In this document: piece by piece, positions 1-64,000 of the stretch
Position numbering within the stretch: the stretch's first letter is position 1
Layout of the letters: the number at the start of each line of letters is the position of its first letter
Source: Parcubacteria group bacterium
GTDB taxonomy: Bacteria > Patescibacteriota > Patescibacteriia > UBA2169
Reading direction: 5' to 3'
NCBI GenBank assembly: GCA_016181765.1
Contig: JACOYR010000001.1
Span: 221,414 to 285,413, forward strand
Length of the DNA stretch: 64,000 nucleotides
Made by a program: the position numbers and the translations under genes
The notes under the pieces: model-generated
The model's input: only the letters and a program-made list of their open reading frames with translations
What the model was told of the DNA's origin: nothing
The model's database searches: none

Positions 1-94
1 ACCATTGATTGATTCAACCTCTCTGGCAGCCAAAGACTCCCCTGTTTTTACGGGAGCCACGGTGTAGTTTTGTTTTTGTTTTTGTTCGTCCATA
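1..94 (-). CDS. hypothetical protein, N-terminal fragment (gene runs off the window start)
   Basis: ATG at 92-94 on minus strand reads MDEQKQKQNYTVAPVKTGESLAAREVESING. A TATAAT-like extended -10 (GTGGTATAAT, minus strand, ~158-167) lies upstream. Confidence 0.3.
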
Positions 95-224
95 GGCACA
101 ACTTAGTGTGTTGCTAAGATAGGCGCAAACACAATAGGTTGTGCTTGCACTGTGGATTATACCACTAGATATTGTGTTTGTTAAACATGCAAGGTTAGCC
201 TAAAACAAACGCCGTGTGGATAAG

Positions 225-857
225 TCAGGCTCCGGGCGCGCGGCGCGGGGACTGCGGAGGAATCGGCCCTATTCCGCCGCGCCACTCCGGCTCGGCAATG
301 CCCCTCTGCTGGTTCAAAAACCGCGCCAACACGTACCAGTAGTCCGAGAGCCGATTCAGGTACTTGATAATGAGCGGATTGAACGGCCCCGCACCATGCG
401 CATGCACCACGGAGCGCTCTGCCCGGCGGGTTATGGTCCGAATCCAGTAGGCCATGGCAGCCGCCGGGACGCCGCCGGGAAGCAAAAAGTGCTTCTGCGG
501 GGAAAGCAGAGATTCAATGGCCGTAATCCGCTCCTCCAACAAAAAAACGTCAGCCTCGGCGATCCTTGGGATGTAGGAGCGCGACTCGTCCGGCGCATCC
601 GGGGGAGTCGCGATTTCAGCGCCAATAGTAAAACACGCGGACTGCACAGCCCTTAGGTCATGCATAACCTGCTCTGACATGTCAGGGCGCGCCAAAAACA
701 GCCCGATTGCGCTATTAAGCTCGTCAATGTCCCCGTTCGCGCATACGCCAGGGTCGTCTTTGGGAACCCGTGCCCCGCCGAACCGGCCTGTTTCGCCTTT
801 GTCGCCTGTTTTAGTTACTACGCCCATACAAAAGGCGGAAATTTCTCCCGCCATCAC
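225..857 (-). CDS. PduO-type ATP:cob(I)alamin adenosyltransferase
   Basis: N-terminal VTKTGDKGETG motif and overall length typical of PduO/MMAB-type adenosyltransferases. The true start may be the internal MGVVTKTGDKGE. Confidence 0.75.
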   Translation of the reverse strand: MMAGEISAFCMGVVTKTGDKGETGRFGGARVPKDDPGVCANGDIDELNSAIGLFLARPDMSEQVMHDLRAVQSACFTIGAEIATPPDAPDESRSYIPRIAEADVFLLEERITAIESLLSPQKHFLLPGGVPAAAMAYWIRTITRRAERSVVHAHGAGPFNPLIIKYLNRLSDYWYVLARFLNQQRGIAEPEWRGGIGPIPPQSPRRAPGA

Positions 858-865
858 AGTATAGG

Positions 866-1903
866 CTATTCAGGAGAATACATCAATTGTTTTCCCAAAT
901 CCCAAAATCTTGAATCCCGCTGCTCCTCTTTGAGCCAGTACCACCACTCAACTCCCCACACATAAATCTCCGAGAAGCCGGTTTTCCTGGCAAAATCAAC
1001 AGTGGCCAAGGTCCGGCTGTAGTTCATGCTCTCAAACTGTTCCGCAAGCGGGGTGAGGGGGAGCGGGATCAGCGTCCAAGGCTCAAGCTGGAGTTCCGAG
1101 AGGAACACGCCATCAAGGTTTTTGTTGATTGCGCGGGTAAAAGCCGCACGCTTCTGGTAAAAGCCCGGGCGCAGGGGGTAGTAGAACCTGCCGAACATCG
1201 GATTGTCGGTCACGCGGTACAGGCTCACCCCCAAGCGGTCAACAGAGCGGGAAAGCGAGAGCCACCCCCCAAGCTCCCCGGAGTCAGTGGTGGCAATGGG
1301 ACGGCCGTCCAGGGACCGCACAAGCTCTGCCTCGGCGCGAAACAGCCCTGTGGTTGGCGCGTGGCCATAACACTCCCCGAACAGGAACGTAGGCTCGTTT
1401 TCCACCTGCCAGAGAGCGATGTTTTCGTGGCGCTTGAGCTCGTTGACGGTGGCTTCAAGGAATCCGAGCACCAAGCCGTCCAGCTCCTCGTGCGGCGTGC
1501 CGTACACCCAGCCCGGATCATGGCACTCGGGCCAGCGCATGAGCTTCCTGCCCACGTTCAACGTGACAGTAGCCCCGCGTTTTTCGGCCTCATCAAGCAT
1601 CCAGTGGATATCCGAAAAATCATACTCACCCTGGTTGCGCTCTACCTGGCTCCAGGGTACGGCGAGCCTTAAGCGCTTGGCGCGCATATCATCCAAGAGC
1701 GCGATGTAGACCTCTTTCCAATCAAGCCCCAAATCCTCTGCCTGCTGCGGGAAAAACGAAACCCCCCACGTGATGTCGCCCGGCTCCTCTACCCCCTCCC
1801 CGGACAAAAACCAAATCACAAACCCCACCAACAGCACAATGATTGCGGTGCCCGTGATTTTCAGCGTGCGTTTAAGATACTTCTGGCGCTTGAGTGGGTG
1901 CAT
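866..1903 (-). CDS. membrane-anchored glycoside hydrolase-like protein (TIM-barrel GH family, exact family unresolved)
   Basis: N-terminal TM helix followed by LRLAVPWSQVERNQGEYDFSDIHWMLDEAEKRGATVTLNVG, a pattern resembling GH5/GH42-type catalytic-domain N-termini. Confidence 0.5.
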   Translation of the reverse strand: MHPLKRQKYLKRTLKITGTAIIVLLVGFVIWFLSGEGVEEPGDITWGVSFFPQQAEDLGLDWKEVYIALLDDMRAKRLRLAVPWSQVERNQGEYDFSDIHWMLDEAEKRGATVTLNVGRKLMRWPECHDPGWVYGTPHEELDGLVLGFLEATVNELKRHENIALWQVENEPTFLFGECYGHAPTTGLFRAEAELVRSLDGRPIATTDSGELGGWLSLSRSVDRLGVSLYRVTDNPMFGRFYYPLRPGFYQKRAAFTRAINKNLDGVFLSELQLEPWTLIPLPLTPLAEQFESMNYSRTLATVDFARKTGFSEIYVWGVEWWYWLKEEQRDSRFWDLGKQLMYSPE

Positions 1904-1909
1904 GTGGCG

Positions 1910-2467
1910 CTACCGTTCAATGTCTCCTCTGAATAATTCTACCACAATGAGCGTAAGAATAGTGCCCGCGGCAAACACGCCCCAGAGCATCCCCCACTCC
2001 CGCGCGACCGCGCCTGACCAGATGGGGTACAATACCGCGGCTGACAAAACAAATGCGACATAGTAGTCAACCGGAAACGGGCCAAACCAGCGCTTGTGCC
2101 ACCACACGTCATTCTTTGGCCTCCTGCGGATGACTCCATAGTGCGGATTGATGATAATCCAGAGGTAGTCCCACACTGCGCTGAAGACGAAGAACGTGGA
2201 AATTACCCAGAGCTCTCCGGCAAGAGACCACGCGCTTCCCGCAAAAAACGGGTAGTGCAGAAACAAGAGCACCAATCCGAATACGCCGATGTGGTAGCCC
2301 GTAAGCTCTTTGCCGCCCATTGCTTTACGGTAGAGCTTTGCATACCACTTTTCCCCGGGCTTCCAGGTGGGCAGCTTGCTCGCCCACCCGTGCTTGCCCT
2401 CAATCTGCACCTCAAGGAACGCGAGCAGGAGTGCGGTGATGAACAGATAGATTGCGTGGTTGAGCAT
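1910..2467 (-). CDS. hypothetical multi-pass membrane protein
   Basis: Hydrophobic throughout. Start chosen at MLNHAIYLF (ATG 2465-2467), 2 nt after the vapC stop; the longer ORF to 2566 would overlap vapC by 98 nt. Confidence 0.5.
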   Translation of the reverse strand: MLNHAIYLFITALLLAFLEVQIEGKHGWASKLPTWKPGEKWYAKLYRKAMGGKELTGYHIGVFGLVLLFLHYPFFAGSAWSLAGELWVISTFFVFSAVWDYLWIIINPHYGVIRRRPKNDVWWHKRWFGPFPVDYYVAFVLSAAVLYPIWSGAVAREWGMLWGVFAAGTILTLIVVELFRGDIER

Positions 2468-2468
2468 G

Positions 2469-2906
2469 TTATTTTGTTTTAATGAGTTCAGCCGGGGTGA
2501 TTCTCTTAACCCCGAGCTTGTCAAAATCTTTGTCGTATGAAATGAGAGTAAGATGGTTAATGGCAATCAAGTAATGCGCCCCTATCATGGCATCAATAAA
2601 TTTGATGGAATGCGCCTCATACAGAGCCATGCCCCACTCAAAATAATACTGATCGACAATATGCAACTGGGGAAGCCTGGATATGCCATTCAGAGACCGC
2701 ACCACTGCCTGCTTTGGCGTCTTATATACGTTCGCAAGCACCCAATTGATCTCTGCCATAACCAGTGTAGAAGTGTACGCCATCACATCGCTGTTTTTTA
2801 TCAACGACAGTACGCGGGAACACTCTTGGTATGTTTTTTCGTCTTCTCTAATCAAGACGCGCAAGAAAATGTTTGAATCAATAAAGTACTCGCTAGAACC
2901 GTTCAT
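2469..2906 (-). CDS. vapC: type II toxin VapC (PIN-domain ribonuclease)
   Basis: N-terminal YFIDSNIFLR PIN signature, ~145 aa, overlaps the upstream antitoxin gene by 14 nt, and sits in an AT-rich segment (~35-43% GC). Confidence 0.8.
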   Translation of the reverse strand: MNGSSEYFIDSNIFLRVLIREDEKTYQECSRVLSLIKNSDVMAYTSTLVMAEINWVLANVYKTPKQAVVRSLNGISRLPQLHIVDQYYFEWGMALYEAHSIKFIDAMIGAHYLIAINHLTLISYDKDFDKLGVKRITPAELIKTK

Positions 2907-3276
2907 AGTGCTTTTCGAAAAGCTCGCGAGCCTTGAGTGCGGAAATCACCTTTTTCGGTTTGAGAAATCCGGCTAAATCCAAAATATCTTCGGTGTGTTC
3001 TTTTTTCTTCTTTTTACCAAAAAGCGCGTGTGTATCCTTTGTCTCGCCGTGCAGGTACTCTTGGTACCCCTCATTGATCTGTTTTTTTATTTCCGGATCA
3101 TGCATCTCTAAAATCTCATCCAGGTCCTCCATGCCAACAATCCCGGCGACCGGGATGCCGTCTTTTTCCAGCACAAAGTGCTCTTTGTTTACATGCGCAC
3201 GGCGCACAATTTGGCCTAAATTAATTCTCGCTTTGGTGAGTGGTATGTGATGTACCATATAATGATTGATTAACAT
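2893..3276 (-). CDS. vapB: type II antitoxin, Phd/YefM-like (VapB partner)
   Basis: Small protein directly upstream of and overlapping vapC, with N-terminal VHHIPLTKARINLGQIVRRAH (antitoxin-like beta-alpha fold) and a lysine-rich tail. Alternative start at 3258. Confidence 0.65.
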   Translation of the reverse strand: MLINHYMVHHIPLTKARINLGQIVRRAHVNKEHFVLEKDGIPVAGIVGMEDLDEILEMHDPEIKKQINEGYQEYLHGETKDTHALFGKKKKKEHTEDILDLAGFLKPKKVISALKARELFEKHYERF

Positions 3277-3325
3277 TGATTAACGTTAATAAGTATACCA
3301 CAATCAACGACCTTGTCAAAAAAAA

Positions 3326-4174
3326 TTAAAACGCGATTAATCCTATACCGATTGAAATCAACACAATAGCCGCGATCTTCTGTGCTAAGACGCCGCCGGT
3401 TAAGCGTTCTGACAATACCCGTGGAAACTTCTTTGACAATAACACAACCATGATAAGCAAGAATGCATACTGAACGCCCTGCATGGCATTGACCAGTGAT
3501 ACGGATGCGAGCGAAATCGCGTAATTGACCAGAACAAACCCCAAAGCGCCTGCCGCCTGGCCCGTGAAGAATAACACAGCAGTGGTGCCAGTCCCCTTTT
3601 GTTTGGGTTGATGAAATATGCCATAACGCGCCGAAGGAATCAGCAGAAATGATAAGGCCATCAAAAATCCGCCGATTCTGGACCACACAAACCCGGAGAT
3701 GAACGCCTGTTCCAGGTACACCTGCTTGGTGATGACAAATGACGCCGCAAACACGAACGCGGCCATGACAGCATATGCATATCCTAAGGCTCTCCCGCGG
3801 CCGCGGCGCTCAAGCGTGATTAACACGCTGCCCGCGACCAAAGCCGCGAACGCGAGAATTTCAGTTTGGCCGAGCCGCTCGCCCAAAAAGAAATATGCCA
3901 GTACAAATGTGAATGCAGGCACAAACCCGCCTGTGAGCGGAACAACGCGCGAAGCTTCATTCTCTTTTAAGCCTGCAAAAAAGAACACCAGGGCAAGAAT
4001 GAACGTGGCGCCCGCAACCAATGCACGTATAACTTCAACGCTTGACGGAATGACAACGCCGAATGGAATCAAAAACGGCGAAGGAATGCGCTTTGACGAC
4101 AAGAGGAACTTGTCCATCAAAAACGCGAGCGCGTTCAGGAAATGCCCGGCTAAAACTATGGCAATCCAGTTCAT
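3326..4174 (-). CDS. EamA/DMT-family transporter
   Basis: About 10 predicted TM helices in two similar halves, ~280 aa. Confidence 0.6.
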   Translation of the reverse strand: MNWIAIVLAGHFLNALAFLMDKFLLSSKRIPSPFLIPFGVVIPSSVEVIRALVAGATFILALVFFFAGLKENEASRVVPLTGGFVPAFTFVLAYFFLGERLGQTEILAFAALVAGSVLITLERRGRGRALGYAYAVMAAFVFAASFVITKQVYLEQAFISGFVWSRIGGFLMALSFLLIPSARYGIFHQPKQKGTGTTAVLFFTGQAAGALGFVLVNYAISLASVSLVNAMQGVQYAFLLIMVVLLSKKFPRVLSERLTGGVLAQKIAAIVLISIGIGLIAF

Positions 4175-5487
4175 GTGCCAAAAATAATTTTTTTAATATG
4201 TTCCACCCCGTCCCGGGGCACCTCCAAATACCCCTGTAGAGCGGCTTCCGCGAGCCAGCCGTTATCCAAATAATCCAAAAGCCACTCATGGCTGTACTTT
4301 GGATTTTCCTGTGTAATGCCCGCGCCAATCACCTCAAGCCAGTACCGGTTAAAAAACTCCTGTGAGCCGATGGGAGGAGCTATGACAATGGGAACCCCGA
4401 GGGCCGTATAGAACGAGAGTTCGCTCGGCTTGGTCCAGAGGATGTCTGTTTCGCGCAGGGCAAGGTTGAACTTGTGGAAGTATTCCTCTTTCCGGTCCGC
4501 AGAAATGATTTTGATGCCATGCCCCACGTAATCGTCCAGCCTGAACTCGCTGATGCTGCGCTTGAAGAACTCAAGCACGTCATTGTGAATGCCCGCAACC
4601 AAACACACCCCGATGCGCCCGGTTTTGATGTGCACGCTAAGGCTCTCAAGGATTTGGCACCCGAGCGCCCGCTGGGCGCCTGCGCCGCCGATTGCGAACA
4701 TCACCCACACGCGCTTGTCTTCCCCGCCAACGGACGCAGGCTTTTTGCCGAGGAACTGCTCCAGGGTGTCCCCGTAGTTTTTGTGGAACGTGCCTGAAGG
4801 GTCCAGCACCCGAAGCCTGCGCCACAAATCTTTTTTGAGCACTGACTCATGGGGGCCGATGTTTTCCTCCGGAAGCGGAAACCCGGTGAGCGTGATGTTC
4901 TTCTCGGGCACGCCGTAGAGCTTGAGCCGCTCGCTCGCGCGCTTGGTGGGGGTTAAGTAGTGGATACGGCTCGCAGCCGGATCAAGAGGCGCCCAGGCGC
5001 GCGAAATGTCCGCATCCGTGACAATGCAGTAGATGTCTCCCGGGTACTCCCACACCTCGGCCATGAACGCCGGAATGAAAAACGTGGCAACAAGCGGGTG
5101 TGGGTCTTTTCCCAGCTTCTCAATGAGGTGCTTGCCCCACTGCTTGCGCTTGATGAGCGCATAGGTCTGCTTGAGCTGCAGGCTCGGGCGCGTGAGGTTG
5201 CGGCGCGGGTAGAAAAAATCAATGCGCTGGAACCGGTCAAACAGGTTCCACGCCCACTCGCCGATGAGGGGGATGTTTTTAAAGCGCGAAAACGCCTCAT
5301 ACACGGTGCGGGACTGCTGCCACCGCTTGCGGTCCGTCTCCGGAATGCCCGGGTACGCGTTTGCATTGATGACCTCTTGGTGATCAAGCTCCCGCAGGGG
5401 GTATGCCGCGCGCTGGTGGCCGTATCCCATATCAACCGCAACAATCCATGCCTGGTGCGCCTTGGTGTGTGTTTTTGTTTGAGGCAT
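4171..5487 (-). CDS. GT-B glycosyltransferase, MGDG-synthase/UgtP/MurG-like (GT28)
   Basis: N-terminal VAVDMGYGHQRAA (GxGHxxxA motif of the MGDG_synth N-domain) and a C-terminal IGSQEFFNRYWLEVIGAGI Glyco_tran_28_C-like region. Confidence 0.55.
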   Translation of the reverse strand: MPQTKTHTKAHQAWIVAVDMGYGHQRAAYPLRELDHQEVINANAYPGIPETDRKRWQQSRTVYEAFSRFKNIPLIGEWAWNLFDRFQRIDFFYPRRNLTRPSLQLKQTYALIKRKQWGKHLIEKLGKDPHPLVATFFIPAFMAEVWEYPGDIYCIVTDADISRAWAPLDPAASRIHYLTPTKRASERLKLYGVPEKNITLTGFPLPEENIGPHESVLKKDLWRRLRVLDPSGTFHKNYGDTLEQFLGKKPASVGGEDKRVWVMFAIGGAGAQRALGCQILESLSVHIKTGRIGVCLVAGIHNDVLEFFKRSISEFRLDDYVGHGIKIISADRKEEYFHKFNLALRETDILWTKPSELSFYTALGVPIVIAPPIGSQEFFNRYWLEVIGAGITQENPKYSHEWLLDYLDNGWLAEAALQGYLEVPRDGVEHIKKIIFGT

Positions 5488-5639
5488 ACGTCTAGACTGT
5501 CATCCCGAGCGAGCGTACTCGCGAGCCGAGGGATCTAGTCTGAATATTAAACAAAGTTAGTATACCACTTTTTGCTTGCAAAAACCAAAAAGAAAGCGCC
5601 CCACTCTCGTGCTGTGTGCATTGTTAAGCCGAAACTGAA

Positions 5640-7049
5640 CTACATGAAAAAGCGGTCCCAGAATACGATTCCCGTAAATGCCGTAAAAAACAGTATGATA
5701 ACCACAACAATTCCCTGCCGCCACCACGCGGGCCTGAATGCTTTCGCCAGTTGCGTCTTGTTCAGGATGAGCGTCAGAGTCACGTGCACGAGCATGGCAA
5801 AGGCATTGATGACCGCCCCAAGCACCAAAAGGGCGCGCGGCTCCGTAAAGCCTGCAAGCAGCACAATGGCGCCGAGCCCGATAAAGCCCCAGAGCACGGA
5901 ATAGAACAGCCTGCGCGAGTGCGCAACCTTGCCTTGCGACTCGCGGCGTATGGCAATGTTTTCGGAAATGATGCGCGAGCTTGATTCAAACACCACGATC
6001 TGGGTGGCCAAGAGCATAATGCCGCCCGCAAGCAAAAACAGGGTGCCCAAAATCGGCGCAACGCTCGCAATGCCGCGAGCTTCGGCAAGCACAAAGTTGA
6101 TGCTTGCGGAGGTGTTGGGCGCGCCGTACGTGGTGAGGTACGCCAAAAACGCGAGCATCACCATGGTCGCGGCTCCGGTCATCCAGAACACCAGGGCGTG
6201 CTCCGCGTTGATCTTCCTCCACCACGCTCTGAACTGCTTTACGTTTTCAACGGTCGGCTCAACGCGCGCGCGGCTGCTCGGGGTGTGTTGAGATTGGGAT
6301 GCGCCCGTAACCGGGCTGGTAATGGCTGCCGCGTACTTGCCCATGCCATACCCCTTTTCCTTGATGTAGAACGATTGCGCGAGGTTCAAGTTGCCGCCGG
6401 CGCCCGAGTATGCAAATGCCGAAAGGAACACTGCCAAAGCAATGCCTTCCGGCAGGAATAGATACCCATCTCCCCTTCCTATGAGGCCGTTTGCCAGGGC
6501 AACCCAGTCCGCCCTCTCCGCGAGATATATCGTCAAAATAAATATGCATGGCACTGATATGCCAATGACTGTTTTCTGGAATTTTTCCACCACGTGGTAG
6601 AGCACGGGCCCGAGCGTGAACAAGAGGCCCGTAAGGACAAGCAGGCCGATGGCAATGTACTCGGTGCGCGCAATGCCGAACACCGCGCCGATCATGACCG
6701 CGCTTGCCGCAGCCATGCCTGGCCACACAAATCCCACGAACGTGGACAGCATAAACCAGTACGGCAATCCAGCCCACATGCGGTTAAAGCCCACAAACAC
6801 GCTCTCGCCTTTGACGAGCGCATAGCGCTCAATTTCCATGTTCATAAAAAACTGGAACGTGATGCCCAAGACCGCGGCCCAGATAATGCCAAGGCCGTAG
6901 TTTGAGGCAAGGTACGGCCAGAGAATCACTTCTCCGCTGCCGAGCCCGAGTCCGAGCAGGATAAAACTCGGGCCAATGAGGTGGCGCAGCTTGGGTGCTT
7001 TTGGAAATTGCTTTATCTCGCCTCCCCGGCGAACACCTTTTATTTTCAT
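5640..7049 (-). CDS. Nramp-related (MntH-like) transporter, divergent
   Basis: 11 TM helices and a GPSFILLGLGLGSGE TM1 motif resembling the Nramp GPGFL...DPGN motif, but the canonical DPGN is absent. Confidence 0.45.
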   Translation of the reverse strand: MKIKGVRRGGEIKQFPKAPKLRHLIGPSFILLGLGLGSGEVILWPYLASNYGLGIIWAAVLGITFQFFMNMEIERYALVKGESVFVGFNRMWAGLPYWFMLSTFVGFVWPGMAAASAVMIGAVFGIARTEYIAIGLLVLTGLLFTLGPVLYHVVEKFQKTVIGISVPCIFILTIYLAERADWVALANGLIGRGDGYLFLPEGIALAVFLSAFAYSGAGGNLNLAQSFYIKEKGYGMGKYAAAITSPVTGASQSQHTPSSRARVEPTVENVKQFRAWWRKINAEHALVFWMTGAATMVMLAFLAYLTTYGAPNTSASINFVLAEARGIASVAPILGTLFLLAGGIMLLATQIVVFESSSRIISENIAIRRESQGKVAHSRRLFYSVLWGFIGLGAIVLLAGFTEPRALLVLGAVINAFAMLVHVTLTLILNKTQLAKAFRPAWWRQGIVVVIILFFTAFTGIVFWDRFFM

Positions 7050-7057
7050 AGCACGTG

Positions 7058-7684
7058 CTACAATCGCACTCTCTGTTTTTTCACCGCATCTTCAAAAAAT
7101 CTGCTCAACCCCGCTTTAGTGACCGCACGTTTTAGGAACACGACGCTTGTCTCGCTTACATCATCAAGGTACACCAGCTGCTCAAGGAAGAGCCGATCAT
7201 TGAAATCATCGCCATACACCCGCGCGGCCCGCCGCATAACGCTGCCAAGCGCGGCGCGTTTCTCTTTGAGTATGCAGTACAAGTCAAAGTAGTCCTTAAA
7301 ATCGCCTCTCCTTCCGATGGTGTATGCTTTGGTGACTGCAATATCAGGAACCGCCAGCAACTGAACGCCCCGGTAGGAAACGGTTTTTTGTTTGATCGCA
7401 TACGGATAGTGCAAAAATGTGCACTTAACGCCGGCAATGATCACGGTGAGCTCATCGCGATTGTTCACTAAATCGCGCACCGCATCATCAAAAAATACGT
7501 CTTTAACTTTCTGCAGCAACGAGTTGCGGATGGGGGCATGGGTGAATAAATCAAAATCAACGGAAACGCGATGCCCGATTTGCAGCGCGAGCGCCGTGCC
7601 CCCGGCAAGATAGAACCCCCTAAACTCACCGAGCTTTGGAAACAGTTCTGCGGCCTTTTTTGTGAGCGCCTCGTGGTGCATAGC
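7058..7684 (-). CDS. AbiEii/AbiGii-family nucleotidyltransferase toxin (type IV TA)
   Basis: LAGGTALALQIGHRVSVDFDLF signature (GGTAL...HRxSxDxD). Start taken at MHHEALTKK; the longer ORF to 7891 is probably read-through of the upstream gene. Confidence 0.7.
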   Translation of the reverse strand, partial: AMHHEALTKKAAELFPKLGEFRGFYLAGGTALALQIGHRVSVDFDLFTHAPIRNSLLQKVKDVFFDDAVRDLVNNRDELTVIIAGVKCTFLHYPYAIKQKTVSYRGVQLLAVPDIAVTKAYTIGRRGDFKDYFDLYCILKEKRAALGSVMRRAARVYGDDFNDRLFLEQLVYLDDVSETSVVFLKRAVTKAGLSRFFEDAVKKQRVRL

Positions 7685-7952
7685 GGTATGATTTGACAGA
7701 AAAAATAATGCCAGCCAAAGGCCGAACGTGCGCGCGAAGCGCGGTTCGCGGCACTCCTGCAAGCACGCGGCCAACCCCCCGGCGGCCGTACCGCTTGGCA
7801 ATCCACCGCCAGTGCCGCAAGCTCCCATAGTTGACGGCCGCCGTGATAATCGTCTTTTTGTCGCGCGTCGCATCAAGCCGACCGACGTCATACGACCACA
7901 GGATGGGCTTGAAAAATGACGGAAGTTTTGATGGCTGTTTTTCCTTGCTCAT
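7626..7952 (-). CDS. putative cognate antitoxin of the AbiEii toxin (short, AbiEi-like?)
   Basis: Small ORF immediately upstream of and overlapping the toxin start. An extended -10 (TGGTATACT, minus) lies 6 nt upstream of the ATG, implying leaderless expression. Confidence 0.45.
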   Translation of the reverse strand: MSKEKQPSKLPSFFKPILWSYDVGRLDATRDKKTIITAAVNYGSLRHWRWIAKRYGRRGVGRVLAGVPRTALRAHVRPLAGIIFSVKSYRYAPRGAHKKGRRTVSKAR

Positions 7953-8103
7953 GTGTGTAGTATACCATTTTTGTTCTGAAAAACCAACACGGAATTTCCA
8001 TGAGCTCTCAAAAAGAAAAGCGCCGCACCTCCACCATAGAACAGTGAAAAGATGCGGCGCTTCGTGAAAGAGCGTTCCGGTTCAGCCGTCGGCGCTGAAC
8101 CGG

Positions 8104-10617
8104 TTACTTGGTAAGGACCCAACGATCCAGCGGCAGGAAGCTGTCTTCAGCGTAGCTCCCCGCAACGAGATAGCCATTGGTCCAGTCGTTGCTTCCGGTA
8201 CTCGGAACCGCACTGCTGTGCGCGCCAGTGTCCGAAGAGTAATCGGACCAGACGAAGTTGGCATCCGTTCCGCCAACTTTCACCACGCTGACTGGATCCG
8301 ACTCCAGATCACCCGTGACCACGAGCCCACCTTCGTCGCCGAGCATGGTCACGGAGATCACGTCAGCGTCGGACGAGGCGCCCTGGTGCGCGTTCGCGAC
8401 GTCAAACTTGAGCTGGTACTGCGGAAGGTTCCTTTCGTATACCGGCTCCTCACCCGCAAAGTCACGGGTATGGTCTCCGAACATGAGCACGACGTCTGCG
8501 TAGGACCCTGGAAAGTTGTCCAGGTTGAGCTTGGCAGTGCCACCAGCGCTCAATAGGTGTTCTTGGCTGGTGCCCCGGCCGTCGTAGATAGCGTACTCAG
8601 ACGGATCCATGAGGCTGAACCCGGATTCGATCCACTCGGGCACCCGCCGGTACAGCTTGAAGTTGTCGAGCGCAAGCTGGAAGCTCGGCGTGTCATCGGT
8701 CCAGGAAACGCGGAAGGTGATCTTCTTGTGGTAGGTGTTGATAGCCAACCCACCCCAATCGCCGCGCGCACCCACCCGCCAGTACGCTCCGACAATCTGG
8801 CTGGAGGCGCCTCCTAGAAGTGTGGTGGTCGGCAACGGGAGCCGCTCGACCATTGGGTGCCATCGCCGGACTATGACCCAGTTGCCGACAATCTCTTGGT
8901 CGGGCCCGACCAAGACCGCGCCCGACGACGCGCCGCGCGCGGTTATCGCGCTCGTCCCGTCTCCGAGCGGATCCGGCACGAGCGAGAAGCGGTGCACACT
9001 TCCAGAAAGCGCACTGGGCCAGTCGTTGATCCTGCACCTTACGGTGAACTCGGTCTGTTCCGCCTCGGGCAGATGATAGGCTCCCGCAGCGCCGAGGTTG
9101 AAGTCAAGATACTCCGTGACCTCGGTACTGCTCTGCTCCAGAACCTGCGCCGCCGCGATGGTCGGCCCCACCTGCGTGGCGCCGTTCCACAACTCGTAGT
9201 TGAAGAGCGTGGACCGAGCCGCGGACGCATCGCTCCCGAATGGAAACGTAACCGTATGCACCAGGATAAGCCGTGTCGCGTCCGCTGGCTCCCTCCATGG
9301 CGTAAGCCGGAACTTGAACATATCCTCCGAGTAAGTGCTCGCATCCACGATCCGCATCCGCGGCTGTGCCGAAGCAGGAACCGCTTCCACGACCAGGCTA
9401 CCCTGTGGCGCGGACGGGTGCGGCACTGGATTCGTCGGGCCGATTTGCTGTCCCCGGCGGACGATGAAGTCGACCTTGTCGAGCGGCGGATAGATAGTTA
9501 CCTCGCCGTCCCGAATGTCCGCGAGGCGGTCGCCAGTGTAGGCATTCACTACCTCGCCAGTTGCGACTTCCGAAAGACGAGACAGATTCCAAGTCAGTGT
9601 AGTCAATGGATCTGGGGCATGCTGAATATAGAATCGAAAGACTGATTCGTCGGACTCCATCCCGCGAATATCTCGAATGAGGTATTGATTCCCCAACATC
9701 AACAAAAACAACCTGTTCTCTCCGGGTGGAAGCGGTGGATATACTATATCCGCCGGCACCCCTTCTTCAAAATCTCTGGCGAGGATTTCATCCACCCCGT
9801 CTGTGGCAAGAGGGTGTTGGCCAAACACCTTCCAGAAGCTGTCAGTGCACGGGATGCCCTCCCTACAAAGCCGCACCTCCCAACCAGCCGATACCTCCTC
9901 ATTGTCCGGCACCTGCCGCACGCCGTCCACGATGAGCGCTATGTTGGGCACGTCTGCGGGCGGCGGCTTTGGATTCGCGCTACCGGTTCCGCCGGTCTGT
10001 ACAGACGAAGAATTGCACTTCTCACAGGTCGCGGCAACCGGGTTGCTCACGACCTTTGCGGCGGGCTCCGGCTCCGTGTAGCTCGCCAGCACGGCCTGGG
10101 GCTGTGGCGCGGGCTGCGGGGGCGGCACGTACACAGGCTGGACAAACGTTCGGCTGTCCGCGCCCACATGCCCGGCCATGTCCACCACAGAAACCGTCAG
10201 ATTGACGGCCTGCGGCGAACCAGCGGTGTTCCCGGGACACGCGTCCCAGTACCCCCAGAACCAGAGCGTGTCCGACGTGTCGGACACCGGCGACAAGCCG
10301 CGGGCGCTTACCGCCTGCGACCCGTCCGCGCACCGCACCTTGAGGGTGCAGGGATTGGCATGCCGGAGCTTGATGCCTCCGGCATCCAACGCCTTCATGC
10401 CGATGTACAGGCGGCCGGAGCCGTCCATACGGACCTCGCCGGCCGGTGTGTCATCCGCGATGACCACGACCGGTGCCGTGGTGTCCGGCGCGGCCATCTT
10501 GCCCGCGGGCCGGACATCCACCGCCGGACCCAGGGGACTGTGGTCATCATCGCCGCATCCGGCGATGATGACCACTGCGAGCGCCGCGAGCGTGGCGCAC
10601 ATACGAAAAGCCCTCAT
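8104..10617 (-). CDS. large secreted lipoprotein of unknown function (837 aa)
   Basis: Lipoprotein signal MRAFRMCATLAALAVVIIAGCGDD, a proline-rich linker (PPPQPAPQPQ), no TM segment, and a strong terminator downstream. Confidence 0.6.
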   Translation of the reverse strand: MRAFRMCATLAALAVVIIAGCGDDDHSPLGPAVDVRPAGKMAAPDTTAPVVVIADDTPAGEVRMDGSGRLYIGMKALDAGGIKLRHANPCTLKVRCADGSQAVSARGLSPVSDTSDTLWFWGYWDACPGNTAGSPQAVNLTVSVVDMAGHVGADSRTFVQPVYVPPPQPAPQPQAVLASYTEPEPAAKVVSNPVAATCEKCNSSSVQTGGTGSANPKPPPADVPNIALIVDGVRQVPDNEEVSAGWEVRLCREGIPCTDSFWKVFGQHPLATDGVDEILARDFEEGVPADIVYPPLPPGENRLFLLMLGNQYLIRDIRGMESDESVFRFYIQHAPDPLTTLTWNLSRLSEVATGEVVNAYTGDRLADIRDGEVTIYPPLDKVDFIVRRGQQIGPTNPVPHPSAPQGSLVVEAVPASAQPRMRIVDASTYSEDMFKFRLTPWREPADATRLILVHTVTFPFGSDASAARSTLFNYELWNGATQVGPTIAAAQVLEQSSTEVTEYLDFNLGAAGAYHLPEAEQTEFTVRCRINDWPSALSGSVHRFSLVPDPLGDGTSAITARGASSGAVLVGPDQEIVGNWVIVRRWHPMVERLPLPTTTLLGGASSQIVGAYWRVGARGDWGGLAINTYHKKITFRVSWTDDTPSFQLALDNFKLYRRVPEWIESGFSLMDPSEYAIYDGRGTSQEHLLSAGGTAKLNLDNFPGSYADVVLMFGDHTRDFAGEEPVYERNLPQYQLKFDVANAHQGASSDADVISVTMLGDEGGLVVTGDLESDPVSVVKVGGTDANFVWSDYSSDTGAHSSAVPSTGSNDWTNGYLVAGSYAEDSFLPLDRWVLTK

Positions 10618-10798
10618 GATTATCCTCCCACGGATTGAGGGGTGAAAAACGCGAAACTACCTTATCTTTTGGCCTTTTATGGCCATTTATTGTCAAAAAT
10701 CAGTGTCTGTTTTAGACACTAAACATATCACAAAACAGGAATTCTGTCAAACAGCGACAAAAATCCTTGTTTTGTAACCAAAATTCACTATTTACTTC

Positions 10799-11110
10799 CT
10801 AAACCGGCTCTATGCCAACTCTCCGCTCAACACCTATAACGCGAGCTTTAAGGCTCGTAATATCATGGTCCTGCCTATCATCCCGGCCGACTTTCATGAT
10901 CTGCTCGTCCCGGATGGCTTGCACGTTTTTTGCCATAGCATCAACACTGTTTAATACCTTATCAAACTTTTCAGACATTTCTTCTCTTAATTGTTGCCCA
11001 AGTTCGTGTACATCAAGCTTTGTGGCAACGACTTTCGTCAACGTCTCCACATGCTCTTGGAACTGGCCCACGGTAAGCGGCTGATTTGAATCTTGATGGT
11101 TAAAATCCAT
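10799..11110 (-). CDS. small coiled-coil hypothetical protein (paralog of 34734..34997)
   Basis: Start at MDFNHQ, 7 nt downstream of a TGCTATACT -10. Its ATKLDVHELGQQLREEMSEKFDKVLNSVD region aligns with ATKQDLVAYKDEIMMGQDKISKKLDQVLTE of the paralog. Confidence 0.45.
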   Translation of the reverse strand: MDFNHQDSNQPLTVGQFQEHVETLTKVVATKLDVHELGQQLREEMSEKFDKVLNSVDAMAKNVQAIRDEQIMKVGRDDRQDHDITSLKARVIGVERRVGIEPV

Positions 11111-11142
11111 AACCACAAGTATAGCACGCCCGGGCCAATATA

Positions 11143-12429
11143 TCAATGCAGCAGTTCCCGCGTAATTACCTTGTACTCCTCCACATTCGGCTGGTCAAAC
11201 GCGTTGACGCGCATCAGGCGTGCGAGGAGCATGGTTTCCACCATCTTAAACTGCAAAAATTCCCCTAATGATTCTTCATCCAGGCGCTCCAGCTCAACCT
11301 CAACAAACGGGAGGCTGCGGTCCGCAAATGACCGGACCGTGCCCGTGTAAATCGCGTCCATGACTTCGCCCACTGACTTGCGGTTCAGCTCTGGAACAAT
11401 CGCGTCAAACTCCTCGTCCACGCGCGGGATGCTGATGTCTTGTTTGGCGCGGACTTTTACGAACGTGGTGAACTTATCCTCGGGCCCGCCAAGCAGGAGT
11501 TGAAATACTGAATGCAGGTCCGTTGAGCCAATAGTGACGAGCGGGGTGATGCCTGCGTGCACAATGCGGCCGGAAAGGTCGCGCTCCTTGCCCAGCGATT
11601 CCCCCACCAGCTGGCGGTACCACTTGCCGACGCGCTCCAAGTCTTGGTTGAAGATGAACGTGTTATGGATAGCCACGCCCTTTTTCATGGCATGGTGGAT
11701 GGCAACTGCTGATTGTAAAGCGGCGTTGTGCTCTTCGTCGTTTGACAAGCACCGCCGCAGGGCGCGCACTGCCCCTTTGTGCAGTTTTTTGATGTCTACC
11801 CCGGCAAGTGCCAACTGAAACAAGCCAACCGCACTGAACACGCTCCAGCGCCCCCCCACGTTTGGAGGGTTGGGCAGGGACGGGACATCCTGGGCTCGCG
11901 CCCAATGATCAAGCAAAGATTGCGGCTCCGTGGTCACCACAACTGACTCGCGCCAGTGCTTGGTCAACGACTTTAGGCAGTCAATCAAGACCCGCGCGTT
12001 CATCATGGTCTCGCTGGTGGTGCCGGATTTGCTTATGACGTTAATGAGCACCCGACCTTTCTTGCGGTAGATTGCGCGCATGCGCTGGCAGGCTTCCTTC
12101 AAGAGGCGCACATGCGCAGTATCAAAAAATGACAAGGGAACGCCCCCGGGCTTTAACGCATCATACACTGCCCACGTGCCCAAATTTGAGCCGCCAATGC
12201 CGACCACCATAACCTCATGCAGTCTACGGGATGATTTCTCGTGTGCAAGGCGGCTCACCTCGGCGCGGAGCGTTTCATCGGACGGAAGGTGCAGGCACGA
12301 CTCATTGCTTGCGTATGACGCATCAGCCGCAGCCACGCGCAACTCCTCCAGGTACCCGGAAAGCTCATGCCCGGCGCGGGCCGCGTCCCGCTCACTGATG
12401 TGCGATGTTTCTTTGTACGAAAACTTCAT
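11143..12429 (-). CDS. pgi: glucose-6-phosphate isomerase
   Basis: VVGIGGSNLG and ISKSGTTSET motifs of PGI; near-leaderless start after a TGGTATAAT -10. Confidence 0.85.
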   Translation of the reverse strand: MKFSYKETSHISERDAARAGHELSGYLEELRVAAADASYASNESCLHLPSDETLRAEVSRLAHEKSSRRLHEVMVVGIGGSNLGTWAVYDALKPGGVPLSFFDTAHVRLLKEACQRMRAIYRKKGRVLINVISKSGTTSETMMNARVLIDCLKSLTKHWRESVVVTTEPQSLLDHWARAQDVPSLPNPPNVGGRWSVFSAVGLFQLALAGVDIKKLHKGAVRALRRCLSNDEEHNAALQSAVAIHHAMKKGVAIHNTFIFNQDLERVGKWYRQLVGESLGKERDLSGRIVHAGITPLVTIGSTDLHSVFQLLLGGPEDKFTTFVKVRAKQDISIPRVDEEFDAIVPELNRKSVGEVMDAIYTGTVRSFADRSLPFVEVELERLDEESLGEFLQFKMVETMLLARLMRVNAFDQPNVEEYKVITRELLH

Positions 12430-12447
12430 ACACTGCGATTATACCAC

Positions 12448-12482
12448 AAAACAAACAAAAGAGCCTCCGCTATGGAGGCTCT
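12448..12482 (-). terminator. rho-independent terminator of hupB
   Basis: Hairpin agagcctcc-gctat-ggaggctct followed on the minus strand by a T-run. Confidence 0.7.
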
Positions 12483-12504
12483 TTGCGAACAACACGATCA
12501 AGGA

Positions 12505-12786
12505 CTAAAGCACTGCGTCCTTGGCTGCCTTGGCAACGCGGAACTTAACGACTGTCTTTGCCGGAATGCTGATCGTTGCCCCGGTCGCCGGGTTGCGGCC
12601 CATGCGCGCGGCGCGGTGCACTTTCACGAGCTTGCCTACGCCCGGAAGCGTAAATTCGCCGTTTGATTTGACCTGGTGGTACGCGAGCTCAACGAGCTTG
12701 TCCATGAAATCTCCCACCTCCTTCTTGCTCATGCCTGTTTTCTCGGCAACTGCGGCAAGCGTCTGGGCTTTTGTCAGTTTTGACAT
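12505..12786 (-). CDS. hup: HU-family DNA-binding protein
   Basis: MSKLTKAQTLAAVAEKTGMSKKEV...RNPATGATI: classic HU/IHF fold, 93 aa. Confidence 0.9.
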   Translation of the reverse strand: MSKLTKAQTLAAVAEKTGMSKKEVGDFMDKLVELAYHQVKSNGEFTLPGVGKLVKVHRAARMGRNPATGATISIPAKTVVKFRVAKAAKDAVL

Positions 12787-12883
12787 AGGATCATTCTCCT
12801 AAATTAGTTAGTGATATGACATATAAAACTTAGCAAAAATGGGGCAAAAAGCAAACTTTTCAAAACAGAGGCTGTGGATAATA

Positions 12884-14293
12884 CTATTGATTCTTAACCC
12901 TTTTTATAGCGTATCCCTGTTCTTGATCCTGAATTTCATAGCCGCGCTTGGCTAATGTTAGCCTAATCTTGTCTGATTTTCCAAATTCTTTCATCTTTTT
13001 CAGTTTCCAGCGCTCTTCCGCACGTTCCTTGATTGATGCGGGAATGCTGCTCTGCTCGCGCGCCAAGCGCTTTGACTGTTTGATGAGATCAAGCCCGAGT
13101 GTTGCATCCGCCTGTTTGATAAAAGAGAGCAGGCTTTTTTGATCAAGGCCGGGGTCTTTGGCCGCCTCCCAGAGCACGGCAAGGGCCCGGGGAGTGTCCA
13201 GATCATCGCTCAAGCGCTGCTTGAATTTTTTGAGGTATGAATCCGCGCTTTTGCTTTTTTTGGCGGTGCGCGTGCGAGTGATTTCTTCCCAAAGATTCTG
13301 CAATGCGCGCTGTGCCGCCCCAAGGCTTTCCCACGAAAAGTGGAGCTGGGAACGATAGTGTGTGGTGAGCGCCAAGTACCGGAATGCGAGGGGCTCAAAA
13401 CCCCGCTTCTTGGCGTCCGCGAGGGTTATGAACGCCCCCTTTGACTTTGACATCTTGGCGCGGTCAATCACCAAGTATTCGTTATGCATCCAGACCTTGG
13501 CGAGGGGCTTGCCGTATGCCGCTTCTGACTGGGCAATTTCATTAGTGTGGTGCGTTCCGATGTGGTCAATGCCGCCGGTATGGATGTCAAACGGCTGGCC
13601 CAGGTATTTTGACGAGATGGCCGAGCACTCAATGTGCCAGCCCGGAAACCCGTCTCCCCAGGGCGATGCCCAGTGCATGGCGTGATTTTTGTGGCGACCA
13701 GCTCTCTTGAACCACAAGGCAAAATCAGCGGGGTGGCGTTTGTCCGGGTCTTCCACAACTTCACCACGCGCCGCAACCCGCTTTTCTTCCAAAGACTGGC
13801 CGGAAAGTTTTCCGTATGCCTTACACCGGGAAATGTCAAAATACACGGCCTGCTCGGTCTCGTAGGCATAGCCTTTTTTGAACAGCAGTTGGATGAGCTT
13901 GATCTGGTCTTTAACCGTGTCCGTGGCTCTGACGACGCGGCTGGGCTTCTTGATGTTGAGTTCCGCGCAGTCCCTGAAAAACGCATCTGCATAGAAACGC
14001 GAAACATCCCACACTGACTTTTTCTCCTTCTTTGCCTCTCTCTCCACTTTGTCTTCCCCGGAATCGGCGTCGCTGGTTAAGTGCCCCACGTCCGTGATGT
14101 TCATGACGCGCTTAACCGCAAACCCCTCAAACGCAAGCGTGCGCTCCAAAACGTCCGCGAACACGTACGAGCGCAAGTTTCCGATGTGCGCGTAGTGGTA
14201 CACCGTGGGGCCGCACGTGTACAGCCTGGCACTCCCTTTTTTGAGGGGTTTGAATGCCTGCTTTTTTCTGGTGAGCGTGTTGTAGAGTTTCAT
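12884..14293 (-). CDS. cysS: cysteine--tRNA ligase
   Basis: MKLYNTLTRKKQAF start (compare E. coli MLKIFNTLTR) and the CGPTVYHYAHIGN HIGH and KMSKS motifs. A TGCTATCAT -10 lies 10 nt upstream. The ORF extension to 14599 is rejected. Confidence 0.9.
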   Translation of the reverse strand: MKLYNTLTRKKQAFKPLKKGSARLYTCGPTVYHYAHIGNLRSYVFADVLERTLAFEGFAVKRVMNITDVGHLTSDADSGEDKVEREAKKEKKSVWDVSRFYADAFFRDCAELNIKKPSRVVRATDTVKDQIKLIQLLFKKGYAYETEQAVYFDISRCKAYGKLSGQSLEEKRVAARGEVVEDPDKRHPADFALWFKRAGRHKNHAMHWASPWGDGFPGWHIECSAISSKYLGQPFDIHTGGIDHIGTHHTNEIAQSEAAYGKPLAKVWMHNEYLVIDRAKMSKSKGAFITLADAKKRGFEPLAFRYLALTTHYRSQLHFSWESLGAAQRALQNLWEEITRTRTAKKSKSADSYLKKFKQRLSDDLDTPRALAVLWEAAKDPGLDQKSLLSFIKQADATLGLDLIKQSKRLAREQSSIPASIKERAEERWKLKKMKEFGKSDKIRLTLAKRGYEIQDQEQGYAIKRVKNQ

Positions 14294-14340
14294 ATATGGC
14301 TCAATGATAGCACCTTTTAGCGCCCTGCTCAACGAAAACA

Positions 14341-14375
14341 AAAACCCAGCCGAATCGGCTGGGTTTTTGTTTTCG
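14341..14375. terminator. bidirectional intrinsic terminator upstream of cysS
   Basis: cccagccg-aat-cggctggg stem flanked by an A-run on one side and tttttgtttt on the other. Confidence 0.65.
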
Positions 14376-14585
14376 GTTTCAATGCAGTTACATCGCGGCT
14401 TCGGAACCTTCGGAATCGCCTGCCTCTTCTGAACCGCCGCCTGCTTCCGCCTCAAGATCCGAGTCTTCGGATCCTTCATCCCCATCTTGGGGAGCCATGG
14501 GCGCTGCGGGAACTTGGGCCTCGTCGCTGCCCGCGTCCGGCATGAGCGTAGTTTCGTCTTGCATAATGCATTTTGCTTACTGCTA

Positions 14586-14615
14586 AAAAATCCGAACACG
14601 CATATCTAGGGTTCG
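14586..14615 (-). terminator. rho-independent terminator of the PKD surface-protein gene
   Basis: Minus strand reads TCCGAAC-cctagatatgcgt-GTTCGGA then TTTTTT. Confidence 0.65.
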
Positions 14616-14652
14616 GATTGTATTCGTAATTATAGCACACGCCCCTCTATTG

Positions 14653-16635
14653 TCAAGCTGTGGCGCTTGAAAAGTTGTTGATGACGAACGAGGCAATGCC
14701 CCATGCCGCAAATATAACAAAGAGCCCGATGACCCCGGCTATGATGGCCTGCTTGCCGGACGCGGTCTGGTCCTCGTTGCCTGCGGCTGTCATCATTCTG
14801 AACCCGCCGAAGATGATGAAAATGACTGCGATAACTCCTAAAAATCCGAGGACAATATTGATGATGGCCGCGATTGAGCCCTTGAGGTCATTAGACTGCC
14901 CGATACCCACCCGCGAGAACGTGCTCGCGAGCCCGTAGTTGGAAGCGCGCGGATCAAGCGGGGTGCTGATTGCGGTGTCGGCGCCGATGTTGCCGCCGCC
15001 GACACCGCAATCAGCGGATGAAGCCCGGCACTGGTTGCCGCACCACACAAATCCGAATGACGTGCATGAGGATTCGTTAGTGCATAGCGAAGGCGCGGTT
15101 GCACAAGAATCACCCGCGCTTTCTTGTTGAATCACCACATTTCGCTGAAAGCTCTCTTCCTGGGCAGGGCTTGAGCCGTCACTCACGGTCGCTACCACAT
15201 CAAACGTCCCGTATGCGCTAAATGAGTATTCGCACTCCAAAGTGGTTGCGGTTGAGGTGCACGGCGCGGTGGTCCGGTTAGCCGGGGAAAGCTGGATTTG
15301 GTACGGAGGCGTGCCGTTTGAGGCAGTGGCGCGGAACACGTACGTCTGCGGAGCAGGAGGAGCGAGCCCGGTGCCAATCTGGATGGTGAGTGATTTGTTG
15401 TTTGACTCAACCAAAGTGACGAGGAGCGGCGATGGTGCGGACGCAATGTTCAGGGTCGGAGAGAACGGGGTGGTGCCCGCGGGCGCGTTCGTGTTGATAA
15501 TGCTATGGGTGATGGCGTCGGTCTGGGTGCGGAACGTGGCATCAATCACCGTAAGGTAAATGTTCTTAAGTCCGCTCCTCCTAAACTGGGCATCCAGCTG
15601 GCTGGTGCGGCCAAAGGTCGCCACTTCGTAGGTAATGAAGTCATTAGGCTGCTCATCAGTGGGCACGTCATTGGGGTAGTTCCAGATGTAGGTGAACGGC
15701 GGCACCCCGCCATCAACAGCGGCATCGGCGCTGTAGTTGACTGAACCGAACGTGAACGGTTCAGCCTGGCCGGAATAGACGCCCGGAGCTGTAGCGCTCG
15801 TCACGTCAACCGAAAACGCGGCATCTCCGACCGTTGCTGGATTGTCGGTTGCAAAAAACACGTACGAGCTTGTGTCATACACCGGAATGTAACCGCCTCC
15901 AACCGCATTGGATTGGTTCGCCCGCAGGGTAATCTCATACCACCCTGGCACGGGGATGATAACAGAGAACGCACCGGCCGCATCGCTCGTGACGCTCACG
16001 CTATCGGCTTTCACCTCGGTTCGCGACGAGTCCGCAACGCGCCACTGGAATGTCTGCTCCGCCGTCCAGAAACCGGAGTTGATGCCCCGGACCGAGGCAT
16101 TGGCTCGGAAGTCAATCTGCGAACCGGTTGCGTAGGGCCCAGGCCCGTCAACCCTGGTGACGTTCGCGAATGGCCACGTATCCCGCACACCGGCCTTTTC
16201 CGCGAGGGTCAGGGAATTATAATTATCCGGCAGCCTAAGCGGCTTGACGTCAATGTCAAACGGGTACTGGGCCGCGGGCTGGACGCCGGTGCTCGCGTAG
16301 AGCCGCAGCACGGGCCGAATGACGGCTGTTGATGCAAACTGCTTGTCATAGAGGTGCGTTGCCCTGCCATTATTGCCGACATCGCCAATGGCGGATTCAC
16401 CGTCTCCAAAGTCCCACACATAGATAAGCCCGGCCGCGTCAGCTACGTTCGCGGTAAAAGTGACCGGCTCGCGCGCATACACTGCATTCGGGGCCGGAGT
16501 GTATGAGACCGAAGTAATGGCAGGAGCCGCGGAAACTGCGGGCGCAAAAAAAACGTTCCCGAAAAAGAACGGCGCGCTCACCAGGGCCGATGAAACCAAC
16601 CTGACTAATAGCCTGATCCCGCGATGAATCATCAA
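14653..16635 (-). CDS. secreted PKD-domain surface protein with C-terminal two-TM pilin-like (TrbC/VirB2-like) anchor
   Basis: Signal peptide; VWDFGDGESAIG PKD motif; Cys-rich region; C-terminal two hydrophobic helices (IAAIINIVLGFLGVIAVIFIIFGG ... AIIAGVIGLFVIFAAWGIASFVI). Confidence 0.6.
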   Translation of the reverse strand: MMIHRGIRLLVRLVSSALVSAPFFFGNVFFAPAVSAAPAITSVSYTPAPNAVYAREPVTFTANVADAAGLIYVWDFGDGESAIGDVGNNGRATHLYDKQFASTAVIRPVLRLYASTGVQPAAQYPFDIDVKPLRLPDNYNSLTLAEKAGVRDTWPFANVTRVDGPGPYATGSQIDFRANASVRGINSGFWTAEQTFQWRVADSSRTEVKADSVSVTSDAAGAFSVIIPVPGWYEITLRANQSNAVGGGYIPVYDTSSYVFFATDNPATVGDAAFSVDVTSATAPGVYSGQAEPFTFGSVNYSADAAVDGGVPPFTYIWNYPNDVPTDEQPNDFITYEVATFGRTSQLDAQFRRSGLKNIYLTVIDATFRTQTDAITHSIINTNAPAGTTPFSPTLNIASAPSPLLVTLVESNNKSLTIQIGTGLAPPAPQTYVFRATASNGTPPYQIQLSPANRTTAPCTSTATTLECEYSFSAYGTFDVVATVSDGSSPAQEESFQRNVVIQQESAGDSCATAPSLCTNESSCTSFGFVWCGNQCRASSADCGVGGGNIGADTAISTPLDPRASNYGLASTFSRVGIGQSNDLKGSIAAIINIVLGFLGVIAVIFIIFGGFRMMTAAGNEDQTASGKQAIIAGVIGLFVIFAAWGIASFVINNFSSATA

Positions 16636-16708
16636 TAGTTATACAACAGTATGCTCTTCCTACTATACCAAAAATCGGCTTGAGTGCGCAATGCCGCATG
16701 CAAAAAGT

Positions 16709-17206
16709 TCACCGCGCTTTCATCTTAATCATGAGCCAGTTCTTTTTTTCTCCTCCGAATGCAGTGCGCACCAGGGCGTACGGCCCTTTGAGCTTCTTGC
16801 CCGCGAACACGACTTCTATCTGGCCCTGTGCGGCCGCACTCTTTATAGGCATCTCGCTGCCGTCTTTTTTCTGCTTGATGTTTTGGTACGTGCCCGTGTC
16901 CCAGATGGTGACCGTGCCTGCGCCATACTCCCCCTGCGGAATCTCGCCTTCAAAACTGCCATACTCCATGGGGTGGTCTTCGGTCGCAACCGCCAGGCGC
17001 TTGTCCGACGGATTTAATGGCGGGCCTTTGGGCACTGCCCAGGATTTGAGCACCCCGCCAATTTCCAATCGCACGTCATAGTGCAGTGCGCGCGCGTGGT
17101 GCTCGTGCACCACAAAGACGGGATCCTTTGATGAATGTTTTTTTGATGAGCCGACAGGCTCGCTGGTTTTCTTGAAATCGCGCTTTGCTTTGTACTCCTT
17201 GAGCAT
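16709..17206 (-). CDS. standalone DNA ligase D 3'-phosphoesterase (PE) domain protein
   Basis: FVVHEHHARALHYDVRLE and the rest match the LigD PE domain; 165 aa with no ligase or polymerase domains attached. Confidence 0.7.
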   Translation of the reverse strand: MLKEYKAKRDFKKTSEPVGSSKKHSSKDPVFVVHEHHARALHYDVRLEIGGVLKSWAVPKGPPLNPSDKRLAVATEDHPMEYGSFEGEIPQGEYGAGTVTIWDTGTYQNIKQKKDGSEMPIKSAAAQGQIEVVFAGKKLKGPYALVRTAFGGEKKNWLMIKMKAR

Positions 17207-17267
17207 GCGTTCATTTTAACAAAAAAAGGCGGGGAGCAGTAGGATGCATGTCAATACTCCAAGCGCC

Positions 17268-17297
17268 TTGACATTTTTTAAAAAATGGGCAATAATT
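17268..17297 (+). promoter_or_regulatory. sigma70-like promoter of the first beta-CA-like gene
   Basis: TTGACA at 17268-17273, 17-18 nt spacer, AATAAT/ATAATT; ATG at 17309 about 10 nt after the -10. Confidence 0.5.
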
Positions 17298-17308
17298 AAC
17301 AATTATTT

Positions 17309-18391
17309 ATGGATCAAAACAATCCCATCATTACGTTCCTCTTGGAGCACAACAAGCGCCAGAGCGAGCTGTTCTGCAGCCCGGATGCGGCGCTCGCGAG
17401 GCGCCAGTACCGCGCAACCCACCCCACGGAAATCGCGGCCTTAAAGTGCATGGACGGACGCCTCAACCTGGCCGTGCAAACCCAGACCCCGCCCGGCATC
17501 ATCCAGCCTTTCCGCAACATCGGCGGCATGTTTGACATCGGCTGGCCGTACTTTGGGGAGATCGCGAGCGGCTGGGTGAACTACGCCATCAGCAAGGGCC
17601 GCTCCGGCGTCATCCTGGTGACGTACCACTACTCCAAAGGGGACGCGCACCGCGGGTGCCGCGGATTTAACTACGACACTGAAGCGGCCAAGGCCTACAC
17701 GCGCGACTTATCAAACCAGATTGAGCGGGTCTTTGGCACAGAGCATAAGGTTATCTACCCGATCCAGGTCGGCATTGAAACCGATGACGAGGCTCTGATA
17801 GTGCACGGAAAAAACGGCGAAACCCTGAACCTGGCCGAAGAGCCGGCCGCAACTGAAGACGCATTGCGGCAGAGGGTGGAAAAGCTGTACCCAGACATGG
17901 GCAAGCAGATGGCTGTTGACATTGTGCCCCTGTTTTTGGGGAACCAGCGCCACATCGCCGCAATCAGAGCCTCTAACCGGCCCGTGGTTAATACCGAGCA
18001 CAGGGAGCAGGTCCTGGTTGTGGGCCGGGGCATGGACTGGCTGCATTTGCCGAACAAGGCCCTGATTGTGGGACCCTACAGCTACAATTTGCGCGAACCC
18101 ATTGTGGCCGCGGCCGGCATCCTGCTGGATAACATAAAAAAAGGCCGCGTCCCGGAACAAGACGGCCTCGTGCTCCTGACTTCAGCCGCGTACCGCGAGG
18201 ACGCGGGCTTTGAAAAACTGCGCGCCATTGAAAAGGCCCGTTCGTTTGCGGACTTTGCCCTGGACGCCATCTACGAAGCCGTGCCCGAGATCAAGCCGCA
18301 CCTGCATCTGCTCGCAAGCATCGTGGATTTGAACACCCGCCTCTTGACCGTAGTTCCGCCGCGCAACCAGGCACCGGGCACTGCGCGCTAA
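17309..18391 (+). CDS. beta-carbonic-anhydrase-like protein with C-terminal extension (360 aa)
   Basis: KCMDGR...PPGIIQPFRNIGG aligns with beta-CA CSDSR...EPGELFVHRNVAN (CxDxR and PGxxFxxRN motifs), and a later H-x-x-C (AHRGCRG) matches HxxCG. This is recall-based alignment to E. coli Can, not a search. Confidence 0.5.
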   Translation: MDQNNPIITFLLEHNKRQSELFCSPDAALARRQYRATHPTEIAALKCMDGRLNLAVQTQTPPGIIQPFRNIGGMFDIGWPYFGEIASGWVNYAISKGRSGVILVTYHYSKGDAHRGCRGFNYDTEAAKAYTRDLSNQIERVFGTEHKVIYPIQVGIETDDEALIVHGKNGETLNLAEEPAATEDALRQRVEKLYPDMGKQMAVDIVPLFLGNQRHIAAIRASNRPVVNTEHREQVLVVGRGMDWLHLPNKALIVGPYSYNLREPIVAAAGILLDNIKKGRVPEQDGLVLLTSAAYREDAGFEKLRAIEKARSFADFALDAIYEAVPEIKPHLHLLASIVDLNTRLLTVVPPRNQAPGTAR

Positions 18392-18443
18392 TATCACCAG
18401 CAGCGTTTTGCGGGCACTGCCCCTAAAACGCTGCCGGTGATAT
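18391..18443. repeat. 19-bp near-perfect inverted repeat (hairpin) between the two beta-CA-like genes
   Basis: atatcaccagcagcgtttt ...15-nt loop... aaaacgctgccggtgatat, one mismatch; the loop itself contains ggg...ccc. Confidence 0.8.
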
Positions 18444-18484
18444 TGTACTTTCCACGTTCCGTGCTTTTGCCTTGGGGAGGGCGC

Positions 18485-19027
18485 ATGCACGCACTATCGG
18501 AAAATGACGTAGCCATTGTTCGTTCGTTGCGGGATGCAGGCGTTCTGCAAGATGTTGAAAGCCACCGGCTGGACCAAAGCAACGGAGTGATACTGGTTAC
18601 CTGCCCGGATGGGGACCACTTCGTTGACATCTTCAGCCACCAGCTACGGATGCAAGAAGGCCAATGCAGCGACCCGCGCATCCACCCGCTCGGCTGGCAC
18701 GGCGGCGCCATCCGCCTGGTTGCGGGTTCGCCAGCCAACAAGCACCCGGGCGAACACCAGATCTTCCTGGAGGAGATCCGGGACGCGCGGGGGCTGAAAG
18801 GCATCAACACTGTTGCCCTCTACAGCCATGCGCAGTGCGGCAAAGCAAGCGCGTGCGGAGTTGACTTCCTGCAGCTGATGATGCTCCACATGCAGGCCAA
18901 AGCCGCCGTCAAAGCCATGAATAGCGGCATTTCCGTTGCGTGCTTCCTGCACGTCACCTATCCCACTGGGACCCGGCGGACGTACTTTGTCTCCCGGCCG
19001 GATTGGGACCGATGGTTCAGCACTTAA
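18485..19027 (+). CDS. second, more divergent beta-CA-like/paralogous protein (180 aa)
   Basis: GVILVTCPDGDH resembles GVILVTYHYSKGDAH of the upstream protein, and ALYSHAQCGKA resembles the beta-CA HxxCG motif. The GGGAGGG SD is 4 nt before ATG 18485; the listed 18437 start is a GTG inside the hairpin stem. Confidence 0.4.
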   Translation: MHALSENDVAIVRSLRDAGVLQDVESHRLDQSNGVILVTCPDGDHFVDIFSHQLRMQEGQCSDPRIHPLGWHGGAIRLVAGSPANKHPGEHQIFLEEIRDARGLKGINTVALYSHAQCGKASACGVDFLQLMMLHMQAKAAVKAMNSGISVACFLHVTYPTGTRRTYFVSRPDWDRWFST

Positions 19028-19061
19028 AGCCCCAATCACACTGCCCTTTCGCCACGAACCA

Positions 19062-19098
19062 CCCGGACATATGGAGGATGTCCGGGGTTCTTTTTTTA
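19062..19098. terminator. bidirectional intrinsic terminator (beta-CA-like operon / typA)
   Basis: cccggacat-atggagg-atgtccggg followed by gttcttttttt. Confidence 0.7.
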
Positions 19099-19107
19099 CT
19101 GAAATAG

Positions 19108-20913
19108 TTACCCCATGCCCCGCGCTTTGCGCCTCGCTTCGGTCTCATCCAAAACAATTTTGCGGATGCGGATGTTCTGCGGCGTCACCTCCACCAGCTC
19201 ATCATCCCCGATGTACTGCAAGGCCGCTTCCAAATCCATGATGCGGGGAACCGCAAAGTGCTCGCTCACCCCCTCTCCCTTGCTCCGCATGTTGGAGAGC
19301 TCTTTTGCCTTAGTGGGGTTGACGTGCAAATCACCGCTCCGCGAGTGCTGGCCAATGACCTGGCCCTTGTACACTTGGATCTGCGGCCCCAAGAACAGGG
19401 TGCCGCGCTTCTGGATGTTGGTGAGGCCGTACAAATTCGTTGCCCCGGCTTCCATGGAAACCAAAGAGCCTTGCTCCCGCTCGCGCCAATTTGGAGCATC
19501 TTCCGCGTACTCGTAAAACACACTGTGCATGATGCCCAGGCCCCGCGTGTCCGTGAGGAACTCGCTGCGGTAGCCAAAGAGCCCGCGCGTGGGAATCAAA
19601 AACTCCATGAACGTAACCCCGTTCTCCACTTTCATCTCCTGCATGATGCCGTTGCGCTTGCCCAGCTTTTCAATGACCACTCCGGCGTGCTCCTCCGGCA
19701 CCTCTACGGTCGCCCACTCGTACGGCACCAATGTTTTGCCGTGTTCCTGGTGCGTAATCACCTGGGGACGGCCCACCTGCAGTTCATACCCTTCGCGGCG
19801 CAGGCGCTCAATCAAAATAGCCAAATGCAGCTCGCCGCGGCCGGATACCACCCAGGTGCCGTCGTCCGCATCTTCCACGCGCAACGCCATGTCGGTCTGC
19901 AGTTCCTTGTACAAGCGCTCGCGCACCTGGCGCGAGGTGGTGTAGTCCCCCTCCTTGCCTGCCATGGGAGAATTGTTCACCAGAAACTGCATTTTCACGG
20001 TTGGCTGGTCCACGTCCAAGAGCGGCAGGGCAACCGGATTTTCGGTATCCGCGATGGTTTCGCCAATGGTGATGTCCGGAATGCCGGCAATTGCCACAAT
20101 GTCACCTGCTTCCGCTGATTCAGTTTCGGCCTTGTCCAAGCCGATGAATGTCATGAGTGATGTCAGGCGCGCTTTTGCCTGCTCTCTGGCGCGGTTGATG
20201 TGCACAATCTCCTGCCCGGCTTTCACGGTCCCGTTGTAAATGCGCGCAACCCCGATCTTACCCTTAAAGCTATCTTGGCTAAGGGATGTGATGAGCATCT
20301 GCAACGGCTTTGCCGGATCTCCGGATGGAGCCGGAATCTTGCTCAAAATGGTTTCAAACAATGGGGTGATATCCGCCATCTTAGAGAGGTCCGCTTCCAT
20401 GCCCGCCTTGCCCTGCTTTGCTGATGCGAACACAATCGGGAAATCAAGCAGAGTATCATCCGCACCCAGCTCCACGAACAAATCAAAGGTCTTGTTCACG
20501 GCCTGGTCCGGGTTTGCGCCGGTCTTATCAATTTTGTTGATGACCACAATAATGCGCAACCCCAATGAGAGCGCCTTCTTGAGCACAAACCGCGTCTGCG
20601 GCATGGGGCCTTCCTTGGCATCCACCAAGAGCAAACAGCCGTCTGCCATGGAAAGCACGCGCTCCACCTCGCCCCCGAAATCCGCGTGCCCGGGCGTGTC
20701 TATGATGTTGATCTTGGTGTCGTGCCACACCACGGACGCATTCTTGGAAAAAATCGTAATCCCCCGCTCCCGCTCCAAATCATTGGAATCCATGATCAAT
20801 TCCGAGGCAACGTCTTTGGCGAGCTTGGTATGCGCCTGGCGCAATAAAGCATCCACCAAAGTGGTTTTGCCGTGGTCTACGTGGGCGATAATGGCGATGT
20901 TGCGGAGGTTCAT
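19108..20913 (-). CDS. typA: translational GTPase TypA/BipA
   Basis: [19 protein letters not shown]1 motif, 601 aa, EF-G-like domain order. Confidence 0.9.
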   Translation of the reverse strand: MNLRNIAIIAHVDHGKTTLVDALLRQAHTKLAKDVASELIMDSNDLERERGITIFSKNASVVWHDTKINIIDTPGHADFGGEVERVLSMADGCLLLVDAKEGPMPQTRFVLKKALSLGLRIIVVINKIDKTGANPDQAVNKTFDLFVELGADDTLLDFPIVFASAKQGKAGMEADLSKMADITPLFETILSKIPAPSGDPAKPLQMLITSLSQDSFKGKIGVARIYNGTVKAGQEIVHINRAREQAKARLTSLMTFIGLDKAETESAEAGDIVAIAGIPDITIGETIADTENPVALPLLDVDQPTVKMQFLVNNSPMAGKEGDYTTSRQVRERLYKELQTDMALRVEDADDGTWVVSGRGELHLAILIERLRREGYELQVGRPQVITHQEHGKTLVPYEWATVEVPEEHAGVVIEKLGKRNGIMQEMKVENGVTFMEFLIPTRGLFGYRSEFLTDTRGLGIMHSVFYEYAEDAPNWREREQGSLVSMEAGATNLYGLTNIQKRGTLFLGPQIQVYKGQVIGQHSRSGDLHVNPTKAKELSNMRSKGEGVSEHFAVPRIMDLEAALQYIGDDELVEVTPQNIRIRKIVLDETEARRKARGMG

Positions 20914-20936
20914 ATAAAAAACCGCTAATGAACTAT

Positions 20937-22250
20937 TTACCGGCCAAAGCGCCGTCCGCCGCGGGATGGCGAGTCGGAGCGCGAGCGGGATCGTCCGCGG
21001 CTGAACCCGCGGCTTACGCCGGAAGGCCGGGGCGAACGCGGACGTGCGAACCTGCGCCCGCCTCCTTCATCATCATTCCTGCCGCCCAGATACACGGCGC
21101 GGATCACTGCATCGCTCTGGCGAGGCAGCGCGGGAAGCGCCAAGATGGGAATGGTTTTCTTGATGAGGCGCTCAATCTGCTTGATATCCCCGCGCTGGTC
21201 CGGGGTTGCGAACGAAATCGCTTTCCCGGTTAAGCCGGCGCGGCCCGTGCGGCCGATGCGGTGCACATAGTCCTCCGCGTTCTGCGGAAGGTCAAAATTG
21301 ACGACCAAGGAAATGCCGGTCACGTCTATGCCGCGGGCCGCAATGTCGGTTGCGATGAGCACGCGGTATGTGCCGGACTTAAACCCTGCCATGGCATCCT
21401 TGCGCTGGGCAAGGGAACGGTTGGAGTGTATTTCCGCAACCGTGTGGCCCATGGCGTGCACCACGCGCGTAATCTTTTTGGCGCCGTACTTGGTGCGCGT
21501 AAACACGAGCACCGTGCCCGGGTTTTCCGTAAGAATCTTTTCCAAAAGCGGAAGCTTTGCCTGCTTATCAAGCACAAACACTTCCTGCAGAACGCCCTCG
21601 GCTGCGGTCCCCTGGGGCGCGACTTCAATGCGCAGAGGCATGTGCATGAACTGCGAGGCAAGGCTTGCGATTTGCGGAGGCATGGTCGCGGAGAACATCA
21701 AGGTCTGGCGCTGCTGCGGGCACGCCGCGAGAATGCGCTTGATGGCCGGGAAAAACCCGATGTCAAACATGCGGTCAGCCTCATCAAGCACCACAATGCT
21801 GATGCGGTTGAGATTGATTGCCTTCTGCTCCATGTGGTCCATCAAACGGCCCGGTGTCGCAATGATGACGTGCGGATTGCGCTTAAGGTCCCGAATCTGC
21901 ATGTTTGCCGAAGCCCCGCCAATGATGACCGCGGTTTTAAGGCCCAGGGAAACGCCGATTTTATGGAGCGTCTCATCCACTTGGATGGCGAGCTCGCGCG
22001 TGGGAATCAAAATCAGGGCCTGGCCTTTTTCCTCGGCAAGCCGCTGGAGCATGGGCACGCCGAACGCCAAGGTCTTGCCGGTCCCGGTCTGCGCGATGCC
22101 CACCACGTCTTTTCCGGCGATTGCGTGCGGAATGCACTGGTGCTGGATGGGGGTTGGGGTGATGAATTTTTTGCTCGCGAGAATCGCAAGCAGTTTTGGG
22201 GCAATCCCCAGGTTGTTGAACGAGAGTTCAACAGTGTCGTGTTGTGTCAT
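20937..22250 (-). CDS. DEAD-box ATP-dependent RNA helicase with RG-rich C-terminal tail
   Basis: AQTGTGKT, PTRELA, DEAD, SAT and HRIGRTGR motifs; C-terminal RGGR/SR repeats. Start at MTQHDT (22250) is preferred over 22286, which lies inside a hairpin. Confidence 0.85.
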   Translation of the reverse strand: MTQHDTVELSFNNLGIAPKLLAILASKKFITPTPIQHQCIPHAIAGKDVVGIAQTGTGKTLAFGVPMLQRLAEEKGQALILIPTRELAIQVDETLHKIGVSLGLKTAVIIGGASANMQIRDLKRNPHVIIATPGRLMDHMEQKAINLNRISIVVLDEADRMFDIGFFPAIKRILAACPQQRQTLMFSATMPPQIASLASQFMHMPLRIEVAPQGTAAEGVLQEVFVLDKQAKLPLLEKILTENPGTVLVFTRTKYGAKKITRVVHAMGHTVAEIHSNRSLAQRKDAMAGFKSGTYRVLIATDIAARGIDVTGISLVVNFDLPQNAEDYVHRIGRTGRAGLTGKAISFATPDQRGDIKQIERLIKKTIPILALPALPRQSDAVIRAVYLGGRNDDEGGGRRFARPRSPRPSGVSRGFSRGRSRSRSDSPSRGGRRFGR

Positions 22251-22413
22251 AACTGAATTAAGTGACCCGATGAATCTGGTGGTCACTTATGGTATGACAC
22301 AAAAGAGTTCGAGTCTGTTTATGCCTAAAAGCGGCATAAACGTTGATTAAGTACCTATGATAGCACGAAAAATACGGCGTGTCAAGCCTGCTGACCCAAT
22401 TCGTGCATCAAAG

Positions 22414-23838
22414 TCATTGCCCGGCCCGGTACACAAGATCCGAAACCGTGAACTCGTACCACGGCTTTTCCGCAACAATCCCGCGGTTCTCTTCAAGCCA
22501 TTCACCCCACTCCTCAAATCGCGGGTCATCACTGCGCTCTTCAACGTAGCCCAGCACGTCCGTGGAGAGCATTTTCAGTTCCGGGAGCGCTATGCGCGAA
22601 TCAAGACGCTGCGCGAGGGAAACGTTCGCGCGCATAATAAACTGCTCAACCGGGAACAGGCACAATGCGGCATACATCCAGAGGAACAGGAATGCCGCAA
22701 ACTTCACCAAATCGCGCCGCTTGCTGCCGAAAAACTGGAACACGAGCCACCCGAACAAAATAATTGAGAAGAGCACGGTGTATGCCGCGAAAAACTTCTC
22801 ATAGCTGAATCCATAGAGCGTTACATACAGCGCCATGCGCCATGCCGCGGAAAACACCAAAAGCAAGGATGCAATGGCAAACGCCGCGAGCAAGCGCTGG
22901 ACCAACGTGTTCGTTCTTGCGTATGTGGCCAGGAAAATAAGGGCGTTGATGATTGAGAGGGCAAGCAACTGCCAGAACCCGCTCTTGACGAGGATTTCGG
23001 TTTCTGAAAAATCAATGGGCAGCTCGGAAACCCACAAGCGCTTAATCTGGATGATGAGGAACAGCGCGTACACCAGGAATATGCCCCCAACCACAATGCC
23101 CGACACAATCGCGTCAACGCGCTTGTTTTCATGCGATTCGCGCACCTCGGGCCGTGAGCGCCATGCAAGCCCGAGCGCCAGAGAGAACAATGCGATGACC
23201 ACGCCAACCACCACGCGCCACAGCGTTTCAATTTCAGCCAAGCGGCCCAGGAAATCAAGCAACGGCTTGACCAGGGCTTTGAATTGCGGGTCAGCGCTGG
23301 AAAGCAGGGGCAGTATCACCATAACCACAATCACTAATAAAAGTATAACGCCCGCAATTGCGCGGCGAGCCGTGTTTGAGCTTCCCTTGCCGAACAACAC
23401 CCGGCTGTACTCGCGGATTGCGGCTCCCAGGGTCCCGAGCCACGCAAACGCGCGCCCCGCGAATGTTTGCGCAAATCCCCATCCCCATCTCGCGGCACGG
23501 TCCCCGAGCAGGGCATACGTCACAAAAACCACGAACAGCAACGGGGCAACGGGAATGGTAATCGCCTTAATGATTGGGCTTCCGTAGAGCGCATAACTTA
23601 CGGCAATGGCGACAAACGGAACAAGCCATGTCCACTGTTGCTTGCTCCACATCGGGCGCTCGGCCGGAAAAACGTTTCCCAAAGGCCCGAGCAGGAGCGC
23701 CAAAAAAACCGCGGCATTCATGCCCAAGGCAGAGGGGCCGCGTTCAAAAAATCCCCACAAAAATACCACCCAAAAGACTGCCAGGCAAATGCTCCATACG
23801 AGGAGCGGTTGTGCGCGTTCGGTGAGTGTGAATTGCAT
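22414..23838 (-). CDS. multi-pass membrane protein (DUF4153/DUF4173-like), unknown function
   Basis: More than 10 TM helices, 474 aa; immediately downstream of tRNA-Trp, in the slot where secE-nusG is often found. Confidence 0.5.
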   Translation of the reverse strand: MQFTLTERAQPLLVWSICLAVFWVVFLWGFFERGPSALGMNAAVFLALLLGPLGNVFPAERPMWSKQQWTWLVPFVAIAVSYALYGSPIIKAITIPVAPLLFVVFVTYALLGDRAARWGWGFAQTFAGRAFAWLGTLGAAIREYSRVLFGKGSSNTARRAIAGVILLLVIVVMVILPLLSSADPQFKALVKPLLDFLGRLAEIETLWRVVVGVVIALFSLALGLAWRSRPEVRESHENKRVDAIVSGIVVGGIFLVYALFLIIQIKRLWVSELPIDFSETEILVKSGFWQLLALSIINALIFLATYARTNTLVQRLLAAFAIASLLLVFSAAWRMALYVTLYGFSYEKFFAAYTVLFSIILFGWLVFQFFGSKRRDLVKFAAFLFLWMYAALCLFPVEQFIMRANVSLAQRLDSRIALPELKMLSTDVLGYVEERSDDPRFEEWGEWLEENRGIVAEKPWYEFTVSDLVYRAGQ

Positions 23839-23867
23839 ATGATTTGTTTGTTAGAAGCCTGCTCAAC

Positions 23868-23941
23868 TGGCAGGGGCGGTAGGAATCGAACCTACGATAT
23901 CGGTTTTGGAGACCGAAGTTATACCATTTAACTACGCCCCC
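23868..23941 (-). tRNA. tRNA-Trp (anticodon CCA)
   Basis: Hand-folded cloverleaf: acceptor GGGGGCG/CGCCCCT, anticodon stem TCGGT/ACCGA, loop CTCCAAA, T-arm GTAGG-TTCGATT-CCTAC, CCA encoded. Confidence 0.8.
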
Positions 23942-23980
23942 TCGTCAGAGCCGGCGGGTCGGCCCAAGAAAAAACTTGCT

Positions 23981-24358
23981 CTAGTATTGGTCGGCCTGTT
24001 TTTTAAGTTCCATTTCAATCACCCGCTTGAGCTCCGGAAACTTTTCAAAGAGGTATTTGAACCGGTCAAGAGTTTCCCCGGTTGCCTCATTGAAGAGCGG
24101 CGTCCCGCCCGCATAGAACGTGCCTTGCGCGTCCCCGAACTCGTTGAGTCTGTTTGAGGAAAGCCACTCATCAACCGCGGCTTTCTGCTCTTGGGTCAAA
24201 TTGCGGGTAAACCCCTCCCCGGATTCGCGGATAATGCGGAAGCCGGAATCAGCGGCCCGGAAAAGCGTGTTTTTTGCATTCGTAACCAGAAACTCGGAGC
24301 AGCCTACGCCCAAGAGCGGAATGGCCGCAAGCAGGATAAGGAGCCTCATGCGGGGCAT
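23981..24358 (-). CDS. small lipoprotein, unknown function
   Basis: MPRMRLLILLAAIPLLGVGC lipobox; about 125 aa. Confidence 0.5.
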   Translation of the reverse strand: MPRMRLLILLAAIPLLGVGCSEFLVTNAKNTLFRAADSGFRIIRESGEGFTRNLTQEQKAAVDEWLSSNRLNEFGDAQGTFYAGGTPLFNEATGETLDRFKYLFEKFPELKRVIEMELKKQADQY

Positions 24359-24360
24359 AC

Positions 24361-24516
24361 CTACTTGGTCTCCTTGTGCAGGGTGTGCTTTTTGCACCAC
24401 TTGCAGAACTTCTTGAGCTCAAGCCGGTTGGTGAGCTTTTTCTTGTTCTTCTGGGTGTCGGCCGTGACGCGCTTGCAGACCGTGCACTCAAGCCGGGCCA
24501 ATCGTTCTTGGGACAT
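24361..24516 (-). CDS. rpmG: 50S ribosomal protein L33
   Basis: Unlisted 51-aa [54 protein letters not shown]; Cys4 zinc-ribbon L33. Confidence 0.85.
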
Positions 24517-24551
24517 AGAGGTAGTGTTAGTGATTGAAAGTAAAGCCGGGC

Positions 24552-24628
24552 TGGAGCCACCCGTCGGATTCGAACCGACGACCTACTGTTTACAAAACAG
24601 TTGCTCTAACCAGCTGAGCTAGGGTGGC
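24552..24628 (-). tRNA. tRNA-Thr (anticodon TGT)
   Basis: Acceptor GCCACCC/GGGTGGC, anticodon stem ACTGT/ACAGT, loop TTTGTAA, T-arm GTCGG-TTCGAAT-CCGAC, CCA encoded. Confidence 0.75.
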
Positions 24629-24704
24629 TCGGTATGGGTGGCTGGATACTTAATCATACTACCCAAAAATCGCCAAAAAGTCAACTAAATGGTACACTCA
24701 AGCC

Positions 24705-25901
24705 ATGGCAAGCAAAAAACAAAGCATCGTGATTCTGGGAGCCGGGTTTGGGGGCGTGTATGTGCACAAACGCCTGCAAAGCGCATTCCGAAAGGATCGG
24801 GATATATCCATGACCGTCATCAATGAACGCGATTGCTTCCTGTTCACGCCGCTCTTGCACGAGGTCGCAACCGGAGGCCAAAGGCAGGAGAATATTATTG
24901 AGCCCCTGTACCGCGCACTGGGCTCTGGCACTCTCTTCCGCATAACCCGCGCCACCAGGGTTGATCCGGCTCGCGGCATAGTCGCGACTGCAGGCGGGGA
25001 CATCCCCTACGACTATCTGGCGCTCGCAACCGGCTCTCGCGCGAACTTTTTTGGAATTCCCGGAGCGCAAGAGCACTGCTTTGCGCTCAAATCTCTGGAA
25101 GACGCTGTACGGCTCAAGAACTTTGTAACCGATAGTGCGAAAAGGCCGGGCGCCCTGGGCTTTGTGGTGGTGGGCGGAGGCGCCACCGGAGTTGAGCTTT
25201 CCGCGGAGCTGGTTGAATTTACGCGCAATGCGCTCCGCAGAAAAGACACAGCCGTGACGCTGGTGGAGCTGGGCACGGATCTGATTCCGCAATTTGGCAG
25301 CCGCCTCCGAAAAGAAGCGCTCAAGGTCCTGCGCAAAAAAGGCATTGACGTGCGGCTCGGGACCGGAGTCGCCAGCGTGTCCGCTGATTCAGCCGCCCTT
25401 ACTAACGGAGAGCGCATCCCAGCCAATGCCGTGATCTGGACCGCGGGCGTTTCTCCAAACGCCATTCCGTTTGCCGGCAACGTTGCGCTCGCCAAAAACG
25501 GGGCATACGCGGTAAATGAGTATCTGCAGCTGGCCAACTACAAAAATATCTTTGCCCTCGGAGATGTTGCGTCTTTCACCAATCCGGGTGAAATAAAGCC
25601 CGTGCCCCAGCACGCGCAAACCGCGGTCGCAGAAGCCACGTGCGTTGCGGAAAATATTATCCGCTCAATTAAAAAACAGCCGCTCAAGGCGTTCCGCTAC
25701 CATCACACGGGAGATTTGGTTTCCCTGGGCAGGTGGCGCGCGGTCGGCGAGATTGCGGGCATTGCATTGAGCGGGCGCTTTGCCTGGTGGCTGTGGCGCA
25801 CCGTGTACCTCGGAAAGCTCCTCACGTGGCGCAAGCGGGTGGCTGTGGCAATTGACTGGACCATCCAGCTCTTTATGCGGCGCGACACCGGAAAGCTCTG
25901 A
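24705..25901 (+). CDS. ndh: type II NADH dehydrogenase (NDH-2) / FAD-dependent pyridine nucleotide-disulfide oxidoreductase
   Basis: IVILGAGFGGVY and VVGGGATGVE dinucleotide-binding motifs; near-leaderless after ATGGTACACT. Confidence 0.8.
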   Translation: MASKKQSIVILGAGFGGVYVHKRLQSAFRKDRDISMTVINERDCFLFTPLLHEVATGGQRQENIIEPLYRALGSGTLFRITRATRVDPARGIVATAGGDIPYDYLALATGSRANFFGIPGAQEHCFALKSLEDAVRLKNFVTDSAKRPGALGFVVVGGGATGVELSAELVEFTRNALRRKDTAVTLVELGTDLIPQFGSRLRKEALKVLRKKGIDVRLGTGVASVSADSAALTNGERIPANAVIWTAGVSPNAIPFAGNVALAKNGAYAVNEYLQLANYKNIFALGDVASFTNPGEIKPVPQHAQTAVAEATCVAENIIRSIKKQPLKAFRYHHTGDLVSLGRWRAVGEIAGIALSGRFAWWLWRTVYLGKLLTWRKRVAVAIDWTIQLFMRRDTGKL

Positions 25902-25914
25902 TGAAAAAAAGATA

Positions 25915-25964
25915 GAGCCCGCTCCACAGTGTGGGCGGGCTCCGCGTCCGGACAGGCTCTGTCC
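25915..25964 (+). terminator. two stem-loops downstream of ndh (putative terminator, no T-run)
   Basis: gagcccgc...gcgggctc and ggacag-gctct-gtcc. Confidence 0.35.
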
Positions 25965-26299
25965 TAGACGATTGCGCGCAGTTGCTCCTGGACCCCATCC
26001 ATCTTCCGCCTCTGGGCGGCCAATGCCTGCTGGAATCCGCGCACATCATCCCCGCGTGCTTGCCGCTCGGCTATCTTCCGCTGAAGCAGCAAAACGTCCT
26101 CCGTAACAGTGTTGAGCTGTTCCGCAAGGCCAGCCTGCGCATCGCTAAGGTGCATACCACATCTCCCCATGGTGTGGCGTGGAATGAACTCAAAGACCCC
26201 GGTTGCGCCGAGGTCTTTGTGTGGAATGATTGAACGAATCAAAAACCTCGGGCTATTGCCTGTTAACGGAAAAGAGGTTAAGATTCTTAATTCGTGCAA
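25964..26299 (-). CDS. questionable small coiled-coil ORF
   Basis: Only the C-terminal ~63 aa (MHLSDAQAGLAEQLNTVTEDVLLLQRKIAERQ...) looks protein-like; no convincing promoter. Confidence 0.2.
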   Translation of the reverse strand: MHELRILTSFPLTGNSPRFLIRSIIPHKDLGATGVFEFIPRHTMGRCGMHLSDAQAGLAEQLNTVTEDVLLLQRKIAERQARGDDVRGFQQALAAQRRKMDGVQEQLRAIV

Positions 26300-26416
26300 C
26301 CATCATATAAAACACCATAGCATATCCCGCGATTTTCCGCAATGTGAGTTTTGCACAGAGTGCACGATGCTTGCTAAAATGCCTTTATTTTGGTATTATT
26401 CCATTCGTGCTGATGC

Positions 26417-26503
26417 GGGTCGGTAGCGAAGCGGTCAAACGCGTCTGACTGTAAATCAGATGGCCTCGTGCCTTCGGGGGTTCGAATCCCTCCCGGCCCA
26501 CCA
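26417..26503 (+). tRNA. tRNA-Tyr (anticodon GTA), class II long variable arm
   Basis: Acceptor GGGTCGG/CCGGCCC, anticodon loop CTGTAAA, long variable arm, CCA encoded; TGGTATTAT -10 at 26386-26394. Confidence 0.8.
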
Positions 26504-26505
26504 AA

Positions 26506-26535
26506 AATATCCGCCTTGAGGCGGATATTTTTGTT
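26506..26535 (+). terminator. rho-independent terminator after tRNA-Tyr
   Basis: aatatccgcc-ttga-ggcggatatt then tttttg. Confidence 0.75.
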
Positions 26536-27208
26536 ACCTCGCCCGCGGCCAGGTATGCGCGGCTTTGGGATATAGTTTTGACAAGGGATGATTCACACAC
26601 TCATGGCGATGCGCTGGGCAGATTTGGCGGCCGTATTCTATCACGCGGTAGGTCCAGTTGAACCACTCTTTCTTCGGCAGAATCTCCATCAAATCCTGTT
26701 CTATCTTTTTGGGATCCCGCGAATCCGTCAAATCAAATTTTAACGCAAACCTGCGCACGTGCGTATCAACCGCAATCCCTTCCACATGATGGAACGCATT
26801 GCCCAGGATGACGTTCGCGGTCTTGCGCGCCACACCCGGCAGCTTCAAAAGCTCTTCCATGGCGCCGGGCACGCGGCCATTGAAATCTTTTTTGACCATG
26901 CGGCTGACCGCCAAAATGTTCTTTGCTTTATTGCGGAAAAATCCAGTTGATTTAATGTCCCGCTCAAATTCATGCAAATCAGCAGCCACATAGTCATCAA
27001 GCTTTTTGTACTTCTTAAATAAATCTTTGGTGACGAGGTTCACGCGCTTGTCCGTGCACTGCGCAGATAACACGACTGCAACCAAAAGCTCCCAGGTGGT
27101 GCGGTAGGCAAGCGCGATTCGCGCTCTGGGGAACAGCTTTTTCAGAGTAGCTGACATTTTTTGTGCGCGCCTGGTGCGTTCTGATAATTTTTGGGCTTCC
27201 ATAACCAC
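26534..27208 (-). CDS. nth: endonuclease III
   Basis: HhH-GPD fold (LPGVARKTANVIL) and C-terminal CPAHRHEC 4Fe-4S cysteines. Confidence 0.85.
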   Translation of the reverse strand: MVMEAQKLSERTRRAQKMSATLKKLFPRARIALAYRTTWELLVAVVLSAQCTDKRVNLVTKDLFKKYKKLDDYVAADLHEFERDIKSTGFFRNKAKNILAVSRMVKKDFNGRVPGAMEELLKLPGVARKTANVILGNAFHHVEGIAVDTHVRRFALKFDLTDSRDPKKIEQDLMEILPKKEWFNWTYRVIEYGRQICPAHRHECVNHPLSKLYPKAAHTWPRAR

Positions 27209-27282
27209 AGCATACCATTCCGCCCCTTAACATACAAAAGACCCGCCAGGCGGGCCTTTTGCGTACCAGAGAATCTTAAAAA

Positions 27283-27489
27283 TTACTTGCCGCAGGCCTT
27301 GCAGTCGCCCTTGTGGCTCACGAGCAGGTAGAGGCCCGAGAGCCCCACCAGCACGTAGATGACCCGGGAGACCGTGGCATCCATGCCGCCGAAGATCTGG
27401 CCTACTTCCCAGCCGGTAAGCGTAAGGACTCCCCAGTTGAGGGCTCCGACTACCACCAGGACAAAGGCAACCATGTGAAGTGCTTTCAT
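27283..27489 (-). CDS. DUF378-family small membrane protein
   Basis: 68 aa; VGALNWGVL...GLSGLYLL matches the DUF378 pattern. Confidence 0.6.
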   Translation of the reverse strand: MKALHMVAFVLVVVGALNWGVLTLTGWEVGQIFGGMDATVSRVIYVLVGLSGLYLLVSHKGDCKACGK

Positions 27490-27587
27490 GTTTTGTTATA
27501 TTATTTTGTTTGATAAGAAGCCGACTTAATGTTAGTATACCACATTTTTGGGCTCAACGCAACGCGCAATGGCACACTGTGGAAAAC

Positions 27588-27663
27588 TGGAGCCGTTGCG
27601 CGGAATTGAACCGCGGACCTACTCCTTACCATGGAGTTGCTCTACCAGCTGAGCTACAACGGC
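27588..27663 (-). tRNA. tRNA-Thr (anticodon GGT)
   Basis: Acceptor GCCGTTG/CAACGGC, anticodon stem ACTCC/GGAGT, loop ATGGTAA, T-arm CGCGG-TTCAATT-CCGCG, CCA encoded. Confidence 0.75.
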
Positions 27664-27675
27664 TTGATTGTAAAA

Positions 27676-27826
27676 TATTAGGACTTACGCGTTTGCCGTC
27701 ATTCTGGAGCGAAAGTACTCTTGAGCGATAGAATCTATGCGTTTTTCACGGAGATTCTATCGGCTTTGAGTACAAAGCCTCCAGAATGACGGCTATTTTT
27801 GTCAAACGCGTAAGTCCTAAATATAT
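27676..27826. repeat. ~150-nt imperfect palindrome (MITE-like or structured RNA element) between TPR gene and tRNA-Thr
   Basis: Arms ttaggacttacgcgtttg (18/18), ccgtcattctggag (14/14), gtactc and gatagaatct (10/10) pair with their reverse complements across the centre. Confidence 0.7.
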
Positions 27827-28708
27827 TTATTTCAATCCCTTCACCTTCTTTTCAAACTCCGCAAGCCTGCCGTGGTCCGGGTTTATCTTTTTGATTTTTT
27901 CCAGCGCCTCCTTGGCAAGGGGCTTATTCTTAAGGAGCACCGCAACCGTGAACAGCCGATCCAGGACCTTGGGGTTATTCGGTTCCAGGGCTTGGGCCTT
28001 CTGCAGGCTTGAGAACGCTTTTTCCGCGTCATTCAGCTGCAAGTACACGTCAGCCAAATCCAGGTGGTAATCCACGACCTCGTTGTTGATGGAGAGCGCG
28101 TGCAAAAAGTGGTCCTTGGCCGCTTCCAGCTTCCCCTGCTCCCGGAGCGTGCGCGCGAGCGACGCGAACCCCCGGTCCTCCTGGGGCCACTGCCTGGTTG
28201 CGTACTCAAAGGTCTCTATGGCCTGGGCGAGCTCGCCCATTTCGCGGTACGTCTCCCCCAATCCCTGGTAGGCGTCCGTTGATTCCGGATCCACTTTAAT
28301 GGCTGAAAGGTATTTGGACTCTGCCTGGGAAAACTTTTTTGCGCGCCGGGCTTCTTCCGCCTCTTCCAAAAGTTCACGGACTTTGGACTGCGCTTTTTTG
28401 CTTGAATCCGGAAGCGTGCCCTGGAACCGATACGCGCGCTCCAGCTTGCGCACGCGCTCCAGTGTACTCTGGAACAGGGAGCCTGCGAGCGCCTTGCCCG
28501 GCTGCAGTATGCCCGAGGCGAACTTGAACACGCCCTCCAGTTTGCGCAGGAGCCGGTGCTCCAAGAGCGAGGCCTTAAGCACGGCGTCGCGCTCCTCCGG
28601 GATCTTGGATACGTCCAGGCTCGCCGCTTTCTTGAGGTGGCGCGAGGCAATGATGAGGATGGTTCCGATGCTCGCGATAATGACTGCAAGTGGAATGATC
28701 GTAAGCAT
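27827..28708 (-). CDS. TPR-repeat protein with N-terminal TM anchor
   Basis: N-terminal hydrophobic helix followed by multiple 34-aa TPR-like repeats (AxxxYxxAlxlxP pattern). Confidence 0.65.
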   Translation of the reverse strand: MLTIIPLAVIIASIGTILIIASRHLKKAASLDVSKIPEERDAVLKASLLEHRLLRKLEGVFKFASGILQPGKALAGSLFQSTLERVRKLERAYRFQGTLPDSSKKAQSKVRELLEEAEEARRAKKFSQAESKYLSAIKVDPESTDAYQGLGETYREMGELAQAIETFEYATRQWPQEDRGFASLARTLREQGKLEAAKDHFLHALSINNEVVDYHLDLADVYLQLNDAEKAFSSLQKAQALEPNNPKVLDRLFTVAVLLKNKPLAKEALEKIKKINPDHGRLAEFEKKVKGLK

Positions 28709-28709
28709 G

Positions 28710-29477
28710 TTAGTGCGCTTTTAGGGCTCCGGCGATAATGGCGGAGAACTGGGTTGCGTCCAGGGAAGCCGTGCCCACCAGCACCCCGTCTACCGTAGGT
28801 TGGGCGGTGTAGCGGCCTACGTTCTCCGGATCAACGCTCCCACCATAGATGATTTTGACGTGTTCGTCAACTGCCTGGTGGGAGAATAAATCGTACAGGG
28901 ATTGCTCAATCACCTGGTGCGTGTGCTCAATTTCGTTCGGGTCAATGTCCTGGCCGCTCCCGATGACCCACACCGGCTCGTAGGCGACGATGAGCTCGCA
29001 CGCTTGAGTGAGCCACAGGCCGTTGAGCGCGTCGTGCAGCTGGCGCAAGAGCACCGCCTCTTTTTGGCCCTCTGCCCTATCGTCAAACTGCTCGCCAACG
29101 CACAGCACCGGGCGCAGCCCGAGCGAAAGCAGCATCCTGATTTTTTTGTGTATCATCTCGCCGGACTCAAACAAGTGCGCCCGGCGCTCCGAGTGCCCGA
29201 CAATGACCGTGGTTACGCCGTATGAGGCAAGCTGCTTTGGGGACACTTCGCCCGTGAACGCGCCCTGCTCTTCCCAGAAGCAGTTCTGCGCGCCCATCTG
29301 GATGCCGCTTTCGCGCACGATGTCCGACACCGCGGCAAGCTCCGTAAAGCTCGGGCACAGCACCACGTCCGCACCCTTGAATTTTGCGGACGCCTTGGCA
29401 ACTTTTTTGGCCAGCGCCAATGCCTCGCTCGGAGCGAGTTTCATTTTCCAGTTTGCGATGACAAGCGGGTTTTTCAT
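28710..29477 (-). CDS. tpiA: triosephosphate isomerase
   Basis: ANWKMK start, IVGHSERR, and the VAYEPVWVIGSG signature. Confidence 0.9.
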   Translation of the reverse strand: MKNPLVIANWKMKLAPSEALALAKKVAKASAKFKGADVVLCPSFTELAAVSDIVRESGIQMGAQNCFWEEQGAFTGEVSPKQLASYGVTTVIVGHSERRAHLFESGEMIHKKIRMLLSLGLRPVLCVGEQFDDRAEGQKEAVLLRQLHDALNGLWLTQACELIVAYEPVWVIGSGQDIDPNEIEHTHQVIEQSLYDLFSHQAVDEHVKIIYGGSVDPENVGRYTAQPTVDGVLVGTASLDATQFSAIIAGALKAH

Positions 29478-29481
29478 GGCA

Positions 29482-30393
29482 TTACCATTGATACGTGTTC
29501 TGCGCCCACACCGCGAGGCTCTTTGCGTCCTGCACCCTATCCTCGTTGGTTTGGGAGCCCAGGGTTACGATGTAGAGCCTGTGTCCGCCGGCCGTGTCCA
29601 CTGCGGTTGCGAGGTTAAAGCCGGACTCGTCCAGATGCCCGGTTTTTCCGTACGCAACAAGCACGATGGTTCCCAGCAAATGGTTGGTGGTGAGCACGGC
29701 CTTGGCAGCGCCCTCCGGGAACACGCGGATGGTGTCACGGTGCGTGCCGATAATGTCCGTGATTGCCGGGTGCTTCCCTGCTTCCGCAAGCAGCCTCACC
29801 AGGTCCTCTGCGGTGCTCGTGTTTTCCGGTTCAAGCCCGCTCGGCTCGGTGAACACTGTGTTGCGCATGCCGAGCTCGCGGGCGCGGACATTCATGCGCT
29901 CCACAAACGCGCCCGCCTCTGCAGGGGCGCTGCGCGCCAAAGTTATTGTCGCATTATTGGCGCTCCCAAGCAAGCTCGCCACCAAAAAATCGCGCGCGGT
30001 TGCGGATTGGCCCGGGCGGATAAATTCATTGCCCCCCTCCCGGTCATCCTCCGGAACCATGGTGAGCCGCTCCCCGAGATTGGGTCCGCTCTCAAGGAAC
30101 ACCACCGCAGCCATGAGCTTGGCAATGCTCGCAACGGGCCACAGCGCGGACGCGTCCTTTTCGTACAAGACAGCCCCGCTTTTAGCGTCAACCACAATCG
30201 CGCTCCGGGCGCTTATGCGGGGGCCCAGGGATGCACGGTCAATTTTTACCGGCGGCCGCGAGGCATCGTCCGTTGTGCGCACGCGGTCAGCCCGGACACT
30301 CCCGTTGGAAACGTACGCGCCGTCCGCATCCGAAAACGGGAACGGAGGAAAAAGCAGGCTCGCAATGGCAAACAGCACGCTCACAAACGACAT
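29482..30393 (-). CDS. D-alanyl-D-alanine carboxypeptidase (S11, PBP5-like)
   Basis: Signal peptide; SIAKLM (SxxK) active-site motif; ~300 aa. Confidence 0.7.
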   Translation of the reverse strand: MSFVSVLFAIASLLFPPFPFSDADGAYVSNGSVRADRVRTTDDASRPPVKIDRASLGPRISARSAIVVDAKSGAVLYEKDASALWPVASIAKLMAAVVFLESGPNLGERLTMVPEDDREGGNEFIRPGQSATARDFLVASLLGSANNATITLARSAPAEAGAFVERMNVRARELGMRNTVFTEPSGLEPENTSTAEDLVRLLAEAGKHPAITDIIGTHRDTIRVFPEGAAKAVLTTNHLLGTIVLVAYGKTGHLDESGFNLATAVDTAGGHRLYIVTLGSQTNEDRVQDAKSLAVWAQNTYQW

Positions 30394-30394
30394 G

Positions 30395-30949
30395 CTACTC
30401 CTCTTCTTCCTCGGTTGATCTTAAAACCTCATCCAAGGTTTCGTGCCGGGAAAGCTTCTCGTAATCAGGGAGCTCGGAGGCGGACGAAACGCCGAGAAAC
30501 TTGAGAAAATCGTGCGTGACCCGATACTTGGGAAGCATTTCTTTCTTTTCCGAGGTCCGCTCAATGAGCCCGCGGATGAGAAGGTTGCGCAGAATCAATC
30601 CGCAGTTCACTCCCCGGATCTGCTCCAGCTCCGGCTTGGTGACAAGGCCGCGGTACGCAATAATGGTGAGCGTCTCAAGGCCGGGATCCGTAAGCTCGCC
30701 CGTAACGTCTGATTTCAAGAATGACTTGACGAGCGCTGCGTTGTCGGGATGGCTTACGAGCTGGTAGGCATCGCCCGAAACCGCGAGTATGATGCCGCTG
30801 CCCTTTTTTCCGCCGTATGACGATTTGAGTTCGCGGAGAGCGGCCTCAACTTCCCCCTTTTTCGCGCCCGTGAGCTTCTTAAGCTGGGTGATGGAGATGG
30901 GCTGGCTTGATACGAACAGCAGGCTCTCTATTTTTGATGCGAGCGGCAT
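30395..30949 (-). CDS. scpB: segregation and condensation protein B
   Basis: ESLLFVSSQPISITQL plus a second winged-helix domain; start ATG 30947-30949 abuts the scpA stop. Confidence 0.8.
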   Translation of the reverse strand: MPLASKIESLLFVSSQPISITQLKKLTGAKKGEVEAALRELKSSYGGKKGSGIILAVSGDAYQLVSHPDNAALVKSFLKSDVTGELTDPGLETLTIIAYRGLVTKPELEQIRGVNCGLILRNLLIRGLIERTSEKKEMLPKYRVTHDFLKFLGVSSASELPDYEKLSRHETLDEVLRSTEEEEE

Positions 30950-30950
30950 G

Positions 30951-31643
30951 TTAGATTCTCTGAATGACAATGTCCTGGTGCGGCTCCTGGTCGGCCAGGA
31001 GGTGGCGCTGTTTGATGAGCTCCAGAAGCGCCAAAAAGCTCACGACAATCTCTGATTTATTCTTTGCGGATTTCAGGAATTCGCTGAATCCCGTTTTCTC
31101 AACAGACGCAAACAGGGCTTTGAGGTGCAGAATGCGCTCGCCGATTGAAACCACGCGGCCTAAGGTTCGCTTGGGAATTTTGACGAACGTCTTCTCAAGC
31201 TCGGCTATCAAGCGGGAAAGCCGCAGCCCGAGATCGCGGGGTGCAAGCTTGGGAGGGGGCGAAAACTCAACACTCGCCATTTTGAGCGGCTGGCGCGAAA
31301 AACTGAAGCGCTTTTTGGCGATAATTGCGCGCACGCTCTCGGAAGCATCGCGATACACCTTGTATATCTTGAGCTGCTCTTCCAGATAATCGGGATCCGC
31401 GTCCTCGTTCTGGAGTGAAGGCAAGAGCATGCAGGACTTGATGAACAGCAAACGGGACGCCACCACCAAAAAATCAGCAAGCTCGCTCGCGGCAAGGTTT
31501 TCGCCGAGCGCTTCCACGCGAGAGAGATACTGCTCCGTGACCTGGGCGAGCGAAACGTTCGTGATGTCAAGTTTTTCCTGTTCAATGAGCTCCAAGAGCA
31601 GCGAGAGCGGGCCTTCAAACGCTTCTGTTTTTATTTCGTACAT
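30951..31643 (-). CDS. scpA: segregation and condensation protein A
   Basis: FEGPLSLLLELIEQEKLDITNVSLAQVTEQYL kleisin N-terminal motif. Confidence 0.8.
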   Translation of the reverse strand: MYEIKTEAFEGPLSLLLELIEQEKLDITNVSLAQVTEQYLSRVEALGENLAASELADFLVVASRLLFIKSCMLLPSLQNEDADPDYLEEQLKIYKVYRDASESVRAIIAKKRFSFSRQPLKMASVEFSPPPKLAPRDLGLRLSRLIAELEKTFVKIPKRTLGRVVSIGERILHLKALFASVEKTGFSEFLKSAKNKSEIVVSFLALLELIKQRHLLADQEPHQDIVIQRI

Positions 31644-31932
31644 ATGGAATTTTTTGCTGTTTCGTTTTCCGCGCCGCAAGCGCTTCGCGCTTTCCCGCGG
31701 GCGTTAATCTGATTCTGGTGATAAACAGCTTCTCCGCTGTTTTGGCGCCATAGCCAATGAGCAGGCCCCGATCAATCAAACGCTCAATGCTCGCCGTGAT
31801 AACCTGCTTGTAGTGCTCGGCCTGGGCTTTTGACGAGCTCTTGTCCGGGTTCTTGTCAACCACGCTGCGCCCAATAGCGCCCCCTCCCTCCACGCACGCT
31901 TCCAGGATAAATTGCTGGAGTTTGGAAAGCAT
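31615..31932 (-). CDS. hypothetical protein (possible winged-helix)
   Basis: About 105 aa, basic C-terminus, overlaps scpA start by 29 nt; no recognised family. Confidence 0.35.
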   Translation of the reverse strand: MLSKLQQFILEACVEGGGAIGRSVVDKNPDKSSSKAQAEHYKQVITASIERLIDRGLLIGYGAKTAEKLFITRIRLTPAGKREALAARKTKQQKIPYVRNKNRSV

Positions 31933-31940
31933 AAAAAAAA

Positions 31941-32759
31941 TCAAGTTAGGGCTCTAAAATTATTCCCGCTCACCACTTTTCTGCCGGTTTTTTGCTCCAA
32001 TTCCAAACGCGCGTTTTTCGCTATCCGCCCGCCTTTCTTGGCCGGTACTTTATTTTCCTCCAAGCCCCTGGCTTCCATTGTCTCGGCAATCTGGCGGGTA
32101 GAAAGTTCGGCCAAGGCCGTAAACACCAGTTCCGCGTCCGACATATGGTCGCGTAAATGCTCGGTTTTTAATTTCTTCAAACTTTTATGCTCTTTCACCG
32201 ACAAATCGCTCCATTCTTGATGAATAATATTGGTTAAAATCGCGTATTCATCCTGTTCTTTAACTTCATTGTTTTTCCAATAATCCGTCAATTTGTTCCT
32301 GATTTCCTGCCCCATCATTCTCTGCTGGATCCATTTCTCGCTCCGGCCCATTCTTTGCCAATTCACGCGGCCGCGATTGATGGATTTTTCCGGATCCGTT
32401 GTTTCTTGTATCCGTTCATAACCAACCTTGGCCAGCCAGAGTTTTATGGGCTCGGCTTTGGGGCTGGGAACAGACTGGATAAGGCGCAATAATGTTTCCA
32501 CATCAGCTGCGTCAGTTTGGTAAAATTTACCGTCAGAGGCCTGCATTTTCAGGTGGTCACATTTTGTGACCACCTCGCTTCCCTCCTCTTTTAGACGGTT
32601 TTTAAGGGTCGTCCAGTAACTTTTGGCTTTTTTATGATCAATCTGATCTGTTAATACTGCGATAATATCTACCACGGAAAAATACCACTTTTCTTGTGTT
32701 TCGTCATAAACTCGGCGAATTTTTTTGCCCTCAAAAATGGCTAATTTTTTGGCTTTCAT
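31941..32759 (-). CDS. Bro-N domain protein / DNA-damage-inducible protein D (DinD)-like
   Basis: LAIFEGKKIRRVYDETQEKWYFSVVDIIAVLT ... PSPKAEPIKLWLAKVGYERIQE matches the Bro-N/DinD family. GC is only ~30-43% against ~58% background. Confidence 0.7.
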   Translation of the reverse strand: MKAKKLAIFEGKKIRRVYDETQEKWYFSVVDIIAVLTDQIDHKKAKSYWTTLKNRLKEEGSEVVTKCDHLKMQASDGKFYQTDAADVETLLRLIQSVPSPKAEPIKLWLAKVGYERIQETTDPEKSINRGRVNWQRMGRSEKWIQQRMMGQEIRNKLTDYWKNNEVKEQDEYAILTNIIHQEWSDLSVKEHKSLKKLKTEHLRDHMSDAELVFTALAELSTRQIAETMEARGLEENKVPAKKGGRIAKNARLELEQKTGRKVVSGNNFRALT

Positions 32760-32809
32760 ATTTTCGTTTTAACATGCTTCTTTATCACCCAGCCGCCGTT
32801 TCCCCTGTC

Positions 32810-34579
32810 TTAATCCCCCATGATCTTAATCTGCAACTCCCTCAACTGCTTCGGCAGAACCTCGCTCGGGCTATCCAGCATCACGTCGCGGCCGGCCCCG
32901 TCTTTGGGGAACGCGTAAATGTCGCGGATGGATTCCGCGTCCAAAAGCACCATGAGCAACCGGTCTATGCCCGGGGCATTACCGCCGTGCGGCGGGGCGC
33001 CAAACTCAAAAGCGCGGATCATATGGCCGAACTTGGCGTCCACTTCTTTCTTAGAATAACCAGCAATGGCGAAAGCCTTGTACATAATGTCCGGCCGATG
33101 GTTGCGTATGGCTCCGCTCGTAATCTCGTACCCGTTGAGCACGTAGTCATATTGATAAGCCAAAACATCCAGCGGATCTTTGGTTTCCAGGGCTTCCAAA
33201 CCGCCCTGGGGCATGGAAAACGGGTTGTGGCCAAAATCAATTTTGCCCTCCTCTATTTCCGAGTACGCGTACATGGGGAAATCCGTAATCCAGCACCACG
33301 CGGCTTTAGTGTTGTCTTTGAGGCCCAATTTTGCGCCGCACATATTTCTCACCGCGCCCAGCGCCTCGCACACGGTCCGCCACTCGCCTGCCCCGAAAAA
33401 GATGATATCGCCCTCTTTGGCTTTGGCTTCTTTGATGATGCTTTTGACTTCCGGCTCGCTCAAAAATTTGAGGATCGGCGACTTGGGTTCTTTGTCTATA
33501 ATAATGTACGCGAGCCCCTGGGCTCCTTTTTCTTTTGCGGCTTCCGTGATCTCGTCAATGTCTTTTCTTGAGAACTTGGCTCCTGCCGTAACATTCAGAG
33601 CGTGCACCACGCCTTTTTTCTTGATGGCATCGCTAAACACCTTGAATCCTGAATTTTTAACAACACTCGTAATGGGCTTGATTTCAAAATCAAAACGCAA
33701 GTCAGGCTTGTCAGTTCCGTACTTTTCCATGGCCTCGCGCCACGGAATGCGCGGGAACGGTTTTGTGATGATGGTTTTTTGAGATAATTCTTCCGTGAGT
33801 TTGACCATCAAAGGGTCCATGATCTCAAAAATGTCTTCCTGCTCCACAAACGACATTTCCATGTCCAGCTGGTAGAACTCGCCGAACGCGCGGTCAGCCC
33901 GGGGGTCTTCGTCGCGGAAGCACGGGGCAATCTGGAAATACCGGTCCAAGCCGCCGACCATCAACAACTGTTTGAACTGCTGGGGCGCCTGCGGAAGCGC
34001 GTAAAACTTGCCCGGGTACAAACGCGAAGGCACGAGCCAGTCGCGCGCGCCCTCCGGCGAAGAGTTGGCGAGAATCGGGGTCTGCACTTCAATAAAGCCG
34101 CGCTCCTGGAAGTACTGCCTAATCATGCGGATCATTTTATCCTTGAGCGCAAGCATGTTCTGCAGTTTGGGGCGGCGCAGGTCTATGAAGCGGTACTTGA
34201 GGCGCGTGTTCTCGTTCGCCTCAAATTCGGGCTTATCAAGCTCAAACGGAGGCGTCTCGGACTCATTCAAAATAACCAGTTCTTGCCCGTCAATCTCAAT
34301 CTCCCCGGTATCAAGCTTTTTGTTTGCCATTGCCTTGGGCCGCTCGTTGACCGTGCCCTGAACTTGCACCACAAACTCGCTGCGGAGCTTGTTTGCTTCT
34401 TTCCAGGCGTCCTTGGACCGCTTGGGATCAAACGCAACTTGCGTGAGCCCGTACCTATCGCGCAGGTCTATAAAAATAACGCCCCCGTGGTCCCGGCGGG
34501 ACTGCACCCAGCCAGCCAGTTTTACCTCTTTTCCTTTGTCTTGCGGCCGGAGTTCTCCGCATGTGTGTGTTCGGTACAT
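32810..34579 (-). CDS. aspS: aspartate--tRNA ligase
   Basis: MYRTHTCGELR start, OB-fold, class II motifs (FRDE, GGGIGIDRL-like GNAPGIDRLLM); 589 aa. Confidence 0.9.
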   Translation of the reverse strand: MYRTHTCGELRPQDKGKEVKLAGWVQSRRDHGGVIFIDLRDRYGLTQVAFDPKRSKDAWKEANKLRSEFVVQVQGTVNERPKAMANKKLDTGEIEIDGQELVILNESETPPFELDKPEFEANENTRLKYRFIDLRRPKLQNMLALKDKMIRMIRQYFQERGFIEVQTPILANSSPEGARDWLVPSRLYPGKFYALPQAPQQFKQLLMVGGLDRYFQIAPCFRDEDPRADRAFGEFYQLDMEMSFVEQEDIFEIMDPLMVKLTEELSQKTIITKPFPRIPWREAMEKYGTDKPDLRFDFEIKPITSVVKNSGFKVFSDAIKKKGVVHALNVTAGAKFSRKDIDEITEAAKEKGAQGLAYIIIDKEPKSPILKFLSEPEVKSIIKEAKAKEGDIIFFGAGEWRTVCEALGAVRNMCGAKLGLKDNTKAAWCWITDFPMYAYSEIEEGKIDFGHNPFSMPQGGLEALETKDPLDVLAYQYDYVLNGYEITSGAIRNHRPDIMYKAFAIAGYSKKEVDAKFGHMIRAFEFGAPPHGGNAPGIDRLLMVLLDAESIRDIYAFPKDGAGRDVMLDSPSEVLPKQLRELQIKIMGD

Positions 34580-34591
34580 ATTTTGATGATT

Positions 34592-34614
34592 CCCCCTCCT
34601 TGATAAGGAGGGGG
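34592..34614 (-). promoter_or_regulatory. GC-stem hairpin enclosing the aspS Shine-Dalgarno (translational control element candidate)
   Basis: Minus strand: CCCCCTCC-ttatcaa-GGAGGGGG then 12 nt then ATG of aspS. Confidence 0.5.
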
Positions 34615-34674
34615 TTGGGGGTGGTTATGTACTCTAGAATACCAATTTTAGGGAAAAATTGCAACGAGGCCCCA

Positions 34675-34700
34675 ACAAAAAAACCGCCTTAATGGGCGGA
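34675..34700 (-). terminator. rho-independent terminator of the 34734..34997 gene
   Basis: ccgcc-ttaatg-ggcgg with a 9-nt T-run on the minus strand. Confidence 0.7.
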
Positions 34701-34733
34701 TGGGGGGTATGCGAATATCAAACAGGCGCGTTG

Positions 34734-34997
34734 TTAGGCGCTTGCGCGAGCCTCCAATCGTTCAATCCGCTCTCCGTGCTCATCCAAACGGCCTCCGATT
34801 GACGCCTGTTCGGTCAGTACTTGGTCAAGTTTCTTTGAAATTTTGTCTTGGCCCATCATAATCTCGTCTTTGTATGCTACCAAGTCCTGTTTCGTTGCCA
34901 TTTTTTCATCCAAAAAATCGCCGAGCTCATCTTTAAACTCAATCAAATCCCTGACTTTAACTGGGCGCTCCAAATCTTCTTTTGCTGGCTTAAACAT
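34734..34997 (-). CDS. small coiled-coil hypothetical protein (paralog of 10799..11110)
   Basis: Start MFKPAKE about 20 nt downstream of TGTGGTATACT; aligns with the 10799 protein; ~45% GC. Confidence 0.45.
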   Translation of the reverse strand: MFKPAKEDLERPVKVRDLIEFKDELGDFLDEKMATKQDLVAYKDEIMMGQDKISKKLDQVLTEQASIGGRLDEHGERIERLEARASA

Positions 34998-35060
34998 AGC
35001 GTCAATGTTACTGCAACACGCAGTATACCACACCAGCCACGATTGCACAACAAACGCACC

Positions 35061-35705
35061 TTAAAATTCTGCTGACTCACCGGCTTTAAGCGGGGTGAAC
35101 GCAATTCCTGCGTCTGCGAGCATCTTCTGCGGCAGGCCGTGGAACAGCTCAATGATTTCGTCTTTCAAAAACCCATCATGCACGGGAAAGCATTTTTTGG
35201 GTCTGACGTTTTTGGCGTAATCAATGCCCTGGCCTATCATCATCCACGGCCCGCTCACCGGGAGCGCGAGTATGTTGACCGGACGGCCCGGATGCGTGAG
35301 TGAATCTCCGGGATAAAACAAATCACCGCCAATCCAGTAACCCGTATTCTGGGGCATTGCAATTCCCTGGTAAATAGATTCATGTATGCAATCAAACGCC
35401 TCCAGTTCCACGCCTTTGACTGATAGCTTTGATGTGCCCTCAAGCGCCTCATATAACAATCCCGCTTTTGACAACGACTGGCCCGTGCCGCTGTTGGCGT
35501 ACACTTTCGCGTTTGGGTTGTTTGCTAAAATCGTTTTGATGGAATCAGCATGCATGTGGTCCGAGTGGTCGTGCGTGATGAGGATGACGTCAACATTGCT
35601 GACGGATGAGTGTTCGCCAATGGTCCACATGCCCGGATCCGTTAAAATCCGAAGCCCGTTTACTTCTATGATGAGGCAACAGTGCCCGAGTTTGGCGATA
35701 TGCAT
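35061..35705 (-). CDS. MBL-fold metallo-hydrolase
   Basis: ITHDHSDH (HxHxDH) motif. Confidence 0.75.
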   Translation of the reverse strand: MHIAKLGHCCLIIEVNGLRILTDPGMWTIGEHSSVSNVDVILITHDHSDHMHADSIKTILANNPNAKVYANSGTGQSLSKAGLLYEALEGTSKLSVKGVELEAFDCIHESIYQGIAMPQNTGYWIGGDLFYPGDSLTHPGRPVNILALPVSGPWMMIGQGIDYAKNVRPKKCFPVHDGFLKDEIIELFHGLPQKMLADAGIAFTPLKAGESAEF

Positions 35706-35710
35706 ATAAT

Positions 35711-36064
35711 TTAGGCTACGTGGCGCTTAAGCGTGCGCCTGATGGCGCAATAGTCCGGAATTGTTTGCTCCACCAGTTTCCAAAACGCAGGGGAATGATT
35801 CAGCTCTTTGAGATGGCACAGCTCATGCGCCACCACATACTCCGCGTGCGCAAGGGGCAGGAACAGGAGTTTGTAGCTGAAGTTGAGGTTGCCGTCCGCG
35901 GAGCAGCTCCCCCACCGCGTTTGTTGGTTGCGGATGGATACGCGGTTATAGGCAAAGCCGTACTGCCGATTAACGCGCTCAAGCGTTTCGTTGATGAACT
36001 GCCGCGCCTGTTCGCGGTGCTTATGGTAGTGCGCGCGGTCTCTGGACCGTGTGAACCGAGGCAT
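35711..36064 (-). CDS. YgjP/DUF45-family M48-like metallopeptidase (short form, lacks ~50 N-terminal residues of typical members)
   Basis: RVSIRNQQTRWGSCS and VVAHELCHLKELNHSPAFW (HExxH zincin) match YgjP. Confidence 0.6.
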   Translation of the reverse strand: MPRFTRSRDRAHYHKHREQARQFINETLERVNRQYGFAYNRVSIRNQQTRWGSCSADGNLNFSYKLLFLPLAHAEYVVAHELCHLKELNHSPAFWKLVEQTIPDYCAIRRTLKRHVA

Positions 36065-36067
36065 ACG

Positions 36068-36748
36068 CTATGCCACACCCAGGCGCTCAAACAAACACCG
36101 CACAATCTCATCTTTCTTTTGCGCATCAATTTTGCCGGGCACCTCAACCCCGAACACTCTTTTGACCACTCCTTGACGTATCAGCCATGTCTCAAGCGGG
36201 CCCACCGGCGTGCCGTCTGAACCCGTGCGCGGCCGGTACCCGTCAACAAACTCAAAACCGAGGTACTCGTCTTCCGGATCATCAATGCCGGAAAAGAGCT
36301 CAACGCCGCATGAGGTAACCGCATCCCGCATGGCCGAGAGCTCCAAATCCGAAAACGCGCCTGTATCGTACAAATAGAACTGCTCTTGGCTGGGATCCTC
36401 ATGGAAAGAGATGCACGTATCCATCTTGCATTGGTTGAGCAGGGCCATGACTGCCTGCGCCTCCTGGCAATCGGTTCCATCAATGAACTGCCGGTTGATG
36501 TCTTTGTCGCGGTAGTTGGCCCGAGATCGCGAAGCGACCGAGGACGGGCTCACCTCGGGAATGTACAAAAAATCCGGCAATGCCTGTTCCAGTGAGTCAA
36601 TGGCCTTATGCACCGAATCAATCACCTCAAACTCATCCCCGTGCGCGCCGGAGAGCAGTAACAGACCGGGGTTTTCCCCTCGGACATAGTAGGGAAGCTC
36701 AACTGACTTGTGCTTATAGGCGCGCTTTTCCATAGCGTTTGATTGCAT
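36068..36748 (-). CDS. succinylglutamate desuccinylase/aspartoacylase (AstE/AspA, M14-like) family protein
   Basis: SGAHGDE zinc-binding motif near the N-terminus. Confidence 0.55.
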   Translation of the reverse strand: MQSNAMEKRAYKHKSVELPYYVRGENPGLLLLSGAHGDEFEVIDSVHKAIDSLEQALPDFLYIPEVSPSSVASRSRANYRDKDINRQFIDGTDCQEAQAVMALLNQCKMDTCISFHEDPSQEQFYLYDTGAFSDLELSAMRDAVTSCGVELFSGIDDPEDEYLGFEFVDGYRPRTGSDGTPVGPLETWLIRQGVVKRVFGVEVPGKIDAQKKDEIVRCLFERLGVA

Positions 36749-37181
36749 AGTATATCATCAACCCCGCGAAAGCGGCAATCACCATGCTCCCGAGAACATC
36801 AATGCCGTGGTGAACTCCGGCAAGCACGCGCGATGCGCCCGAGACCGCGGTTATGAGCGCGAGCGCGGTACCGAGCTTTTTATTAAACGGAAATACCGCG
36901 GCCGCAATGGCGGCGGCGAACAGCGTATGGTCCGACGGGAAGCCATTGTCCGGCGCATGCGGTATAAGCGGGACAACATCGTTCTGTACGAACGGCCGGG
37001 GATTATAGTAGAAGCGCTGCAGCAGTCGGCCAACCAGGTACGCGGTTGGCAGGAGCATGCCGCCGAACAGCAGCATGCGCTTTTGGACGCTCCGGGGCTG
37101 TGTTGCGAAAAACAACAGCCCGAGCGCGGGAATGAACAAAAAAAGATACGCGCTTCCGAAAATAATCAGCTGGTCTGCCAT
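36714..37181 (-). CDS. PAP2-family phosphatase (membrane)
   Basis: PSDHT and SRV...GVHHGID PAP2 motifs; start MADQLIIF (ATG 37179-37181) overlaps the ATPase stop by 16 nt. Confidence 0.7.
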   Translation of the reverse strand: MADQLIIFGSAYLFLFIPALGLLFFATQPRSVQKRMLLFGGMLLPTAYLVGRLLQRFYYNPRPFVQNDVVPLIPHAPDNGFPSDHTLFAAAIAAAVFPFNKKLGTALALITAVSGASRVLAGVHHGIDVLGSMVIAAFAGLMIYYAIKRYGKARL

Positions 37182-39937
37182 AGGTTGGGCGAGCTGCGGC
37201 GCTGGGCGATAAAGCAGTGTTTCGCAATTTCTATCAACGCGATAACCCACGCGCACGCGAACAGAATGAGCAGCCAGTCCGAAAGCCCGAGCGGAACCGT
37301 GCGCAGAAAGGTTTGGAAAAACGGCGCATAGATGCCGATGAACTGGACCGCGAATCCGGCGCCCACGGCCGCGATGAGCCAACGGTTGGTGAAGAAATCT
37401 GTTTCAAAAATGGAATGCCGCAGGCTCCTCACCGAGAACACGTACAAGAGCGACTCAACCCCGATTGCCGTAAACGCCACCGTGCGCGCCCGGTCCAGGT
37501 CCTTGGTCGTCTTCCAGATGAGGTAGAAGAGCCCCAGGGTCGCAACTGACGTAATGGCGCTGATGAAAAAGATGAGAAACGTGCGCTCAAAATCCAGGAT
37601 CGGCTCATTCCGTTCGCGCGGCGGCTCATCCATGATTTCGGGCTCTTCGGGCTCAAGGGTGAGCGCGAGATCCGGAAACCCGTCCGTCACCAGGTTGATC
37701 CACAAAATCTGGGCCGCGAGAATGGGCAGAGGCCAGCCCGCGAGCATGCCGAACACAATGACCGCCATCTCCGTAAAGCTGTTTGAGAGCAGGTAGAGCG
37801 TAACTTTGCGGATGTTGTCAAAAATCACCCTGCCCTCCCGCACGGCCGCCACAATGGTGGCAAAATTATTGTCCAAGAGCACCAGGTCCGCGGTTTCCTT
37901 GGCGACGTCCGTGCCGCTGCCGAGCGCAACCCCGATGTCCGCTTTCGCGAGCGCGGGCGCGTCGTTGACCCCGTCTCCGGTCATGGCAACAGTCTGCCCG
38001 TTCTTCTGCAGAGCCGCGATGATGCGAAGCTTGTCCGTGGGCGTGGCGCGCGAGAACACTTTGGCTTTTTTTACGAGGCGCGCAAGTTCCGAATCCGAAA
38101 TACTCGCCAGCCGCTCGCCGTCAATCACCTCATCTTCCGCGGGTTTGAATCCGAGCTCGCGGGCGATTGCGAGCGCCGTGTGCCGGTTGTCGCCCGTGAT
38201 GATGATGGTTTGGATGCCAGCCGCGGCCGTGCGCCTGATGGTCTCTTCCGCTTCCGGGCGCAGGGGGTCTTTGATCCCCCAAAATCCGGTAAACACGGCA
38301 GCCGTGTTGTACCGCGGCAGTTCATCAAACGTGGATACAGCCGCCGGAACTGCCTTGTAGGCTCCGGCAAGGAGCCGCAGGCCGTCCCCGGAAAGCTTCT
38401 CGTAGAGCGCGAGCAACGCCTTGCGCTTCCGGGGCGTTATCTTCTTGGCTGATGCTCCGTCCTGGTAGCGCTCGCACATGGAGAGGATCCGCTCGGGAGC
38501 GCCCTTGAGGTACACCAAGCGCTGCTTGCTCGTCCATGCGTTGAGCGTTGCCATGTACTTTTTGCGGGAATCAAACGGAACCTCGTCAAACCGTGGCCGG
38601 GGTTCGTGCAGGTCCGCTTCCTGGAAATCCCCGTCAACCGCGGAAAGCAGGATGGCGCGCTCCGTGGGGCTGCCCACCACGATTTGCTCGCGCAGTTCTT
38701 CCTCTTGGGTCGCCTTCTCGCTCTCCGCGCTTGCGACCACCGCGTTGTTGCAGTACACCGCAATCTGGTTGAGGCGCTTGATCTCAAGCGCGCCGGCCTG
38801 GAGCCGCTTGGGATCAGCCGCTTTCGTGCCGCCCACGCCGTCGTGGTTCTCGGTTTCTGTGTGCACCACGCGCATCTCCCCCACGGTGACGGTGCCGGTT
38901 TTGTCCGCGCAGATGACATTGGTTGATCCGAGCGTTTCCGCGGCAACCAGCTTGCGCACGAGCGACCCCTTCTTGAGGATGCGCTGCATGCCGATGGTCA
39001 AGATGACTGTCACTTCAACCACCAAGCCTTCGGGAATCACGGCAACTGCCACGGCCACGGCAATCACGAACATCTCCGTAAAACTGTACTCATAGGCAAG
39101 CCCCACGCCGAGCAACAAGGCGGAAAGTCCGAGCACCAAGAGGCCAAGCCTGCGGCTGAACGAATCAAAACGCTCCTGCAGCGGAGTGCGCACCTCTTTT
39201 GTTTCTTTGACCAGGGAAGCGATTTTGCCGATTTCAGTCGCTTTGCCGATTGCGGCCACCGCGAACCGACCGTGCCCTTCGGTGACCACGGTTCCCGCAA
39301 ACACCATGTTGTGCTGGTCCGCGAGCGAGAGCTCGCCCGCGAGTGCGCGGTCAACTTTTTCAACCGCCTCGCTCTCCCCGGTTAACGCGGCTTCGCTTAT
39401 TTTGAGGTGCTCGGCGGACAGGAGCCTGCCGTCCGCGGTAATTTTATCCCCTGCCGAGAGCACCACAATGTCCCCGGGCACGAGCTCGGCCGAGAAAATT
39501 TTGCGCTCCTGGCTGTCGCGGATCACCCACACCTCGTGCGTGACGATTTTTTTAAGGCTTGCCAAAGCGCGCTGCGCTTTGTACTCCTGGAAAAATCCGA
39601 CAATGACGTTTATGGCGACTGCCGCAAAAATAACGTACGAATCAATGCGGTCTCCGAGGGCCAGGCTCGCCGCGGCCGCCGCGAGCAGGATGTACGTAAG
39701 CGAGCTCTTGAACTGCCGGATAAAAACCACGAGGAGCGGCACAGGCGGCTCCTCCGGAAGCGCGTTCTCTCCGTGCTTTTCTTGCCGCTCTAAAACCTGC
39801 TTTTGGGTGAGCCCGTGCTTTGCGGAACCGAGCTTGTCCAGGGCGCTCTCAATGCCAAGGCAGTACCACTCCTCCTTGTGGCGGGGGGGTGGCACTATTT
39901 TTACGTCCTCAATCTTTTTGATTTCTTTTTCCGGCAT
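37166..39937 (-). CDS. P-type cation-transporting ATPase (P2-type, Ca2+/Mg2+-like)
   Basis: ICADKTGTVT phosphorylation motif, TGDGVNDAPAL, about 10 TM helices, 923 aa. Confidence 0.85.
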   Translation of the reverse strand: MPEKEIKKIEDVKIVPPPRHKEEWYCLGIESALDKLGSAKHGLTQKQVLERQEKHGENALPEEPPVPLLVVFIRQFKSSLTYILLAAAAASLALGDRIDSYVIFAAVAINVIVGFFQEYKAQRALASLKKIVTHEVWVIRDSQERKIFSAELVPGDIVVLSAGDKITADGRLLSAEHLKISEAALTGESEAVEKVDRALAGELSLADQHNMVFAGTVVTEGHGRFAVAAIGKATEIGKIASLVKETKEVRTPLQERFDSFSRRLGLLVLGLSALLLGVGLAYEYSFTEMFVIAVAVAVAVIPEGLVVEVTVILTIGMQRILKKGSLVRKLVAAETLGSTNVICADKTGTVTVGEMRVVHTETENHDGVGGTKAADPKRLQAGALEIKRLNQIAVYCNNAVVASAESEKATQEEELREQIVVGSPTERAILLSAVDGDFQEADLHEPRPRFDEVPFDSRKKYMATLNAWTSKQRLVYLKGAPERILSMCERYQDGASAKKITPRKRKALLALYEKLSGDGLRLLAGAYKAVPAAVSTFDELPRYNTAAVFTGFWGIKDPLRPEAEETIRRTAAAGIQTIIITGDNRHTALAIARELGFKPAEDEVIDGERLASISDSELARLVKKAKVFSRATPTDKLRIIAALQKNGQTVAMTGDGVNDAPALAKADIGVALGSGTDVAKETADLVLLDNNFATIVAAVREGRVIFDNIRKVTLYLLSNSFTEMAVIVFGMLAGWPLPILAAQILWINLVTDGFPDLALTLEPEEPEIMDEPPRERNEPILDFERTFLIFFISAITSVATLGLFYLIWKTTKDLDRARTVAFTAIGVESLLYVFSVRSLRHSIFETDFFTNRWLIAAVGAGFAVQFIGIYAPFFQTFLRTVPLGLSDWLLILFACAWVIALIEIAKHCFIAQRRSSPNLWQTS

Positions 39938-40078
39938 CTGTATGTTCTCTTTTTTTACAAATTTTTGCTTGGGCTAAGCGAAGTGAAGTTAAGCGAAAAT
40001 TTGAGAGGGGCAACAAAACGGAACCTGGAATGGCCTCGCGCAGCGAGGGCATGAAAGGTGGAGTTTTGTATGACCCGA

Positions 40079-40154
40079 TGGTGCGCCCAGAGGGATTCGG
40101 ACCCCCGACCATCTCCTTAAAAGGGAGCTGCTCTACCAACTGAGCTATGGGCGC
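40079..40154 (-). tRNA. tRNA-Lys (anticodon TTT)
   Basis: Acceptor GCGCCCA/TGGGCGC, anticodon loop CTTTTAA, T-arm GGGGG-TCCGAAT-CCCTC, CCA encoded. Confidence 0.75.
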
Positions 40155-40377
40155 GCGTCAGAGTCGGGACTATTGTAATTTAAGACGTAATTACGATACC
40201 AGATAAATACGACTTTGGCAAGCTGGTTTGATTGATTTATCTGGATATTTTAGGTAGGATGACTGTGCCGAAAAAAAGGCCTGCAATAGCTCGCCGGAGG
40301 GACCGCGCAGGCTGTTTTGGTTCTTTGACAACAGAACCCCATCTCACACCCCAACAACCCTCTAAAGGAGCAGCGAA

Positions 40378-41823
40378 ATGACCGACGTAGAAGGGCTTGA
40401 CCTGGAGCTCCCCGGCAATCACCGGTACCAGCCAGCAGAACTCCAGCCCATTCTGGGCTACGACAAGCTCTACTGGGGACTGGCTGAAGTTGAACTCGCA
40501 GCCCTGGACGTGCTGCACGAGATTGGCGTGATTCCGGATAGCGACTACGCGCACCTCACTGCTCCCGCCCGCGACGGGCTCCGCGCCATCACCACCACTG
40601 CAGTGGATGAAGAGGAGCGCAAAACGCGCCACGACGTCCGCGCCTGGGTGCGCCTGGCACAGAAAATCTTGCATCCGAACATAGGGCGTTGGGTGCATGT
40701 TCCCATGACCAGCTATGACCCCCTGGACACGGGCCGGGCGTGGCTCTACCGAAAAGCGCACGCCGAGGCAATCCGGCCCGCGCTCCTGGAAGTCATCCGC
40801 CTGTTTGCCGCCCGAACCCGCGAACTGGCGAACCAGGTCCAGATCGGCAGAACCCACGGCCAGCACGCGCTGCCTATTACCGTAGGGTTCTGGCTCGCGA
40901 CCATCCTCCACCGTATAGTGTACAACGCGCAGAAGCTGGACCTGCATGCCAGCGAGCTGGTCGGAAAGATTTCCGGCCCGGTCGGCGCGTACAACGCCCA
41001 GGCACACCTCGGCATTGCCGAGCGATGCGGCCAACAGACGTTTGAGGAACGGGTGTTGGGTAAACTTGGGCTGAAACCCGCTCCCATCAGCACGCAGATC
41101 GCGCCGCCGGATCCGCTCGCCTACTTCCTTTTCTCTGCAGCGCTCGTGACGCAGAACATCGCCCAGTTTGGCAGGGACTGCAGGCAGCTGATGCGAACCG
41201 AAATCGGTGAGATCACGGAACGTAAGGAAGCCGGCACAGTCGGGTCTTCGTCCATGCCGCACAAGACAAATCCCATCAGCTACGAAAACTGCGAGGGGAT
41301 GTGGCTCAAGACCATCGGGCAACTCGTGGTGTTCTGCAGTGCCATGATCAGCGAACACCAGCGCGACCTGGTGAACAGCGGCCCGGCCCGCGATTTCCCG
41401 GCCATCCTCGTCAATCTCATGCACCAGCTCAGCACGCTGATCCGCAAGGACCGCGCGACCAAGCGACCGTTCATCACGCGCCTCACGATAGACGCCGAAG
41501 CATGCGCGCGCAATCTGCATCTGCGGAGTAATGTGATACTCGCCGAGCCGCTCTACGTGGCCCTGCTCATCGGCGGCTACCAGGGTGACGCGCACGGGCT
41601 TCTGAATGACGAACTCGTGCCGATCGCCTTCCAATCGAACCGAGCGCTCATTGATGTTGTTCTGGAACGGGCACAGGGCGATGAAGCGCTCGCGCGGGCG
41701 GTAGAGGAATTCCCAGCCGGCTCGCTTGACATGTTCCGCAGCCCCGAAACCTACACCGGCAGCGCCGCTGAAAAAGCGCTCCAAATCGCAGATGCGGCAG
41801 AAGCGTTCGCAACTGCCGTGTAG
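40378..41823 (+). CDS. purB: adenylosuccinate lyase
   Basis: Fumarate-lyase signature GSSSMPHKTNP; 481 aa; preceded by TTGACA and an AAAGGAG SD, unlike most genes here. Confidence 0.8.
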   Translation: MTDVEGLDLELPGNHRYQPAELQPILGYDKLYWGLAEVELAALDVLHEIGVIPDSDYAHLTAPARDGLRAITTTAVDEEERKTRHDVRAWVRLAQKILHPNIGRWVHVPMTSYDPLDTGRAWLYRKAHAEAIRPALLEVIRLFAARTRELANQVQIGRTHGQHALPITVGFWLATILHRIVYNAQKLDLHASELVGKISGPVGAYNAQAHLGIAERCGQQTFEERVLGKLGLKPAPISTQIAPPDPLAYFLFSAALVTQNIAQFGRDCRQLMRTEIGEITERKEAGTVGSSSMPHKTNPISYENCEGMWLKTIGQLVVFCSAMISEHQRDLVNSGPARDFPAILVNLMHQLSTLIRKDRATKRPFITRLTIDAEACARNLHLRSNVILAEPLYVALLIGGYQGDAHGLLNDELVPIAFQSNRALIDVVLERAQGDEALARAVEEFPAGSLDMFRSPETYTGSAAEKALQIADAAEAFATAV

Positions 41824-41853
41824 TCCCGCACCCAACCAGAGGAGAACCGCACC

Positions 41854-42843
41854 GTGATCTCACGAGATGTCATCCGAGCCCAGCTCGGGAACTGCCTGGA
41901 AGATGCCTGGTTTCGCTGGACAACGCACTATACCCGCGGCAAGGTGCGCGACATGTATCCTCTGCCGGCAAGCCAGGATATGCCTGAACGGCGCGTCATC
42001 ATCGCCACAGACCGGCAGAGTGCGCACGACCACATTGTCGGCACTATTCCCTTCTACGGACAGGTCCGGAACCAAATCGCGCTGTGGTGGTTCAGCCGCA
42101 CCGACGACATCGTGCCCAACGCCGTGCTCGCGGCACCGGATGAGAACGTAGTGGTCATGGAGGAGTTGATCATGTTCCCGGTGGAGATGGTGGTGCGGGC
42201 ATGCCTCACGGGCAGCTCAAGCACGGCCATCTGGACCCACTACAACAACGGCGAGCGTATCTTCTGCGGTCACCGCCTGCCCGACGGCATGGTAAAGAAC
42301 CAGCCCCTGCCCATGGGCAGCATCATCACCCCGAGCACCAAGGCAGAGGACGGGCACGATAAGTCCATCTCCGACGAAGAGGTGCTCGCGCACGGCCTGG
42401 TTGATCCGGATACCTGGGATCAGCTCGCCGCAATGGCGCTCGCGCTGTTCGCGCGCGGCCAGAAGCTCGCCGAGGAGCGCGGGCTCATCCTGGTGGACAC
42501 CAAGTACGAATTCGGCGAGACTGCAGACGGCCTCATCATGATCGCGGACGAGATCCACACCCCGGATTCGTCGCGCTACTGGGTGCGGGCAACCTACGAA
42601 GAACGACTCCGGAGGGACGAGGAGCCCGAGAGCTTGGACAAGGAGCCGCTCCGCATTTGGCTCAAAGAGCAAGGCATCTCGGACGACCATGTGCCAGAAC
42701 TGACCGACGACATTCGGATCGAGATGGCCCAACGGTACATCGCGCTCTTTGAACGCATAACCGGCGAAACGTTCGTTCCGCCGGACGCGGATATGTCAAT
42801 AAGGGAACGAATCGAGGAGGCAATCACGCCGTTCATGTTTTGA
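41854..42843 (+). CDS. purC: phosphoribosylaminoimidazole-succinocarboxamide synthase (SAICAR synthetase)
   Basis: GKVRDMY, LVDTKYEFG and DSSRYW motifs; GTG start (ORF track translates it as M) after a GAGGAG SD. Confidence 0.8.
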   Translation: MISRDVIRAQLGNCLEDAWFRWTTHYTRGKVRDMYPLPASQDMPERRVIIATDRQSAHDHIVGTIPFYGQVRNQIALWWFSRTDDIVPNAVLAAPDENVVVMEELIMFPVEMVVRACLTGSSSTAIWTHYNNGERIFCGHRLPDGMVKNQPLPMGSIITPSTKAEDGHDKSISDEEVLAHGLVDPDTWDQLAAMALALFARGQKLAEERGLILVDTKYEFGETADGLIMIADEIHTPDSSRYWVRATYEERLRRDEEPESLDKEPLRIWLKEQGISDDHVPELTDDIRIEMAQRYIALFERITGETFVPPDADMSIRERIEEAITPFMF

Positions 42844-42947
42844 CACTGCCGGGCACTATGCCTGGTCGGTACCTGGGCGCGCAGCAACATCCCGCTGCGT
42901 GCCCTCTTTTTTATTACGTGATACAATACTAATCCCAACCCCCTCTT

Positions 42948-43066
42948 AGTCTCCCCCTTATATATCACCCCAGAAATGCCTTCGGCAGTTTCTGGGGACC
43001 CCGAGTAAAGGGGGAGAAACTAGGATGATGACCCCCCTCTAGCTCCCCCCTGAATACAGGGGGGAG
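42948..43066 (+). promoter_or_regulatory. highly structured repeat-rich leader upstream of the 43077 ORF
   Basis: Nested hairpin tctccccctt...(ccccagaaa-tgccttcggca-tttctgggg)...aagggggaga; duplicated gggggagaaactaggatgatg / ggggggagaaccaggattatg modules; palindrome ctcccccc-tgaataca-ggggggag at 43043-43066. Confidence 0.55.
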
Positions 43067-43076
43067 AACCAGGATT

Positions 43077-43370
43077 ATGAACTTCACCATCCAAAACCCA
43101 TCCACCCACTCCCGCAACCTCCTGCGAAGAGCAGGCTATGCCCTGCACGCGACCCGCGAGGGAAAAGTGAGCTATGTCAAACGGATCCACGGGGATGAGT
43201 ATCCCCGCTTCCATCTGTACGTGAATGACGAAAAGCCGGGCATCTCCATGGAGCTCTCTTTGCACTTGGATGAAAAGCGGCCCTCCTATGAGGGCCATAC
43301 CGCGCATTCAGGCGAATATGAAGGTCCACTGATAGAGCAGGAGCGGGACCGGATTCTGGGGACAATTTAA
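43077..43370 (+). CDS. hypothetical protein (97 aa)
   Basis: ORF with GGGGGGAG SD-like hairpin arm 10 nt upstream; no family recognised. Confidence 0.4.
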   Translation: MNFTIQNPSTHSRNLLRRAGYALHATREGKVSYVKRIHGDEYPRFHLYVNDEKPGISMELSLHLDEKRPSYEGHTAHSGEYEGPLIEQERDRILGTI

Positions 43371-43543
43371 GGAGGAGCCATATATGCGTACGATTCACCC
43401 AGGGTACGCCTGGCCGACAGCAATGTCGGATAGACGGGGGTTCCCTGCTGAATCGGGAGCATATGTGGCTCCGACACAAATGTGCACTTACTGTGCATAG
43501 GCCGTGAATTCCCCTATCACGCCAAAACAGATACAATACATAC

Positions 43544-45013
43544 ATGGCAGAACAAAGACTAACCACCAATACCGCCGAAAAACTGCCCCCGCAGAACCTG
43601 GAAGCCGAGCAATCCGTGCTCGGCTCCCTGCTGTTGGACCAAAACGCCGTCATCAGCATCGGCGATGCTCTGAAACCCGAAGATTTTTACAAAGAAACGC
43701 ACAAGGTGATTTACCAGGCAATGCTTTCTCTGTTTGAGCGCAGGGAACCCATTGACTTGCTGTCCTTGACGAACATCCTGAACGAACGGAAGCAGCTTGA
43801 GCTCGTGGGGGGCAGGGAGTATTTGATGGATTTGACGAACGCGGTGCCGAGCGCGGCAAACGTGGGGCACTATGCAACCATTGTGCGCAAGAAATCAACC
43901 CTGCGCAACCTCCTGTACGCGTCCCACCAAATCACCCAGCTCGGGTACGACGAATCCGATGACGTGGACGCAGTGCTGGACCAAGCAGAGCAAAAGCTCT
44001 TCGCCATTTCCCAGCGCTCCTTGCGCCAGAACTTCATCAGCATCAAGTCCGTCCTGCATGACACGTTTGAGCGCATTGAAAAGCTGCACCAGGGGGACGG
44101 CAGGCTGCGCGGCATCTCCACCGGGTTTTTTGATTTGGATGACAAGCTCTCGGGCTTGCAGGCCTCGGATTTGGTGGTGATCGCGGCACGGCCTTCGGTC
44201 GGGAAAACCTCGCTTGCCATGGACCTGGCGCGCCACATGGCGGTGGTTGAAAAAAAGAGTGTGGGCATCTTCAGCTTGGAAATGTCCAAAGAGCAGCTCG
44301 TGGACCGCCTGCTGTGCACCCAGGCAGGAGTTGAATTGTGGCGCATGCGCACGGGCAAGCTCTCCCAGTCACCGGAGCACGACGACTTCCCCCGCATCGG
44401 GCACGCCATGGGAGAGCTCTCTGAGGCCAACATCTTCATTGATGACGGCGCAAACGTAAACATCATGGAAATCCGCACCAAGGCGCGCCGCCTCGCCGCG
44501 GAGCAGGGAGTTGACTGCATCATCGTGGACTACTTGCAATTGATGGAGGGCCGCTCCAACCGGAACGGCGACAACCGCGTGCAGGAGGTTGCGGAAATCA
44601 CCCGCGCCCTTAAGTCCATTGCCCGCGAGCTCAACATCCCGGTGGTGGCGCTCTCCCAGCTCTCACGGGCCGTGGAGCAGCAGCAGGGCGCGGCAATCCC
44701 GCGCCTCGCGCATTTGCGCGAATCCGGCACCATTGAGCAGGACGCGGACGTGGTGCTCTTCATCTACCGCAAGTCAGCGGACCGCAAGTACCGCCCGGAG
44801 GAGCTCTCGGCCGAAGAGCGGCACCTTGCCGAAATCCACATCGCAAAGCACCGCAACGGCCCGACCGGGGTGATCAAGCTCTTCTTTAACGAGCAGCTGG
44901 TCAGCTTCCAGAACCTCGCAAAAGCCGGAAAACACGCGGACCCAGGGTACGCGCATGCTCCGGAACCTCCCCGGGCCGCGCCTGTTGACGAAGTTGACGT
45001 GCCTCCCTTCTAA
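43544..45013 (+). CDS. dnaB: replicative DNA helicase
   Basis: LPPQNLEAEQSVLGSLLLD N-domain; Walker A GARPSVGKTS; leaderless after GATACAAT. Confidence 0.9.
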   Translation: MAEQRLTTNTAEKLPPQNLEAEQSVLGSLLLDQNAVISIGDALKPEDFYKETHKVIYQAMLSLFERREPIDLLSLTNILNERKQLELVGGREYLMDLTNAVPSAANVGHYATIVRKKSTLRNLLYASHQITQLGYDESDDVDAVLDQAEQKLFAISQRSLRQNFISIKSVLHDTFERIEKLHQGDGRLRGISTGFFDLDDKLSGLQASDLVVIAARPSVGKTSLAMDLARHMAVVEKKSVGIFSLEMSKEQLVDRLLCTQAGVELWRMRTGKLSQSPEHDDFPRIGHAMGELSEANIFIDDGANVNIMEIRTKARRLAAEQGVDCIIVDYLQLMEGRSNRNGDNRVQEVAEITRALKSIARELNIPVVALSQLSRAVEQQQGAAIPRLAHLRESGTIEQDADVVLFIYRKSADRKYRPEELSAEERHLAEIHIAKHRNGPTGVIKLFFNEQLVSFQNLAKAGKHADPGYAHAPEPPRAAPVDEVDVPPF

Positions 45014-45029
45014 AGGGTAGAATCACGGT

Positions 45030-45341
45030 ATGTTCAACAAACTCAAACAATTCAAAGAGCTCCGAAGCCAGGCTAAAACTCTCCAAACCGCGCTCAAAGA
45101 AGAAACCGTCACCTGCGAAAAAGGCGGAGTCACCATCACCATGGACGGCAACCAGGACATCACGGCCGTTCTGGTGCGGCCTGATTTGCTCTCTTTGGGC
45201 CGGAAGCGCGATCTGGAGAATGCCATCAGAGATGCGAATGCCGCTGCCATAGAAAAGACCAAGCGCATCATGGCAAGAAAAATGCAGTCCATGGGAGGGT
45301 TTGACCAGTTTGGCTTGGGCGACAAAAAAATAGGGACATGA
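45030..45341 (+). CDS. ybaB: YbaB/EbfC-family nucleoid-associated protein
   Basis: 103 aa; MFNKLKQFKELRSQAKTLQ start typical of the family. Confidence 0.8.
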   Translation: MFNKLKQFKELRSQAKTLQTALKEETVTCEKGGVTITMDGNQDITAVLVRPDLLSLGRKRDLENAIRDANAAAIEKTKRIMARKMQSMGGFDQFGLGDKKIGT

Positions 45342-45354
45342 CCCATTTTCATCC

Positions 45355-45960
45355 ATGAGTTCCCTTCCCCCGTCAATCCAGAACCTGGTGGGCCACTTTA
45401 CGACCCTGCCGGGCATCGGGCCCAAGACCGCTGAAAAGCTGGTGTTTTTTTTATTGCGCACTCCGGCAAAAGAGCTGCACGATTTTGGAGAGGCGCTCGC
45501 GAGCATTGCCGACAACTTAAGCCTTTGCCGCGCGTGCCAGAACTTTACGGATGCGGAACTCTGCGCCATCTGCGCAAATCCCCGGCGGGACCAGGGAACC
45601 GTCTGCGTGGTTGCCGACCCCTTGGACTTGATCGCGCTTGAAGAAGCGCACGCGTTCCGCGGAGTCTACCATGTGCTCGGGCACAACATCAACCCCCTGG
45701 AAGGCATCACCCCCAATGACATTAGAATCCGCGAGCTGGTTCTGCGCATAGAAAAAGCAAACCCCCCGATTACCGAAGTGATTCTCGGGCTTGATGCGAA
45801 CAATGAGGGCGAAACCACGTCCTTGTACCTGGCTCGGCTTTTGAAACAGTACCCCGTAAAGGTAACCCGCATCGGCAAGGGATTGCCCCAGGGAAGCGAC
45901 ATGGAGTATGCGGACTCCGTGACGTTGAGCAACGCGCTTCTCGGCCGGCGCGAAATCTAA
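45355..45960 (+). CDS. recR: recombination protein RecR
   Basis: LPGIGPKTAEKL HhH motif, C4 zinc finger CRACQNFTDAELCAIC, and a Toprim domain. Confidence 0.9.
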   Translation: MSSLPPSIQNLVGHFTTLPGIGPKTAEKLVFFLLRTPAKELHDFGEALASIADNLSLCRACQNFTDAELCAICANPRRDQGTVCVVADPLDLIALEEAHAFRGVYHVLGHNINPLEGITPNDIRIRELVLRIEKANPPITEVILGLDANNEGETTSLYLARLLKQYPVKVTRIGKGLPQGSDMEYADSVTLSNALLGRREI

Positions 45961-45993
45961 AACAGCCCCGCGGGTAGCGGTGGGCTGTTTTTA
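45961..45993. terminator. bidirectional terminator between recR and rplU
   Basis: aacagccc-cgcgggtagcggt-gggctgtt then ttt. Confidence 0.65.
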
Positions 45994-46308
45994 CGCGGTA
46001 ATTTTTTCTATCTTGACCTGGGTGTACGCCTGGCGATGGCCGTACTTCTTGCGGTAGCGCACCTTGCGCTTGTACTTGATGACGTCAATCTTCTTGGCGC
46101 GCCCCTGCGCCAACACGAGAGCAGTGACTTTGGCGCCAGGAACGAGCGGAGCCCCGATGGTGAGATTGGCGCCATCTGCCTCGCCAACCAAAAGCACCTC
46201 GTTAAAATCAACGTTTTTTCCGGCTTCCACGTCAAGTTTTTCCACTTTGATGGTGTCGCCCTCCGCCACCTTGTACTGCTTTCCGCCTGTTTTGATGACT
46301 GCAATCAT
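45991..46308 (-). CDS. rplU: 50S ribosomal protein L21
   Basis: [14 protein letters not shown] start. Confidence 0.9.
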
Positions 46309-46340
46309 ATACGGTTACGCATTAACTCCTCGGCTCTGCA

Positions 46341-46368
46341 GTGAAAAAGCTTGCTTTTTCACTGCTCT
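46341..46368 (-). promoter_or_regulatory. perfect 11-bp hairpin in the rplU 5' leader
   Basis: cagtgaaaaag-cttg-ctttttcactg, between the GTATACT -10 (about 46396-46404) and the rplU ATG. Confidence 0.5.
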
Positions 46369-46400
46369 CGCTCTACGTCGTTTATTGGAAAAGTATACGC

Positions 46401-46877
46401 TCAATTGCCTGCCTTGTCAAGCTCCACTACATCCCCTGTTTTGACGCCATTCCCAGCCACCCAGCCCGCGTTCACTTCCAGAACCATGTCAGCGGGCTTG
46501 TGTGATTGAAAGCGCGCTATGGAGCCGTCTTCTGATTGGTAGGGAATGTTTTCCTGTATGCCTATGACTGTGCGGCCTGCGATCCAAATCGCGTCAAGGG
46601 GAAAACGCATATCCTTCATCCAAAAATTCCTGGGTCGCGCATCACCGTACACAAACAGCATGCCGCGGCCCGGCGGCAGTGATGAGCGCCCGGAAAGACC
46701 CTGAACCTGGCTCGGCCGCGTATCCGCAATTTCCACGGACACGGTTGCGCGGCCGACTCGCAGGGAAGACATTTCAAGCAGTGCGGATGGATCACGCATA
46801 TACCGATTTGCCGCAAGCGCGGCCATTGCCGCTAGGGCAATGGCGATGAGAGTGAATGTGAGCGTTTTCGCGACCAT
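46401..46877 (-). CDS. DUF192-domain protein (signal-anchored)
   Basis: Start MVAKTLTFTLIAIALAAMAALA; C-terminal MLFVYGDARPRNFWMKDMRFPLDAIWI resembles DUF192. Confidence 0.55.
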   Translation of the reverse strand: MVAKTLTFTLIAIALAAMAALAANRYMRDPSALLEMSSLRVGRATVSVEIADTRPSQVQGLSGRSSLPPGRGMLFVYGDARPRNFWMKDMRFPLDAIWIAGRTVIGIQENIPYQSEDGSIARFQSHKPADMVLEVNAGWVAGNGVKTGDVVELDKAGN

Positions 46878-47926
46878 AGTCCCAAAAGAATCATGACCGC
46901 AACGAGCGCGGTCAAGAGGTACACCTTGCCCCGGGTCTGGACGAACAGCGATGCAACCCCGAAAAGCGCGGCCACTCCCCACAAGAGCAGCACGCTCTGC
47001 CGGTGCGAGAGCCCCGCGGTCAAGAGCCGAAAGTGCAGGTGCTTTGAGTCCCCGATTGCGGGTGATTTTTTTTCCAAAAACACGCGGCGCACAATGACCC
47101 ACCCCACGTCAAGGATAGGAACACCCATCACTAAAAGCGCGGTGGCGACTTTCCCGCCGGAAATGATTGCGAGCACCCCCAGCATGAATCCAAGCCAGAC
47201 GCTCCCCCCTTCGCCCAAGAATATCTTGGCCGGGTGCGCGTTCCAGAACAAAAAGCCGAGGGTGGCTCCGGCGAGAGATACGGCGAGCAAGGCCACGTCC
47301 GGCTGGAACGTCTTATCGGACAAAGAGAGCGCGAATAAAATGAACGCGCCGATGGCGGTAATGCCCGATACGAGGCCGTCAAGCCCGTCCAGGAGCTTGG
47401 TGGTGAACATCATTCCCAAGAGCCAGATGACGGTGAAGAAGTCAGCGAGCAGCACGAACTGGATGGTCCGGCCGCCCGCTTCAAACAGGTCCCACTGGAG
47501 AGTGTCCAAGTGCCACAGCCCGGGGCCCAAGGGATTGCTCACGAACGCAATGCCCATGCCGCTTCCGATGACCACTAAAATTGCGATGATGGGAGCAACC
47601 AGCTGGAACCGCGCCCGCAAGCGGTAGCGGTCATCCAAAAAACCGCCGACCATAAGCGCAAACCCCGCGATGAAGAGCCCGAGCAAAAATTGCTCGCTTA
47701 CGTACCGCGCCGGCAAGAGATCCGAAAACAGGATAATTGACCCAATCACCAGCCAGAACGATGCGAAAATAGCCGCTCCGCCGAGGAGCGGAATGGGCTT
47801 TGAGTGGATTTTGCGCGGCTCGCCCGGGCGGTCAATAATGTTAAGCCTCGCGGCAACGCGGCGCACTACTGTGGTTGCAAGGAAGGCCAGCGCCGCTGCC
47901 GCCAAAAAAATCCCTACGTACCGCAT
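46832..47926 (-). CDS. MraY/WecA-family (glycosyltransferase family 4) phospho-sugar transferase
   Basis: About 10 TM helices, IDRPGEPRKIHSKPIPLLGG and DGLDGLV motifs. Confidence 0.7.
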   Translation of the reverse strand: MRYVGIFLAAAALAFLATTVVRRVAARLNIIDRPGEPRKIHSKPIPLLGGAAIFASFWLVIGSIILFSDLLPARYVSEQFLLGLFIAGFALMVGGFLDDRYRLRARFQLVAPIIAILVVIGSGMGIAFVSNPLGPGLWHLDTLQWDLFEAGGRTIQFVLLADFFTVIWLLGMMFTTKLLDGLDGLVSGITAIGAFILFALSLSDKTFQPDVALLAVSLAGATLGFLFWNAHPAKIFLGEGGSVWLGFMLGVLAIISGGKVATALLVMGVPILDVGWVIVRRVFLEKKSPAIGDSKHLHFRLLTAGLSHRQSVLLLWGVAALFGVASLFVQTRGKVYLLTALVAVMILLGLWSRKRSHSLSSPLP

Positions 47927-47928
47927 AG

Positions 47929-48306
47929 CTATACTGGGTGCGCCTCAAGGTAGGTCCCGAGGATCAAGGCCGCTGCCTGGGCATGGTTGCGCTCGGCTGC
48001 ATCATCTGATGCAGTGGTTGAGAACCGCTCATCCTGCTTGGTGATAGGCAAGGAGAGCGTTGAAAGTTTTTTGATGAATTCGTCCACGGCGCGGGTGGCT
48101 GCCCCCTCTTCCCCGGCAAGCGTGAGCGGGTACCCGATCACAATGTGCTGGAAGCCCTCAACCAGAATAATCCGCTCCAGCTCAAGGATGGCGCCGGAGT
48201 CGTTCAGCACGGTCCGGAACGGCACCGCGACCCGAGCCTCGTCCGAGGCTTTGGCAAGCCCGATTTTGGATTCGCCGTAATCAATGCCTAAGTAGTTCAT
48301 AACCAC
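47929..48306 (-). CDS. ruvX: Holliday-junction resolvase-like RuvX (YqgF)
   Basis: YLGIDYGESKIGLA start and RNase H-like fold; 125 aa. Confidence 0.85.
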   Translation of the reverse strand: MVMNYLGIDYGESKIGLAKASDEARVAVPFRTVLNDSGAILELERIILVEGFQHIVIGYPLTLAGEEGAATRAVDEFIKKLSTLSLPITKQDERFSTTASDDAAERNHAQAAALILGTYLEAHPV

Positions 48307-48313
48307 CCCCTCG

Positions 48314-48377
48314 CCCCCTCCTGAATACAGGAGGGGGAATATTATATGGTCGAGCCCGCTCCTGAATACAGGAGGGG
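48314..48377. repeat. two copies of the CTCCTGAATACAGGAG palindrome (ruvX leader / map trailer)
   Basis: ccccctcc-tgaataca-ggaggggg at 48314-48337 and ctcc-tgaataca-ggagggg at 48359-48377; the first puts GGAGGGGG 13 nt upstream of the ruvX ATG. Confidence 0.7.
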
Positions 48378-48380
48378 AGT

Positions 48381-49136
48381 TTACTGGGTTAATATTCGCG
48401 GCCCGTTCGTGGCGGCCACGACCGTGTGCTCAAAGTGCGCGGCGCGCGCGCCATCAGCAGTCACCACGCCCCAGCCGTCATCCGCTGTTTTGACGTCTGC
48501 GCCTCCAATGGCAATCATGGGCTCAATGGCAAGCACTGCCCCTGCCATGATTTTTTCGCCGCTTCCGGCTTTTCCAAAATTGGGAATACGCGGCTCTTCG
48601 TGCACGCTGTAGCCCACGGCATGGCCGGTGAGCTTGCGGATGACCCCATATCCAAGCTTTTCCGCATACTCCTGGACCGCGTGCCCGATATCGCCGAGAT
48701 GGTTGCCCGCTACAGCCTGGGCAATGCCGCGTTCCAAACACTCGCGCGTTACCGCGAGCAGGCGCTCGTCTTCTTCCGAAATATCGCCAATGGGAACGGT
48801 TACGGCATGGTCCGTGTACAAACCTTTGTACTCTAGACCGAGGTCCAGGCCGATCAAATCCCCTTCTCTGAATGCCAAATCCTTGTGCGGAATGCCGTGC
48901 ACCAGCATGTCGTTCGGGGAAACGCACAACACGTTCGGGAACTCTTCGCCAGGCTTGCCAAATCCCTTGAATGACGGGCTGCCCCCTGCTTTGCGGATTT
49001 CCTCTTCTGCCAACGCGTCCAAATCAGATGCGTTGGCGCCCGCAACGCACCGCGCAACCAAATCTTTCATAATGCAGGCAAGGATATGCCCGCCTTCCGC
49101 CAGCAGTTCTATTTCTTTGGCGGTTTTCGGCTTCAT
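48381..49136 (-). CDS. map: type I methionine aminopeptidase
   Basis: Metal ligands in conserved context (D...D...H...E...E), 251 aa. Confidence 0.9.
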   Translation of the reverse strand: MKPKTAKEIELLAEGGHILACIMKDLVARCVAGANASDLDALAEEEIRKAGGSPSFKGFGKPGEEFPNVLCVSPNDMLVHGIPHKDLAFREGDLIGLDLGLEYKGLYTDHAVTVPIGDISEEDERLLAVTRECLERGIAQAVAGNHLGDIGHAVQEYAEKLGYGVIRKLTGHAVGYSVHEEPRIPNFGKAGSGEKIMAGAVLAIEPMIAIGGADVKTADDGWGVVTADGARAAHFEHTVVAATNGPRILTQ

Positions 49137-49777
49137 GCAAATATCTCCCCCACTGATTTTTCAACTTCATCAATGGACGGCGTGCCGTCTATGCGGTGGA
49201 GAATGCCTTGCGCTTCGTAGCGATCAAGCATGGGTTTGGTATCTTTGTGGTACCAGTCAAGGCGCTTCTGGATCCCCGCGGGCGTATCATCTGCACGCTG
49301 CACAAGTTTCGTGTTGCAATCATCACAGAGCTCATCGCTCTTTGGCGGATTGGTAAGCATGTTATAGACCCTCCCGTCTTTCGGGCACTCTCTGCGGGCG
49401 GAAAGCCTTCTGATTGACTCCTGGTCCGGAATGTCAATCAAAATAACGTGCGAGGGCGCGGCAACCGCGTCAGAAGCCTCTGCCTGGCCCTGGCTCCGGG
49501 GAAATCCGTCCATCACAAAACCTCCGGATGAGGAGAGCGCCTGTTCCATCTTTGCTTTCATGAACGCGCTGATGTCCTGGTCCGCCAGATGGCCGCCGGA
49601 ATTGACGGTTTCTGCAAACTGATTGCCGCGCGCGCTTTTGGACGCGATTTCATCGCGCAAGAGCTTGCCCGTCTCAAGATACGGGATTTCAAGCTTTTGC
49701 GCTAGCCGCTTGCCCTGGGTTCCCTTGCCCGACCCTTGGGGCCCGAGCAGGATGATGACTGGTTTGTTTTTTTGCAT
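49133..49777 (-). CDS. adk: adenylate kinase
   Basis: GPQGSGKGTQ P-loop and a zinc lid with CPKDGRVYN...CDDC. Confidence 0.9.
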   Translation of the reverse strand: MQKNKPVIILLGPQGSGKGTQGKRLAQKLEIPYLETGKLLRDEIASKSARGNQFAETVNSGGHLADQDISAFMKAKMEQALSSSGGFVMDGFPRSQGQAEASDAVAAPSHVILIDIPDQESIRRLSARRECPKDGRVYNMLTNPPKSDELCDDCNTKLVQRADDTPAGIQKRLDWYHKDTKPMLDRYEAQGILHRIDGTPSIDEVEKSVGEIFA

Positions 49778-49837
49778 GAACGTTAGAAGCGTTCGTAGTC
49801 CCTCATGATGAGCTGGGAATTGATTTGCTTGACCGTC

Positions 49838-51010
49838 TCAATCACCACAGACACCACGATCAAAAGAGAGGTGCCGCCGATGACCAAATTCCGCGAACAA
49901 GATGCGGTTTGAAACCTGGGAAAGGTAGCGGCTGGTTTCGTGCCCGGGCCGAATCCCCGGGATAAACCCGCCCTGGCGCTGGAGGTTTTCGGCAATCTGA
50001 TCCGGCTTGAAAATGACCGCCGTGTAAAAGTAGGTGAATCCGAACACCAGCAAAAAGTACACCACCGCGTACACTATGCCGTTGGGATTGAACAACTCAA
50101 TCACCAGGTTCGCGGCCTGCCGCAGGAGCGCAACCGATGACTCCGAAAAAAACTGGGCGACAAGAGGCGGGAACAGCACAATGGAAATCGCGAAGATGAT
50201 GGGAATCACGCCTGCCTGGTTCACGCGCAAGGGCAGGTGGCTGTGCACACCCCCGCCGGATGCGCCTCCGCGCGCAAACTTGGCGTAGGTCACCGGAATG
50301 TTGCGCTGGCCTTCGGTGATGAACACCACGCCCGCGACTGTCGCGAGCGCGATAATCACAAACAGGATGACGTTGATGAGCTGGGACGCGTCGTAGGTTG
50401 AAAACACCCGCAAGAGCGCTGTGGGCAGCCCGGCAACAATGCCCGCGAAAATGAGGAGCGAGATGCCGTTGCCCACCTTGCGTTCGCTCGCGAGCTCCCC
50501 GAGCCACATCAAAAACAAGGTGCCTGCAGTCACCACCGCCATCACCATAGCCATCTGGGCAAAAGAAATGGAGCCCAAGAGGGACGCGCCAGCGGAGGTG
50601 CCCGCGCGCTGCAGGAACACGATGGTGCCGTACGCCTGGATCAGGGCAAAGGGAACCGTGGCAAGCCTGGTCCACTGGCCGATTTTCTGCCTTCCGGCCT
50701 CGCTCTCCTTTTGCATCTCCTCAAGCTGGGGCACGATCATGCCGAGGAGCTGGAAGATGATGGATGAGGTGATGTACGGCCCCACGCCGAGCATGACCAC
50801 GGAAAAGTTCTCCAAGCCGCCTCCGGTGAGGATGTTGAGGAGCCCGAGAATCTGGTTGGAATTAAAAAAAGCCTGCAGCCCGGAAACGTCAACCCCGGGG
50901 ACCGGGATGTGCGCGAGCACGCGGAAGATGACAAAGACGCCGAGCACAAACAGTATATCATTCCTGATATCCCGCGTGGCTACGATCTGTTTGAGCTTCT
51001 GTACAAACAT
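49838..51010 (-). CDS. secY: preprotein translocase SecY (3' end disrupted: frameshift and missing TM10)
   Basis: Canonical SecY through GGFIPGIRPGHETSRYLSQVSNRI, then an abnormal LFAEFGHRRHLSFDRGVCGD*. The conserved C-terminus GGTSLLIVVSVVIETVKQINSQLIMRDYERF is in another frame (ORF 49783..49995). Confidence 0.8.
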   Translation of the reverse strand: MFVQKLKQIVATRDIRNDILFVLGVFVIFRVLAHIPVPGVDVSGLQAFFNSNQILGLLNILTGGGLENFSVVMLGVGPYITSSIIFQLLGMIVPQLEEMQKESEAGRQKIGQWTRLATVPFALIQAYGTIVFLQRAGTSAGASLLGSISFAQMAMVMAVVTAGTLFLMWLGELASERKVGNGISLLIFAGIVAGLPTALLRVFSTYDASQLINVILFVIIALATVAGVVFITEGQRNIPVTYAKFARGGASGGGVHSHLPLRVNQAGVIPIIFAISIVLFPPLVAQFFSESSVALLRQAANLVIELFNPNGIVYAVVYFLLVFGFTYFYTAVIFKPDQIAENLQRQGGFIPGIRPGHETSRYLSQVSNRILFAEFGHRRHLSFDRGVCGD

Positions 51011-51013
51011 GGG

Positions 51014-51472
51014 TTACTTACGCGCGATAGTGACGCTTCCGCCCGCCTTTTCAATGGCCGCGCGCGCGGACCGCGATACGTAGTGCACGGTAACGCTAAG
51101 CTTCTTTTCCAGTGTACCATTTCCGAGCACCTTTACGCCACCCGGAGTCCGGCGCACCACGCCGCGGCTTACCAGGGATTTCTGGCTGACGGTTTCGCCG
51201 TCCTTAAAGCGTAGGGAGAGCTGTGAGAGGTTGACAATCGCAATTTCGGGCGAGAAACGCTTAAAACCCCGCAGCTTGGGCGTGCGGATCAAAAACTGCT
51301 GGAACGCGCTGCGCCGCTTGATGCCCCGCGTCCCGCCCGAACGCGCGGTCTGGCCCTTTAAGCCTCGGGCCGAATACGTGCCCTTGCCCGAAGCATTGCC
51401 GCGGCCAACGCGCTTTTTGCGCTTCTTCTGTCCAGCCGGGCGCGGCAGGTTGTGGAGAGAAAGTTCTGCCAT
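51014..51472 (-). CDS. rplO: 50S ribosomal protein L15
   Basis: KRVGRGNASGKGTYSARG motif. Confidence 0.9.
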   Translation of the reverse strand: MAELSLHNLPRPAGQKKRKKRVGRGNASGKGTYSARGLKGQTARSGGTRGIKRRSAFQQFLIRTPKLRGFKRFSPEIAIVNLSQLSLRFKDGETVSQKSLVSRGVVRRTPGGVKVLGNGTLEKKLSVTVHYVSRSARAAIEKAGGSVTIARK

Positions 51473-51475
51473 ATG

Positions 51476-52069
51476 CTATGCTGTTCCTTTTTCTTCTGTC
51501 GGCTCTTCGGATCCCTCCCCCGGCTTGGCCTCCTGCTTTAGAGCGGTTTTTCGGGCCCGCGGCTTCCGCAGCCGTCCGAGCGCATCCATCAGGGTCTGGG
51601 CGTTATTCACCTTATTGTTCGTCCCCATGATCTTGGCCACTACGTCGCGGACTCCGGCCAACTCAAAAATCTGGCGGACCACGCTGCCCGCAATCACTCC
51701 TGTTCCGGGCGGGGCCGGCTTCAGGAAAAGCTGGGAACTGCGGTCCTTGATGCGGATTTCGTGCGGAATGGTTCCGGTGTCCGTGGTCTCAACCCGCACT
51801 AAGTGCTTTTTGGCGTCATTGGCCGCCTTGCTGATGGCAAGCTGCACGTCCGCCCCCTTTGCGATGCCCACGCCAACTTTGCCCTTCCGGTCGCCAATCA
51901 CGATGCACGCCCGAAAGCGCATGCGTTTGCCGCCTGCCATAACGCGCGTGACGCGCGCCAAATCCAGAATGACCTGGTCAAACTCATCACGGGCCTGGTC
52001 TTTGCGCGGTGAGCGCGGACCCCCTCTCCTTGAGCGCTGTGGTCTCTCTTGTGCCATAGTGTTATACAA
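51476..52069 (-). CDS. rpsE: 30S ribosomal protein S5
   Basis: dsRBD and S5 C-domain (GTGVIAG); directly abuts rplO with no rpmD between them. Confidence 0.9.
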   Translation of the reverse strand: MYNTMAQERPQRSRRGGPRSPRKDQARDEFDQVILDLARVTRVMAGGKRMRFRACIVIGDRKGKVGVGIAKGADVQLAISKAANDAKKHLVRVETTDTGTIPHEIRIKDRSSQLFLKPAPPGTGVIAGSVVRQIFELAGVRDVVAKIMGTNNKVNNAQTLMDALGRLRKPRARKTALKQEAKPGEGSEEPTEEKGTA

Positions 52070-52406
52070 TTACTCCTGCCGCGCGCAGTGCCTCGGTAAA
52101 CGCTTTCACGCGGCCGTGGTACTTTTTGCTGCCGCGGTCAAGCGCTGCCTGTTTGATTCCCTCGGCAAGGGCTTTTTTGCCCAGCGCCTCTCCCAAGAGA
52201 GAAGCGCGCTCGGTTTTGGTTCCCGAAAAGCCTTTATCGCGGCCGGAAACGAGGGTTGTGCCTTTTGCATCGTCAATAAACTGGACAAACATGCCGGACG
52301 CGGAAAGCGCAAGCGAAACGCGGATGCGCGCGCTCCGGCCGCCCAAACGGCTGCGGACGCGGCGGGCGCGGCGCGTGGCGTTCAGTTGTTTTTTAGTCGC
52401 GTGCAT
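52062..52406 (-). CDS. rplR: 50S ribosomal protein L18
   Basis: RARRVRSRL ... IDDAKGTTLVS. Confidence 0.9.
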   Translation of the reverse strand: MHATKKQLNATRRARRVRSRLGGRSARIRVSLALSASGMFVQFIDDAKGTTLVSGRDKGFSGTKTERASLLGEALGKKALAEGIKQAALDRGSKKYHGRVKAFTEALRAAGVIV

Positions 52407-52407
52407 A

Positions 52408-52956
52408 TTATCCTTCTGATCCCTTCATCACCTTGCCCTCCTTGCGGCGGATGACTTCGTCTGCGTACTTAATGCCCTTGCCTTTGTACGGCTCGGGTTT
52501 TTTAATTTTTCTGATGCTGGCGGCTGTCTCGCCCAGAAGTTCCTTGTGGATGCCGGAAAGCGTAATCGCATTGCCTTCCACTCGCGCCTGGATGCCTTCC
52601 GGAATCTCAAACTCAACCGGGTGGGAAAACCCCACGTTCAACACCAAGAGGTTCCCTTTAAGCTGGACCTTAAACCCAATTCCGTTCACCTCAAGTTTTT
52701 TCTCGTACCCATCCGTAACTCCGGTAACGGCGTTCGCAACCAGGCTGCGCGCAAGCCCCCAAAACGCGGCTTGGCGGCCGTCCTCGGGATTGGGAACCGA
52801 AACGTGCAAGGCGCCCTCCCGCTCTTCTACTTTTGCCTTGGGCGGAAGCGCTACCGAGAGCGTGCCTCTGGGGCCCGCGACGGTAACCGAATCGCGGTGC
52901 AGGGCGCTGGTCACGCCCGGGGGCAGTACAATGGGTTGTTTGCCGATTCTTGACAT
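52408..52956 (-). CDS. rplF: 50S ribosomal protein L6
   Basis: MSRIGKQPIVLPPGV start. Confidence 0.9.
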   Translation of the reverse strand: MSRIGKQPIVLPPGVTSALHRDSVTVAGPRGTLSVALPPKAKVEEREGALHVSVPNPEDGRQAAFWGLARSLVANAVTGVTDGYEKKLEVNGIGFKVQLKGNLLVLNVGFSHPVEFEIPEGIQARVEGNAITLSGIHKELLGETAASIRKIKKPEPYKGKGIKYADEVIRRKEGKVMKGSEG

Positions 52957-52963
52957 ACTCGTA

Positions 52964-53362
52964 TTAGTAAATCTCGCACAACACTTCTCCGCCGAGACCG
53001 GCCCGCTTGGCTTCTCTGCTGGTCATAAGCCCCCGGGGAGTGGAAATGATTGCAATGCCGTACCCGGAGAGCACCACGGGCAGTTTGTCGGACTGTGCGT
53101 ACACCCGAAGTCCGGGTTTGCTTATGCGGACCAAGCGCTCAAGCGCGGATTTTCCTTCCTTATCGTACGCAAGGCTGATGCTGATGGCTGGCTTGCCGGC
53201 GCTATCCGCGGCCTCGGTAACCGCGCCAACGTACTTTTCGCGCGAGAGCAGCTGCGCCAACCTGAACTTGAGCTTGGAAAACGGAACAACCACGGCCTCG
53301 TGCCGGGCGCGCGTTGCGTTCCGTATTCGGGTTAACATGTCTGCGATTGGATCAGTCATCAT
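52964..53362 (-). CDS. rpsH: 30S ribosomal protein S8
   Basis: MTDPIADMLTRIRNA start. Confidence 0.9.
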   Translation of the reverse strand: MMTDPIADMLTRIRNATRARHEAVVVPFSKLKFRLAQLLSREKYVGAVTEAADSAGKPAISISLAYDKEGKSALERLVRISKPGLRVYAQSDKLPVVLSGYGIAIISTPRGLMTSREAKRAGLGGEVLCEIY

Positions 53363-53392
53363 ATGATTATATGAATATCGGAGTGAGGTTCC

Positions 53393-53578
53393 CTACCAGC
53401 TTGATTTGCGCACACCAGGGATCTCTCCGTTCCGCGCAAGCTCGCGGAAGCAGATCCGGCAGAGGTCAAAATCACGCATGTACCCCCGGTTCCTGCCGCA
53501 CTTCCAACACCTCCGAATCTTCCGGGTGGAAAACTTCGGGGAGCGGGATGCTTTTACTTTTAATGCGGTTCGTGCCAT
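53393..53578 (-). CDS. rpsZ: 30S ribosomal protein S14, type Z (zinc-binding)
   Basis: [48 protein letters not shown]; 61 aa with a CxxC...CxxC zinc motif. Confidence 0.9.
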
Positions 53579-53603
53579 ATGGGTACCTCTGGTAATAGTG
53601 TGG

Positions 53604-54140
53604 TTACTTTTTGAATGGAAATCCGAGCGCCTTAAGGAGGGTAAGCCCGTCGTGGTCGTTTGCGGCGCTCGTGACCACTGTAATTTCAATTCCGTGCAGC
53701 TTTGCGATATCATCCCCGGCAACCTCCGGAAACACGTTGTGCTCGGAAAACCCAACGGTGAAGTTCCCGTGCCCGTCAAACCCCTTGGTGGAGAGCCCGC
53801 TGAAATCGCGCACGCGCGGCAAGGTCACGTGGAGAAGGCGGTCCAAGAAATCAATGGCGCGCGTGCCGCGCAGCGTGACCTTCCCTCCCACCACCTGGCC
53901 TTCCCTGATTTTAAAATTTGAAATGGAGAGCCGGGCCCGCGTGGCAATGGCGCGCTGGCCCGTGATGCGCGAGAGCGTGTCCATAATCTTTGCTTCGTCA
54001 ACCGCCCCACCCCTCGAGACACGGCTGTTTATCACCACTTTCTCAATGCGCGGAGCGGCGTGGATGTTGTGCGCGCCAAACAGCTCTTTCCGGTTGGGAA
54101 GCACGCTCTTTTGGTAGGTTGCGGCAATGGAGGTGAACAT
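53604..54140 (-). CDS. rplE: 50S ribosomal protein L5
   Basis: Conserved L5 core. Confidence 0.9.
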
Positions 54141-54146
54141 AGGGGG

Positions 54147-54470
54147 TTACAGGGCTGCTTTGCACTTTTTGCACGCGCGCATTTTTGCCGCGGGCGATGC
54201 GGTTGAAGTAGTTCGGGCGCTCGCCCCGACACGGGTGGCTTTTCCGCACTGCGGGCACACGAGCATGACGTTTGACGCTTCAATCGGGGAAGAAAATTCA
54301 ATCTTCTGGCCCGCTACCCCGCGCTTATTGGAACGCAAGTGCTTGGTGAGCACGTTAACGCCAAGAACCGACACGCGGTTGAGCGCGGGCAGAACCTGCA
54401 GAACTTTTCCCGACTTCCCGCGGTCTTTGCCTGCAATCACTTTAATAGTATCGCCTTTCTTGATCTTCAT
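54147..54470 (-). CDS. rplX: 50S ribosomal protein L24 with C-terminal zinc-ribbon-like extension
   Basis: MKIKKGDTIKVIAGKDRGKSGKV KOW start, then an unusual tail CPQCGK...CKKCK. Confidence 0.85.
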   Translation of the reverse strand: MKIKKGDTIKVIAGKDRGKSGKVLQVLPALNRVSVLGVNVLTKHLRSNKRGVAGQKIEFSSPIEASNVMLVCPQCGKATRVGASARTTSTASPAAKMRACKKCKAAL

Positions 54471-54494
54471 AGTTGATGCCAGCGGAAAGCGGCG

Positions 54495-54869
54495 CTAAAG
54501 CACTTCCGGCGCCAGTGAAATAATTTTAGTAAACCCTTTTTGGCGCAATTCCCGCGCGACCGGCCCGAAAATGCGGGTGCCCCGCGGCTCTTTTGATTTC
54601 TTATCCGCCAAAATCACGACCGCGTTTTCATCAAACCGAACGTACGATCCGTCAGCCCGGCGGAGTTCTTTTTTGCTGCGGACCAGGACCCCGGTCACCA
54701 CGTCGCCCTTTTTTACCATTGAGTGGGGCTGCGCTTCTTTAACCACCAAGGTCATGACATCCCCGATGCGGGCGTACCGCTTGCGGTTTCCGCCGAGCAC
54801 GGTGATACACCGGAGCTTTTTCGCGCCGGTATTGTCCGCTGAATGCGCCATGGTCATAAACTGGATCAT
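54495..54869 (-). CDS. rplN: 50S ribosomal protein L14
   Basis: MIQ...[17 protein letters not shown]. Confidence 0.9.
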
Positions 54870-55135
54870 AAGGTACTCCCTTCCTTTGCAATAACGCGCC
54901 AGCGCTTTGTCTTGGACAGGGGCCTGGTCTCTTCTATGGTGACCAGGGTACCGGCCGCGAGCACCGCGCCCCGCCAGTCGCAGATGTAGTGCTTGCTTGT
55001 GGTGTAGCGCTTATGGTACTGGGGATGGGTTTTCACGCGGTTCACGACGACGACAACCGTATGCTGCATCTTGGTGGATGCAACAATTCCGTTCAGGCGG
55101 CGTTTGCGGGTAATCTTTTGCGTAGTCTCTTCCAT
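54866..55135 (-). CDS. rpsQ: 30S ribosomal protein S17
   Basis: [18 protein letters not shown]-fold. Confidence 0.9.
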
Positions 55136-55157
55136 AGGGAAATATTATTCTTTCGGC

Positions 55158-55385
55158 TTATTCTTTCGGCACCTCGGGAGTATGCGGCGAACCATCAGTA
55201 TGCACTAATTGGGAGAGCCGTGTCAAGATGCGGCTTGCATCGCTCTTCGCTTGCCGAATCAGGTGCACCTGCTTGAGGCTGCCGGCGTGCGCCTTAAAGC
55301 GCATATCAACCAATCGCGCCCGTGTTTCGGACAAATCATGGAGAAGCTCTTCTTTTGGCTTGTTCTTTAGTTCGGCCCACTTCAT
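55158..55385 (-). CDS. rpmC: 50S ribosomal protein L29 (with C-terminal extension)
   Basis: MKWAELKNKPKEELLHDLSETRARL start. Confidence 0.85.
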   Translation of the reverse strand: MKWAELKNKPKEELLHDLSETRARLVDMRFKAHAGSLKQVHLIRQAKSDASRILTRLSQLVHTDGSPHTPEVPKE

Positions 55386-55398
55386 ATTATTCTTCTGC

Positions 55399-55809
55399 TT
55401 ATTCTTCTGCCTCAACAAATCGGGTCCGGAGAGGAAGCTTGTGGGAAGCGAGGATCATGGCCTTTTGCGCGATTTCGCGGCTCACTCCATCCATTTCAAA
55501 CAGCACGGTGCCGCGCTTAACCGGAGAAACGTAGCGGTCAACCGCGCCCTTGCCCGCGCCCATGGGCACCTCGGCCCCCTTTGCGGTAACCGGCTTATCC
55601 GGGAAAATCCTGATCCAAATTTTTCCGCCGCGGGCAACGTAGCGCGTCATGGCGCGGCGGGCAGCCTCAATCTGCCGGCTGGAAACCCATGCAGACGTAA
55701 CCGCTCGCAACCCGTACGAACCGAACGAGAGCTCAATCTTGCGCACCGCAGCCCCGCGTAGCCTGCGTTTCTGGGATTTTCGGTATTTTACCTTTCTTGG
55801 CACCAACAT
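55399..55809 (-). CDS. rplP: 50S ribosomal protein L16
   Basis: MLVPRKVKYRKSQKRR start. Confidence 0.9.
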   Translation of the reverse strand: MLVPRKVKYRKSQKRRLRGAAVRKIELSFGSYGLRAVTSAWVSSRQIEAARRAMTRYVARGGKIWIRIFPDKPVTAKGAEVPMGAGKGAVDRYVSPVKRGTVLFEMDGVSREIAQKAMILASHKLPLRTRFVEAEE

Positions 55810-55810
55810 A

Positions 55811-56584
55811 TTATTCCTCTGATTCTGGCTCTAATGATTCTGATTCTAATCCCGATTCTGATTCAGCCTTCTTATCGGTTATCTTCTTGATTTGCCTTAA
55901 AATGGTATCCGTGCCCCCGCTTGCGGCGGCCTTGTCTTCGGGAGCGAGCACCTCGCCTTTGTATATCCATACGGTAACGCCGATGGCCCCATAGGTGGTG
56001 GCTGCCGTGGCCTGGGCGTAATCAATGTTTGCGCGCAGGGTGTGCAGCGGAACAGACCCCCAGCCGATGGTTTCGTTGCGCGCAATTTCCGCCCCGTTCA
56101 AACGGCCTTTCACGCGGATCTTGACGCCTTTTGCGCCCGCTTTCTTTACGTTCTCCAAGGACTGCTTGCACGCTCTGCGGTATGCGATGCGGCGCTCAAG
56201 GTCAGCGGCGATGTTTTGCGCGATGACCGCGGCCGAAAGAGAACTCTGGCGCACCTCGTGGATGTTGATTTTTACCTTGCCCGATCCAAGCACCAGGTGC
56301 TGTTCAAGCTCTTTTTTGAGCGTTTCCGCGCCCTCTCCCCCGCGGCCTATCACCATGCCCGGCTTGGCGGTAGAGATGTTGACAATGATCTCGGGACCCT
56401 TGCCGCTCCGCTCCACGCCGATCAGGTCAACGCGCGCATCCTTAAGCTTTTTGGACAAAAATTGCCGGATCTGGATGTCCTGTTTCAGGGTAGCCCTGAA
56501 CTTATTGCGCGGCGCAAACCACTTGGACTGCCAGTCCTCAATGATGCCCAGGCGATGATTTTTCGGATGAATCTTTTGTCCCAT
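55811..56584 (-). CDS. rpsC: 30S ribosomal protein S3 with acidic repetitive C-terminal tail
   Basis: MGQKIHPKNHRLGII start. The tail ESESGLESESLEPESEE is encoded by the tandem gattctgattctaat DNA repeat at 55821-55868. The ORF extension to 56686 is rejected. Confidence 0.9.
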   Translation of the reverse strand: MGQKIHPKNHRLGIIEDWQSKWFAPRNKFRATLKQDIQIRQFLSKKLKDARVDLIGVERSGKGPEIIVNISTAKPGMVIGRGGEGAETLKKELEQHLVLGSGKVKINIHEVRQSSLSAAVIAQNIAADLERRIAYRRACKQSLENVKKAGAKGVKIRVKGRLNGAEIARNETIGWGSVPLHTLRANIDYAQATAATTYGAIGVTVWIYKGEVLAPEDKAAASGGTDTILRQIKKITDKKAESESGLESESLEPESEE

Positions 56585-56592
56585 ATGAGTGC

Positions 56593-56940
56593 TTACTTCA
56601 ATTTTTTCTTCTCTCCCACCATAATGGTGATGTGGCTCGTGCGCTTCATAATCTGGCTCGCTCTGCCGAACGCGCGCGGCATCCACCGCTTCAAGGTAGG
56701 CCCCCCATCAACAAATGCCCGGGTGACCACTAAATCATCAACATTCATCTTATTGTTATTTTTGGCATTGGCGACTGCGCTGTTCAACACCTTGAGCACC
56801 GTACCGGCGCTGCGCTTCGGGAGTGACTTAAGCTGGTTTTGGGCTTCGGCAATGCTCAAATTTTTAAGCAAGCCAACCACGAGCCTTACCTTGCGGGGAG
56901 CAATTCGCTGGAACTTTGCTTGTGCTTTAACTTCTGCCAT
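56593..56940 (-). CDS. rplV: 50S ribosomal protein L22
   Basis: Conserved L22 fold, 115 aa. Confidence 0.9.
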   Translation of the reverse strand: MAEVKAQAKFQRIAPRKVRLVVGLLKNLSIAEAQNQLKSLPKRSAGTVLKVLNSAVANAKNNNKMNVDDLVVTRAFVDGGPTLKRWMPRAFGRASQIMKRTSHITIMVGEKKKLK

Positions 56941-56955
56941 ACAAGTGCAATAGCC

Positions 56956-57273
56956 TTACGCTTTTGCTGCGGGAGCCGGGGCCGCCTTCTGTGCGGCAGC
57001 TTGTTCCTGCTCTTTCTGCATGCGGCCGCCGTGTTTGGTAAACTTGCGCGTGGGTGAAAACTCGCCCAGCTTATGGCCGACCATGTTCTCAACCACGACA
57101 ACCGGAACGTGCGCTCTGCCGTTGTGCACCCCAAAGGTGCGGCCCACCATGTCCGGGGTAATGGTCGCCCGCCGCGCCCAGGTGATAATAACCGCCTTTT
57201 TGTCGGCTGCTGCGAGTACTTTCTTTATGAGGCGTTCATCTATGTATGGCCCCTTTTTTGCGCTTCTTCCCAT
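56956..57273 (-). CDS. rpsS: 30S ribosomal protein S19 (C-terminal Ala/Gln-rich extension)
   Basis: [15 protein letters not shown] start. Confidence 0.9.
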
Positions 57274-57285
57274 ATGCTGCTGTTA

Positions 57286-58122
57286 TTATTTCTTGCGTCT
57301 GCGTATGATAACCGCGTTGCTCGCCTTGTGCTTCTTGCGCGTTGGCACGCCGCGGGCCGGCTTGCCCCACGCGGTCTTGGCGCGCTTCATACCGATCGGC
57401 GAGCGGCCTTCTCCGCCGCCGTGCGGGTGGTCCACGACGTTCATGGCTTTTCCGCGCACCCGCGGCCGCACGCCGCGGTGGCGCATTCTGCCCGCTTTGC
57501 CGAGCCGCACCAGATTCCACTCGCTGTTGCCCACCTGGCCGATGGTCGCAAGGCAGTCGCCGCTGAATATGCGCACCTCTCCGCTCGGCATTTTAATCTG
57601 CACGCGGTTGCCTTCCGTGGAGAGCACGGTGGCGCTTGAGCCGGCCGAACGCGCTATGGTCGCGGCGCGCTCGGGAGAGAGCTCTATGTTGCAGATAGTA
57701 ATGCCTGCCGGAATATAGCGCAAGGCCATACGGTTGCCGGGTTTGATTTCAAGCTGTTTGCCGCGGCTCGCCGTGAGCTGGTCGCCGACGGCGAGCTTAT
57801 CCACGGCAAGCGTATACGCCCGGGATTTGTCTTCGTACTCAAGGAGGGCAATGGCCGCGCTCCGGTTGGGATCGTACTGGATGCCCACCACGGTTCCCGG
57901 ACGCTCGGTAACGGGGTTCACAAAATCAACCATGCGGTACTTGCGCTTGTGGCCCCCTCCTTTGTGGCGCACCGTGATGCGCCCGCTCGCATTGCGGCCG
58001 GCGTGGATGGCCCGCCTCGCAAGCAGGCTGCGTTCCGGCTTTTGTATGCCTTCCTGCGCGTGCTTCAAAACGCTTGAGTGGCGCCTGCTCGGAGTAGTTG
58101 GTTTGTAACGCTTAAGTGGCAT
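57286..58122 (-). CDS. rplB: 50S ribosomal protein L2
   Basis: MPLKRYKPTTPSRRH start (ATG 58120-58122); GGGHKRKYR motif. Confidence 0.9.
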   Translation of the reverse strand: MPLKRYKPTTPSRRHSSVLKHAQEGIQKPERSLLARRAIHAGRNASGRITVRHKGGGHKRKYRMVDFVNPVTERPGTVVGIQYDPNRSAAIALLEYEDKSRAYTLAVDKLAVGDQLTASRGKQLEIKPGNRMALRYIPAGITICNIELSPERAATIARSAGSSATVLSTEGNRVQIKMPSGEVRIFSGDCLATIGQVGNSEWNLVRLGKAGRMRHRGVRPRVRGKAMNVVDHPHGGGEGRSPIGMKRAKTAWGKPARGVPTRKKHKASNAVIIRRRKK

Positions 58123-58127
58123 AATAT

Positions 58128-58610
58128 TTACACTCCCTCGTAGACTGCTATGGTGCTTCCCTTTGGAACGCGGATGTATGCTTTTTTCCACGCTGATTTG
58201 GCGCCCGGGATCCTCCGAAAGTACGTGGCGCGCGCTCCTACGTTCGCAATCTGGATGCTTTCCGGGCGAACGCCGTACATCTTGGTAAACGCTTTCTTGA
58301 TCTCAATCTTATTGGCGCCTGGGTGCACTGAAAACGCATAGGTATCGTGCGAGCCTGCGGCGGCTGTTTTCTCGGAAACAAGAGGCTTTACTATGATGCC
58401 AAAACCCGCTTCAAAATTCGTCTTTTCATGGCCGGATTTTTCATGGCCTGGTTTGACCGCAGGTGCATGGGGCCGGGCTGTTTTCTTCGGAAGCTTGGGC
58501 TCCTCGCGGGCTGCCTGCACTTTCTGCTGGGCTTCCGCCTCTTTCTGCGCCGATTTGCGGGGCGCTTTGGTATCGCTTTCTGCGAATGGATTTTTCAAAA
58601 AATTCCACAT
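58128..58610 (-). CDS. rplW: 50S ribosomal protein L23 with ~65-aa Lys/Ala-rich N-terminal extension
   Basis: Core IIVKPLVSEKT...; no internal start, so the extension is likely real. Confidence 0.8.
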   Translation of the reverse strand: MWNFLKNPFAESDTKAPRKSAQKEAEAQQKVQAAREEPKLPKKTARPHAPAVKPGHEKSGHEKTNFEAGFGIIVKPLVSEKTAAAGSHDTYAFSVHPGANKIEIKKAFTKMYGVRPESIQIANVGARATYFRRIPGAKSAWKKAYIRVPKGSTIAVYEGV

Positions 58611-58615
58611 AGCGC

Positions 58616-59248
58616 CTATGAGAGCTGCTTGATAAGCTTTTCCACAGATCCCCTGCCCACCATGACAGTCCCGTACGAGAGCAGATCCAGAATGTTTATA
58701 TTCTCAAGCCTGATTGACTTGGCGCGCGGAAGGTTGCGCAGGGAGAGTATGGCCTTCTCAAACCCCGCGTCAGAAATGAAAAGCACTTTTTTGGATGCGA
58801 GCTTGAGTGTTTTGAAAAACGAAGACATTGTTTTTGTGGAAGGCGCTCCCAGCGCGTCAAAACCTTCAACCACAAAAAATTTATTCTCCCGCACGCGGTC
58901 TGAAAATACGGCGCACAGCGCTTTTTTGCGCATCTTTGAGGGAATGGCCCGCTTGGTAATGGACTCAATGCGCGGCCCGAACGTCACGCCCCCGCCTTTC
59001 CACAGCGGCGAACGGATGGAGCCGTGGCGCGCCCGGCCGGTTCCTTTCTGCGCCCAGGGCTTTTTGCCGCCGCCCCGCACTTCGCTCCGGTCCTTTGTCT
59101 GCGCGAGGGGTTTCCGCTTATTGATGGTCGCAACGCGCGCTGCCTGGTACAAAAGCGCCTTGTTCGCCTCCGTGCCGAATACGGCATCAGGAAGCTCCAT
59201 GGTTCCGGCGTGCGCTCCGCTTATATTGTACACGTTGACCGTTGCCAT
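58616..59248 (-). CDS. rplD: 50S ribosomal protein L4
   Basis: Conserved L4 core. Confidence 0.9.
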   Translation of the reverse strand: MATVNVYNISGAHAGTMELPDAVFGTEANKALLYQAARVATINKRKPLAQTKDRSEVRGGGKKPWAQKGTGRARHGSIRSPLWKGGGVTFGPRIESITKRAIPSKMRKKALCAVFSDRVRENKFFVVEGFDALGAPSTKTMSSFFKTLKLASKKVLFISDAGFEKAILSLRNLPRAKSIRLENINILDLLSYGTVMVGRGSVEKLIKQLS

Positions 59249-59250
59249 AC

Positions 59251-59934
59251 TTACTGTTTGGGCTCCTCTGAAACTGGCGCTTCTTTTGGAACGCTCTTCT
59301 CGGCTCGCGCGGGAGGCTTCATCTCGCCCTGGGCCCGGATCTCAACCAAGCCGTTCCGCGAACCCGGGACCGCGCCGCGGATGGAGAGGATGCCGGATAC
59401 CAAGTCAATGCCCGCAATCTCAAGGTTGGTGACTGAAACGCGCGTACCCCCCATGCGGCCCGCCATGCGCTTGCCCGGAAACACGCGCTGCGCGTCTGTT
59501 GAGCCGATGGAGCCCGGGGCGCGCAAGTCGTGCTTGTGGCCGTGCGTTTTCGGGGAGCCTGCAAAATGGTGGCGCTTGACCACGCCCGCAAAGCCGCGGC
59601 CTTTAGAAATTCCCGCAACCGCCACTTTCTCTCCTACTGAAAAATTTGAAAGGTCATAGGACTGCCCAGCCTCAAACGCCTCGGCGCCGCCAGTGCGCAT
59701 CTCGCGCAGCACAGGCCGCTCAACACGGCCCGCAACGTGCCCGGCAACTGGCTTGCTCGTGTGCTTTGGGCCCTCATTAAACCCAAGCTGAACCGCGGAA
59801 TAGCCATCCCGCTTTTTATCCTTGACCTGGGTCACGACCGCGTTACCCACTTGAATCCTGGTAATCGGGACCACGTCTCCGTGCTCGTCGTACGCTTGAG
59901 TCATGTTGAGTTTTCTGCCGATGAAAAGCTTCAT
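59251..59934 (-). CDS. rplC: 50S ribosomal protein L3
   Basis: MKLFIGRKLNMTQ start (ATG 59932-59934); the ORF extension to 60072 is rejected. Confidence 0.9.
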   Translation of the reverse strand: MKLFIGRKLNMTQAYDEHGDVVPITRIQVGNAVVTQVKDKKRDGYSAVQLGFNEGPKHTSKPVAGHVAGRVERPVLREMRTGGAEAFEAGQSYDLSNFSVGEKVAVAGISKGRGFAGVVKRHHFAGSPKTHGHKHDLRAPGSIGSTDAQRVFPGKRMAGRMGGTRVSVTNLEIAGIDLVSGILSIRGAVPGSRNGLVEIRAQGEMKPPARAEKSVPKEAPVSEEPKQ

Positions 59935-60131
59935 AATCCCATGAAAAAAGTTTGGGCACACAAGCCCAAACTTCTCTATAAGACAAATACATCGCTGAAT
60001 CAACGTTGATTCTTGAGAGGATGCTTGTATGAGAGAAAAGTCTGAACTCCTGCGCAGATTGCGTTGTACCAACTGTCACCCTTCTGAATTCGCCGATGAG
60101 GCGAAGGGACATCATTGGTCGCACGCACCAT

Positions 60132-60509
60132 CTACATCTTGATTTCAATGTCTACCCCAGAGGGCAGGTTGAGATTCATGAGTGAATCAACGGTTTTGGG
60201 AGTCGGATCCAGGATGTCAACCAAGCGCTTGTGCACGCGCATCTCGTACTGGTCCCGGCTGTTCTTGTGCACGAATGTGGAAGCGTTCACCGTGTATTTG
60301 GTTTTTTCCGTCGGCAGAGGAATGGGGCCGGAAATCTCGGCGCCGCTCCGCTCCGCAGTATCAATAATCGTGCGCGTGGACTGGTCAATGATCTTTGAGT
60401 CGTACGCGCGGATTTTGATACGGATCCGCTGGCGCGCCGCGTTGTTCTGCTCTCCTGCGTTTTGTTTGCCCCCGGGTTTTTCGCCGGGGCTTGCCTTCTT
60501 TTCTGCCAT
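60132..60509 (-). CDS. rpsJ: 30S ribosomal protein S10 (with ~25-aa N-terminal extension)
   Basis: [18 protein letters not shown] core. Confidence 0.9.
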
Positions 60510-60524
60510 TTGGGTTGAAAACTC

Positions 60525-60557
60525 GCAGAGACGCCCCGGTTCCGGGGCGCCTCTGCG
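60525..60557 (-). terminator. tuf-rpsJ intergenic stem-loop (attenuator/terminator)
   Basis: 16-bp stem cgcagagacgccccgg / ccggggcgcctctgcg with one mismatch. Confidence 0.55.
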
Positions 60558-60566
60558 ATTCTGACA

Positions 60567-61757
<1,191 letters not shown>

Positions 61758-61822
61758 ATAGATTTATGATGCTTAAATTGTAACCTAAAAAGTATAGCAA
61801 AAAACAAAAATAATGCAAGGGG

Positions 61823-62212
61823 CTAGCCTACTTTCTCAAAATAAAAGGGCTCTTCCTGCTCGTCAAGATCATCATCAAAATCATCATATTCGCCAAAATT
61901 TTGGCTAGTATCAGCCAAATTATCAGTATACGGGTCAAAATCGGGTTCATCTTGGACGTGCTCGGCATTGAGCTGGGCGCTGGTGTGCCGACTCTCATCC
62001 TGCTGGCTTTTCCACACCGCTATATCCCGGTTGATTTTGTCAAGCAGTTCATCCTCTGAGAGCTCGGAAACATCGGCCTGGCGCACGGCCATGCGCTCGT
62101 ATTCGGCCAAGGACATCACCACGTACGCTTCATCCTTACTTTGCGACAGCACAATGCACCGGTCTCCGGTTTTGTTGATGAGGCTGAATACTCTGTTGAG
62201 TGCGTCATGCAT
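61823..62212 (-). CDS. hypothetical protein with antitoxin-like N-terminus and acidic tail
   Basis: GDRCIVLSQSKDEAYVVMSLAEYERM resembles Phd/YefM-type beta-alpha antitoxin N-termini; C-terminal DE-rich segment. Confidence 0.35.
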   Translation of the reverse strand: MHDALNRVFSLINKTGDRCIVLSQSKDEAYVVMSLAEYERMAVRQADVSELSEDELLDKINRDIAVWKSQQDESRHTSAQLNAEHVQDEPDFDPYTDNLADTSQNFGEYDDFDDDLDEQEEPFYFEKVG

Positions 62213-62226
62213 ATGTGTAATGTTAA

Positions 62227-63714
62227 TTACATTTGGGTGACGTGAAAGAGTTCAAAGTACTTACCTAATCGCGGCGCGCGGGCGCCGTATCCCACCAGTG
62301 AGAGCTCCGGCACCACTTCCGCGCGCAAACGCGCGAGTGATTTTGCGGCAACGTCAAAGCGCAGGCGCGCGAGTTGAGATTTTTGCGCGGTGATTGCTTT
62401 GAGTTTTTTCTTCATGAGCGACTCATCGTACGCGAACACGGTGTTGAACTCCCCCTCCGAGAAGAGCGACCACAAGCCCTCGTAGTTGTACACCAAAATG
62501 TCGCGCTTCTTCTGCGCCTGGTGCTTTGCGAGCGCGAGAAGCGCAATGCTGCGGCTCTTTGCGTGCGTGGGGTGCCGGTCAAGCTCGTGCGGCACAAAGA
62601 GCAGGTCCGGCTTGGTGCGGTTGAATATGGCTGCGAGCTTTTCCGTGTCGCGGACAAGCGCTTCGCGTTCGTTTTTTGCGTCATAAAACTCCGCGCGCAG
62701 GAAAACAGGAATCGCACCCAGGATTTTGGATTCTTCGCGCGCTTCCTTTTCCCGGATTTTTATGACTTCCTCGGGCTTGGCCCCGTCCACCACGCTGCGG
62801 TAGCCTGTGGTTGCGATCACGATGTGCACGCGGTTGCGCTTTGCGAGCGCGGCAATGAGGCCGCCCATGGAAATGGACGCATCATCCGGGTGCGGGGAAA
62901 CAACGGTGATATACTTGCCACTCGGGATATCCTGCTCCGTGAGCACCTCAACGTCCCCTTCTCCAAAGAGCAGGGGTGATGCGTAGTCGCGTTCCAGTTT
63001 GGAAGCGGCTGCCTCATCAATAATGAGCGTAACATCCGGATGCCACTGCAAGAGCGATGCAGGCACGTCCTTGCTGACGCGGCCCTCAACCGTTGCTTTG
63101 ACTGCGTCCGCTTTTGCCGAACCTGATGCGATGAGCGCTATTTTTTTGGCGTCCATGATGGTGCCCAGGCCCATGGTGATTGCCTGCTCCGGCACCCTGC
63201 CCTCCTTAAAGTGCTTTGCGTTCTTTTTGCGCGTATGCTCTGACAGCTGCGCAACGTGGGTCCGCGCCGCAAACGGGGTGCCTGGCTCATTGAATCCGAT
63301 GTGCCCGTTCGGCGCGATCCCAAGAACCTGCAGATCAATCCTGCCCGCGTCTTTGATGGCTGACTCGTACTGCTCGCATTCGGCGTTGAGATCCCGCGCG
63401 CGGCCGTTGGGCAGGTATATGTTTTTCTTTTTGATGTTTACATGGTTGAACAAATGGCGGTCCATGAAGTGGTGGAACGAATCAGCGTCCTTTTCCGAAA
63501 GCCCCGCGTACTCGTCCAAATTGAACGTGCTGGCGCGCGAAAAATCCGCCCTGCCTTTTTTGCGGGCCAAAACAAGGCGCTCGTACATGCCTATGGGCGT
63601 CTCGCCGGTCGGAAGCCCGAGTACCAAATCCGGCTTGCGCCACAGGTGCGCCAGAACGAACCGGCTGGCGCTATCGCTCATCTCATCGTAGTTTTTGGTG
63701 ATGATGACTTTCAT
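62227..63714 (-). CDS. nagB: fusion protein: glucosamine-6-phosphate deaminase (NagB) N-domain + PIG-L/LmbE-family deacetylase C-domain
   Basis: N-half has LGLPTGETP, FNLDEYAGL and NGHIGFNEP (NagB). C-half has VVSPHPDDASISMGG and a HELDRHPTH histidine cluster (PIG-L). Start MKVIITK (ATG 63712-63714). Confidence 0.7.
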   Translation of the reverse strand: MKVIITKNYDEMSDSASRFVLAHLWRKPDLVLGLPTGETPIGMYERLVLARKKGRADFSRASTFNLDEYAGLSEKDADSFHHFMDRHLFNHVNIKKKNIYLPNGRARDLNAECEQYESAIKDAGRIDLQVLGIAPNGHIGFNEPGTPFAARTHVAQLSEHTRKKNAKHFKEGRVPEQAITMGLGTIMDAKKIALIASGSAKADAVKATVEGRVSKDVPASLLQWHPDVTLIIDEAAASKLERDYASPLLFGEGDVEVLTEQDIPSGKYITVVSPHPDDASISMGGLIAALAKRNRVHIVIATTGYRSVVDGAKPEEVIKIREKEAREESKILGAIPVFLRAEFYDAKNEREALVRDTEKLAAIFNRTKPDLLFVPHELDRHPTHAKSRSIALLALAKHQAQKKRDILVYNYEGLWSLFSEGEFNTVFAYDESLMKKKLKAITAQKSQLARLRFDVAAKSLARLRAEVVPELSLVGYGARAPRLGKYFELFHVTQM

Positions 63715-63991
63715 GCCTTGAATTGTACCTATTTTTAGGCAAAAAGAAAAGGAGCCGAATCGCACTTGCGACCCGGCCCCCGCGGTTCCGGAATGCCCTG
63801 TGAACAAAAGGCACCAACTGAAACCGCAACACACCGCGAGTGGTCGACCTCCTTGGGTTGCGAAAACAAACAGCAAACCAGTAAAGAACGACCGCTCCCG
63901 CGAGGACATACAGCGCCGCCCAGCGGGGCTGCAGAGCCGCGGCCGCGAGCAGCACTGCCTCAACGAGCAGGAAAAACAACAAGAAGAGCAT
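63683..63991 (-). CDS. questionable small membrane protein ORF (overlaps nagB start)
   Basis: Hydrophobic N-terminus MLFLLFFLLVEAVLLAAAAL; overlaps nagB; no support beyond the ORF. Confidence 0.2.
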   Translation of the reverse strand: MLFLLFFLLVEAVLLAAAALQPRWAALYVLAGAVVLYWFAVCFRNPRRSTTRGVLRFQLVPFVHRAFRNRGGRVASAIRLLFFLPKNRYNSRHESHHHQKLR

Positions 63992-64000
63992 TGTGGACTC

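Follow-up and report, generated by a model that had tools for sequence, protein, structure and literature searches.

We have characterized two adjacent genes, designated gene A and gene B, that probably (about 0.7) form a two-gene inorganic-carbon module made up of beta-carbonic anhydrase (beta-CA) superfamily members unrelated to each other in sequence. Gene A encodes a compact, non-carboxysomal CsoSCA-type beta-CA of the CsoSCA2 group. Gene B encodes a beta-CA-fold protein of an uncatalogued family that is large, is a sister of Pro_CA_2 and has an altered catalytic dyad. The pairing of gene B with carbonic anhydrases and with the ATP synthase operon across genomes suggests that inorganic-carbon chemistry is tied to proton energetics in Patescibacteria, a link of which no description was found in the literature searched.

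Background

Patescibacteria have tiny genomes with few biosynthetic carboxylases, and many of them keep two to three different beta-CA-superfamily genes. The host of the 64,000-nt stretch of DNA analyzed here (the window) is a groundwater-type ultra-small bacterium of this group, and we know of no carboxysomes or Calvin-cycle CO2 fixation in its lineage. The locus provides a concrete handle on why Patescibacteria keep several beta-CA genes. CsoSCA2 proteins, which are non-carboxysomal homologues of the carboxysomal enzyme CsoSCA, were described in 2022 on bioinformatic grounds only, with carriers that already include several CPR phyla, and no member has been studied experimentally or assayed (PMC9164163). 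CsoSCA2 is a widespread family and likely the ancestor of the carboxysomal enzyme. The same paper is silent on a second beta-CA-fold gene as partner, on a position at the atp operon and on a hairpin (PMC9164163).

Gene layout

The features of the locus are as follows (positions are those of the window):

16709..17206, minus strand: standalone LigD-type 3'-phosphoesterase (PE), 165 aa (PF13298 and TIGR02777)
17268..17296, plus strand: sigma-70-like promoter match TTGACA-17-AATAAT, 11 of 12 consensus positions (consensus scan)
17309..18391, plus strand: gene A, CsoSCA2-type beta-carbonic anhydrase, 360 aa (AF2 model, Foldseek, family profile)
17447..17461, plus strand: gene A motif C47-M-D49-G-R51, predicted first zinc ligand and Asp/Arg dyad
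17627..17659, plus strand: gene A H107 to C117, predicted second and third zinc ligands
18390..18444, plus strand: hairpin between genes A and B, 27-nt arms around a 1-nt center, then ATTGTACTTTCC
18474..18481, plus strand: gene B Shine-Dalgarno sequence GGGGAGGG, ending 3 nt before the ATG (read from the sequence)
18485..19027, plus strand: gene B, single-domain beta-CA-fold protein, 180 aa
19062..19096, plus strand: intrinsic terminator after gene B, 9-bp stem with 6 GC pairs, then GTTCTTTTTT

A preliminary description of this DNA had reported the three open reading frames and a canonical -35/-10 promoter, all of which were recovered at the positions listed, but its 46-nt gap between genes A and B fits only a spurious GTG at 18437, inside the 3' arm of the hairpin. 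The gap from the gene A stop codon to the gene B ATG is 93 nt (18392..18484), and the start is an ATG in 24 of 24 gene B homologues. The promoter-like site, a sequence-motif match, ends 13 nt before the gene A ATG, so the leader of gene A would be very short or missing. The terminator after gene B is canonical, and was called by a terminator scan and backed by its fold. Neighbors of gene A in the window are PE, BipA, DEAD helicase, CysRS and pilin genes; no carboxysome genes lie near it, and the window holds no ATP synthase genes.

Gene A is a CsoSCA2-type carbonic anhydrase

The AF2 model of the gene A protein (pLDDT 93.6) consists of two N-terminal helices within aa 6-37 (aa 6-23 and 25-37), a catalytic domain of ~aa 40-175 whose strand begins at aa 41, and a second domain of ~aa 180-350, with no Rubisco-binding domain. 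Foldseek matched it to the CsoSCA structures 8thm, 2fgy and 9g4t with E-values of 1e-15 to 2e-14 and TMq of 0.69-0.72 over 385-398 alignment columns, and it shows the two-domain CsoSCA fold, in which a catalytic beta-CA domain and a zinc-less second beta-CA-like domain lie in one chain. The gene A family profile (A2) matched 2fgy (E 7e-7) and 8thm (E 1.5e-6). PF20686 is sub-threshold for gene A itself (20.5 vs 21.5 bits, E 3.6e-4) and is carried by many of its homologues at 52-63% identity. More than 818 homologues were found, and all of those with a named source come from Patescibacteria or from unclassified-bacterium MAGs. The C-terminal region of ~160 aa, first put down as being of unknown function, is the second, defunct beta-CA domain that CsoSCA proteins typically carry, and the protein is a CsoSCA2 member (PMC9164163) rather than a new type. 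Weak PDB sequence matches of this half to VipA/TssB-like sheath proteins (E 0.003-0.06) are spurious, since in the fold search the entire chain aligns with CsoSCA.

All 60 gene A homologues compared have C47, D49, R51, H107 and C117. Equally invariant is the entire motif C47-M-D49-G-R51, which we take to correspond to Cys173, Asp175 and Arg177 of CsoSCA (Sawaya 2006). The HMM alignment pairs H107 with chain residue 270 of 2fgy (His242 in native numbering) and C117 with chain residue 281 (native Cys253). The KCMDGR, FRNIGG and H-R-G-C motifs of the preliminary description are all present, and so is its HxxC (H114-x-x-C117, inside the H107-C117 stretch), but H114 is conserved in at least 90% of the 60 homologues without being invariant. 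Judged from the alignment, the zinc-binding His is most likely H107, which pairs with His242 of CsoSCA, and H114 is probably not a zinc ligand.

Gene A shares with CsoSCA (2FGY, 8THM, 9G4T) the catalytic beta-CA domain with its zinc-less duplicate, the ligand spacing (Cys ... His-x10-Cys) and the Asp/Arg dyad. It differs in that it lacks the ~140-aa N-terminal domain and the Rubisco-binding peptide, has shorter loops (360 aa vs ~515) and stands outside any carboxysome locus. Its compact form, with a ~40-aa N-terminus of two predicted helices followed by an active and a defunct domain, its full set of active-site residues and its place outside carboxysome loci are all as described for CsoSCA2 (PMC9164163).

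Gene B belongs to an uncatalogued beta-CA-fold family

Gene B has a predicted zinc site made up of C40, D42, H115 and C118 (nt 18602-18610 and 18827-18838). These are the only invariant residues across 111 family members, whose identity to the window protein goes down to 29%; H67 is nearly invariant, and P117 and G119 occur in 107 and 84 of the 111, respectively. His67, Lys105, Pro117 and Tyr167 make up a conserved pocket set of the family's own. The H-x-x-C motif is present and the C-x-D-x-R motif is absent, with Asp44/His45 occupying the place of the dyad Arg. At Cys+4, 94 of the 111 members (85%) have Asp, 11 (10%) have His and 2 have Arg; an Arg at Cys+5 is found in only 21. The Cys/Asp/His/Cys site of both proteins, the GVILVTC and HAQCG motifs of gene B and its lack of the dyad Arg had all been read correctly at the outset.

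The protein has the beta-CA core fold, with low global TM-scores (0.33-0.44) in Foldseek comparisons with solved beta-CAs, and it differs from the Cab-type and type II enzymes (1G5C, HICA, ECCA) in these scores, in lacking the dyad Arg and in lacking PF00484. The expectation that it would match PF00484 (Pro_CA) was borne out in fold but not in the profile, which gave no match at E <= 1 for the window protein and matched 2 of the 111 members, at best with E 0.049. Alignment by hhalign to the canonical Pro_CA proteins encoded beside gene B in other genomes gave 6.8%.

The closest detectable sequence relative is Pro_CA_2 (PF20393, "putative carbonic anhydrase"). Alignment of gene B to Pro_CA_2-type proteins by hhalign gave 96.4% (E 1.3e-9, 129 columns), with C-x-D and H-x-x-C-G in register, and reciprocal HMM cross-matches ranged from 1e-4 to 1e-7. 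PF20393 itself matched neighboring genes in three loci (L012, L014 and L037; E 1.8e-9 to 1.4e-20), yet it matched neither gene B nor its 110 relatives, and we regard the family as a sister of Pro_CA_2 and not a member of it. The two families share a small, single-domain build and occur in the same neighborhoods of Patescibacteria genomes. The Pro_CA_2 neighbors keep C-x-D-x-R and are ~140 aa long, whereas gene B has Asp in place of the Arg, one extra residue after the Asp, a middle block of its own (P-R-I-H-x-L-x-L-N-G-G) and a C-terminal part that is longer. The gene B family comprises ~700 clusters at 50% identity, has been seen only in Patescibacteria and has no Pfam or NCBIfam model; these "hypothetical protein" clusters can now be annotated as beta-CA-fold proteins with a putative zinc site.

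Gene B had been taken for a partial duplicate of gene A. This reading is rejected, because BLASTP between the two gave only the 7-mer GVILVT (E 1.2), two profile-profile comparisons gave probabilities of 4.5-5%, and gene B is nearer to Pro_CA_2.

A conserved hairpin separates the two genes

The 19-bp stem with one mismatch noted earlier is real, but the inverted repeat around this core is longer (18390-18416/18418-18444). Its arms measure 27 nt and are complementary at 89% of positions, and its 5' end falls inside the gene A TAA stop codon. Its predicted fold has a free energy of -50.6 kcal/mol (z = -5.0), and none of 200 shuffles was as stable. The hairpin covaries across six orthologous loci, whichever carbonic anhydrase gene lies upstream, and is kept in L001/L008, L028, L030, L029 and L027. 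In the alignment, 92% of cells are paired, as against 37-51% in slid controls, with compensatory changes in 10 of 27 pairs and covariation of 0.442 vs 0.213 in shuffles (0/500). It is missing in L032, L004 and L007, and is thus dispensable.

In form, the hairpin resembles a long terminator stem. It has a U-tract behind it in L001, L027, L028, L029 and L030, and the orthologous copies carry UUUUUGUU, UUUUCGUU, UUUUGUUU or UUUUUUAU after it. In the window the U-tract is weak (ATTGTACTTT), with only AUUGUACUUU after the stem, and the terminator scan did not call it. At 23-27 bp the stem is far longer than is usual for an intrinsic terminator. The consensus scan of the window found no promoter-like site between the hairpin and gene B, so a strong terminator at this point would leave gene B unexpressed. 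The hairpin is conserved at orthologous sites, but its form is terminator-like and other long A-tract/stem/T-tract hairpins lie at unrelated genes in the window. We propose that it serves as a conserved terminator-type stem-loop that would partly insulate gene B from the gene A transcript and probably sets gene A expression above that of gene B.

Other identities of the hairpin were considered. Rfam, searched with both gathering and E-value thresholds, returned only a chance miRNA match (E 4.9). A dispersed repeat or mobile element was rejected because the hairpin is single copy in the window, even with three mismatches allowed. An integron attC-like cassette end, which could explain carbonic anhydrase exchange, is unlikely: the arms misfit the R''/R' consensus (by eye), and homologous copies of the hairpin stand after two different carbonic anhydrase genes, whereas an attC site moves together with its cassette.

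Gene B neighborhoods across genomes

The A-B pair occurs in other genomes (e.g. L001, L004). Gene B adjoins a CsoSCA2 gene in the window and in L001-3/L008, L004/5, L033, L035, L036, L042 and L043, a canonical Pro_CA gene in L027-L030 and L032, and a Pro_CA_2 gene in L009, L011, L012, L014, L015 and L021. The order of gene B and the carbonic anhydrase gene varies (tandem, convergent or reversed). Counted by species-level genome, gene B has a carbonic anhydrase-type neighbor in 7 of 18 and lies at the 3' end of an adjoining atpG-atpD-atpC in 11 of 18, counts that are small and not phylogenetically independent. The latter is the commonest gene B site among the species genomes sampled, and the position in the window, between the LigD PE gene and bipA, is probably derived. 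About half of gene B loci have no carbonic anhydrase gene within the available DNA, and gene B is adjacent in only 6 of 80 CsoSCA2 loci.

Proposed roles and alternative explanations

In the two-gene module that we favor, gene A would be a cytosolic enzyme with a predicted complete Cys47-His107-Cys117 zinc site and the Asp49/Arg51 dyad. Its catalytic domain packs on the zinc-less domain, so that a single chain would mimic a beta-CA dimer in which just one active site is present. The intact active site suggests, from sequence, that gene A catalyzes CO2 + H2O <-> HCO3- + H+. Gene B would bind zinc, with Asp42 probably capping the metal as in closed type II beta-CAs, and may act on CO2/bicarbonate or a close analogue, given that its neighbors elsewhere are carbonic anhydrases of any of three types in varying arrangements. 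Canonical beta-CAs that lose the dyad Arg become much less active (Cab R36A), and gene B, which lacks it, may not be a hydratase. It could be a hydratase under a different kind of regulation, or an enzyme that relies on a true carbonic anhydrase to equilibrate its substrate or product, as in cynT-cynS. Two working analogies are DabA of the DAB2 inorganic-carbon pump, with a beta-CA-like Cys/Asp/His/Cys site that needs an energy-coupled membrane partner, and cynT-cynS, where a carbonic anhydrase is kept beside an enzyme producing or consuming CO2/HCO3-. Gene B differs from DabA and CynS in having no sequence relationship to them and no adjacent membrane partner gene, and it is tied to ATP synthase by gene position alone.

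An appreciable minority chance goes to an accidental adjacency, in which beta-CA genes accumulate by duplication or transfer in a variable "island" at the atp end, the two genes function independently and the hairpin is the terminator of gene A. Several paralogues do lie together, as CsoSCA2-CsoSCA2 tandems in L034, L047, L055 and L057 and as atpC-Pro_CA_2-CsoSCA2 in L037, and the adjacency of gene B and Pro_CA_2 could simply go back to an ancient tandem duplication. Many gene B copies stand alone, in a close relative (L007/L025/L026) gene B has its own promoter and there is no gene A, and a terminator-like hairpin separates the genes in the window. However, the carbonic anhydrase gene upstream of the homologous hairpin, gene B and macB has been swapped between two unrelated types, and the A-B pair survives changes of order and orientation, both of which are more easily explained by selection keeping a carbonic anhydrase beside gene B.

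Somewhat less probable is that gene B is a catalytically dead pseudo-enzyme, acting as a zinc-stabilized scaffold or as a sensor of CO2, bicarbonate or pH through which a partner such as a carbonic anhydrase or the F-type ATPase is regulated or docked. The replacement of the dyad Arg by Asp or His would fit this role and predicts an Asp-capped closed zinc site, the positional link to the atp operon is strong, and the CsoSCA second domain and LCIB-type proteins provide structural or regulatory precedents (PMC9164163). Such proteins usually lose their ligands, though, whereas three ligands and the Asp are invariant in 111 gene B members, and partners of three very different architectures make one conserved docking surface unlikely.

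We consider it doubtful that gene B hydrolyzes a CO2 analogue (COS, CS2, cyanate or carbamate), with the adjacent carbonic anhydrase equilibrating the released CO2, on the pattern of the cynT-cynS operon. COS/CS2 hydrolases have evolved from beta-CAs, but the known ones keep the C-x-D-x-R dyad that gene B lacks, and genes for sulfur, cyanate or carbamate metabolism are not a recurrent part of its neighborhoods.

Carbonic anhydrase serves proton ATPases in acid-secreting animal cells, and gene B could belong to a functionally new beta-CA branch that works as a zinc enzyme or switch with the F-type ATPase, either supplying or buffering protons and bicarbonate there or, like DabA, hydrating CO2 in one direction with energy coupling. 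If true, this would account for the frequent position of gene B as the last gene of atpG-atpD-atpC or convergent on it, and for the retention of a conventional carbonic anhydrase, whatever its type, next to gene B, but we hold it to be improbable.

Neighboring genes and leader sequences

The identification of the divergent gene as a LigD phosphoesterase holds, with matches of its protein to PF13298 across the full 107-position model (E 8.7e-44) and to TIGR02777 (E 6.6e-66). The 165-aa protein has no other domain and is free-standing; free-standing PE proteins are already known in archaea and bacteria. Its pairing with the carbonic anhydrase genes, to which the preliminary description drew attention, is not meaningful. 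PE is absent beside the A-B pair in L001 and L004, such pairs elsewhere adjoin deoxyhypusine synthase or ATP synthase genes, and an 85%-identical PE copy lies upstream of gene B in L007/L025/L026, where gene A is absent. A functional link was therefore rejected, the synteny being limited to close relatives and independent of gene A, and the PE gene is an unrelated neighbor outside the carbonic anhydrase module.

No T-box or other known leader was found upstream of cysS, and RNAalifold gave no consensus structure for the gene B leader between the hairpin and the ATG. GGGAG is kept in eight of the nine gene B leaders compared, and the ninth has GAGGAG at the same position. Visual inspection shows a short stem flanking the Shine-Dalgarno sequence in seven of the nine leaders, in a register that shifts from one to another.

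Organization of the locus

The three open reading frames of the preliminary description are all present, as is a canonical promoter-like site in front of gene A. The features discussed here are as follows (window coordinates).

14653..16635 (-): 660-aa protein with PKD domains, an SprB repeat and, at the C-terminus, a T4SS-pilin domain (PF18895, E 2.8e-11)
16709..17206 (-): 165-aa free-standing LigD-type 3'-phosphoesterase (PE; PF13298, E 8.7e-44; TIGR02777, E 6.6e-66)
17268..17296: promoter-like site for gene A, TTGACA-17-AATAAT, with 13 nt from its end to the ATG of A
17309..18391 (+): gene A, 360 aa
18390-18444: hairpin between A and B
18485..19027 (+): gene B, 180 aa
19062-19086: conventional terminator downstream of B

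The gap between A and B is 93 nt rather than the 46 nt first reported, a figure that fits a GTG at 18437, within the hairpin. All homologues of B start with ATG, and GGGGAGGG precedes that ATG. PE is no conserved partner of the carbonic anhydrase (CA) pair. The 660-aa T4SS-pilin-domain protein, a kind of pilus or surface protein that is common in Patescibacteria, is syntenic with PE in the related locus L026.

Gene A encodes a compact carbonic anhydrase of the CsoSCA type

As a single sequence, A gives only sub-threshold Pfam matches (CsoSCA_cat PF20686, 20.5 vs 21.5 bits; Pro_CA PF00484, 19.4 vs 25.7 bits). The family is large, with over 818 homologues found; they measure about 350 aa, are all annotated as 'hypothetical protein', and many carry PF20686; every homologue with a named source comes from Patescibacteria or an unclassified-bacterium MAG. 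A 60-member profile matched the CsoSCA sequences 2FGY, 8THM and 9G4T at E about 1e-6, with H107 and C117 of A falling on the CsoSCA zinc ligands His242 and Cys253. Residues C47, M48, D49, G50, R51, R69, H107 and C117 are invariant among 60 homologues; in the HxxC motif proposed earlier, the Cys is C117 and the His, H114, is only nearly invariant. The AlphaFold2 model of A (pLDDT 93.6) matched CsoSCA structures over its whole length in Foldseek (E 1e-15 to 2e-14, TM 0.69-0.72). This makes the C-terminal half, whose function was at first given as unknown, the second, zinc-less beta-CA-like domain by which CsoSCA is defined. The first 37 residues of the model hold two helices, there is no Rubisco-binding region, and the neighbours of A are housekeeping genes.

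Non-carboxysomal relatives of CsoSCA have been described as the CsoSCA2 group: compact proteins with an active and a defunct domain and a two-helix N-terminus of about 40 aa, encoded outside carboxysome loci in Falkow-, Magasanik-, Moran-, Pace-, Staskawicz- and Uhrbacteria, and never experimentally studied (PMC9164163). This was the only paper on CsoSCA2 found in our literature search. In compact form, domains, two-helix N-terminus and non-carboxysomal locus A is like CsoSCA2, and it is therefore a further member of this already described, uncharacterised group. A is predicted to be an active cytosolic CA.

The finding as a whole is real, and A is the part of it that was already known. What is new is neither of the points stressed in the preliminary description, the PE neighbour and a duplication; it is B, as the representative of a large beta-CA-fold family that lacks annotation, has an altered catalytic dyad and shows a consistent genomic association. 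Literature searches on PF20393, on the B family and on CA genes at the atp operon of Patescibacteria found nothing.

Gene B represents a large family with a changed dyad

B had no match in Pfam or NCBIfam, and none of 111 family members reached any Pfam model. The structural model is confident (pLDDT 91.1) and shows the same kind of fold as beta-CA structures, with weak Foldseek similarity (E 3.7e-4, TM 0.33-0.44). A word-indexed search returned only 24 relatives; an exhaustive profile search yielded 700 clusters at 50% identity, 547 of them with E <= 1e-10. Every member that carries a name is a CPR 'hypothetical protein', the sources being Parcu-, Komeili-, Lloyd-, Magasanik- and Nealsonbacteria, and contig labels at 18 B loci in species-representative genomes also include Paceibacterota and Lipton-, Uhr- and Nomurabacteria. 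A few B contigs in that set carry Gammaproteobacteria or Saccharibacteria labels, which are taken to be binning or labelling errors.

Across 111 diverse members the sole invariant columns are C40, D42, H115 and C118, and H67, G73, G74, K105, P117, A121 and Y167 are conserved in at least 90%. In the model, Cys40 lies right behind a strand and His115-x-x-Cys118 at a strand-helix junction, the same placing as in beta-CAs. At Cys+4, where C-x-D-x-R has the dyad Arg, 85% of the 111 members carry Asp and 10% carry His; the residue after it is Gln (68%), Arg (19%) or His (6%), with His in the window protein.

B had been interpreted as a partial duplicate of A. The two are not significantly similar: BLASTP finds only GVILVT shared between them, and hhalign gives 4.5-5%. 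The closest detectable relative of B is instead the small CA-like Pro_CA_2 (PF20393) type (hhalign 96.4%, E 1.3e-9); the HMMs cross-match reciprocally, and the Pro_CA_2 type is found in B's own neighbourhoods. These neighbouring Pro_CA_2 proteins keep C-x-D-x-R and H-x-D-C-G. B therefore forms a sister family to Pro_CA_2 in which the dyad has changed, and is no degraded copy of A.

The carbonic anhydrase gene beside B has been exchanged

Gene order in the window and at close relatives
Window: pilin, PE, A, hairpin, B
L001-L003: deoxyhypusine synthase, A, hairpin, B, macB
L008 (short contig, grouped with L001-L003): A (partial), hairpin, B, one downstream ORF only
L027-L030: Pro_CA (PF00484, 190 aa), hairpin, B; then macB in L027-L029; deoxyhypusine synthase upstream in L027
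L032: Pro_CA, B; hairpin missing
L007, L025, L026: pilin, PE, 238-aa minus-strand ORF, B under a TTGACA promoter of its own

These arrangements show that two unrelated CA types have replaced one another in front of one and the same hairpin, B and macB (the gene downstream of B), and that the CA gene has been lost in one lineage, where the 238-aa ORF holds gene A's place between PE and B. This ORF (e.g. L026 2094..2810, -) has no Pfam match; it has an N-terminal lipoprotein-like signal and C-terminal hydrophobic segments.

In the closest relatives, the A/Pro_CA-B pair adjoins polyamine-type genes (L001 716..3676; L027 339..2193), comprising CN_hydrolase, agmatine deiminase (PAD_porph), arginase-family and deoxyhypusine synthase-like genes. 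The CN_hydrolase step of putrescine synthesis gives off CO2 and NH3, and could be a local source of CO2.

B and other beta-CA genes at the atp operon

At wider loci, a CA-type gene lies beside B in 7 of the 18 species-representative genomes, and atpG-atpD-atpC in 11 of 18; often B comes next after atpC in the same orientation, or else converges on it. Pro_CA_2-type genes adjoin B in L009, L011, L012, L014, L015 and L021, and CsoSCA2 does so in L004. Six of 80 metagenome CsoSCA2 loci have B alongside: one in tandem (L042), three convergent (L033, L035, L043), one in reversed order (L036), and one, L055, where a weak B-like hit lies downstream of two CsoSCA2 genes in tandem. CsoSCA2 itself comes after atpC in L050, L055, L060, L062 and L065, and L037 has the order atpC - Pro_CA_2 - CsoSCA2. 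The 64-kb window contains no atp genes, so its arrangement is probably derived.

More broadly, the 3' end of atpG-atpD-atpC in many Patescibacteria carries one to three beta-CA-superfamily genes (B family, Pro_CA_2, CsoSCA2) in varying combinations and orientations (L004, L009-L012, L014-L016, L018, L019, L021, L022, L037, L050, L055, L060, L062, L065). In L019 a NuoB-like Oxidored_q6 gene comes next after B. Two side-by-side CsoSCA2 paralogues, tandem or convergent, occur on metagenome contigs L034, L047, L055 and L057.

A conventional CA, whatever its type, so often stays next to B that we infer a role for B in the chemistry of CO2/bicarbonate or an analogue, a logic for which cynT-cynS offers a precedent. 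B is a predicted zinc binder via C40, H115 and C118. Its Asp42 may activate water or, since the Arg that normally restrains the Asp is missing, may cap the metal as in closed type II beta-CAs. As rival explanations, these residues could belong to a non-catalytic zinc switch or scaffold, or B could be a hydrolase of a CO2 analogue, by analogy with COS and CS2 hydrolases. The CA-B adjacency could also be a remnant of an island rich in paralogues where the atp operon ends. The position of B next to ATP synthase invites the speculation of a tie between CO2 hydration and proton handling.

A conserved intercistronic hairpin

The inverted repeat reported between A and B is present but larger than described, with 27-nt arms (18390-18416 / 18418-18444) that are 89% complementary and a predicted fold of -50.6 kcal/mol (z = -5.0). 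Its first bases lie within the TAA stop codon of A. At six loci a homologous hairpin comes after the stop codon of whichever type of CA gene lies upstream. In the 27-pair structure, 92% of cells are paired across six sequences and 10 pairs differ in both partners; covariation scores 0.442, compared with 0.213 for shuffled alignments (0/500), and slid registers pair only 37-51%. As the sample is six sequences, this covariation is indicative rather than conclusive.

The apex is GC-rich in the window, L001 and L028 and AU-rich in L027 and L029, a difference that speaks against a sequence-specific loop. Orthologue stems have a 5' A-tract and a 3' U-tract, the latter weak in the window. The hairpin is cleanly absent in L032 and absent also in L004 and L007, matches no Rfam family and occurs once in the window, where unrelated genes end in other long A-tract/stem/T-tract hairpins (14333-14375, 26502-26533). 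It is best read as a conserved but dispensable terminator-type intercistronic stem, which may lower expression of B relative to A or stabilise the 3' end of A. A scan found no promoter-like site between the hairpin and B, so B expression probably relies on read-through.

In the B leaders (window 18445..18487; L001, L027-L032), a 4-8 bp stem seen by eye flanks the Shine-Dalgarno and extends to the start codon; 7 of 9 leaders show it, with apparent compensatory changes (e.g. TACGCC/GGTGTA vs TACATC/GATGTA). RNAalifold returned no consensus structure for these leaders because of register shifts in the alignment.

Other structured elements in the window

Just past the stop of the pilin gene lies a 12/12 perfect extended promoter, TTGACA-16-TG-TATAAT (14656..14629, -). 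A leader of ~330 nt follows on that strand; it ends in an A-tract/GC/T-tract hairpin with a perfect 20-bp stem (14333..14375), some 40 nt upstream of the likely cysS start (ATG 14293, MKLYNTL...). A search of this region (14293..14656, -) against Rfam found no T-box and no other family. In form, this leader resembles an attenuator or a riboswitch-type leader of the cysteinyl-tRNA synthetase gene. A further inverted repeat (27695..27793; 42-nt arms, 76% complementary, 15-nt spacer), for which no Rfam family was matched, sits between a tRNA gene (27591..27663, -) and an ORF (27827..28708, -).

What the first reader, a model, noticed from the sequence alone, without database searches (positions are those of the whole stretch)
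49783..49995. secY is disrupted at its 3' end: conserved C-terminus in a different frame and TM10 missing
The main ORF matches SecY up to ...GIRPGHETSRYLSQVSNRI, then reads LFAEFGHRRHLSFDRGVCGD*. The strongly conserved SecY tail GGTSLLIVVSVVIETVKQINSQLIMRDYERF is encoded 8 codons further on in the +1 frame. In no frame is there the ~30-residue hydrophobic TM10 that normally separates these two motifs. So there is both a frame change and an apparent ~80-90-nt deletion. secY is essential and sits inside an otherwise pristine ribosomal operon. This is therefore either an assembly or collapse artefact, a second intact secY elsewhere, or a genuinely unusual SecY.
Basis: seen in the sequence. Interest (0 to 1): 0.6.

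Follow-up and report, generated by a model that had tools for sequence, protein, structure and literature searches.

The report
secY broken by 62-base assembly gap
The essential secretion-channel gene secY is broken in this window by a missing 62-base stretch, but an independent assembly of the same bacterial population has those 62 bases and an intact gene, so the break is most likely an assembly error.

Summary
secY (minus strand, 51010..49783) reads correctly to residue 373, runs into 17 junk codons and a stop, and its conserved C-terminus lies in another frame. The lesion is a single 62-nt deletion between window 49891 and 49890. It removes codons 374-394, which are helix TM9 and the following loop, not TM10. 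This shifts TM10 (GGTSLLIVV...) and the tail out of frame.

A public Logan contig from run SRR12113431 (10,082 nt) is 100% identical to window 58329..48310 except that it holds these 62 nt. It encodes a normal 429-aa SecY. Contigs from three further runs match 15 kb more of the window with no difference. The 120 listed protein homologues, bar three shorter (partial) entries, and all 80 related genomic loci are full-length across this segment. No public gene product carries the frameshifted tail. No repeat, hairpin or slippery site brackets the breakpoints.

The most likely cause is a local assembly error in a Patescibacteria MAG. A rarer possibility is a non-viable minority allele picked up by the assembler. 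The lesion is not a lineage trait, recoding or an unusual SecY. Read mapping would settle artefact versus minority allele. Interest is low.

The parts
49838..51010 (-). Truncated secY ORF of 390 aa. Residues 1-373 are authentic SecY (TM1-TM8 and the C5 loop with GIRPG). Residues 374-390 are out-of-frame junk, followed by a stop.
   Evidence: PF00344, 306.9 bits, profile 1-267 of 306. (100% identity to P0001 residues 1-373). (only 8 hydrophobic helices remain in frame).
49890..49891 (-). Deletion junction. 62 nt (GCGCGCTCTTCCTCGGGGCCATCGCGATTCTGCCCATCATCCTCCAGAATTTTACGGGCACG, placement ambiguous by 1 nt) are absent between these two bases. They encode residues 374-394, GALFLGAIAILPIILQNFTGT, which are TM9 and the TM9-TM10 turn.
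   Evidence: removing L001 bases 8440-8501 (or 8439-8500; the breakpoint is ambiguous by 1 nt) reproduces window 58329..48310 exactly.
49838..49891 (-). Frameshifted junk tail of the long ORF (EFGHRRHLSFDRGVCGD plus stop).
   Evidence: No public protein carries this tail.
49783..49890 (-). Authentic SecY residues 395-429 plus stop (NLVIGGTSLLIVVSVVIETVKQINSQLIMRDYERF). This is TM10, with the pore-ring Ile, and the C-terminal tail. It is now out of frame with the rest of the gene.
   Evidence: One search aligns it to T. thermophilus SecY, and one search gives Ile403 in TM10 as a pore-ring residue.
49783..49995 (-). This is a mechanical 70-aa ORF from an internal TTG. Only its last 35 codons are real SecY sequence; the first 35 are an out-of-frame reading of the C5 loop region.
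   Evidence: PF00344, only 16.5 bits, profile 278-306.
51014..51472 (-). rplO (L15), the gene immediately upstream. Intact.
   Evidence: PF00828; identical product in three Logan runs.
49133..49777 (-). adk, immediately downstream. Intact.
   Evidence: PF00406.
48381..49136 (-). map (methionine aminopeptidase). Intact.
   Evidence: PF00557.

Best explanation
The break is a local assembly or consensus error in a metagenome-assembled Patescibacteria (Parcubacteria-type) genome. 62 nt inside secY were dropped from the consensus. This deletes TM9 (codons 374-394) and puts TM10 and the tail out of frame. The organism itself encodes an ordinary, intact 429-aa, 10-helix SecY in the usual rplO-secY-adk-map position.

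Shown: the deletion and its exact boundaries; an intact allele in an independently assembled, otherwise identical sequence; and no relative or public gene product with the lesion. Inferred: that the join arose in assembly or scaffolding rather than in cells.
For: 1. Logan contig L001 (run SRR12113431, 10,082 nt) equals window 58329..48310 at 100% identity apart from the extra 62 nt. It encodes the 429-aa P0001.
2. Logan contigs from runs SRR12113431, -424, -430 and -390 match window 32304-40135, 6912-11705, 21247-23929 and 50488-51571 with 0 mismatches and 0 gaps. Over about 25.3 kb compared, the 62-nt deletion is the only difference.
3. All but three of the 120 best protein hits are 415-436 aa (three are shorter, partial entries), and 80 related genomic loci match residues about 1-429 as one piece. 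The TM9 residues G, A, F, L, I, A and P are nearly invariant.
4. The truncated 390-aa product is not on record in 153 billion gene positions. No partial product has the frameshifted tail.
5. The breakpoints share only 1 nt. No direct repeat or hairpin brackets them (fold z-score 0.43). This is not what replication slippage would leave.
6. Local assembly errors are frequent in MAGs. Thirteen were found in one 1.13-Mb CPR genome, and they damage protein-coding genes (PMC7111523).
7. The operon shows strain microdiversity in the same run series. There is a variant cluster in rpsE, and two contigs end at the same base inside secY. This is the usual setting for local mis-joins (inference).
Against: The reads could not be examined, so lack of read support for the junction is inferred and not shown. 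A pure de Bruijn graph assembler needs junction k-mers from some read, so a chimeric read or a rare real allele may lie behind the join. The window's own source assembly was not found in any searchable collection, so its assembler and any gap-closing history are unknown. Intactness of secY was seen in only one run (SRR12113431).
Confidence: 0.7

Rival explanations
1. The deletion is a real allele. Some cells or DNA molecules in the population carry a 62-bp secY deletion, a null and probably lethal or dead-end mutation, and the assembler followed that path instead of the intact one.
For: The junction needs some sequence support in k-mer-based assemblers (general knowledge). The run series shows microdiversity in this operon. 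The intact allele was demonstrated in only one run.
Against: SecY is essential, and no second copy is in the window. The product would lose TM9, the TM10 pore-ring residue and the C-terminal tail. There is zero divergence from intact-allele contigs over 25 kb. There is no microhomology at the breakpoints. No public gene product carries the lesion.
Confidence: 0.2
2. This secY is a genuine pseudogene, and a second intact secY elsewhere in the genome does the work.
For: It cannot be excluded for the unseen part of the genome.
Against: There is no second SecY-like sequence in the 64-kb window. The broken copy sits in the canonical rplO-secY-adk-map position and is nucleotide-identical to an intact copy in the same population, so there has been no pseudogene decay. 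Every related locus fetched has its intact secY in this position.
Confidence: 0.04
3. The lesion is a functional oddity. Either a programmed frameshift at the junction gives a SecY lacking TM9, or SecY is split into an 8-helix protein and a separately translated TM10 fragment.
For: None beyond the fact that TM10 remains open in another frame, within a mechanical ORF that begins at an internal TTG.
Against: Reaching the TM10 frame needs a +1 shift at GCG-GAA-TTT-GGT, which has no slippery or stall motif (sequence). No relative shares the arrangement. Losing one helix would invert the topology of TM10 and the C-terminal tail (established SecY topology). An intact allele exists in the same population.
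Confidence: 0.01

Closest known systems
Local assembly errors in metagenome-assembled genomes (Chen, Anantharaman, Shaiber, Eren and Banfield 2020, Genome Res; PMC7111523)
   Same: A short stretch of consensus inside a protein-coding gene of a CPR/Patescibacteria MAG is wrong while the flanks are perfect. The reported rate, 13 errors in 1.13 Mb, makes one error in 64 kb unremarkable.
   Different: The defining criterion is a consensus with no perfectly matching read. That could not be tested here. The evidence is indirect, from disagreement with an independent assembly.
Canonical bacterial SecY (PF00344), e.g. Thermus thermophilus 5AWW or Geobacillus 5EUL
   Same: The intact allele (P0001, 429 aa) aligns end to end with solved SecY chains. 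It has 10 hydrophobic helices, the GIRPG C5 loop, the TM10 GGTSLLIVV motif with the pore-ring Ile, and the spc-operon position.
   Different: The window copy has TM9 deleted and TM10 plus the tail out of frame, so it cannot form the C-terminal half of the channel.
Programmed ribosomal frameshifting genes (prfB +1, dnaX -1)
   Same: Two consecutive pieces of one protein lie in different frames.
   Different: There is no slippery or stall motif. Relatives do not conserve the shift. 62 nt of coding sequence are physically absent, so frameshifting could not restore TM9.

Membership tests
SecY / PF00344 | Significant match to the SecY profile | tested here: met
   306.9 bits against a cut-off of 32.2, but only profile positions 1-267 of 306 are in the main frame. 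E = 1e-82 to solved SecY chains.
SecY / PF00344 | Ten transmembrane helices in one polypeptide (two five-helix halves) | tested here: not met
   the window product has 8 hydrophobic helices; TM9 is deleted and TM10 is out of frame. The intact allele P0001 has all 10.
SecY / PF00344 | Pore-ring residue on TM10 in frame with the rest | tested here: not met
   Ile405 of P0001 aligns to T. thermophilus Ile403, a pore-ring residue. In the window it is encoded at 49783-49890 in a different frame.
SecY / PF00344 | Position at the end of the spc ribosomal-protein operon (rplO-secY-adk-map) | tested here: met
   L15 upstream, adenylate kinase and methionine aminopeptidase downstream.
Local assembly error in a MAG | Differs from an independent assembly of the same population only at this spot | tested here: met
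   about 25.3 kb compared, 0 mismatches, and the single 62-nt gap.
Local assembly error in a MAG | Consensus at the join lacks perfect support by any read | not testable with these tools
Programmed frameshift / recoding | Frameshift site conserved among relatives, with a slippery or stall motif | tested here: not met
   all relatives have a single ORF; there is no XXXYYYZ heptamer or stop/rare-codon stall at GCGGAATTTGG.
Replication-slippage deletion (real mutation) | Direct repeats or microhomology at both breakpoints | tested here: not met
   only 1 nt is shared. The nearest direct repeat (CGGGCACGAA, spacing 110) does not match the 62-nt deletion.

The most novel reading that the evidence does not exclude
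The 62-bp deletion is a genuine secY-null allele present at appreciable frequency in a natural Patescibacteria population. That would imply these episymbionts can carry a broken essential translocon gene for some time, for example through several genome copies per cell or by persisting as non-growing cells.
Probability: 0.05. Interest if true: 0.35.

Novelty: not a real feature. Interest (0 to 1): 0.07.

Why it matters
The main value is quality control. Annotation of this genome would report secY as a pseudogene or as missing. That would lower completeness estimates and could wrongly suggest loss of the Sec translocon in a CPR bacterium. The correct sequence, 62 nt restored to give a 429-aa SecY, can be taken from the independent contig. 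There is no new biology unless read mapping shows that the deletion is a real, frequent allele.

Tried and rejected
1. A second secY in the window. tblastn with the intact protein finds only the two pieces of this gene.
2. Relocation of the missing segment. The 62-mer is absent from the window at up to 3 mismatches.
3. A repeat- or hairpin-mediated deletion or collapse. No bracketing repeat was found, and the fold is no better than shuffles.
4. Finding the window's source record. The species is absent from genome contigs, where the best SecY match is 90% identical. Both flank patterns are absent from metagenome contigs. Window proteins occur only on short Logan contigs. Two window proteins are not on record at all.
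5. Identifying the project. 'SRR12113431' is in no searchable paper.
6. Public gene products with the frameshifted tail. The 390-aa product is not on record. A 51-aa tail query gave no candidates, but it also missed the intact protein, so this result is uninformative. With a 161-aa query no hit covered more than 89%, so none has the tail. That search did not return P0001 either, so its power is limited.
7. Other frameshifted genes near secY. Stop-free ORFs of 11 related loci were compared with the window. Only secY is consistently split. The other split hits were antisense shadow ORFs of a GC-rich genome, for example 45026-45956, which contains stops in that frame.
8. Stripped scaffold gaps. 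The window contains no N. Removal of Ns before the window was made cannot be excluded.

Full report
**What is in the window.** secY lies on the minus strand between rplO (51472..51014) and adk (49777..49133), followed by map.
- The long ORF 51010..49838 (390 aa) matches Pfam SecY at 306.9 bits, but only over profile positions 1-267 of 306. It matches solved SecY chains up to ...SQVSNRIL.
- After residue 373 it reads EFGHRRHLSFDRGVCGD and stops.
- The conserved ...NLVIGGTSLLIVVSVVIETVKQINSQLIMRDYERF is encoded at 49890..49783 in another frame.

**Exact nature of the lesion.**
- The best protein hit (P0001, 429 aa, 100% identical over the first 373 residues) comes from Logan contig L001 of run SRR12113431.
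- L001 (10,082 nt) aligns to window 58329..48310 at 100% identity in two blocks separated by 62 nt that the window lacks. Removing L001 8440-8501 (1-nt ambiguity) reproduces the window exactly.
- The missing bases are GCGCGCTCTTCCTCGGGGCCATCGCGATTCTGCCCATCATCCTCCAGAATTTTACGGGCACG.
- The deletion starts after the first base of codon 374 and ends with codon 394. It removes GALFLGAIAILPIILQNFTGT and shifts the frame.
Its size is 62 nt, not 80-90 nt.

**Which helix is missing.**
- A hydropathy scan of the intact protein gives ten helices. The ninth (370-388) is the deleted one, and the tenth (396-414) is the GGTSLLIVV segment.
- In the alignment to Thermus thermophilus SecY (5AWW), Ile405 pairs with Ile403. 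PMC8612361 describes Ile403 as the TM10 pore-ring residue.
- So TM9 and the short outer turn are deleted, and TM10 and the C-terminal tail are out of frame.
- The in-frame product keeps only TM1-TM8.

**Is it a trait of the organism?** No.
- All but three of the 120 best homologues are 415-436 aa; the three shorter ones are partial entries.
- The 80 related loci from species-representative genomes all match residues about 1-429 as a single piece.
- TM9 positions are nearly invariant in a 15-sequence alignment.
- Logan contigs from four runs of the same series match the window perfectly: L082 at 32304-40135, L083 at 6912-11705, L086 and L087 at 21247-23929, and L085 at 50488-51571.
- Across about 25.3 kb of independent sequence from the same population, the only difference from the window is this 62-nt gap.
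- The truncated 390-aa product is not on record anywhere. No partial product carries the frameshifted tail, although that search had limited power. The shorter tail query was uninformative.

**How the gap probably arose.**
- The breakpoints share 1 nt. No direct repeat or hairpin brackets them. The 62-mer has not moved elsewhere in the window.
- This argues against replication slippage and against repeat collapse.
- Local assembly errors that damage genes are well documented in MAGs. One curated 1.13-Mb CPR genome had 13 of them, recognisable as consensus with no perfectly matching read (PMC7111523). One error in 64 kb is in line with that rate.
- The same operon shows strain microdiversity in the run series. 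L084 has a cluster of 3 substitutions and 2 compensating indels in rpsE (window about 51575-51598). L084 and L085, from different runs, end at the same base (50488) inside secY. Such heterogeneity is a typical cause of local mis-joins. This link is an inference.
- I could not reach reads or the source assembly. A real minority deletion allele or a chimeric read followed by the assembler therefore remains possible.

**Rival readings.**
- *A compensating second secY.* None is in the window. The broken copy is base-for-base identical to an intact one, so it shows no pseudogene decay.
- *Recoding.* The shift needed is +1 at GCG GAA TTT GGT, with no slippery or stall motif. The 62 nt are physically absent, no relative shares the arrangement, and a nine-helix product would invert TM10 and the tail.
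- *A split SecY.* Nothing supports this.

**Verdict.** A real but non-representative allele stands at about 0.2, and everything else is below 0.1. The organism has an ordinary SecY. The finding matters for annotation and completeness scoring only. Read mapping across 49891|49890 is the decisive test.

Noticed in passing
window 50488 (inside secY, codon 174/175); loci L084 and L085: Logan contigs from two different runs (SRR12113422 and SRR12113390) both end at exactly this base inside secY. This suggests a graph branch, such as a strain variant, just downstream in those samples.
   Followed up: partly
window 51575-51598 (3' part of rpsE); L084 positions 901-925: The contig from run SRR12113422 differs from the window by 3 substitutions and two compensating 1-nt indels within about 24 nt. 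The rest of its 2 kb is identical. This is a small population variant that changes a few S5 residues.
   Followed up: partly
window 8104-10617 (-) and 7058-7891 (-): An 837-aa ORF has no Pfam hit on record. Just downstream of it, on the same strand, is a 256/277-aa gene with a weak AbiEii (nucleotidyltransferase toxin) hit. Both are identical in a Logan contig from SRR12113424.
   Followed up: no
window 53393-53578 (-): A 61-aa zinc-type ribosomal protein S14 (CxxC...CxxC) sits between rplE and rpsH. The gene caller behind the Logan annotation left it uncalled. The operon is complete here.
   Followed up: partly
whole window, e.g. 51231-52454 (+) and 45026-45956 (-): There are many long antisense 'shadow' ORFs, up to 407 aa, opposite real genes in this genome of about 56% GC. 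They give false split hits in cross-genome ORF comparisons and could be mistaken for genes or frameshifts.
   Followed up: partly
window 23868-27663 and 40079-40154: Five tRNA genes (Trp-CCA, Thr-TGT, Tyr-GTA, Thr-GGT, Lys-TTT). There are no other Rfam matches at gathering thresholds.
   Followed up: yes

Follow-up and report, generated by a model that had tools for sequence, protein, structure and literature searches.

A NagB–PIG-L fusion protein from Parcubacteria as a candidate coupled GlcNAc-6-phosphate deacetylase and deaminase

A Parcubacteria (CPR) genome encodes the glucosamine-6-phosphate (GlcN-6-P) deaminase NagB and a PIG-L/LmbE-type domain as one polypeptide, and we confirm that this fusion is a genuine single gene. 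Deacetylation of GlcNAc-6-P is the committed step both in the use of GlcNAc as food and in the recycling of cell-wall sugars, and to our knowledge the amidohydrolase NagA is the only enzyme that performs it. The best reading of the fusion, which we think about equally apt to be right or wrong, is that its C-terminal domain is a GlcNAc-6-P deacetylase analogous to NagA and coupled to NagB. The LmbE/PIG-L zinc hydrolase would deacetylate a phosphorylated form of N-acetylglucosamine, with GlcNAc-6-P the likeliest, and would act as a non-homologous analogue of NagA. The NagB half would interconvert GlcN-6-P and fructose-6-P plus ammonium, and phosphoglucose isomerase (PGI) would then link fructose-6-P to central metabolism. 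Flux in vivo may be catabolic, or may supply GlcN-6-P for cell-wall synthesis.

A single gene between fusA and tuf

The fusion gene lies at 62227..63714 on the minus strand of the window, the 64-kb stretch of DNA that we analysed, and these are the coordinates that the original prediction gave. Its ORF and translation comprise 495 codons plus stop, from an ATG at 63714 to a stop codon that ends at 62227. Mechanically, the ORF extends 5' as far as a TTG at 63963. We rejected this TTG as the start because the extension crosses a terminator-like hairpin (63750..63781, minus strand; 14 bp, 9 of them G-C, followed by a T-run) and is missing from both the homologs and the NCBI protein, which leaves the ATG at 63714 as the start.

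Could two neighbouring genes have been joined artificially, by misassembly or a frameshift? We give this a negligible chance, found no point in its support and count it as already refuted. The reading frame runs from NagB into PIG-L with no stop or frameshift between the halves. Over 2,602 nt that include the whole fusion gene, the window matches an independent Logan assembly (L001) at 100% identity, the sole difference being a 22-nt indel upstream of the gene. An identical protein from a Parcubacteria group MAG is already in NCBI (P0001), and the NagB+PIG-L architecture recurs in over 100 homologs, at 30–85% identity, drawn from numerous samples and phyla. The claim of a single polypeptide with no artificial join is thereby borne out.

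Gene order in the Parcubacteria clade is conserved as fusA, fusion, 129-aa ORF, tuf. The fusion was originally placed immediately upstream of tuf; that is incorrect, since a conserved acidic Phd/YefM-like ORF of 129 aa (61823..62212, minus strand) intervenes, 14 nt past the fusion stop and 65 nt ahead of tuf. The ORF and the fusion are probably co-transcribed. Its family has 183 members, whose named sources are nearly all Patescibacteria/Parcubacteria with one labelled Planctomycetes, and its synteny is kept in L082, L083 and the P0013 contig. Downstream, tuf (EF-Tu; 60567..61757, minus strand), followed by the S10 ribosomal-protein operon, provides the synteny anchor by which it is placed. 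Upstream, the hairpin closes a unit of fusA, a DUF2283 gene and a small ORF.

The short region between hairpin and start codon (63715..63749, minus strand) reads as containing a TACAAT box at 63722–63727, which ends 7 nt ahead of the ATG. It has no well-spaced Shine-Dalgarno sequence, with an AAGG 1 nt from the ATG. The box might serve as a promoter, or the fusion mRNA might be leaderless, and the position beside tuf suggests constitutive expression. At gathering thresholds, Rfam matches in the window are limited to five tRNAs, with no riboswitch or glmS-ribozyme-like element upstream of the fusion. PGI is encoded within the window. NagA, GlcNAc kinase, MurQ, GlmS and GlmM are all absent from these 64 kb, and tblastn with E. 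coli NagA gave no match there.

A deaminase joined to a predicted zinc deacetylase

Sequence and structural modelling predict that the protein is made of two catalytically intact-looking domains that fold independently, with a flexible linker between them. The N-terminal domain (aa 1–242; 62989..63714, minus strand) is NagB, as originally recognised. It passes the NCBIfam equivalog TIGR00502 nagB (292 bits, cutoff 236.9), matches Pfam PF01182 over aa 27–223 (E=4e-22; 79.5 bits, cutoff 27), and falls well under the cutoff of the GalN-6-P isomerase profile (164 vs 271). Bacillus subtilis NagB (2bkv) matches with E=1.8e-69, and the AlphaFold2 (AF2) model superposes on it with a TM-score of 0.97 and an rmsd of 0.9 Å at 47% identity.

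The residue roles in E. coli NagB, both catalytic and phosphate-binding, are established knowledge. D67, H138 and E143 of the fusion align with catalytic D72, H143 and E148, and T36, G37, T39 and K201 with phosphate-binding T41, G42, T44 and K208; across 101 homologs, all of these are invariant or at least 90% conserved. Two of them sit in the active-site motif GHIGFNEPG (aa 137–145; 63280..63306, minus strand), where the same alignment shows no variation at H138 and at least 90% conservation of E143. E. coli R172 is replaced conservatively by K167. The E. coli allosteric residues Ser151, Arg158, Lys160, Thr161 and Tyr254 are absent, their aligned positions holding T, H, A, Q and L, and the domain stops at about aa 242 without an E. 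coli-type C-terminal extension, like monomeric B. subtilis NagB. By these sequence features, the NagB half belongs to the monomeric non-allosteric type.

The linker (aa 243–263; 62926..62988, minus strand) is predicted from AF2 pLDDT to be disordered, with values below 50 at aa 245–253; mean pLDDT of the model is 91, yet its pTM is 0.58. Beyond it lies the PIG-L/LmbE-type domain (aa 264–495; 62230..62925, minus strand), which matches Pfam PF02585 over aa 271–392 (E=2.4e-22; 80.2 bits, cutoff 28.2). The SPHPDD motif and histidine cluster noted at the outset are both present, at aa 273–278 and 379–384. Among solved structures, the Pyrococcus diacetylchitobiose deacetylases (Dac; E ~2e-12) come closest, then TT1542 and BshB1, and Foldseek aligns this part of the model to 4xm1 and 8bgo with TM ~0.65. 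Among NCBIfam profiles the best match is BshB1 (E=1e-14), at 55 far under the BshB cutoff of 182.5. Neither Pfam nor NCBIfam matched the fusion protein to the amidohydrolase models PF01979 and TIGR00221.

All metal ligands and the general base are kept, which predicts a zinc deacetylase. In motif 1, SPHPDD (62881..62898, minus strand), H275 and D278 are the predicted ligands and D277 the predicted general base, and all three are invariant among the 101 homologs. In motif 2, DRHPTH (62563..62580, minus strand), which aligns to the HPDH of Dac and TT1542, H384 is the predicted third zinc ligand; D379 and H384 are invariant, and H381 and T383 at least 90% conserved. LmbE enzymes have a metal motif of HXD1D2 plus a His after a spacer of 97–148 residues (PMC4101496), and the 106-residue spacer between H275-P-D277-D278 and H384 falls inside this range. 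Of the substrate-binding residues Arg68, Asp95 and His144 in MshB (PMC4101496), two correspond to R321 and H381, each at least 90% conserved among the homologs. The equivalent of Asp95 is probably D345 (HMMER alignment to Dac; majority consensus FYD), an assignment less certain than the other two.

One active-site residue departs from the canonical pattern. The His-orienting Asp (MshB Asp146) is replaced by Thr383, so that H-x-D-H becomes H-x-T-H. Asp is missing from this position in all 50 of the nearest cluster representatives, and 119 of 120 stand-alone PIG-L proteins paired with NagB have Thr or Ser. Catalysis may be altered by the loss of Asp, and the conservation of the Thr itself suggests a working variant rather than decay. 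H-x-T-H marks this putative deacetylase clade, a trait new in this analysis.

The same substitution argues for a reading in which PIG-L is not the pathway deacetylase at all. It would instead serve in ligand binding, regulation or oligomerisation, as a module that the Asp-to-Thr change has weakened, or it would be an enzyme for some unrelated glycoconjugate, with NagB working alone and possibly anabolically toward GlcN-6-P. MshB D146A keeps at most 1% of activity (PMC4101496), LmbE proteins are often hexameric (PMC9779004), and the fusion gene sits beside housekeeping genes, not within a catabolic operon. In Bacteroides thetaiotaomicron, moreover, canonical NagA genes occur alongside three isozymes annotated as deaminases, with neutral knockdowns; the deacetylase domain is therefore not required everywhere as a substitute for NagA. 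BT_0258 is regarded as one such isozyme and is probably the fused NagB-PIG-L form. Even so, we give this reading only a slim chance. Metal ligands and a general-base Asp that are invariant across 101 divergent homologs, together with an Arg and a His at least 90% conserved, are hard to explain without catalysis; the Thr is conserved as well, and the partners of the domain are consistently amino-sugar-phosphate enzymes.

Partner genes and candidate substrates

The partnership of NagB and PIG-L is not accidental, for it recurs across many phyla, whether the two are fused or encoded side by side. A stand-alone PIG-L family of ~282 aa lies directly upstream of true nagB in all four contexts examined, and it shares with the fused domain the Thr/Ser-for-Asp replacement in motif 2. 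This Thr-variant clade is found with NagB, either fused to it or encoded next to it, with a GlmM-like mutase, with sugar kinases of the ROK and PfkB types, which are neighbours in some cases and fused in others, and in one case with a kinase-MurQ gene. A close relative of the C-terminal domain (P0365; 41% identity, E=6e-51) is fused to a GlmM-like phosphoglucosamine mutase, and three independent sequences (P0379, P0506 and P0509) are NagB-PIG-L-GlmM triple fusions; the GlmM-like moieties score under trusted cutoffs. At locus L065, the gene next to a PIG-L–nagB pair encodes a NagK-like kinase joined to a MurQ etherase, and the etherase would yield GlcNAc-6-P; the PIG-L of this type is only 27% identical to the window domain.

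Canonical NagA is absent from every PIG-L-linked context examined. Of 66 plain nagB loci probed with E. coli NagA, 18 have nagA alongside; of 25 PIG-L-linked loci, window included, none does (Fisher p=0.002, uncorrected for phylogeny). Amidohydro_1 genes near PIG-L-linked genes were considered as NagA and rejected, being guanine deaminases (L088, L090) or HutI (L091). Around 11 long-form fusion loci, Pfam annotation of 133 flanking ORFs revealed no recurring family, the largest having 3 members. A GH20 gene was seen once among these ORFs.

The partner set of the Thr-variant clade and the absence of NagA nearby are new in this analysis, and they bear directly on the substrate. NagB and GlmM share only GlcN-6-P, which leads to the GlcNAc-6-P deacetylase reading; GlcNAc-6-P in particular is suggested because the kinase-MurQ neighbour would make it and because NagA is missing from all of these contexts. 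The fusion was originally proposed to channel N-acetyl amino sugars to fructose-6-P, and the comparative evidence agrees with that idea while favouring GlcNAc-6-P over the GlcNAc or chitobiose then suggested.

An unlikely alternative follows Dac, in that PIG-L would make GlcN from GlcNAc or chitobiose that carries no phosphate, a separate kinase would turn it into GlcN-6-P, and NagB would deaminate the product. The Pyrococcus enzymes are nearest to the C-terminal domain in both sequence and fold, and the ROK and PfkB kinases could follow deacetylation. Every characterised LmbE enzyme uses non-phosphorylated GlcNAc glycosides (PMC4101496), which counts against GlcNAc-6-P, as do the chitobiose/GlcNAc activity of the closest solved relatives and the Asp-to-Thr change in motif 2. 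Identity to Dac, however, is just 23–24%. In the Dac hexamer, an adjacent subunit contributes a catalytic His259* from its C-terminal extension (PMC9779004); alignment of our domain to Dac ends at about aa 448, it has no counterpart of this residue, and the family alignment has no conserved His past H384. The intervening kinase step would also make the two fused domains catalyse non-consecutive reactions, and since neither NagB nor the GlmM-like mutase can use GlcN, every fusion would contain an unlinked kinase step. The MurQ neighbour at L065, finally, gives GlcNAc-6-P, not GlcNAc. The original comparison with the archaeal Dac–GlmD route therefore holds insofar as no enzyme of solved structure is closer to the C-terminal domain than Dac, whereas NagB, GlmM-like and kinase-MurQ partners favour a phosphorylated substrate.

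It is improbable, in our estimate, that the substrate is a different N-acetylhexosamine phosphate, either GlcNAc-1-P (converted to GlcN-1-P, by GlmM to GlcN-6-P, and on to NagB) or GalNAc-6-P or ManNAc-6-P. GlcNAc-1-P resembles known LmbE substrates, which carry a C1 substituent on GlcNAc (PMC4101496), and its route would use all three domains of the triple fusion in sequence. Against it, the steps are non-consecutive in PIG-L–nagB pairs and in the far commoner two-domain NagB-PIG-L form, and no phosphorylase producing GlcNAc-1-P is consistently linked. For the other phosphosugars we found a DHDPS/NanA-like neighbour at one PIG-L locus; NagB passing the GlcN-6-P deaminase equivalog cutoff, and missing that for GalN-6-P isomerase (164 vs 271), weighs on the other side.

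Distribution and significance

The fusion architecture is not new, and the novelty implied by the original prediction was overstated: it is widespread, annotated and catalogued, both as the NCBIfam long form NF002557 and as 'nagB-PIGL' (PMC13198582). About 100 of the best 120 homologs are fused NagB/PIG-L proteins. Fusions are present in at least five bacterial phyla (Patescibacteria, Planctomycetota, Gemmatimonadota, Bacteroidota and Abditibacteriota) and on one archaeal contig. Within this architecture, sequence comparison places the window protein in a distinct short subfamily. Our literature search returned no paper characterising a NagB-PIG-L fusion and no biochemistry for any member. In Flavobacterium johnsoniae (Bacteroidetes), expression of the 'NagB' of the ChiUL locus, perhaps a fused form, failed (PMC5127042). 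Where papers on Patescibacteria matched the text 'nagA', the match was to an author's name in the bibliography and was discarded.

We tentatively extend the GlcNAc-6-P reading, with rather more doubt than belief, from the window protein to its clade. Thr-variant proteins would be LmbE-fold GlcNAc-6-P deacetylases that widely replace NagA without homology to it, and in Parcubacteria the fusion would be a constitutive gateway for scavenged GlcNAc and MurNAc, through which wall sugars of other cells could enter glycolysis (via NagB and PGI) and the cell's own wall synthesis (via GlcN-6-P). If so, pathway reconstructions based on NagA underestimate amino-sugar catabolism in CPR, Planctomycetota, Verrucomicrobiota and Gemmatimonadota, among others, and the LmbE superfamily gains phosphosugars as substrates. 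One constitutively placed gene leading from scavenged wall sugar to fructose-6-P would also be a clue to the diet of ultra-small, host- or community-dependent Parcubacteria. If the proposal is wrong, the fusion stays an ordinary, already catalogued domain fusion.

Comparison with known systems

The nearest catalogued relative is NF002557/PRK02122, 'glucosamine-6-phosphate deaminase-like protein', a long NagB+PIG-L form of ~615–730 aa in Bacteroidota, Planctomycetota, Gemmatimonadota and others. It shares domain order, the invariant catalytic residues of both halves and the motif 2 Thr (H-G-T-H vs H-P-T-H). The window protein differs in being short (495 aa), without ~55 linker residues and ~45 residues of a deacetylase insert, and it fails the NF002557 model (292 bits in three stretches, cutoff 384), on which a Prevotella long form scores 1028 bits. 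Conversely, the cutoff of the true-NagB equivalog is cleared by the NagB half of the window protein but not by the Prevotella long form (185 vs 236.9).

The 'nagB-PIGL' named in 2026 was described in prokaryote-to-ciliate transfers with CPR among the donors, and was grouped with AnmK, MurQ and NamZ in the degradation of peptidoglycan amino sugars (PMC13198582). By description it is alike in its two-domain fusion, its predicted role in amino-sugar/peptidoglycan degradation and its CPR link. That work differs in using annotation labels (EC 3.5.99.6 and EC 3.5.1.89), with no residue analysis, substrate inference or biochemistry.

B. subtilis NagB resembles the N-terminal half in identity (47–48%), fold, length (242 aa), catalytic residues and lack of an allosteric site. 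Unlike the window NagB with its C-terminal PIG-L domain, it stands alone and is encoded with an amidohydrolase NagA.

Two groups of LmbE enzymes offer comparisons for the C-terminal half. Dac (CE14; 3wl4, 3we7, 8bgn/8bgo) is the closest solved relative and has both the His-Asp-His zinc triad and the general-base Asp in common with it. Besides its low identity and its His259*, Dac differs in having H-P-D-H where the window protein has H-P-T-H, in partners that are an SIS-type GlmD and a separate kinase, and in not being fused to NagB. MshB and BshB, of mycothiol and bacillithiol synthesis, share the HXDD+H metal motif and the conserved substrate Arg and His. They differ at Asp146, which is Thr here, and the partners of the window clade are amino-sugar-phosphate enzymes instead of thiol-biosynthesis genes.

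NagA itself is unrelated by homology, a TIM-barrel amidohydrolase as opposed to the Rossmann-like LmbE fold, and the functional equivalence is one that we infer. The likeness lies in the proposed reaction, the step just before NagB, and in the position of the genes: in plain nagB loci, nagA takes the adjacent place that PIG-L holds elsewhere.

Results

A single unbroken reading frame of 495 codons on the minus strand (62227-63714, ATG at 63714) joins a NagB domain (residues 1-242) through a linker (243-263) to a PIG-L/LmbE zinc-deacetylase domain (264-495). The original prediction of a one-polypeptide fusion is thus upheld in substance, with the strand corrected: both Pfam domains are present (Glucosamine_iso, residues 27-223, E=4e-22; PIG-L, residues 271-392, E=2e-22), and an independently assembled Logan contig, L001, is identical to the window over a 2,602-nt stretch that spans the entire gene with its domain junction. 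Because that assembly is identical across the junction, the concern that a frameshift had artificially joined two genes is answered. The two assemblies differ only by a 22-nt indel, located in the intergenic stretch upstream of the gene, where CGACAGAGACAGTAGGTGAGGG (L001 1367-1388) is missing from the window near ~63838; this indel alters a small hydrophobic ORF upstream of the fusion (55 aa in L001 versus 102 aa in the window). A longer frame from a TTG at 63963 was rejected in favor of the ATG because it runs across a terminator-like hairpin (63781-63750) and neither the homologs nor the deposited protein include it.

The N-terminal half scores 292 bits on the NagB equivalog model TIGR00502 (cutoff 236.9), and is 47-48% identical (E=1.8e-69) to the monomeric, non-allosteric NagB of B. 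subtilis (2bkv), onto which its AlphaFold model (mean pLDDT 91) superposes with TM 0.97 and rmsd 0.9 A. By alignment, the E. coli NagB catalytic residues D72/H143/E148 correspond to D67/H138/E143, and the phosphate-binding residues T41/G42/T44/K208 to T36/G37/T39/K201, whereas the allosteric-site residues are unconserved. Among 101 aligned fused homologs, D67, E68 and H138 are invariant and E143 is at least 90% conserved. Linker residues 245-253 are predicted to be disordered and the full model reaches a pTM of only 0.58. The two domains appear in this model to fold independently, with no confident fix on their mutual orientation.

The C-terminal half carries the defining LmbE superfamily signature HXD1D2+H (PMC4101496), as H275-P-D277-D278 and H384 separated by a 106-residue spacer, within the minus-strand-encoded motifs SPHPDD (residues 273-278) and DRHPTH (379-384). 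These four residues are invariant among the same 101 homologs, and R321 and H381 are each at least 90% conserved. The invariance of the metal ligands and of the general base is hard to square with a non-catalytic or otherwise unrelated role for this domain, which we consider very unlikely.

The second His motif departs from the canonical H-x-D-H: its Asp is replaced by Thr383, which is at least 90% conserved among the fused homologs, and none of the 50 nearest cluster representatives has Asp at this position. The equivalent residue in MshB, Asp146, is thought to orient His144, and the D146A variant retains no more than 1% activity (PMC4101496). A neutral Thr in place of this active-site Asp might suit an anionic phosphosugar substrate. 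The nearest solved relatives of the domain are the Pyrococcus diacetylchitobiose deacetylases (E ~2e-12, 23-24% identity, TM ~0.65), followed by TT1542 and BshB1. That kinship, like the known chemistry of the superfamily, agrees with deacetylation of GlcNAc or chitobiose; with such a Dac-like activity, however, each fusion would depend on a kinase step encoded by an unlinked gene, and the trans-acting His259* of Dac has no counterpart in the fusion protein. We judge it unlikely.

Three lines bear on the substrate: split versions, other fusion partners and exclusion of NagA. Regarding split versions, there is a large family of stand-alone PIG-L proteins (~282 aa); each of four loci examined has a true nagB directly downstream of the PIG-L gene, scoring 245-313 bits on TIGR00502. 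The named members of this family are mostly Verrucomicrobiota/Kiritimatiellota, and 119 of 120 members read D-K-H-x-[T/S]-H at motif 2, having lost the Asp as in the fusion family. At one such locus, in a Bacteriovoracaceae MAG (L065 9141-12650), the PIG-L gene (DKHPSH) is translationally coupled to nagB, and the pair is abutted by a convergent 629-aa gene whose product combines a NagK-like BadF-type kinase with a MurQ etherase (330 bits, cutoff 168). The product of MurQ is GlcNAc-6-P. At two further PIG-L-nagB pairs, a conserved soluble protein of ~470 aa is encoded directly upstream (L089 4568-5986; L090 4577-5986). It lacks a significant family match, and its ROK/ASKHA-like motifs (Pfam ROK E=0.031; PDB glucokinase 2qm1 E=0.003) may point to a divergent sugar kinase.

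Other partners emerged when the C-domain alone was searched exhaustively against 1.84 billion cluster representatives, yielding 47 clusters at E<=1e-30 and 259 at E<=1e-10. Among the close relatives are stand-alone proteins of ~240-255 aa and a 702-aa fusion of PIG-L to a phosphohexomutase (P0365; 41% identity, E=6e-51). A 942-aa triple fusion, NagB plus PIG-L plus a GlmM-like phosphohexomutase (L091 8001-10829; L092 4781-7609), occurs as three independent sequences (P0379, P0506, P0509). In these fusions the mutase part is closest to phosphoglucosamine mutase (GlmM) models, with scores of 311-334 bits that stay under the trusted cutoff of 439. More distant members fuse PIG-L to a PfkB sugar kinase (P0434, P0449). 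H-x-T-H is present in all the stand-alone relatives, mutase fusions and PfkB fusions, and a distant GT2-fused PIG-L retains H-P-D-H.

The sole metabolite common to NagB and GlmM is GlcN-6-P, and for this reason the most economical explanation would be a PIG-L domain that turns GlcNAc-6-P into GlcN-6-P and so acts as an LmbE-fold analogue of NagA. Action on another N-acetylhexosamine phosphate is also conceivable: with a GlcNAc-1-P route via GlmM, the three domains of the triple fusion would form a linear pathway, but the commoner two-domain form is left unexplained, and we think such a substrate quite improbable.

As for NagA exclusion, tblastn with E. coli NagA detected a neighboring nagA at 18 of the 66 retrieved loci with plain nagB and at none of 25 PIG-L-linked loci, the window included (Fisher p=0.002, the loci being phylogenetically non-independent). 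Amidohydrolases neighboring PIG-L-linked genes turned out to be guanine deaminases or HutI.

The fusion gene lies in the str-operon region, both here and for homologs that are at least ~55% identical (contigs of 0.33-1.03 Mb), in the one-strand order rpsL, rpsG, fusA, small ORFs, the fusion, a ~130-aa ORF, tuf, rpsJ, rplC onward. An amino-sugar gene is thereby embedded in an otherwise highly conserved fusA-tuf interval (window 60567-63714, minus strand; contigs L082, L083 and that of P0013). Its predicted position immediately upstream of tuf needs amending: it is upstream of tuf, with a conserved acidic 129-aa ORF intervening (61823-62212, minus strand). The N-terminus of this ORF weakly resembles Phd/YefM (Pfam E=0.0014), its C-terminus bears a conserved YYFEKV motif, and no toxin partner is evident. 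In several genomes the ORF occupies the same position ahead of tuf. All 183 members of its family are annotated as hypothetical or antitoxin-like, and the source-named ones are almost always Patescibacteria/Parcubacteria (one is labelled Planctomycetes). More divergent short forms (~490 aa) sit elsewhere among housekeeping genes, one (L087) 22 nt after dnaG-rpoD; the neighborhoods of long forms (615-730 aa) were uninformative.

A strong terminator-like hairpin (63750-63781, minus strand) precedes the gene, and in the region 63715-63781 a TACAAT box ends 7 nt ahead of the ATG with no well-spaced Shine-Dalgarno sequence, an arrangement that would fit a leaderless mRNA or one with a very short leader. 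Together with a gap of 14 nt to the next ORF, hairpin and box suggest that the gene may have its own transcription start, be transcribed along with the 129-aa ORF and be expressed constitutively.

The 64-kb window encodes PGI (11146-12429) and lacks NagA, a sugar kinase, GlmS and GlmM. Its minus strand also encodes an AbiEii-type toxin domain protein (7061-7891), a 660-aa protein with PKD/SprB repeats that terminates in a T4SS-pilin domain (14656-16635), and ribosomal proteins L23 (58128-58610, 160 aa) and S10 (60132-60509, 125 aa), both called with N-terminal extensions.

Discussion

Taken as a whole, the proposal that Parcubacteria carry, beside tuf, a Thr-variant GlcNAc-6-P deacetylase fused to NagB seems to us about evenly balanced between right and wrong. 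We take BT_0258 of B. thetaiotaomicron to be a fused form. Canonical NagA genes coexist with it, and a 2026 study counts it as a deaminase isozyme; knockdowns in that organism are neutral. If BT_0258 is fused, the fusion is not simply a NagA replacement in every host.

The architecture is a known, widespread and annotated family, and its presence here is of low surprise. An identical protein is already deposited at NCBI under the name 'glucosamine-6-phosphate deaminase' (Parcubacteria group MAG), and both Pfam domains are present in ~100 of the 120 best homologs. Short forms are known from Patescibacteria and from an archaeal contig, L002 (CAZJQL010000013.1; 31% GC, labelled Methanosarcinales), whose genes include apparent GatD/GatE types, judged from N-terminal sequences. 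This contig holds the nearest GTDB-representative match, at 42% identity, and its genome is possibly DPANN-like or mis-binned. Long forms, with added linker and intradomain insertions, occur in Planctomycetota, Gemmatimonadota, Bacteroidota (Prevotella) and Abditibacteriota. In one Prevotella locus (L059 10001-14872), plain nagB (263 aa) is immediately followed by a long fused paralog (663 aa), whose NagB half is under the NagB equivalog cutoff, and then a GH97 glycosidase.

Our literature search found no biochemical study of the fusion; the only attempt found, on a Flavobacterium chitin-locus 'NagB', ended in failed expression (PMC5127042). According to a 2026 paper, 'nagB-PIGL' is one of the genes that anaerobic ciliates acquired by transfer, with CPR bacteria named among the donors; that paper places it in amino-sugar/peptidoglycan degradation by annotation alone (PMC13198582). 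NCBIfam NF002557/PRK02122 models the long form, giving the Prevotella paralog 1028 bits and the window protein 292, under the 384-bit cutoff. The fusion is thus catalogued, with a putative function for its deacetylase half, and the residual interest lies in a testable idea: PIG-L proteins of the Thr-variant clade may represent a second class of GlcNAc-6-P deacetylase, non-homologous to NagA.
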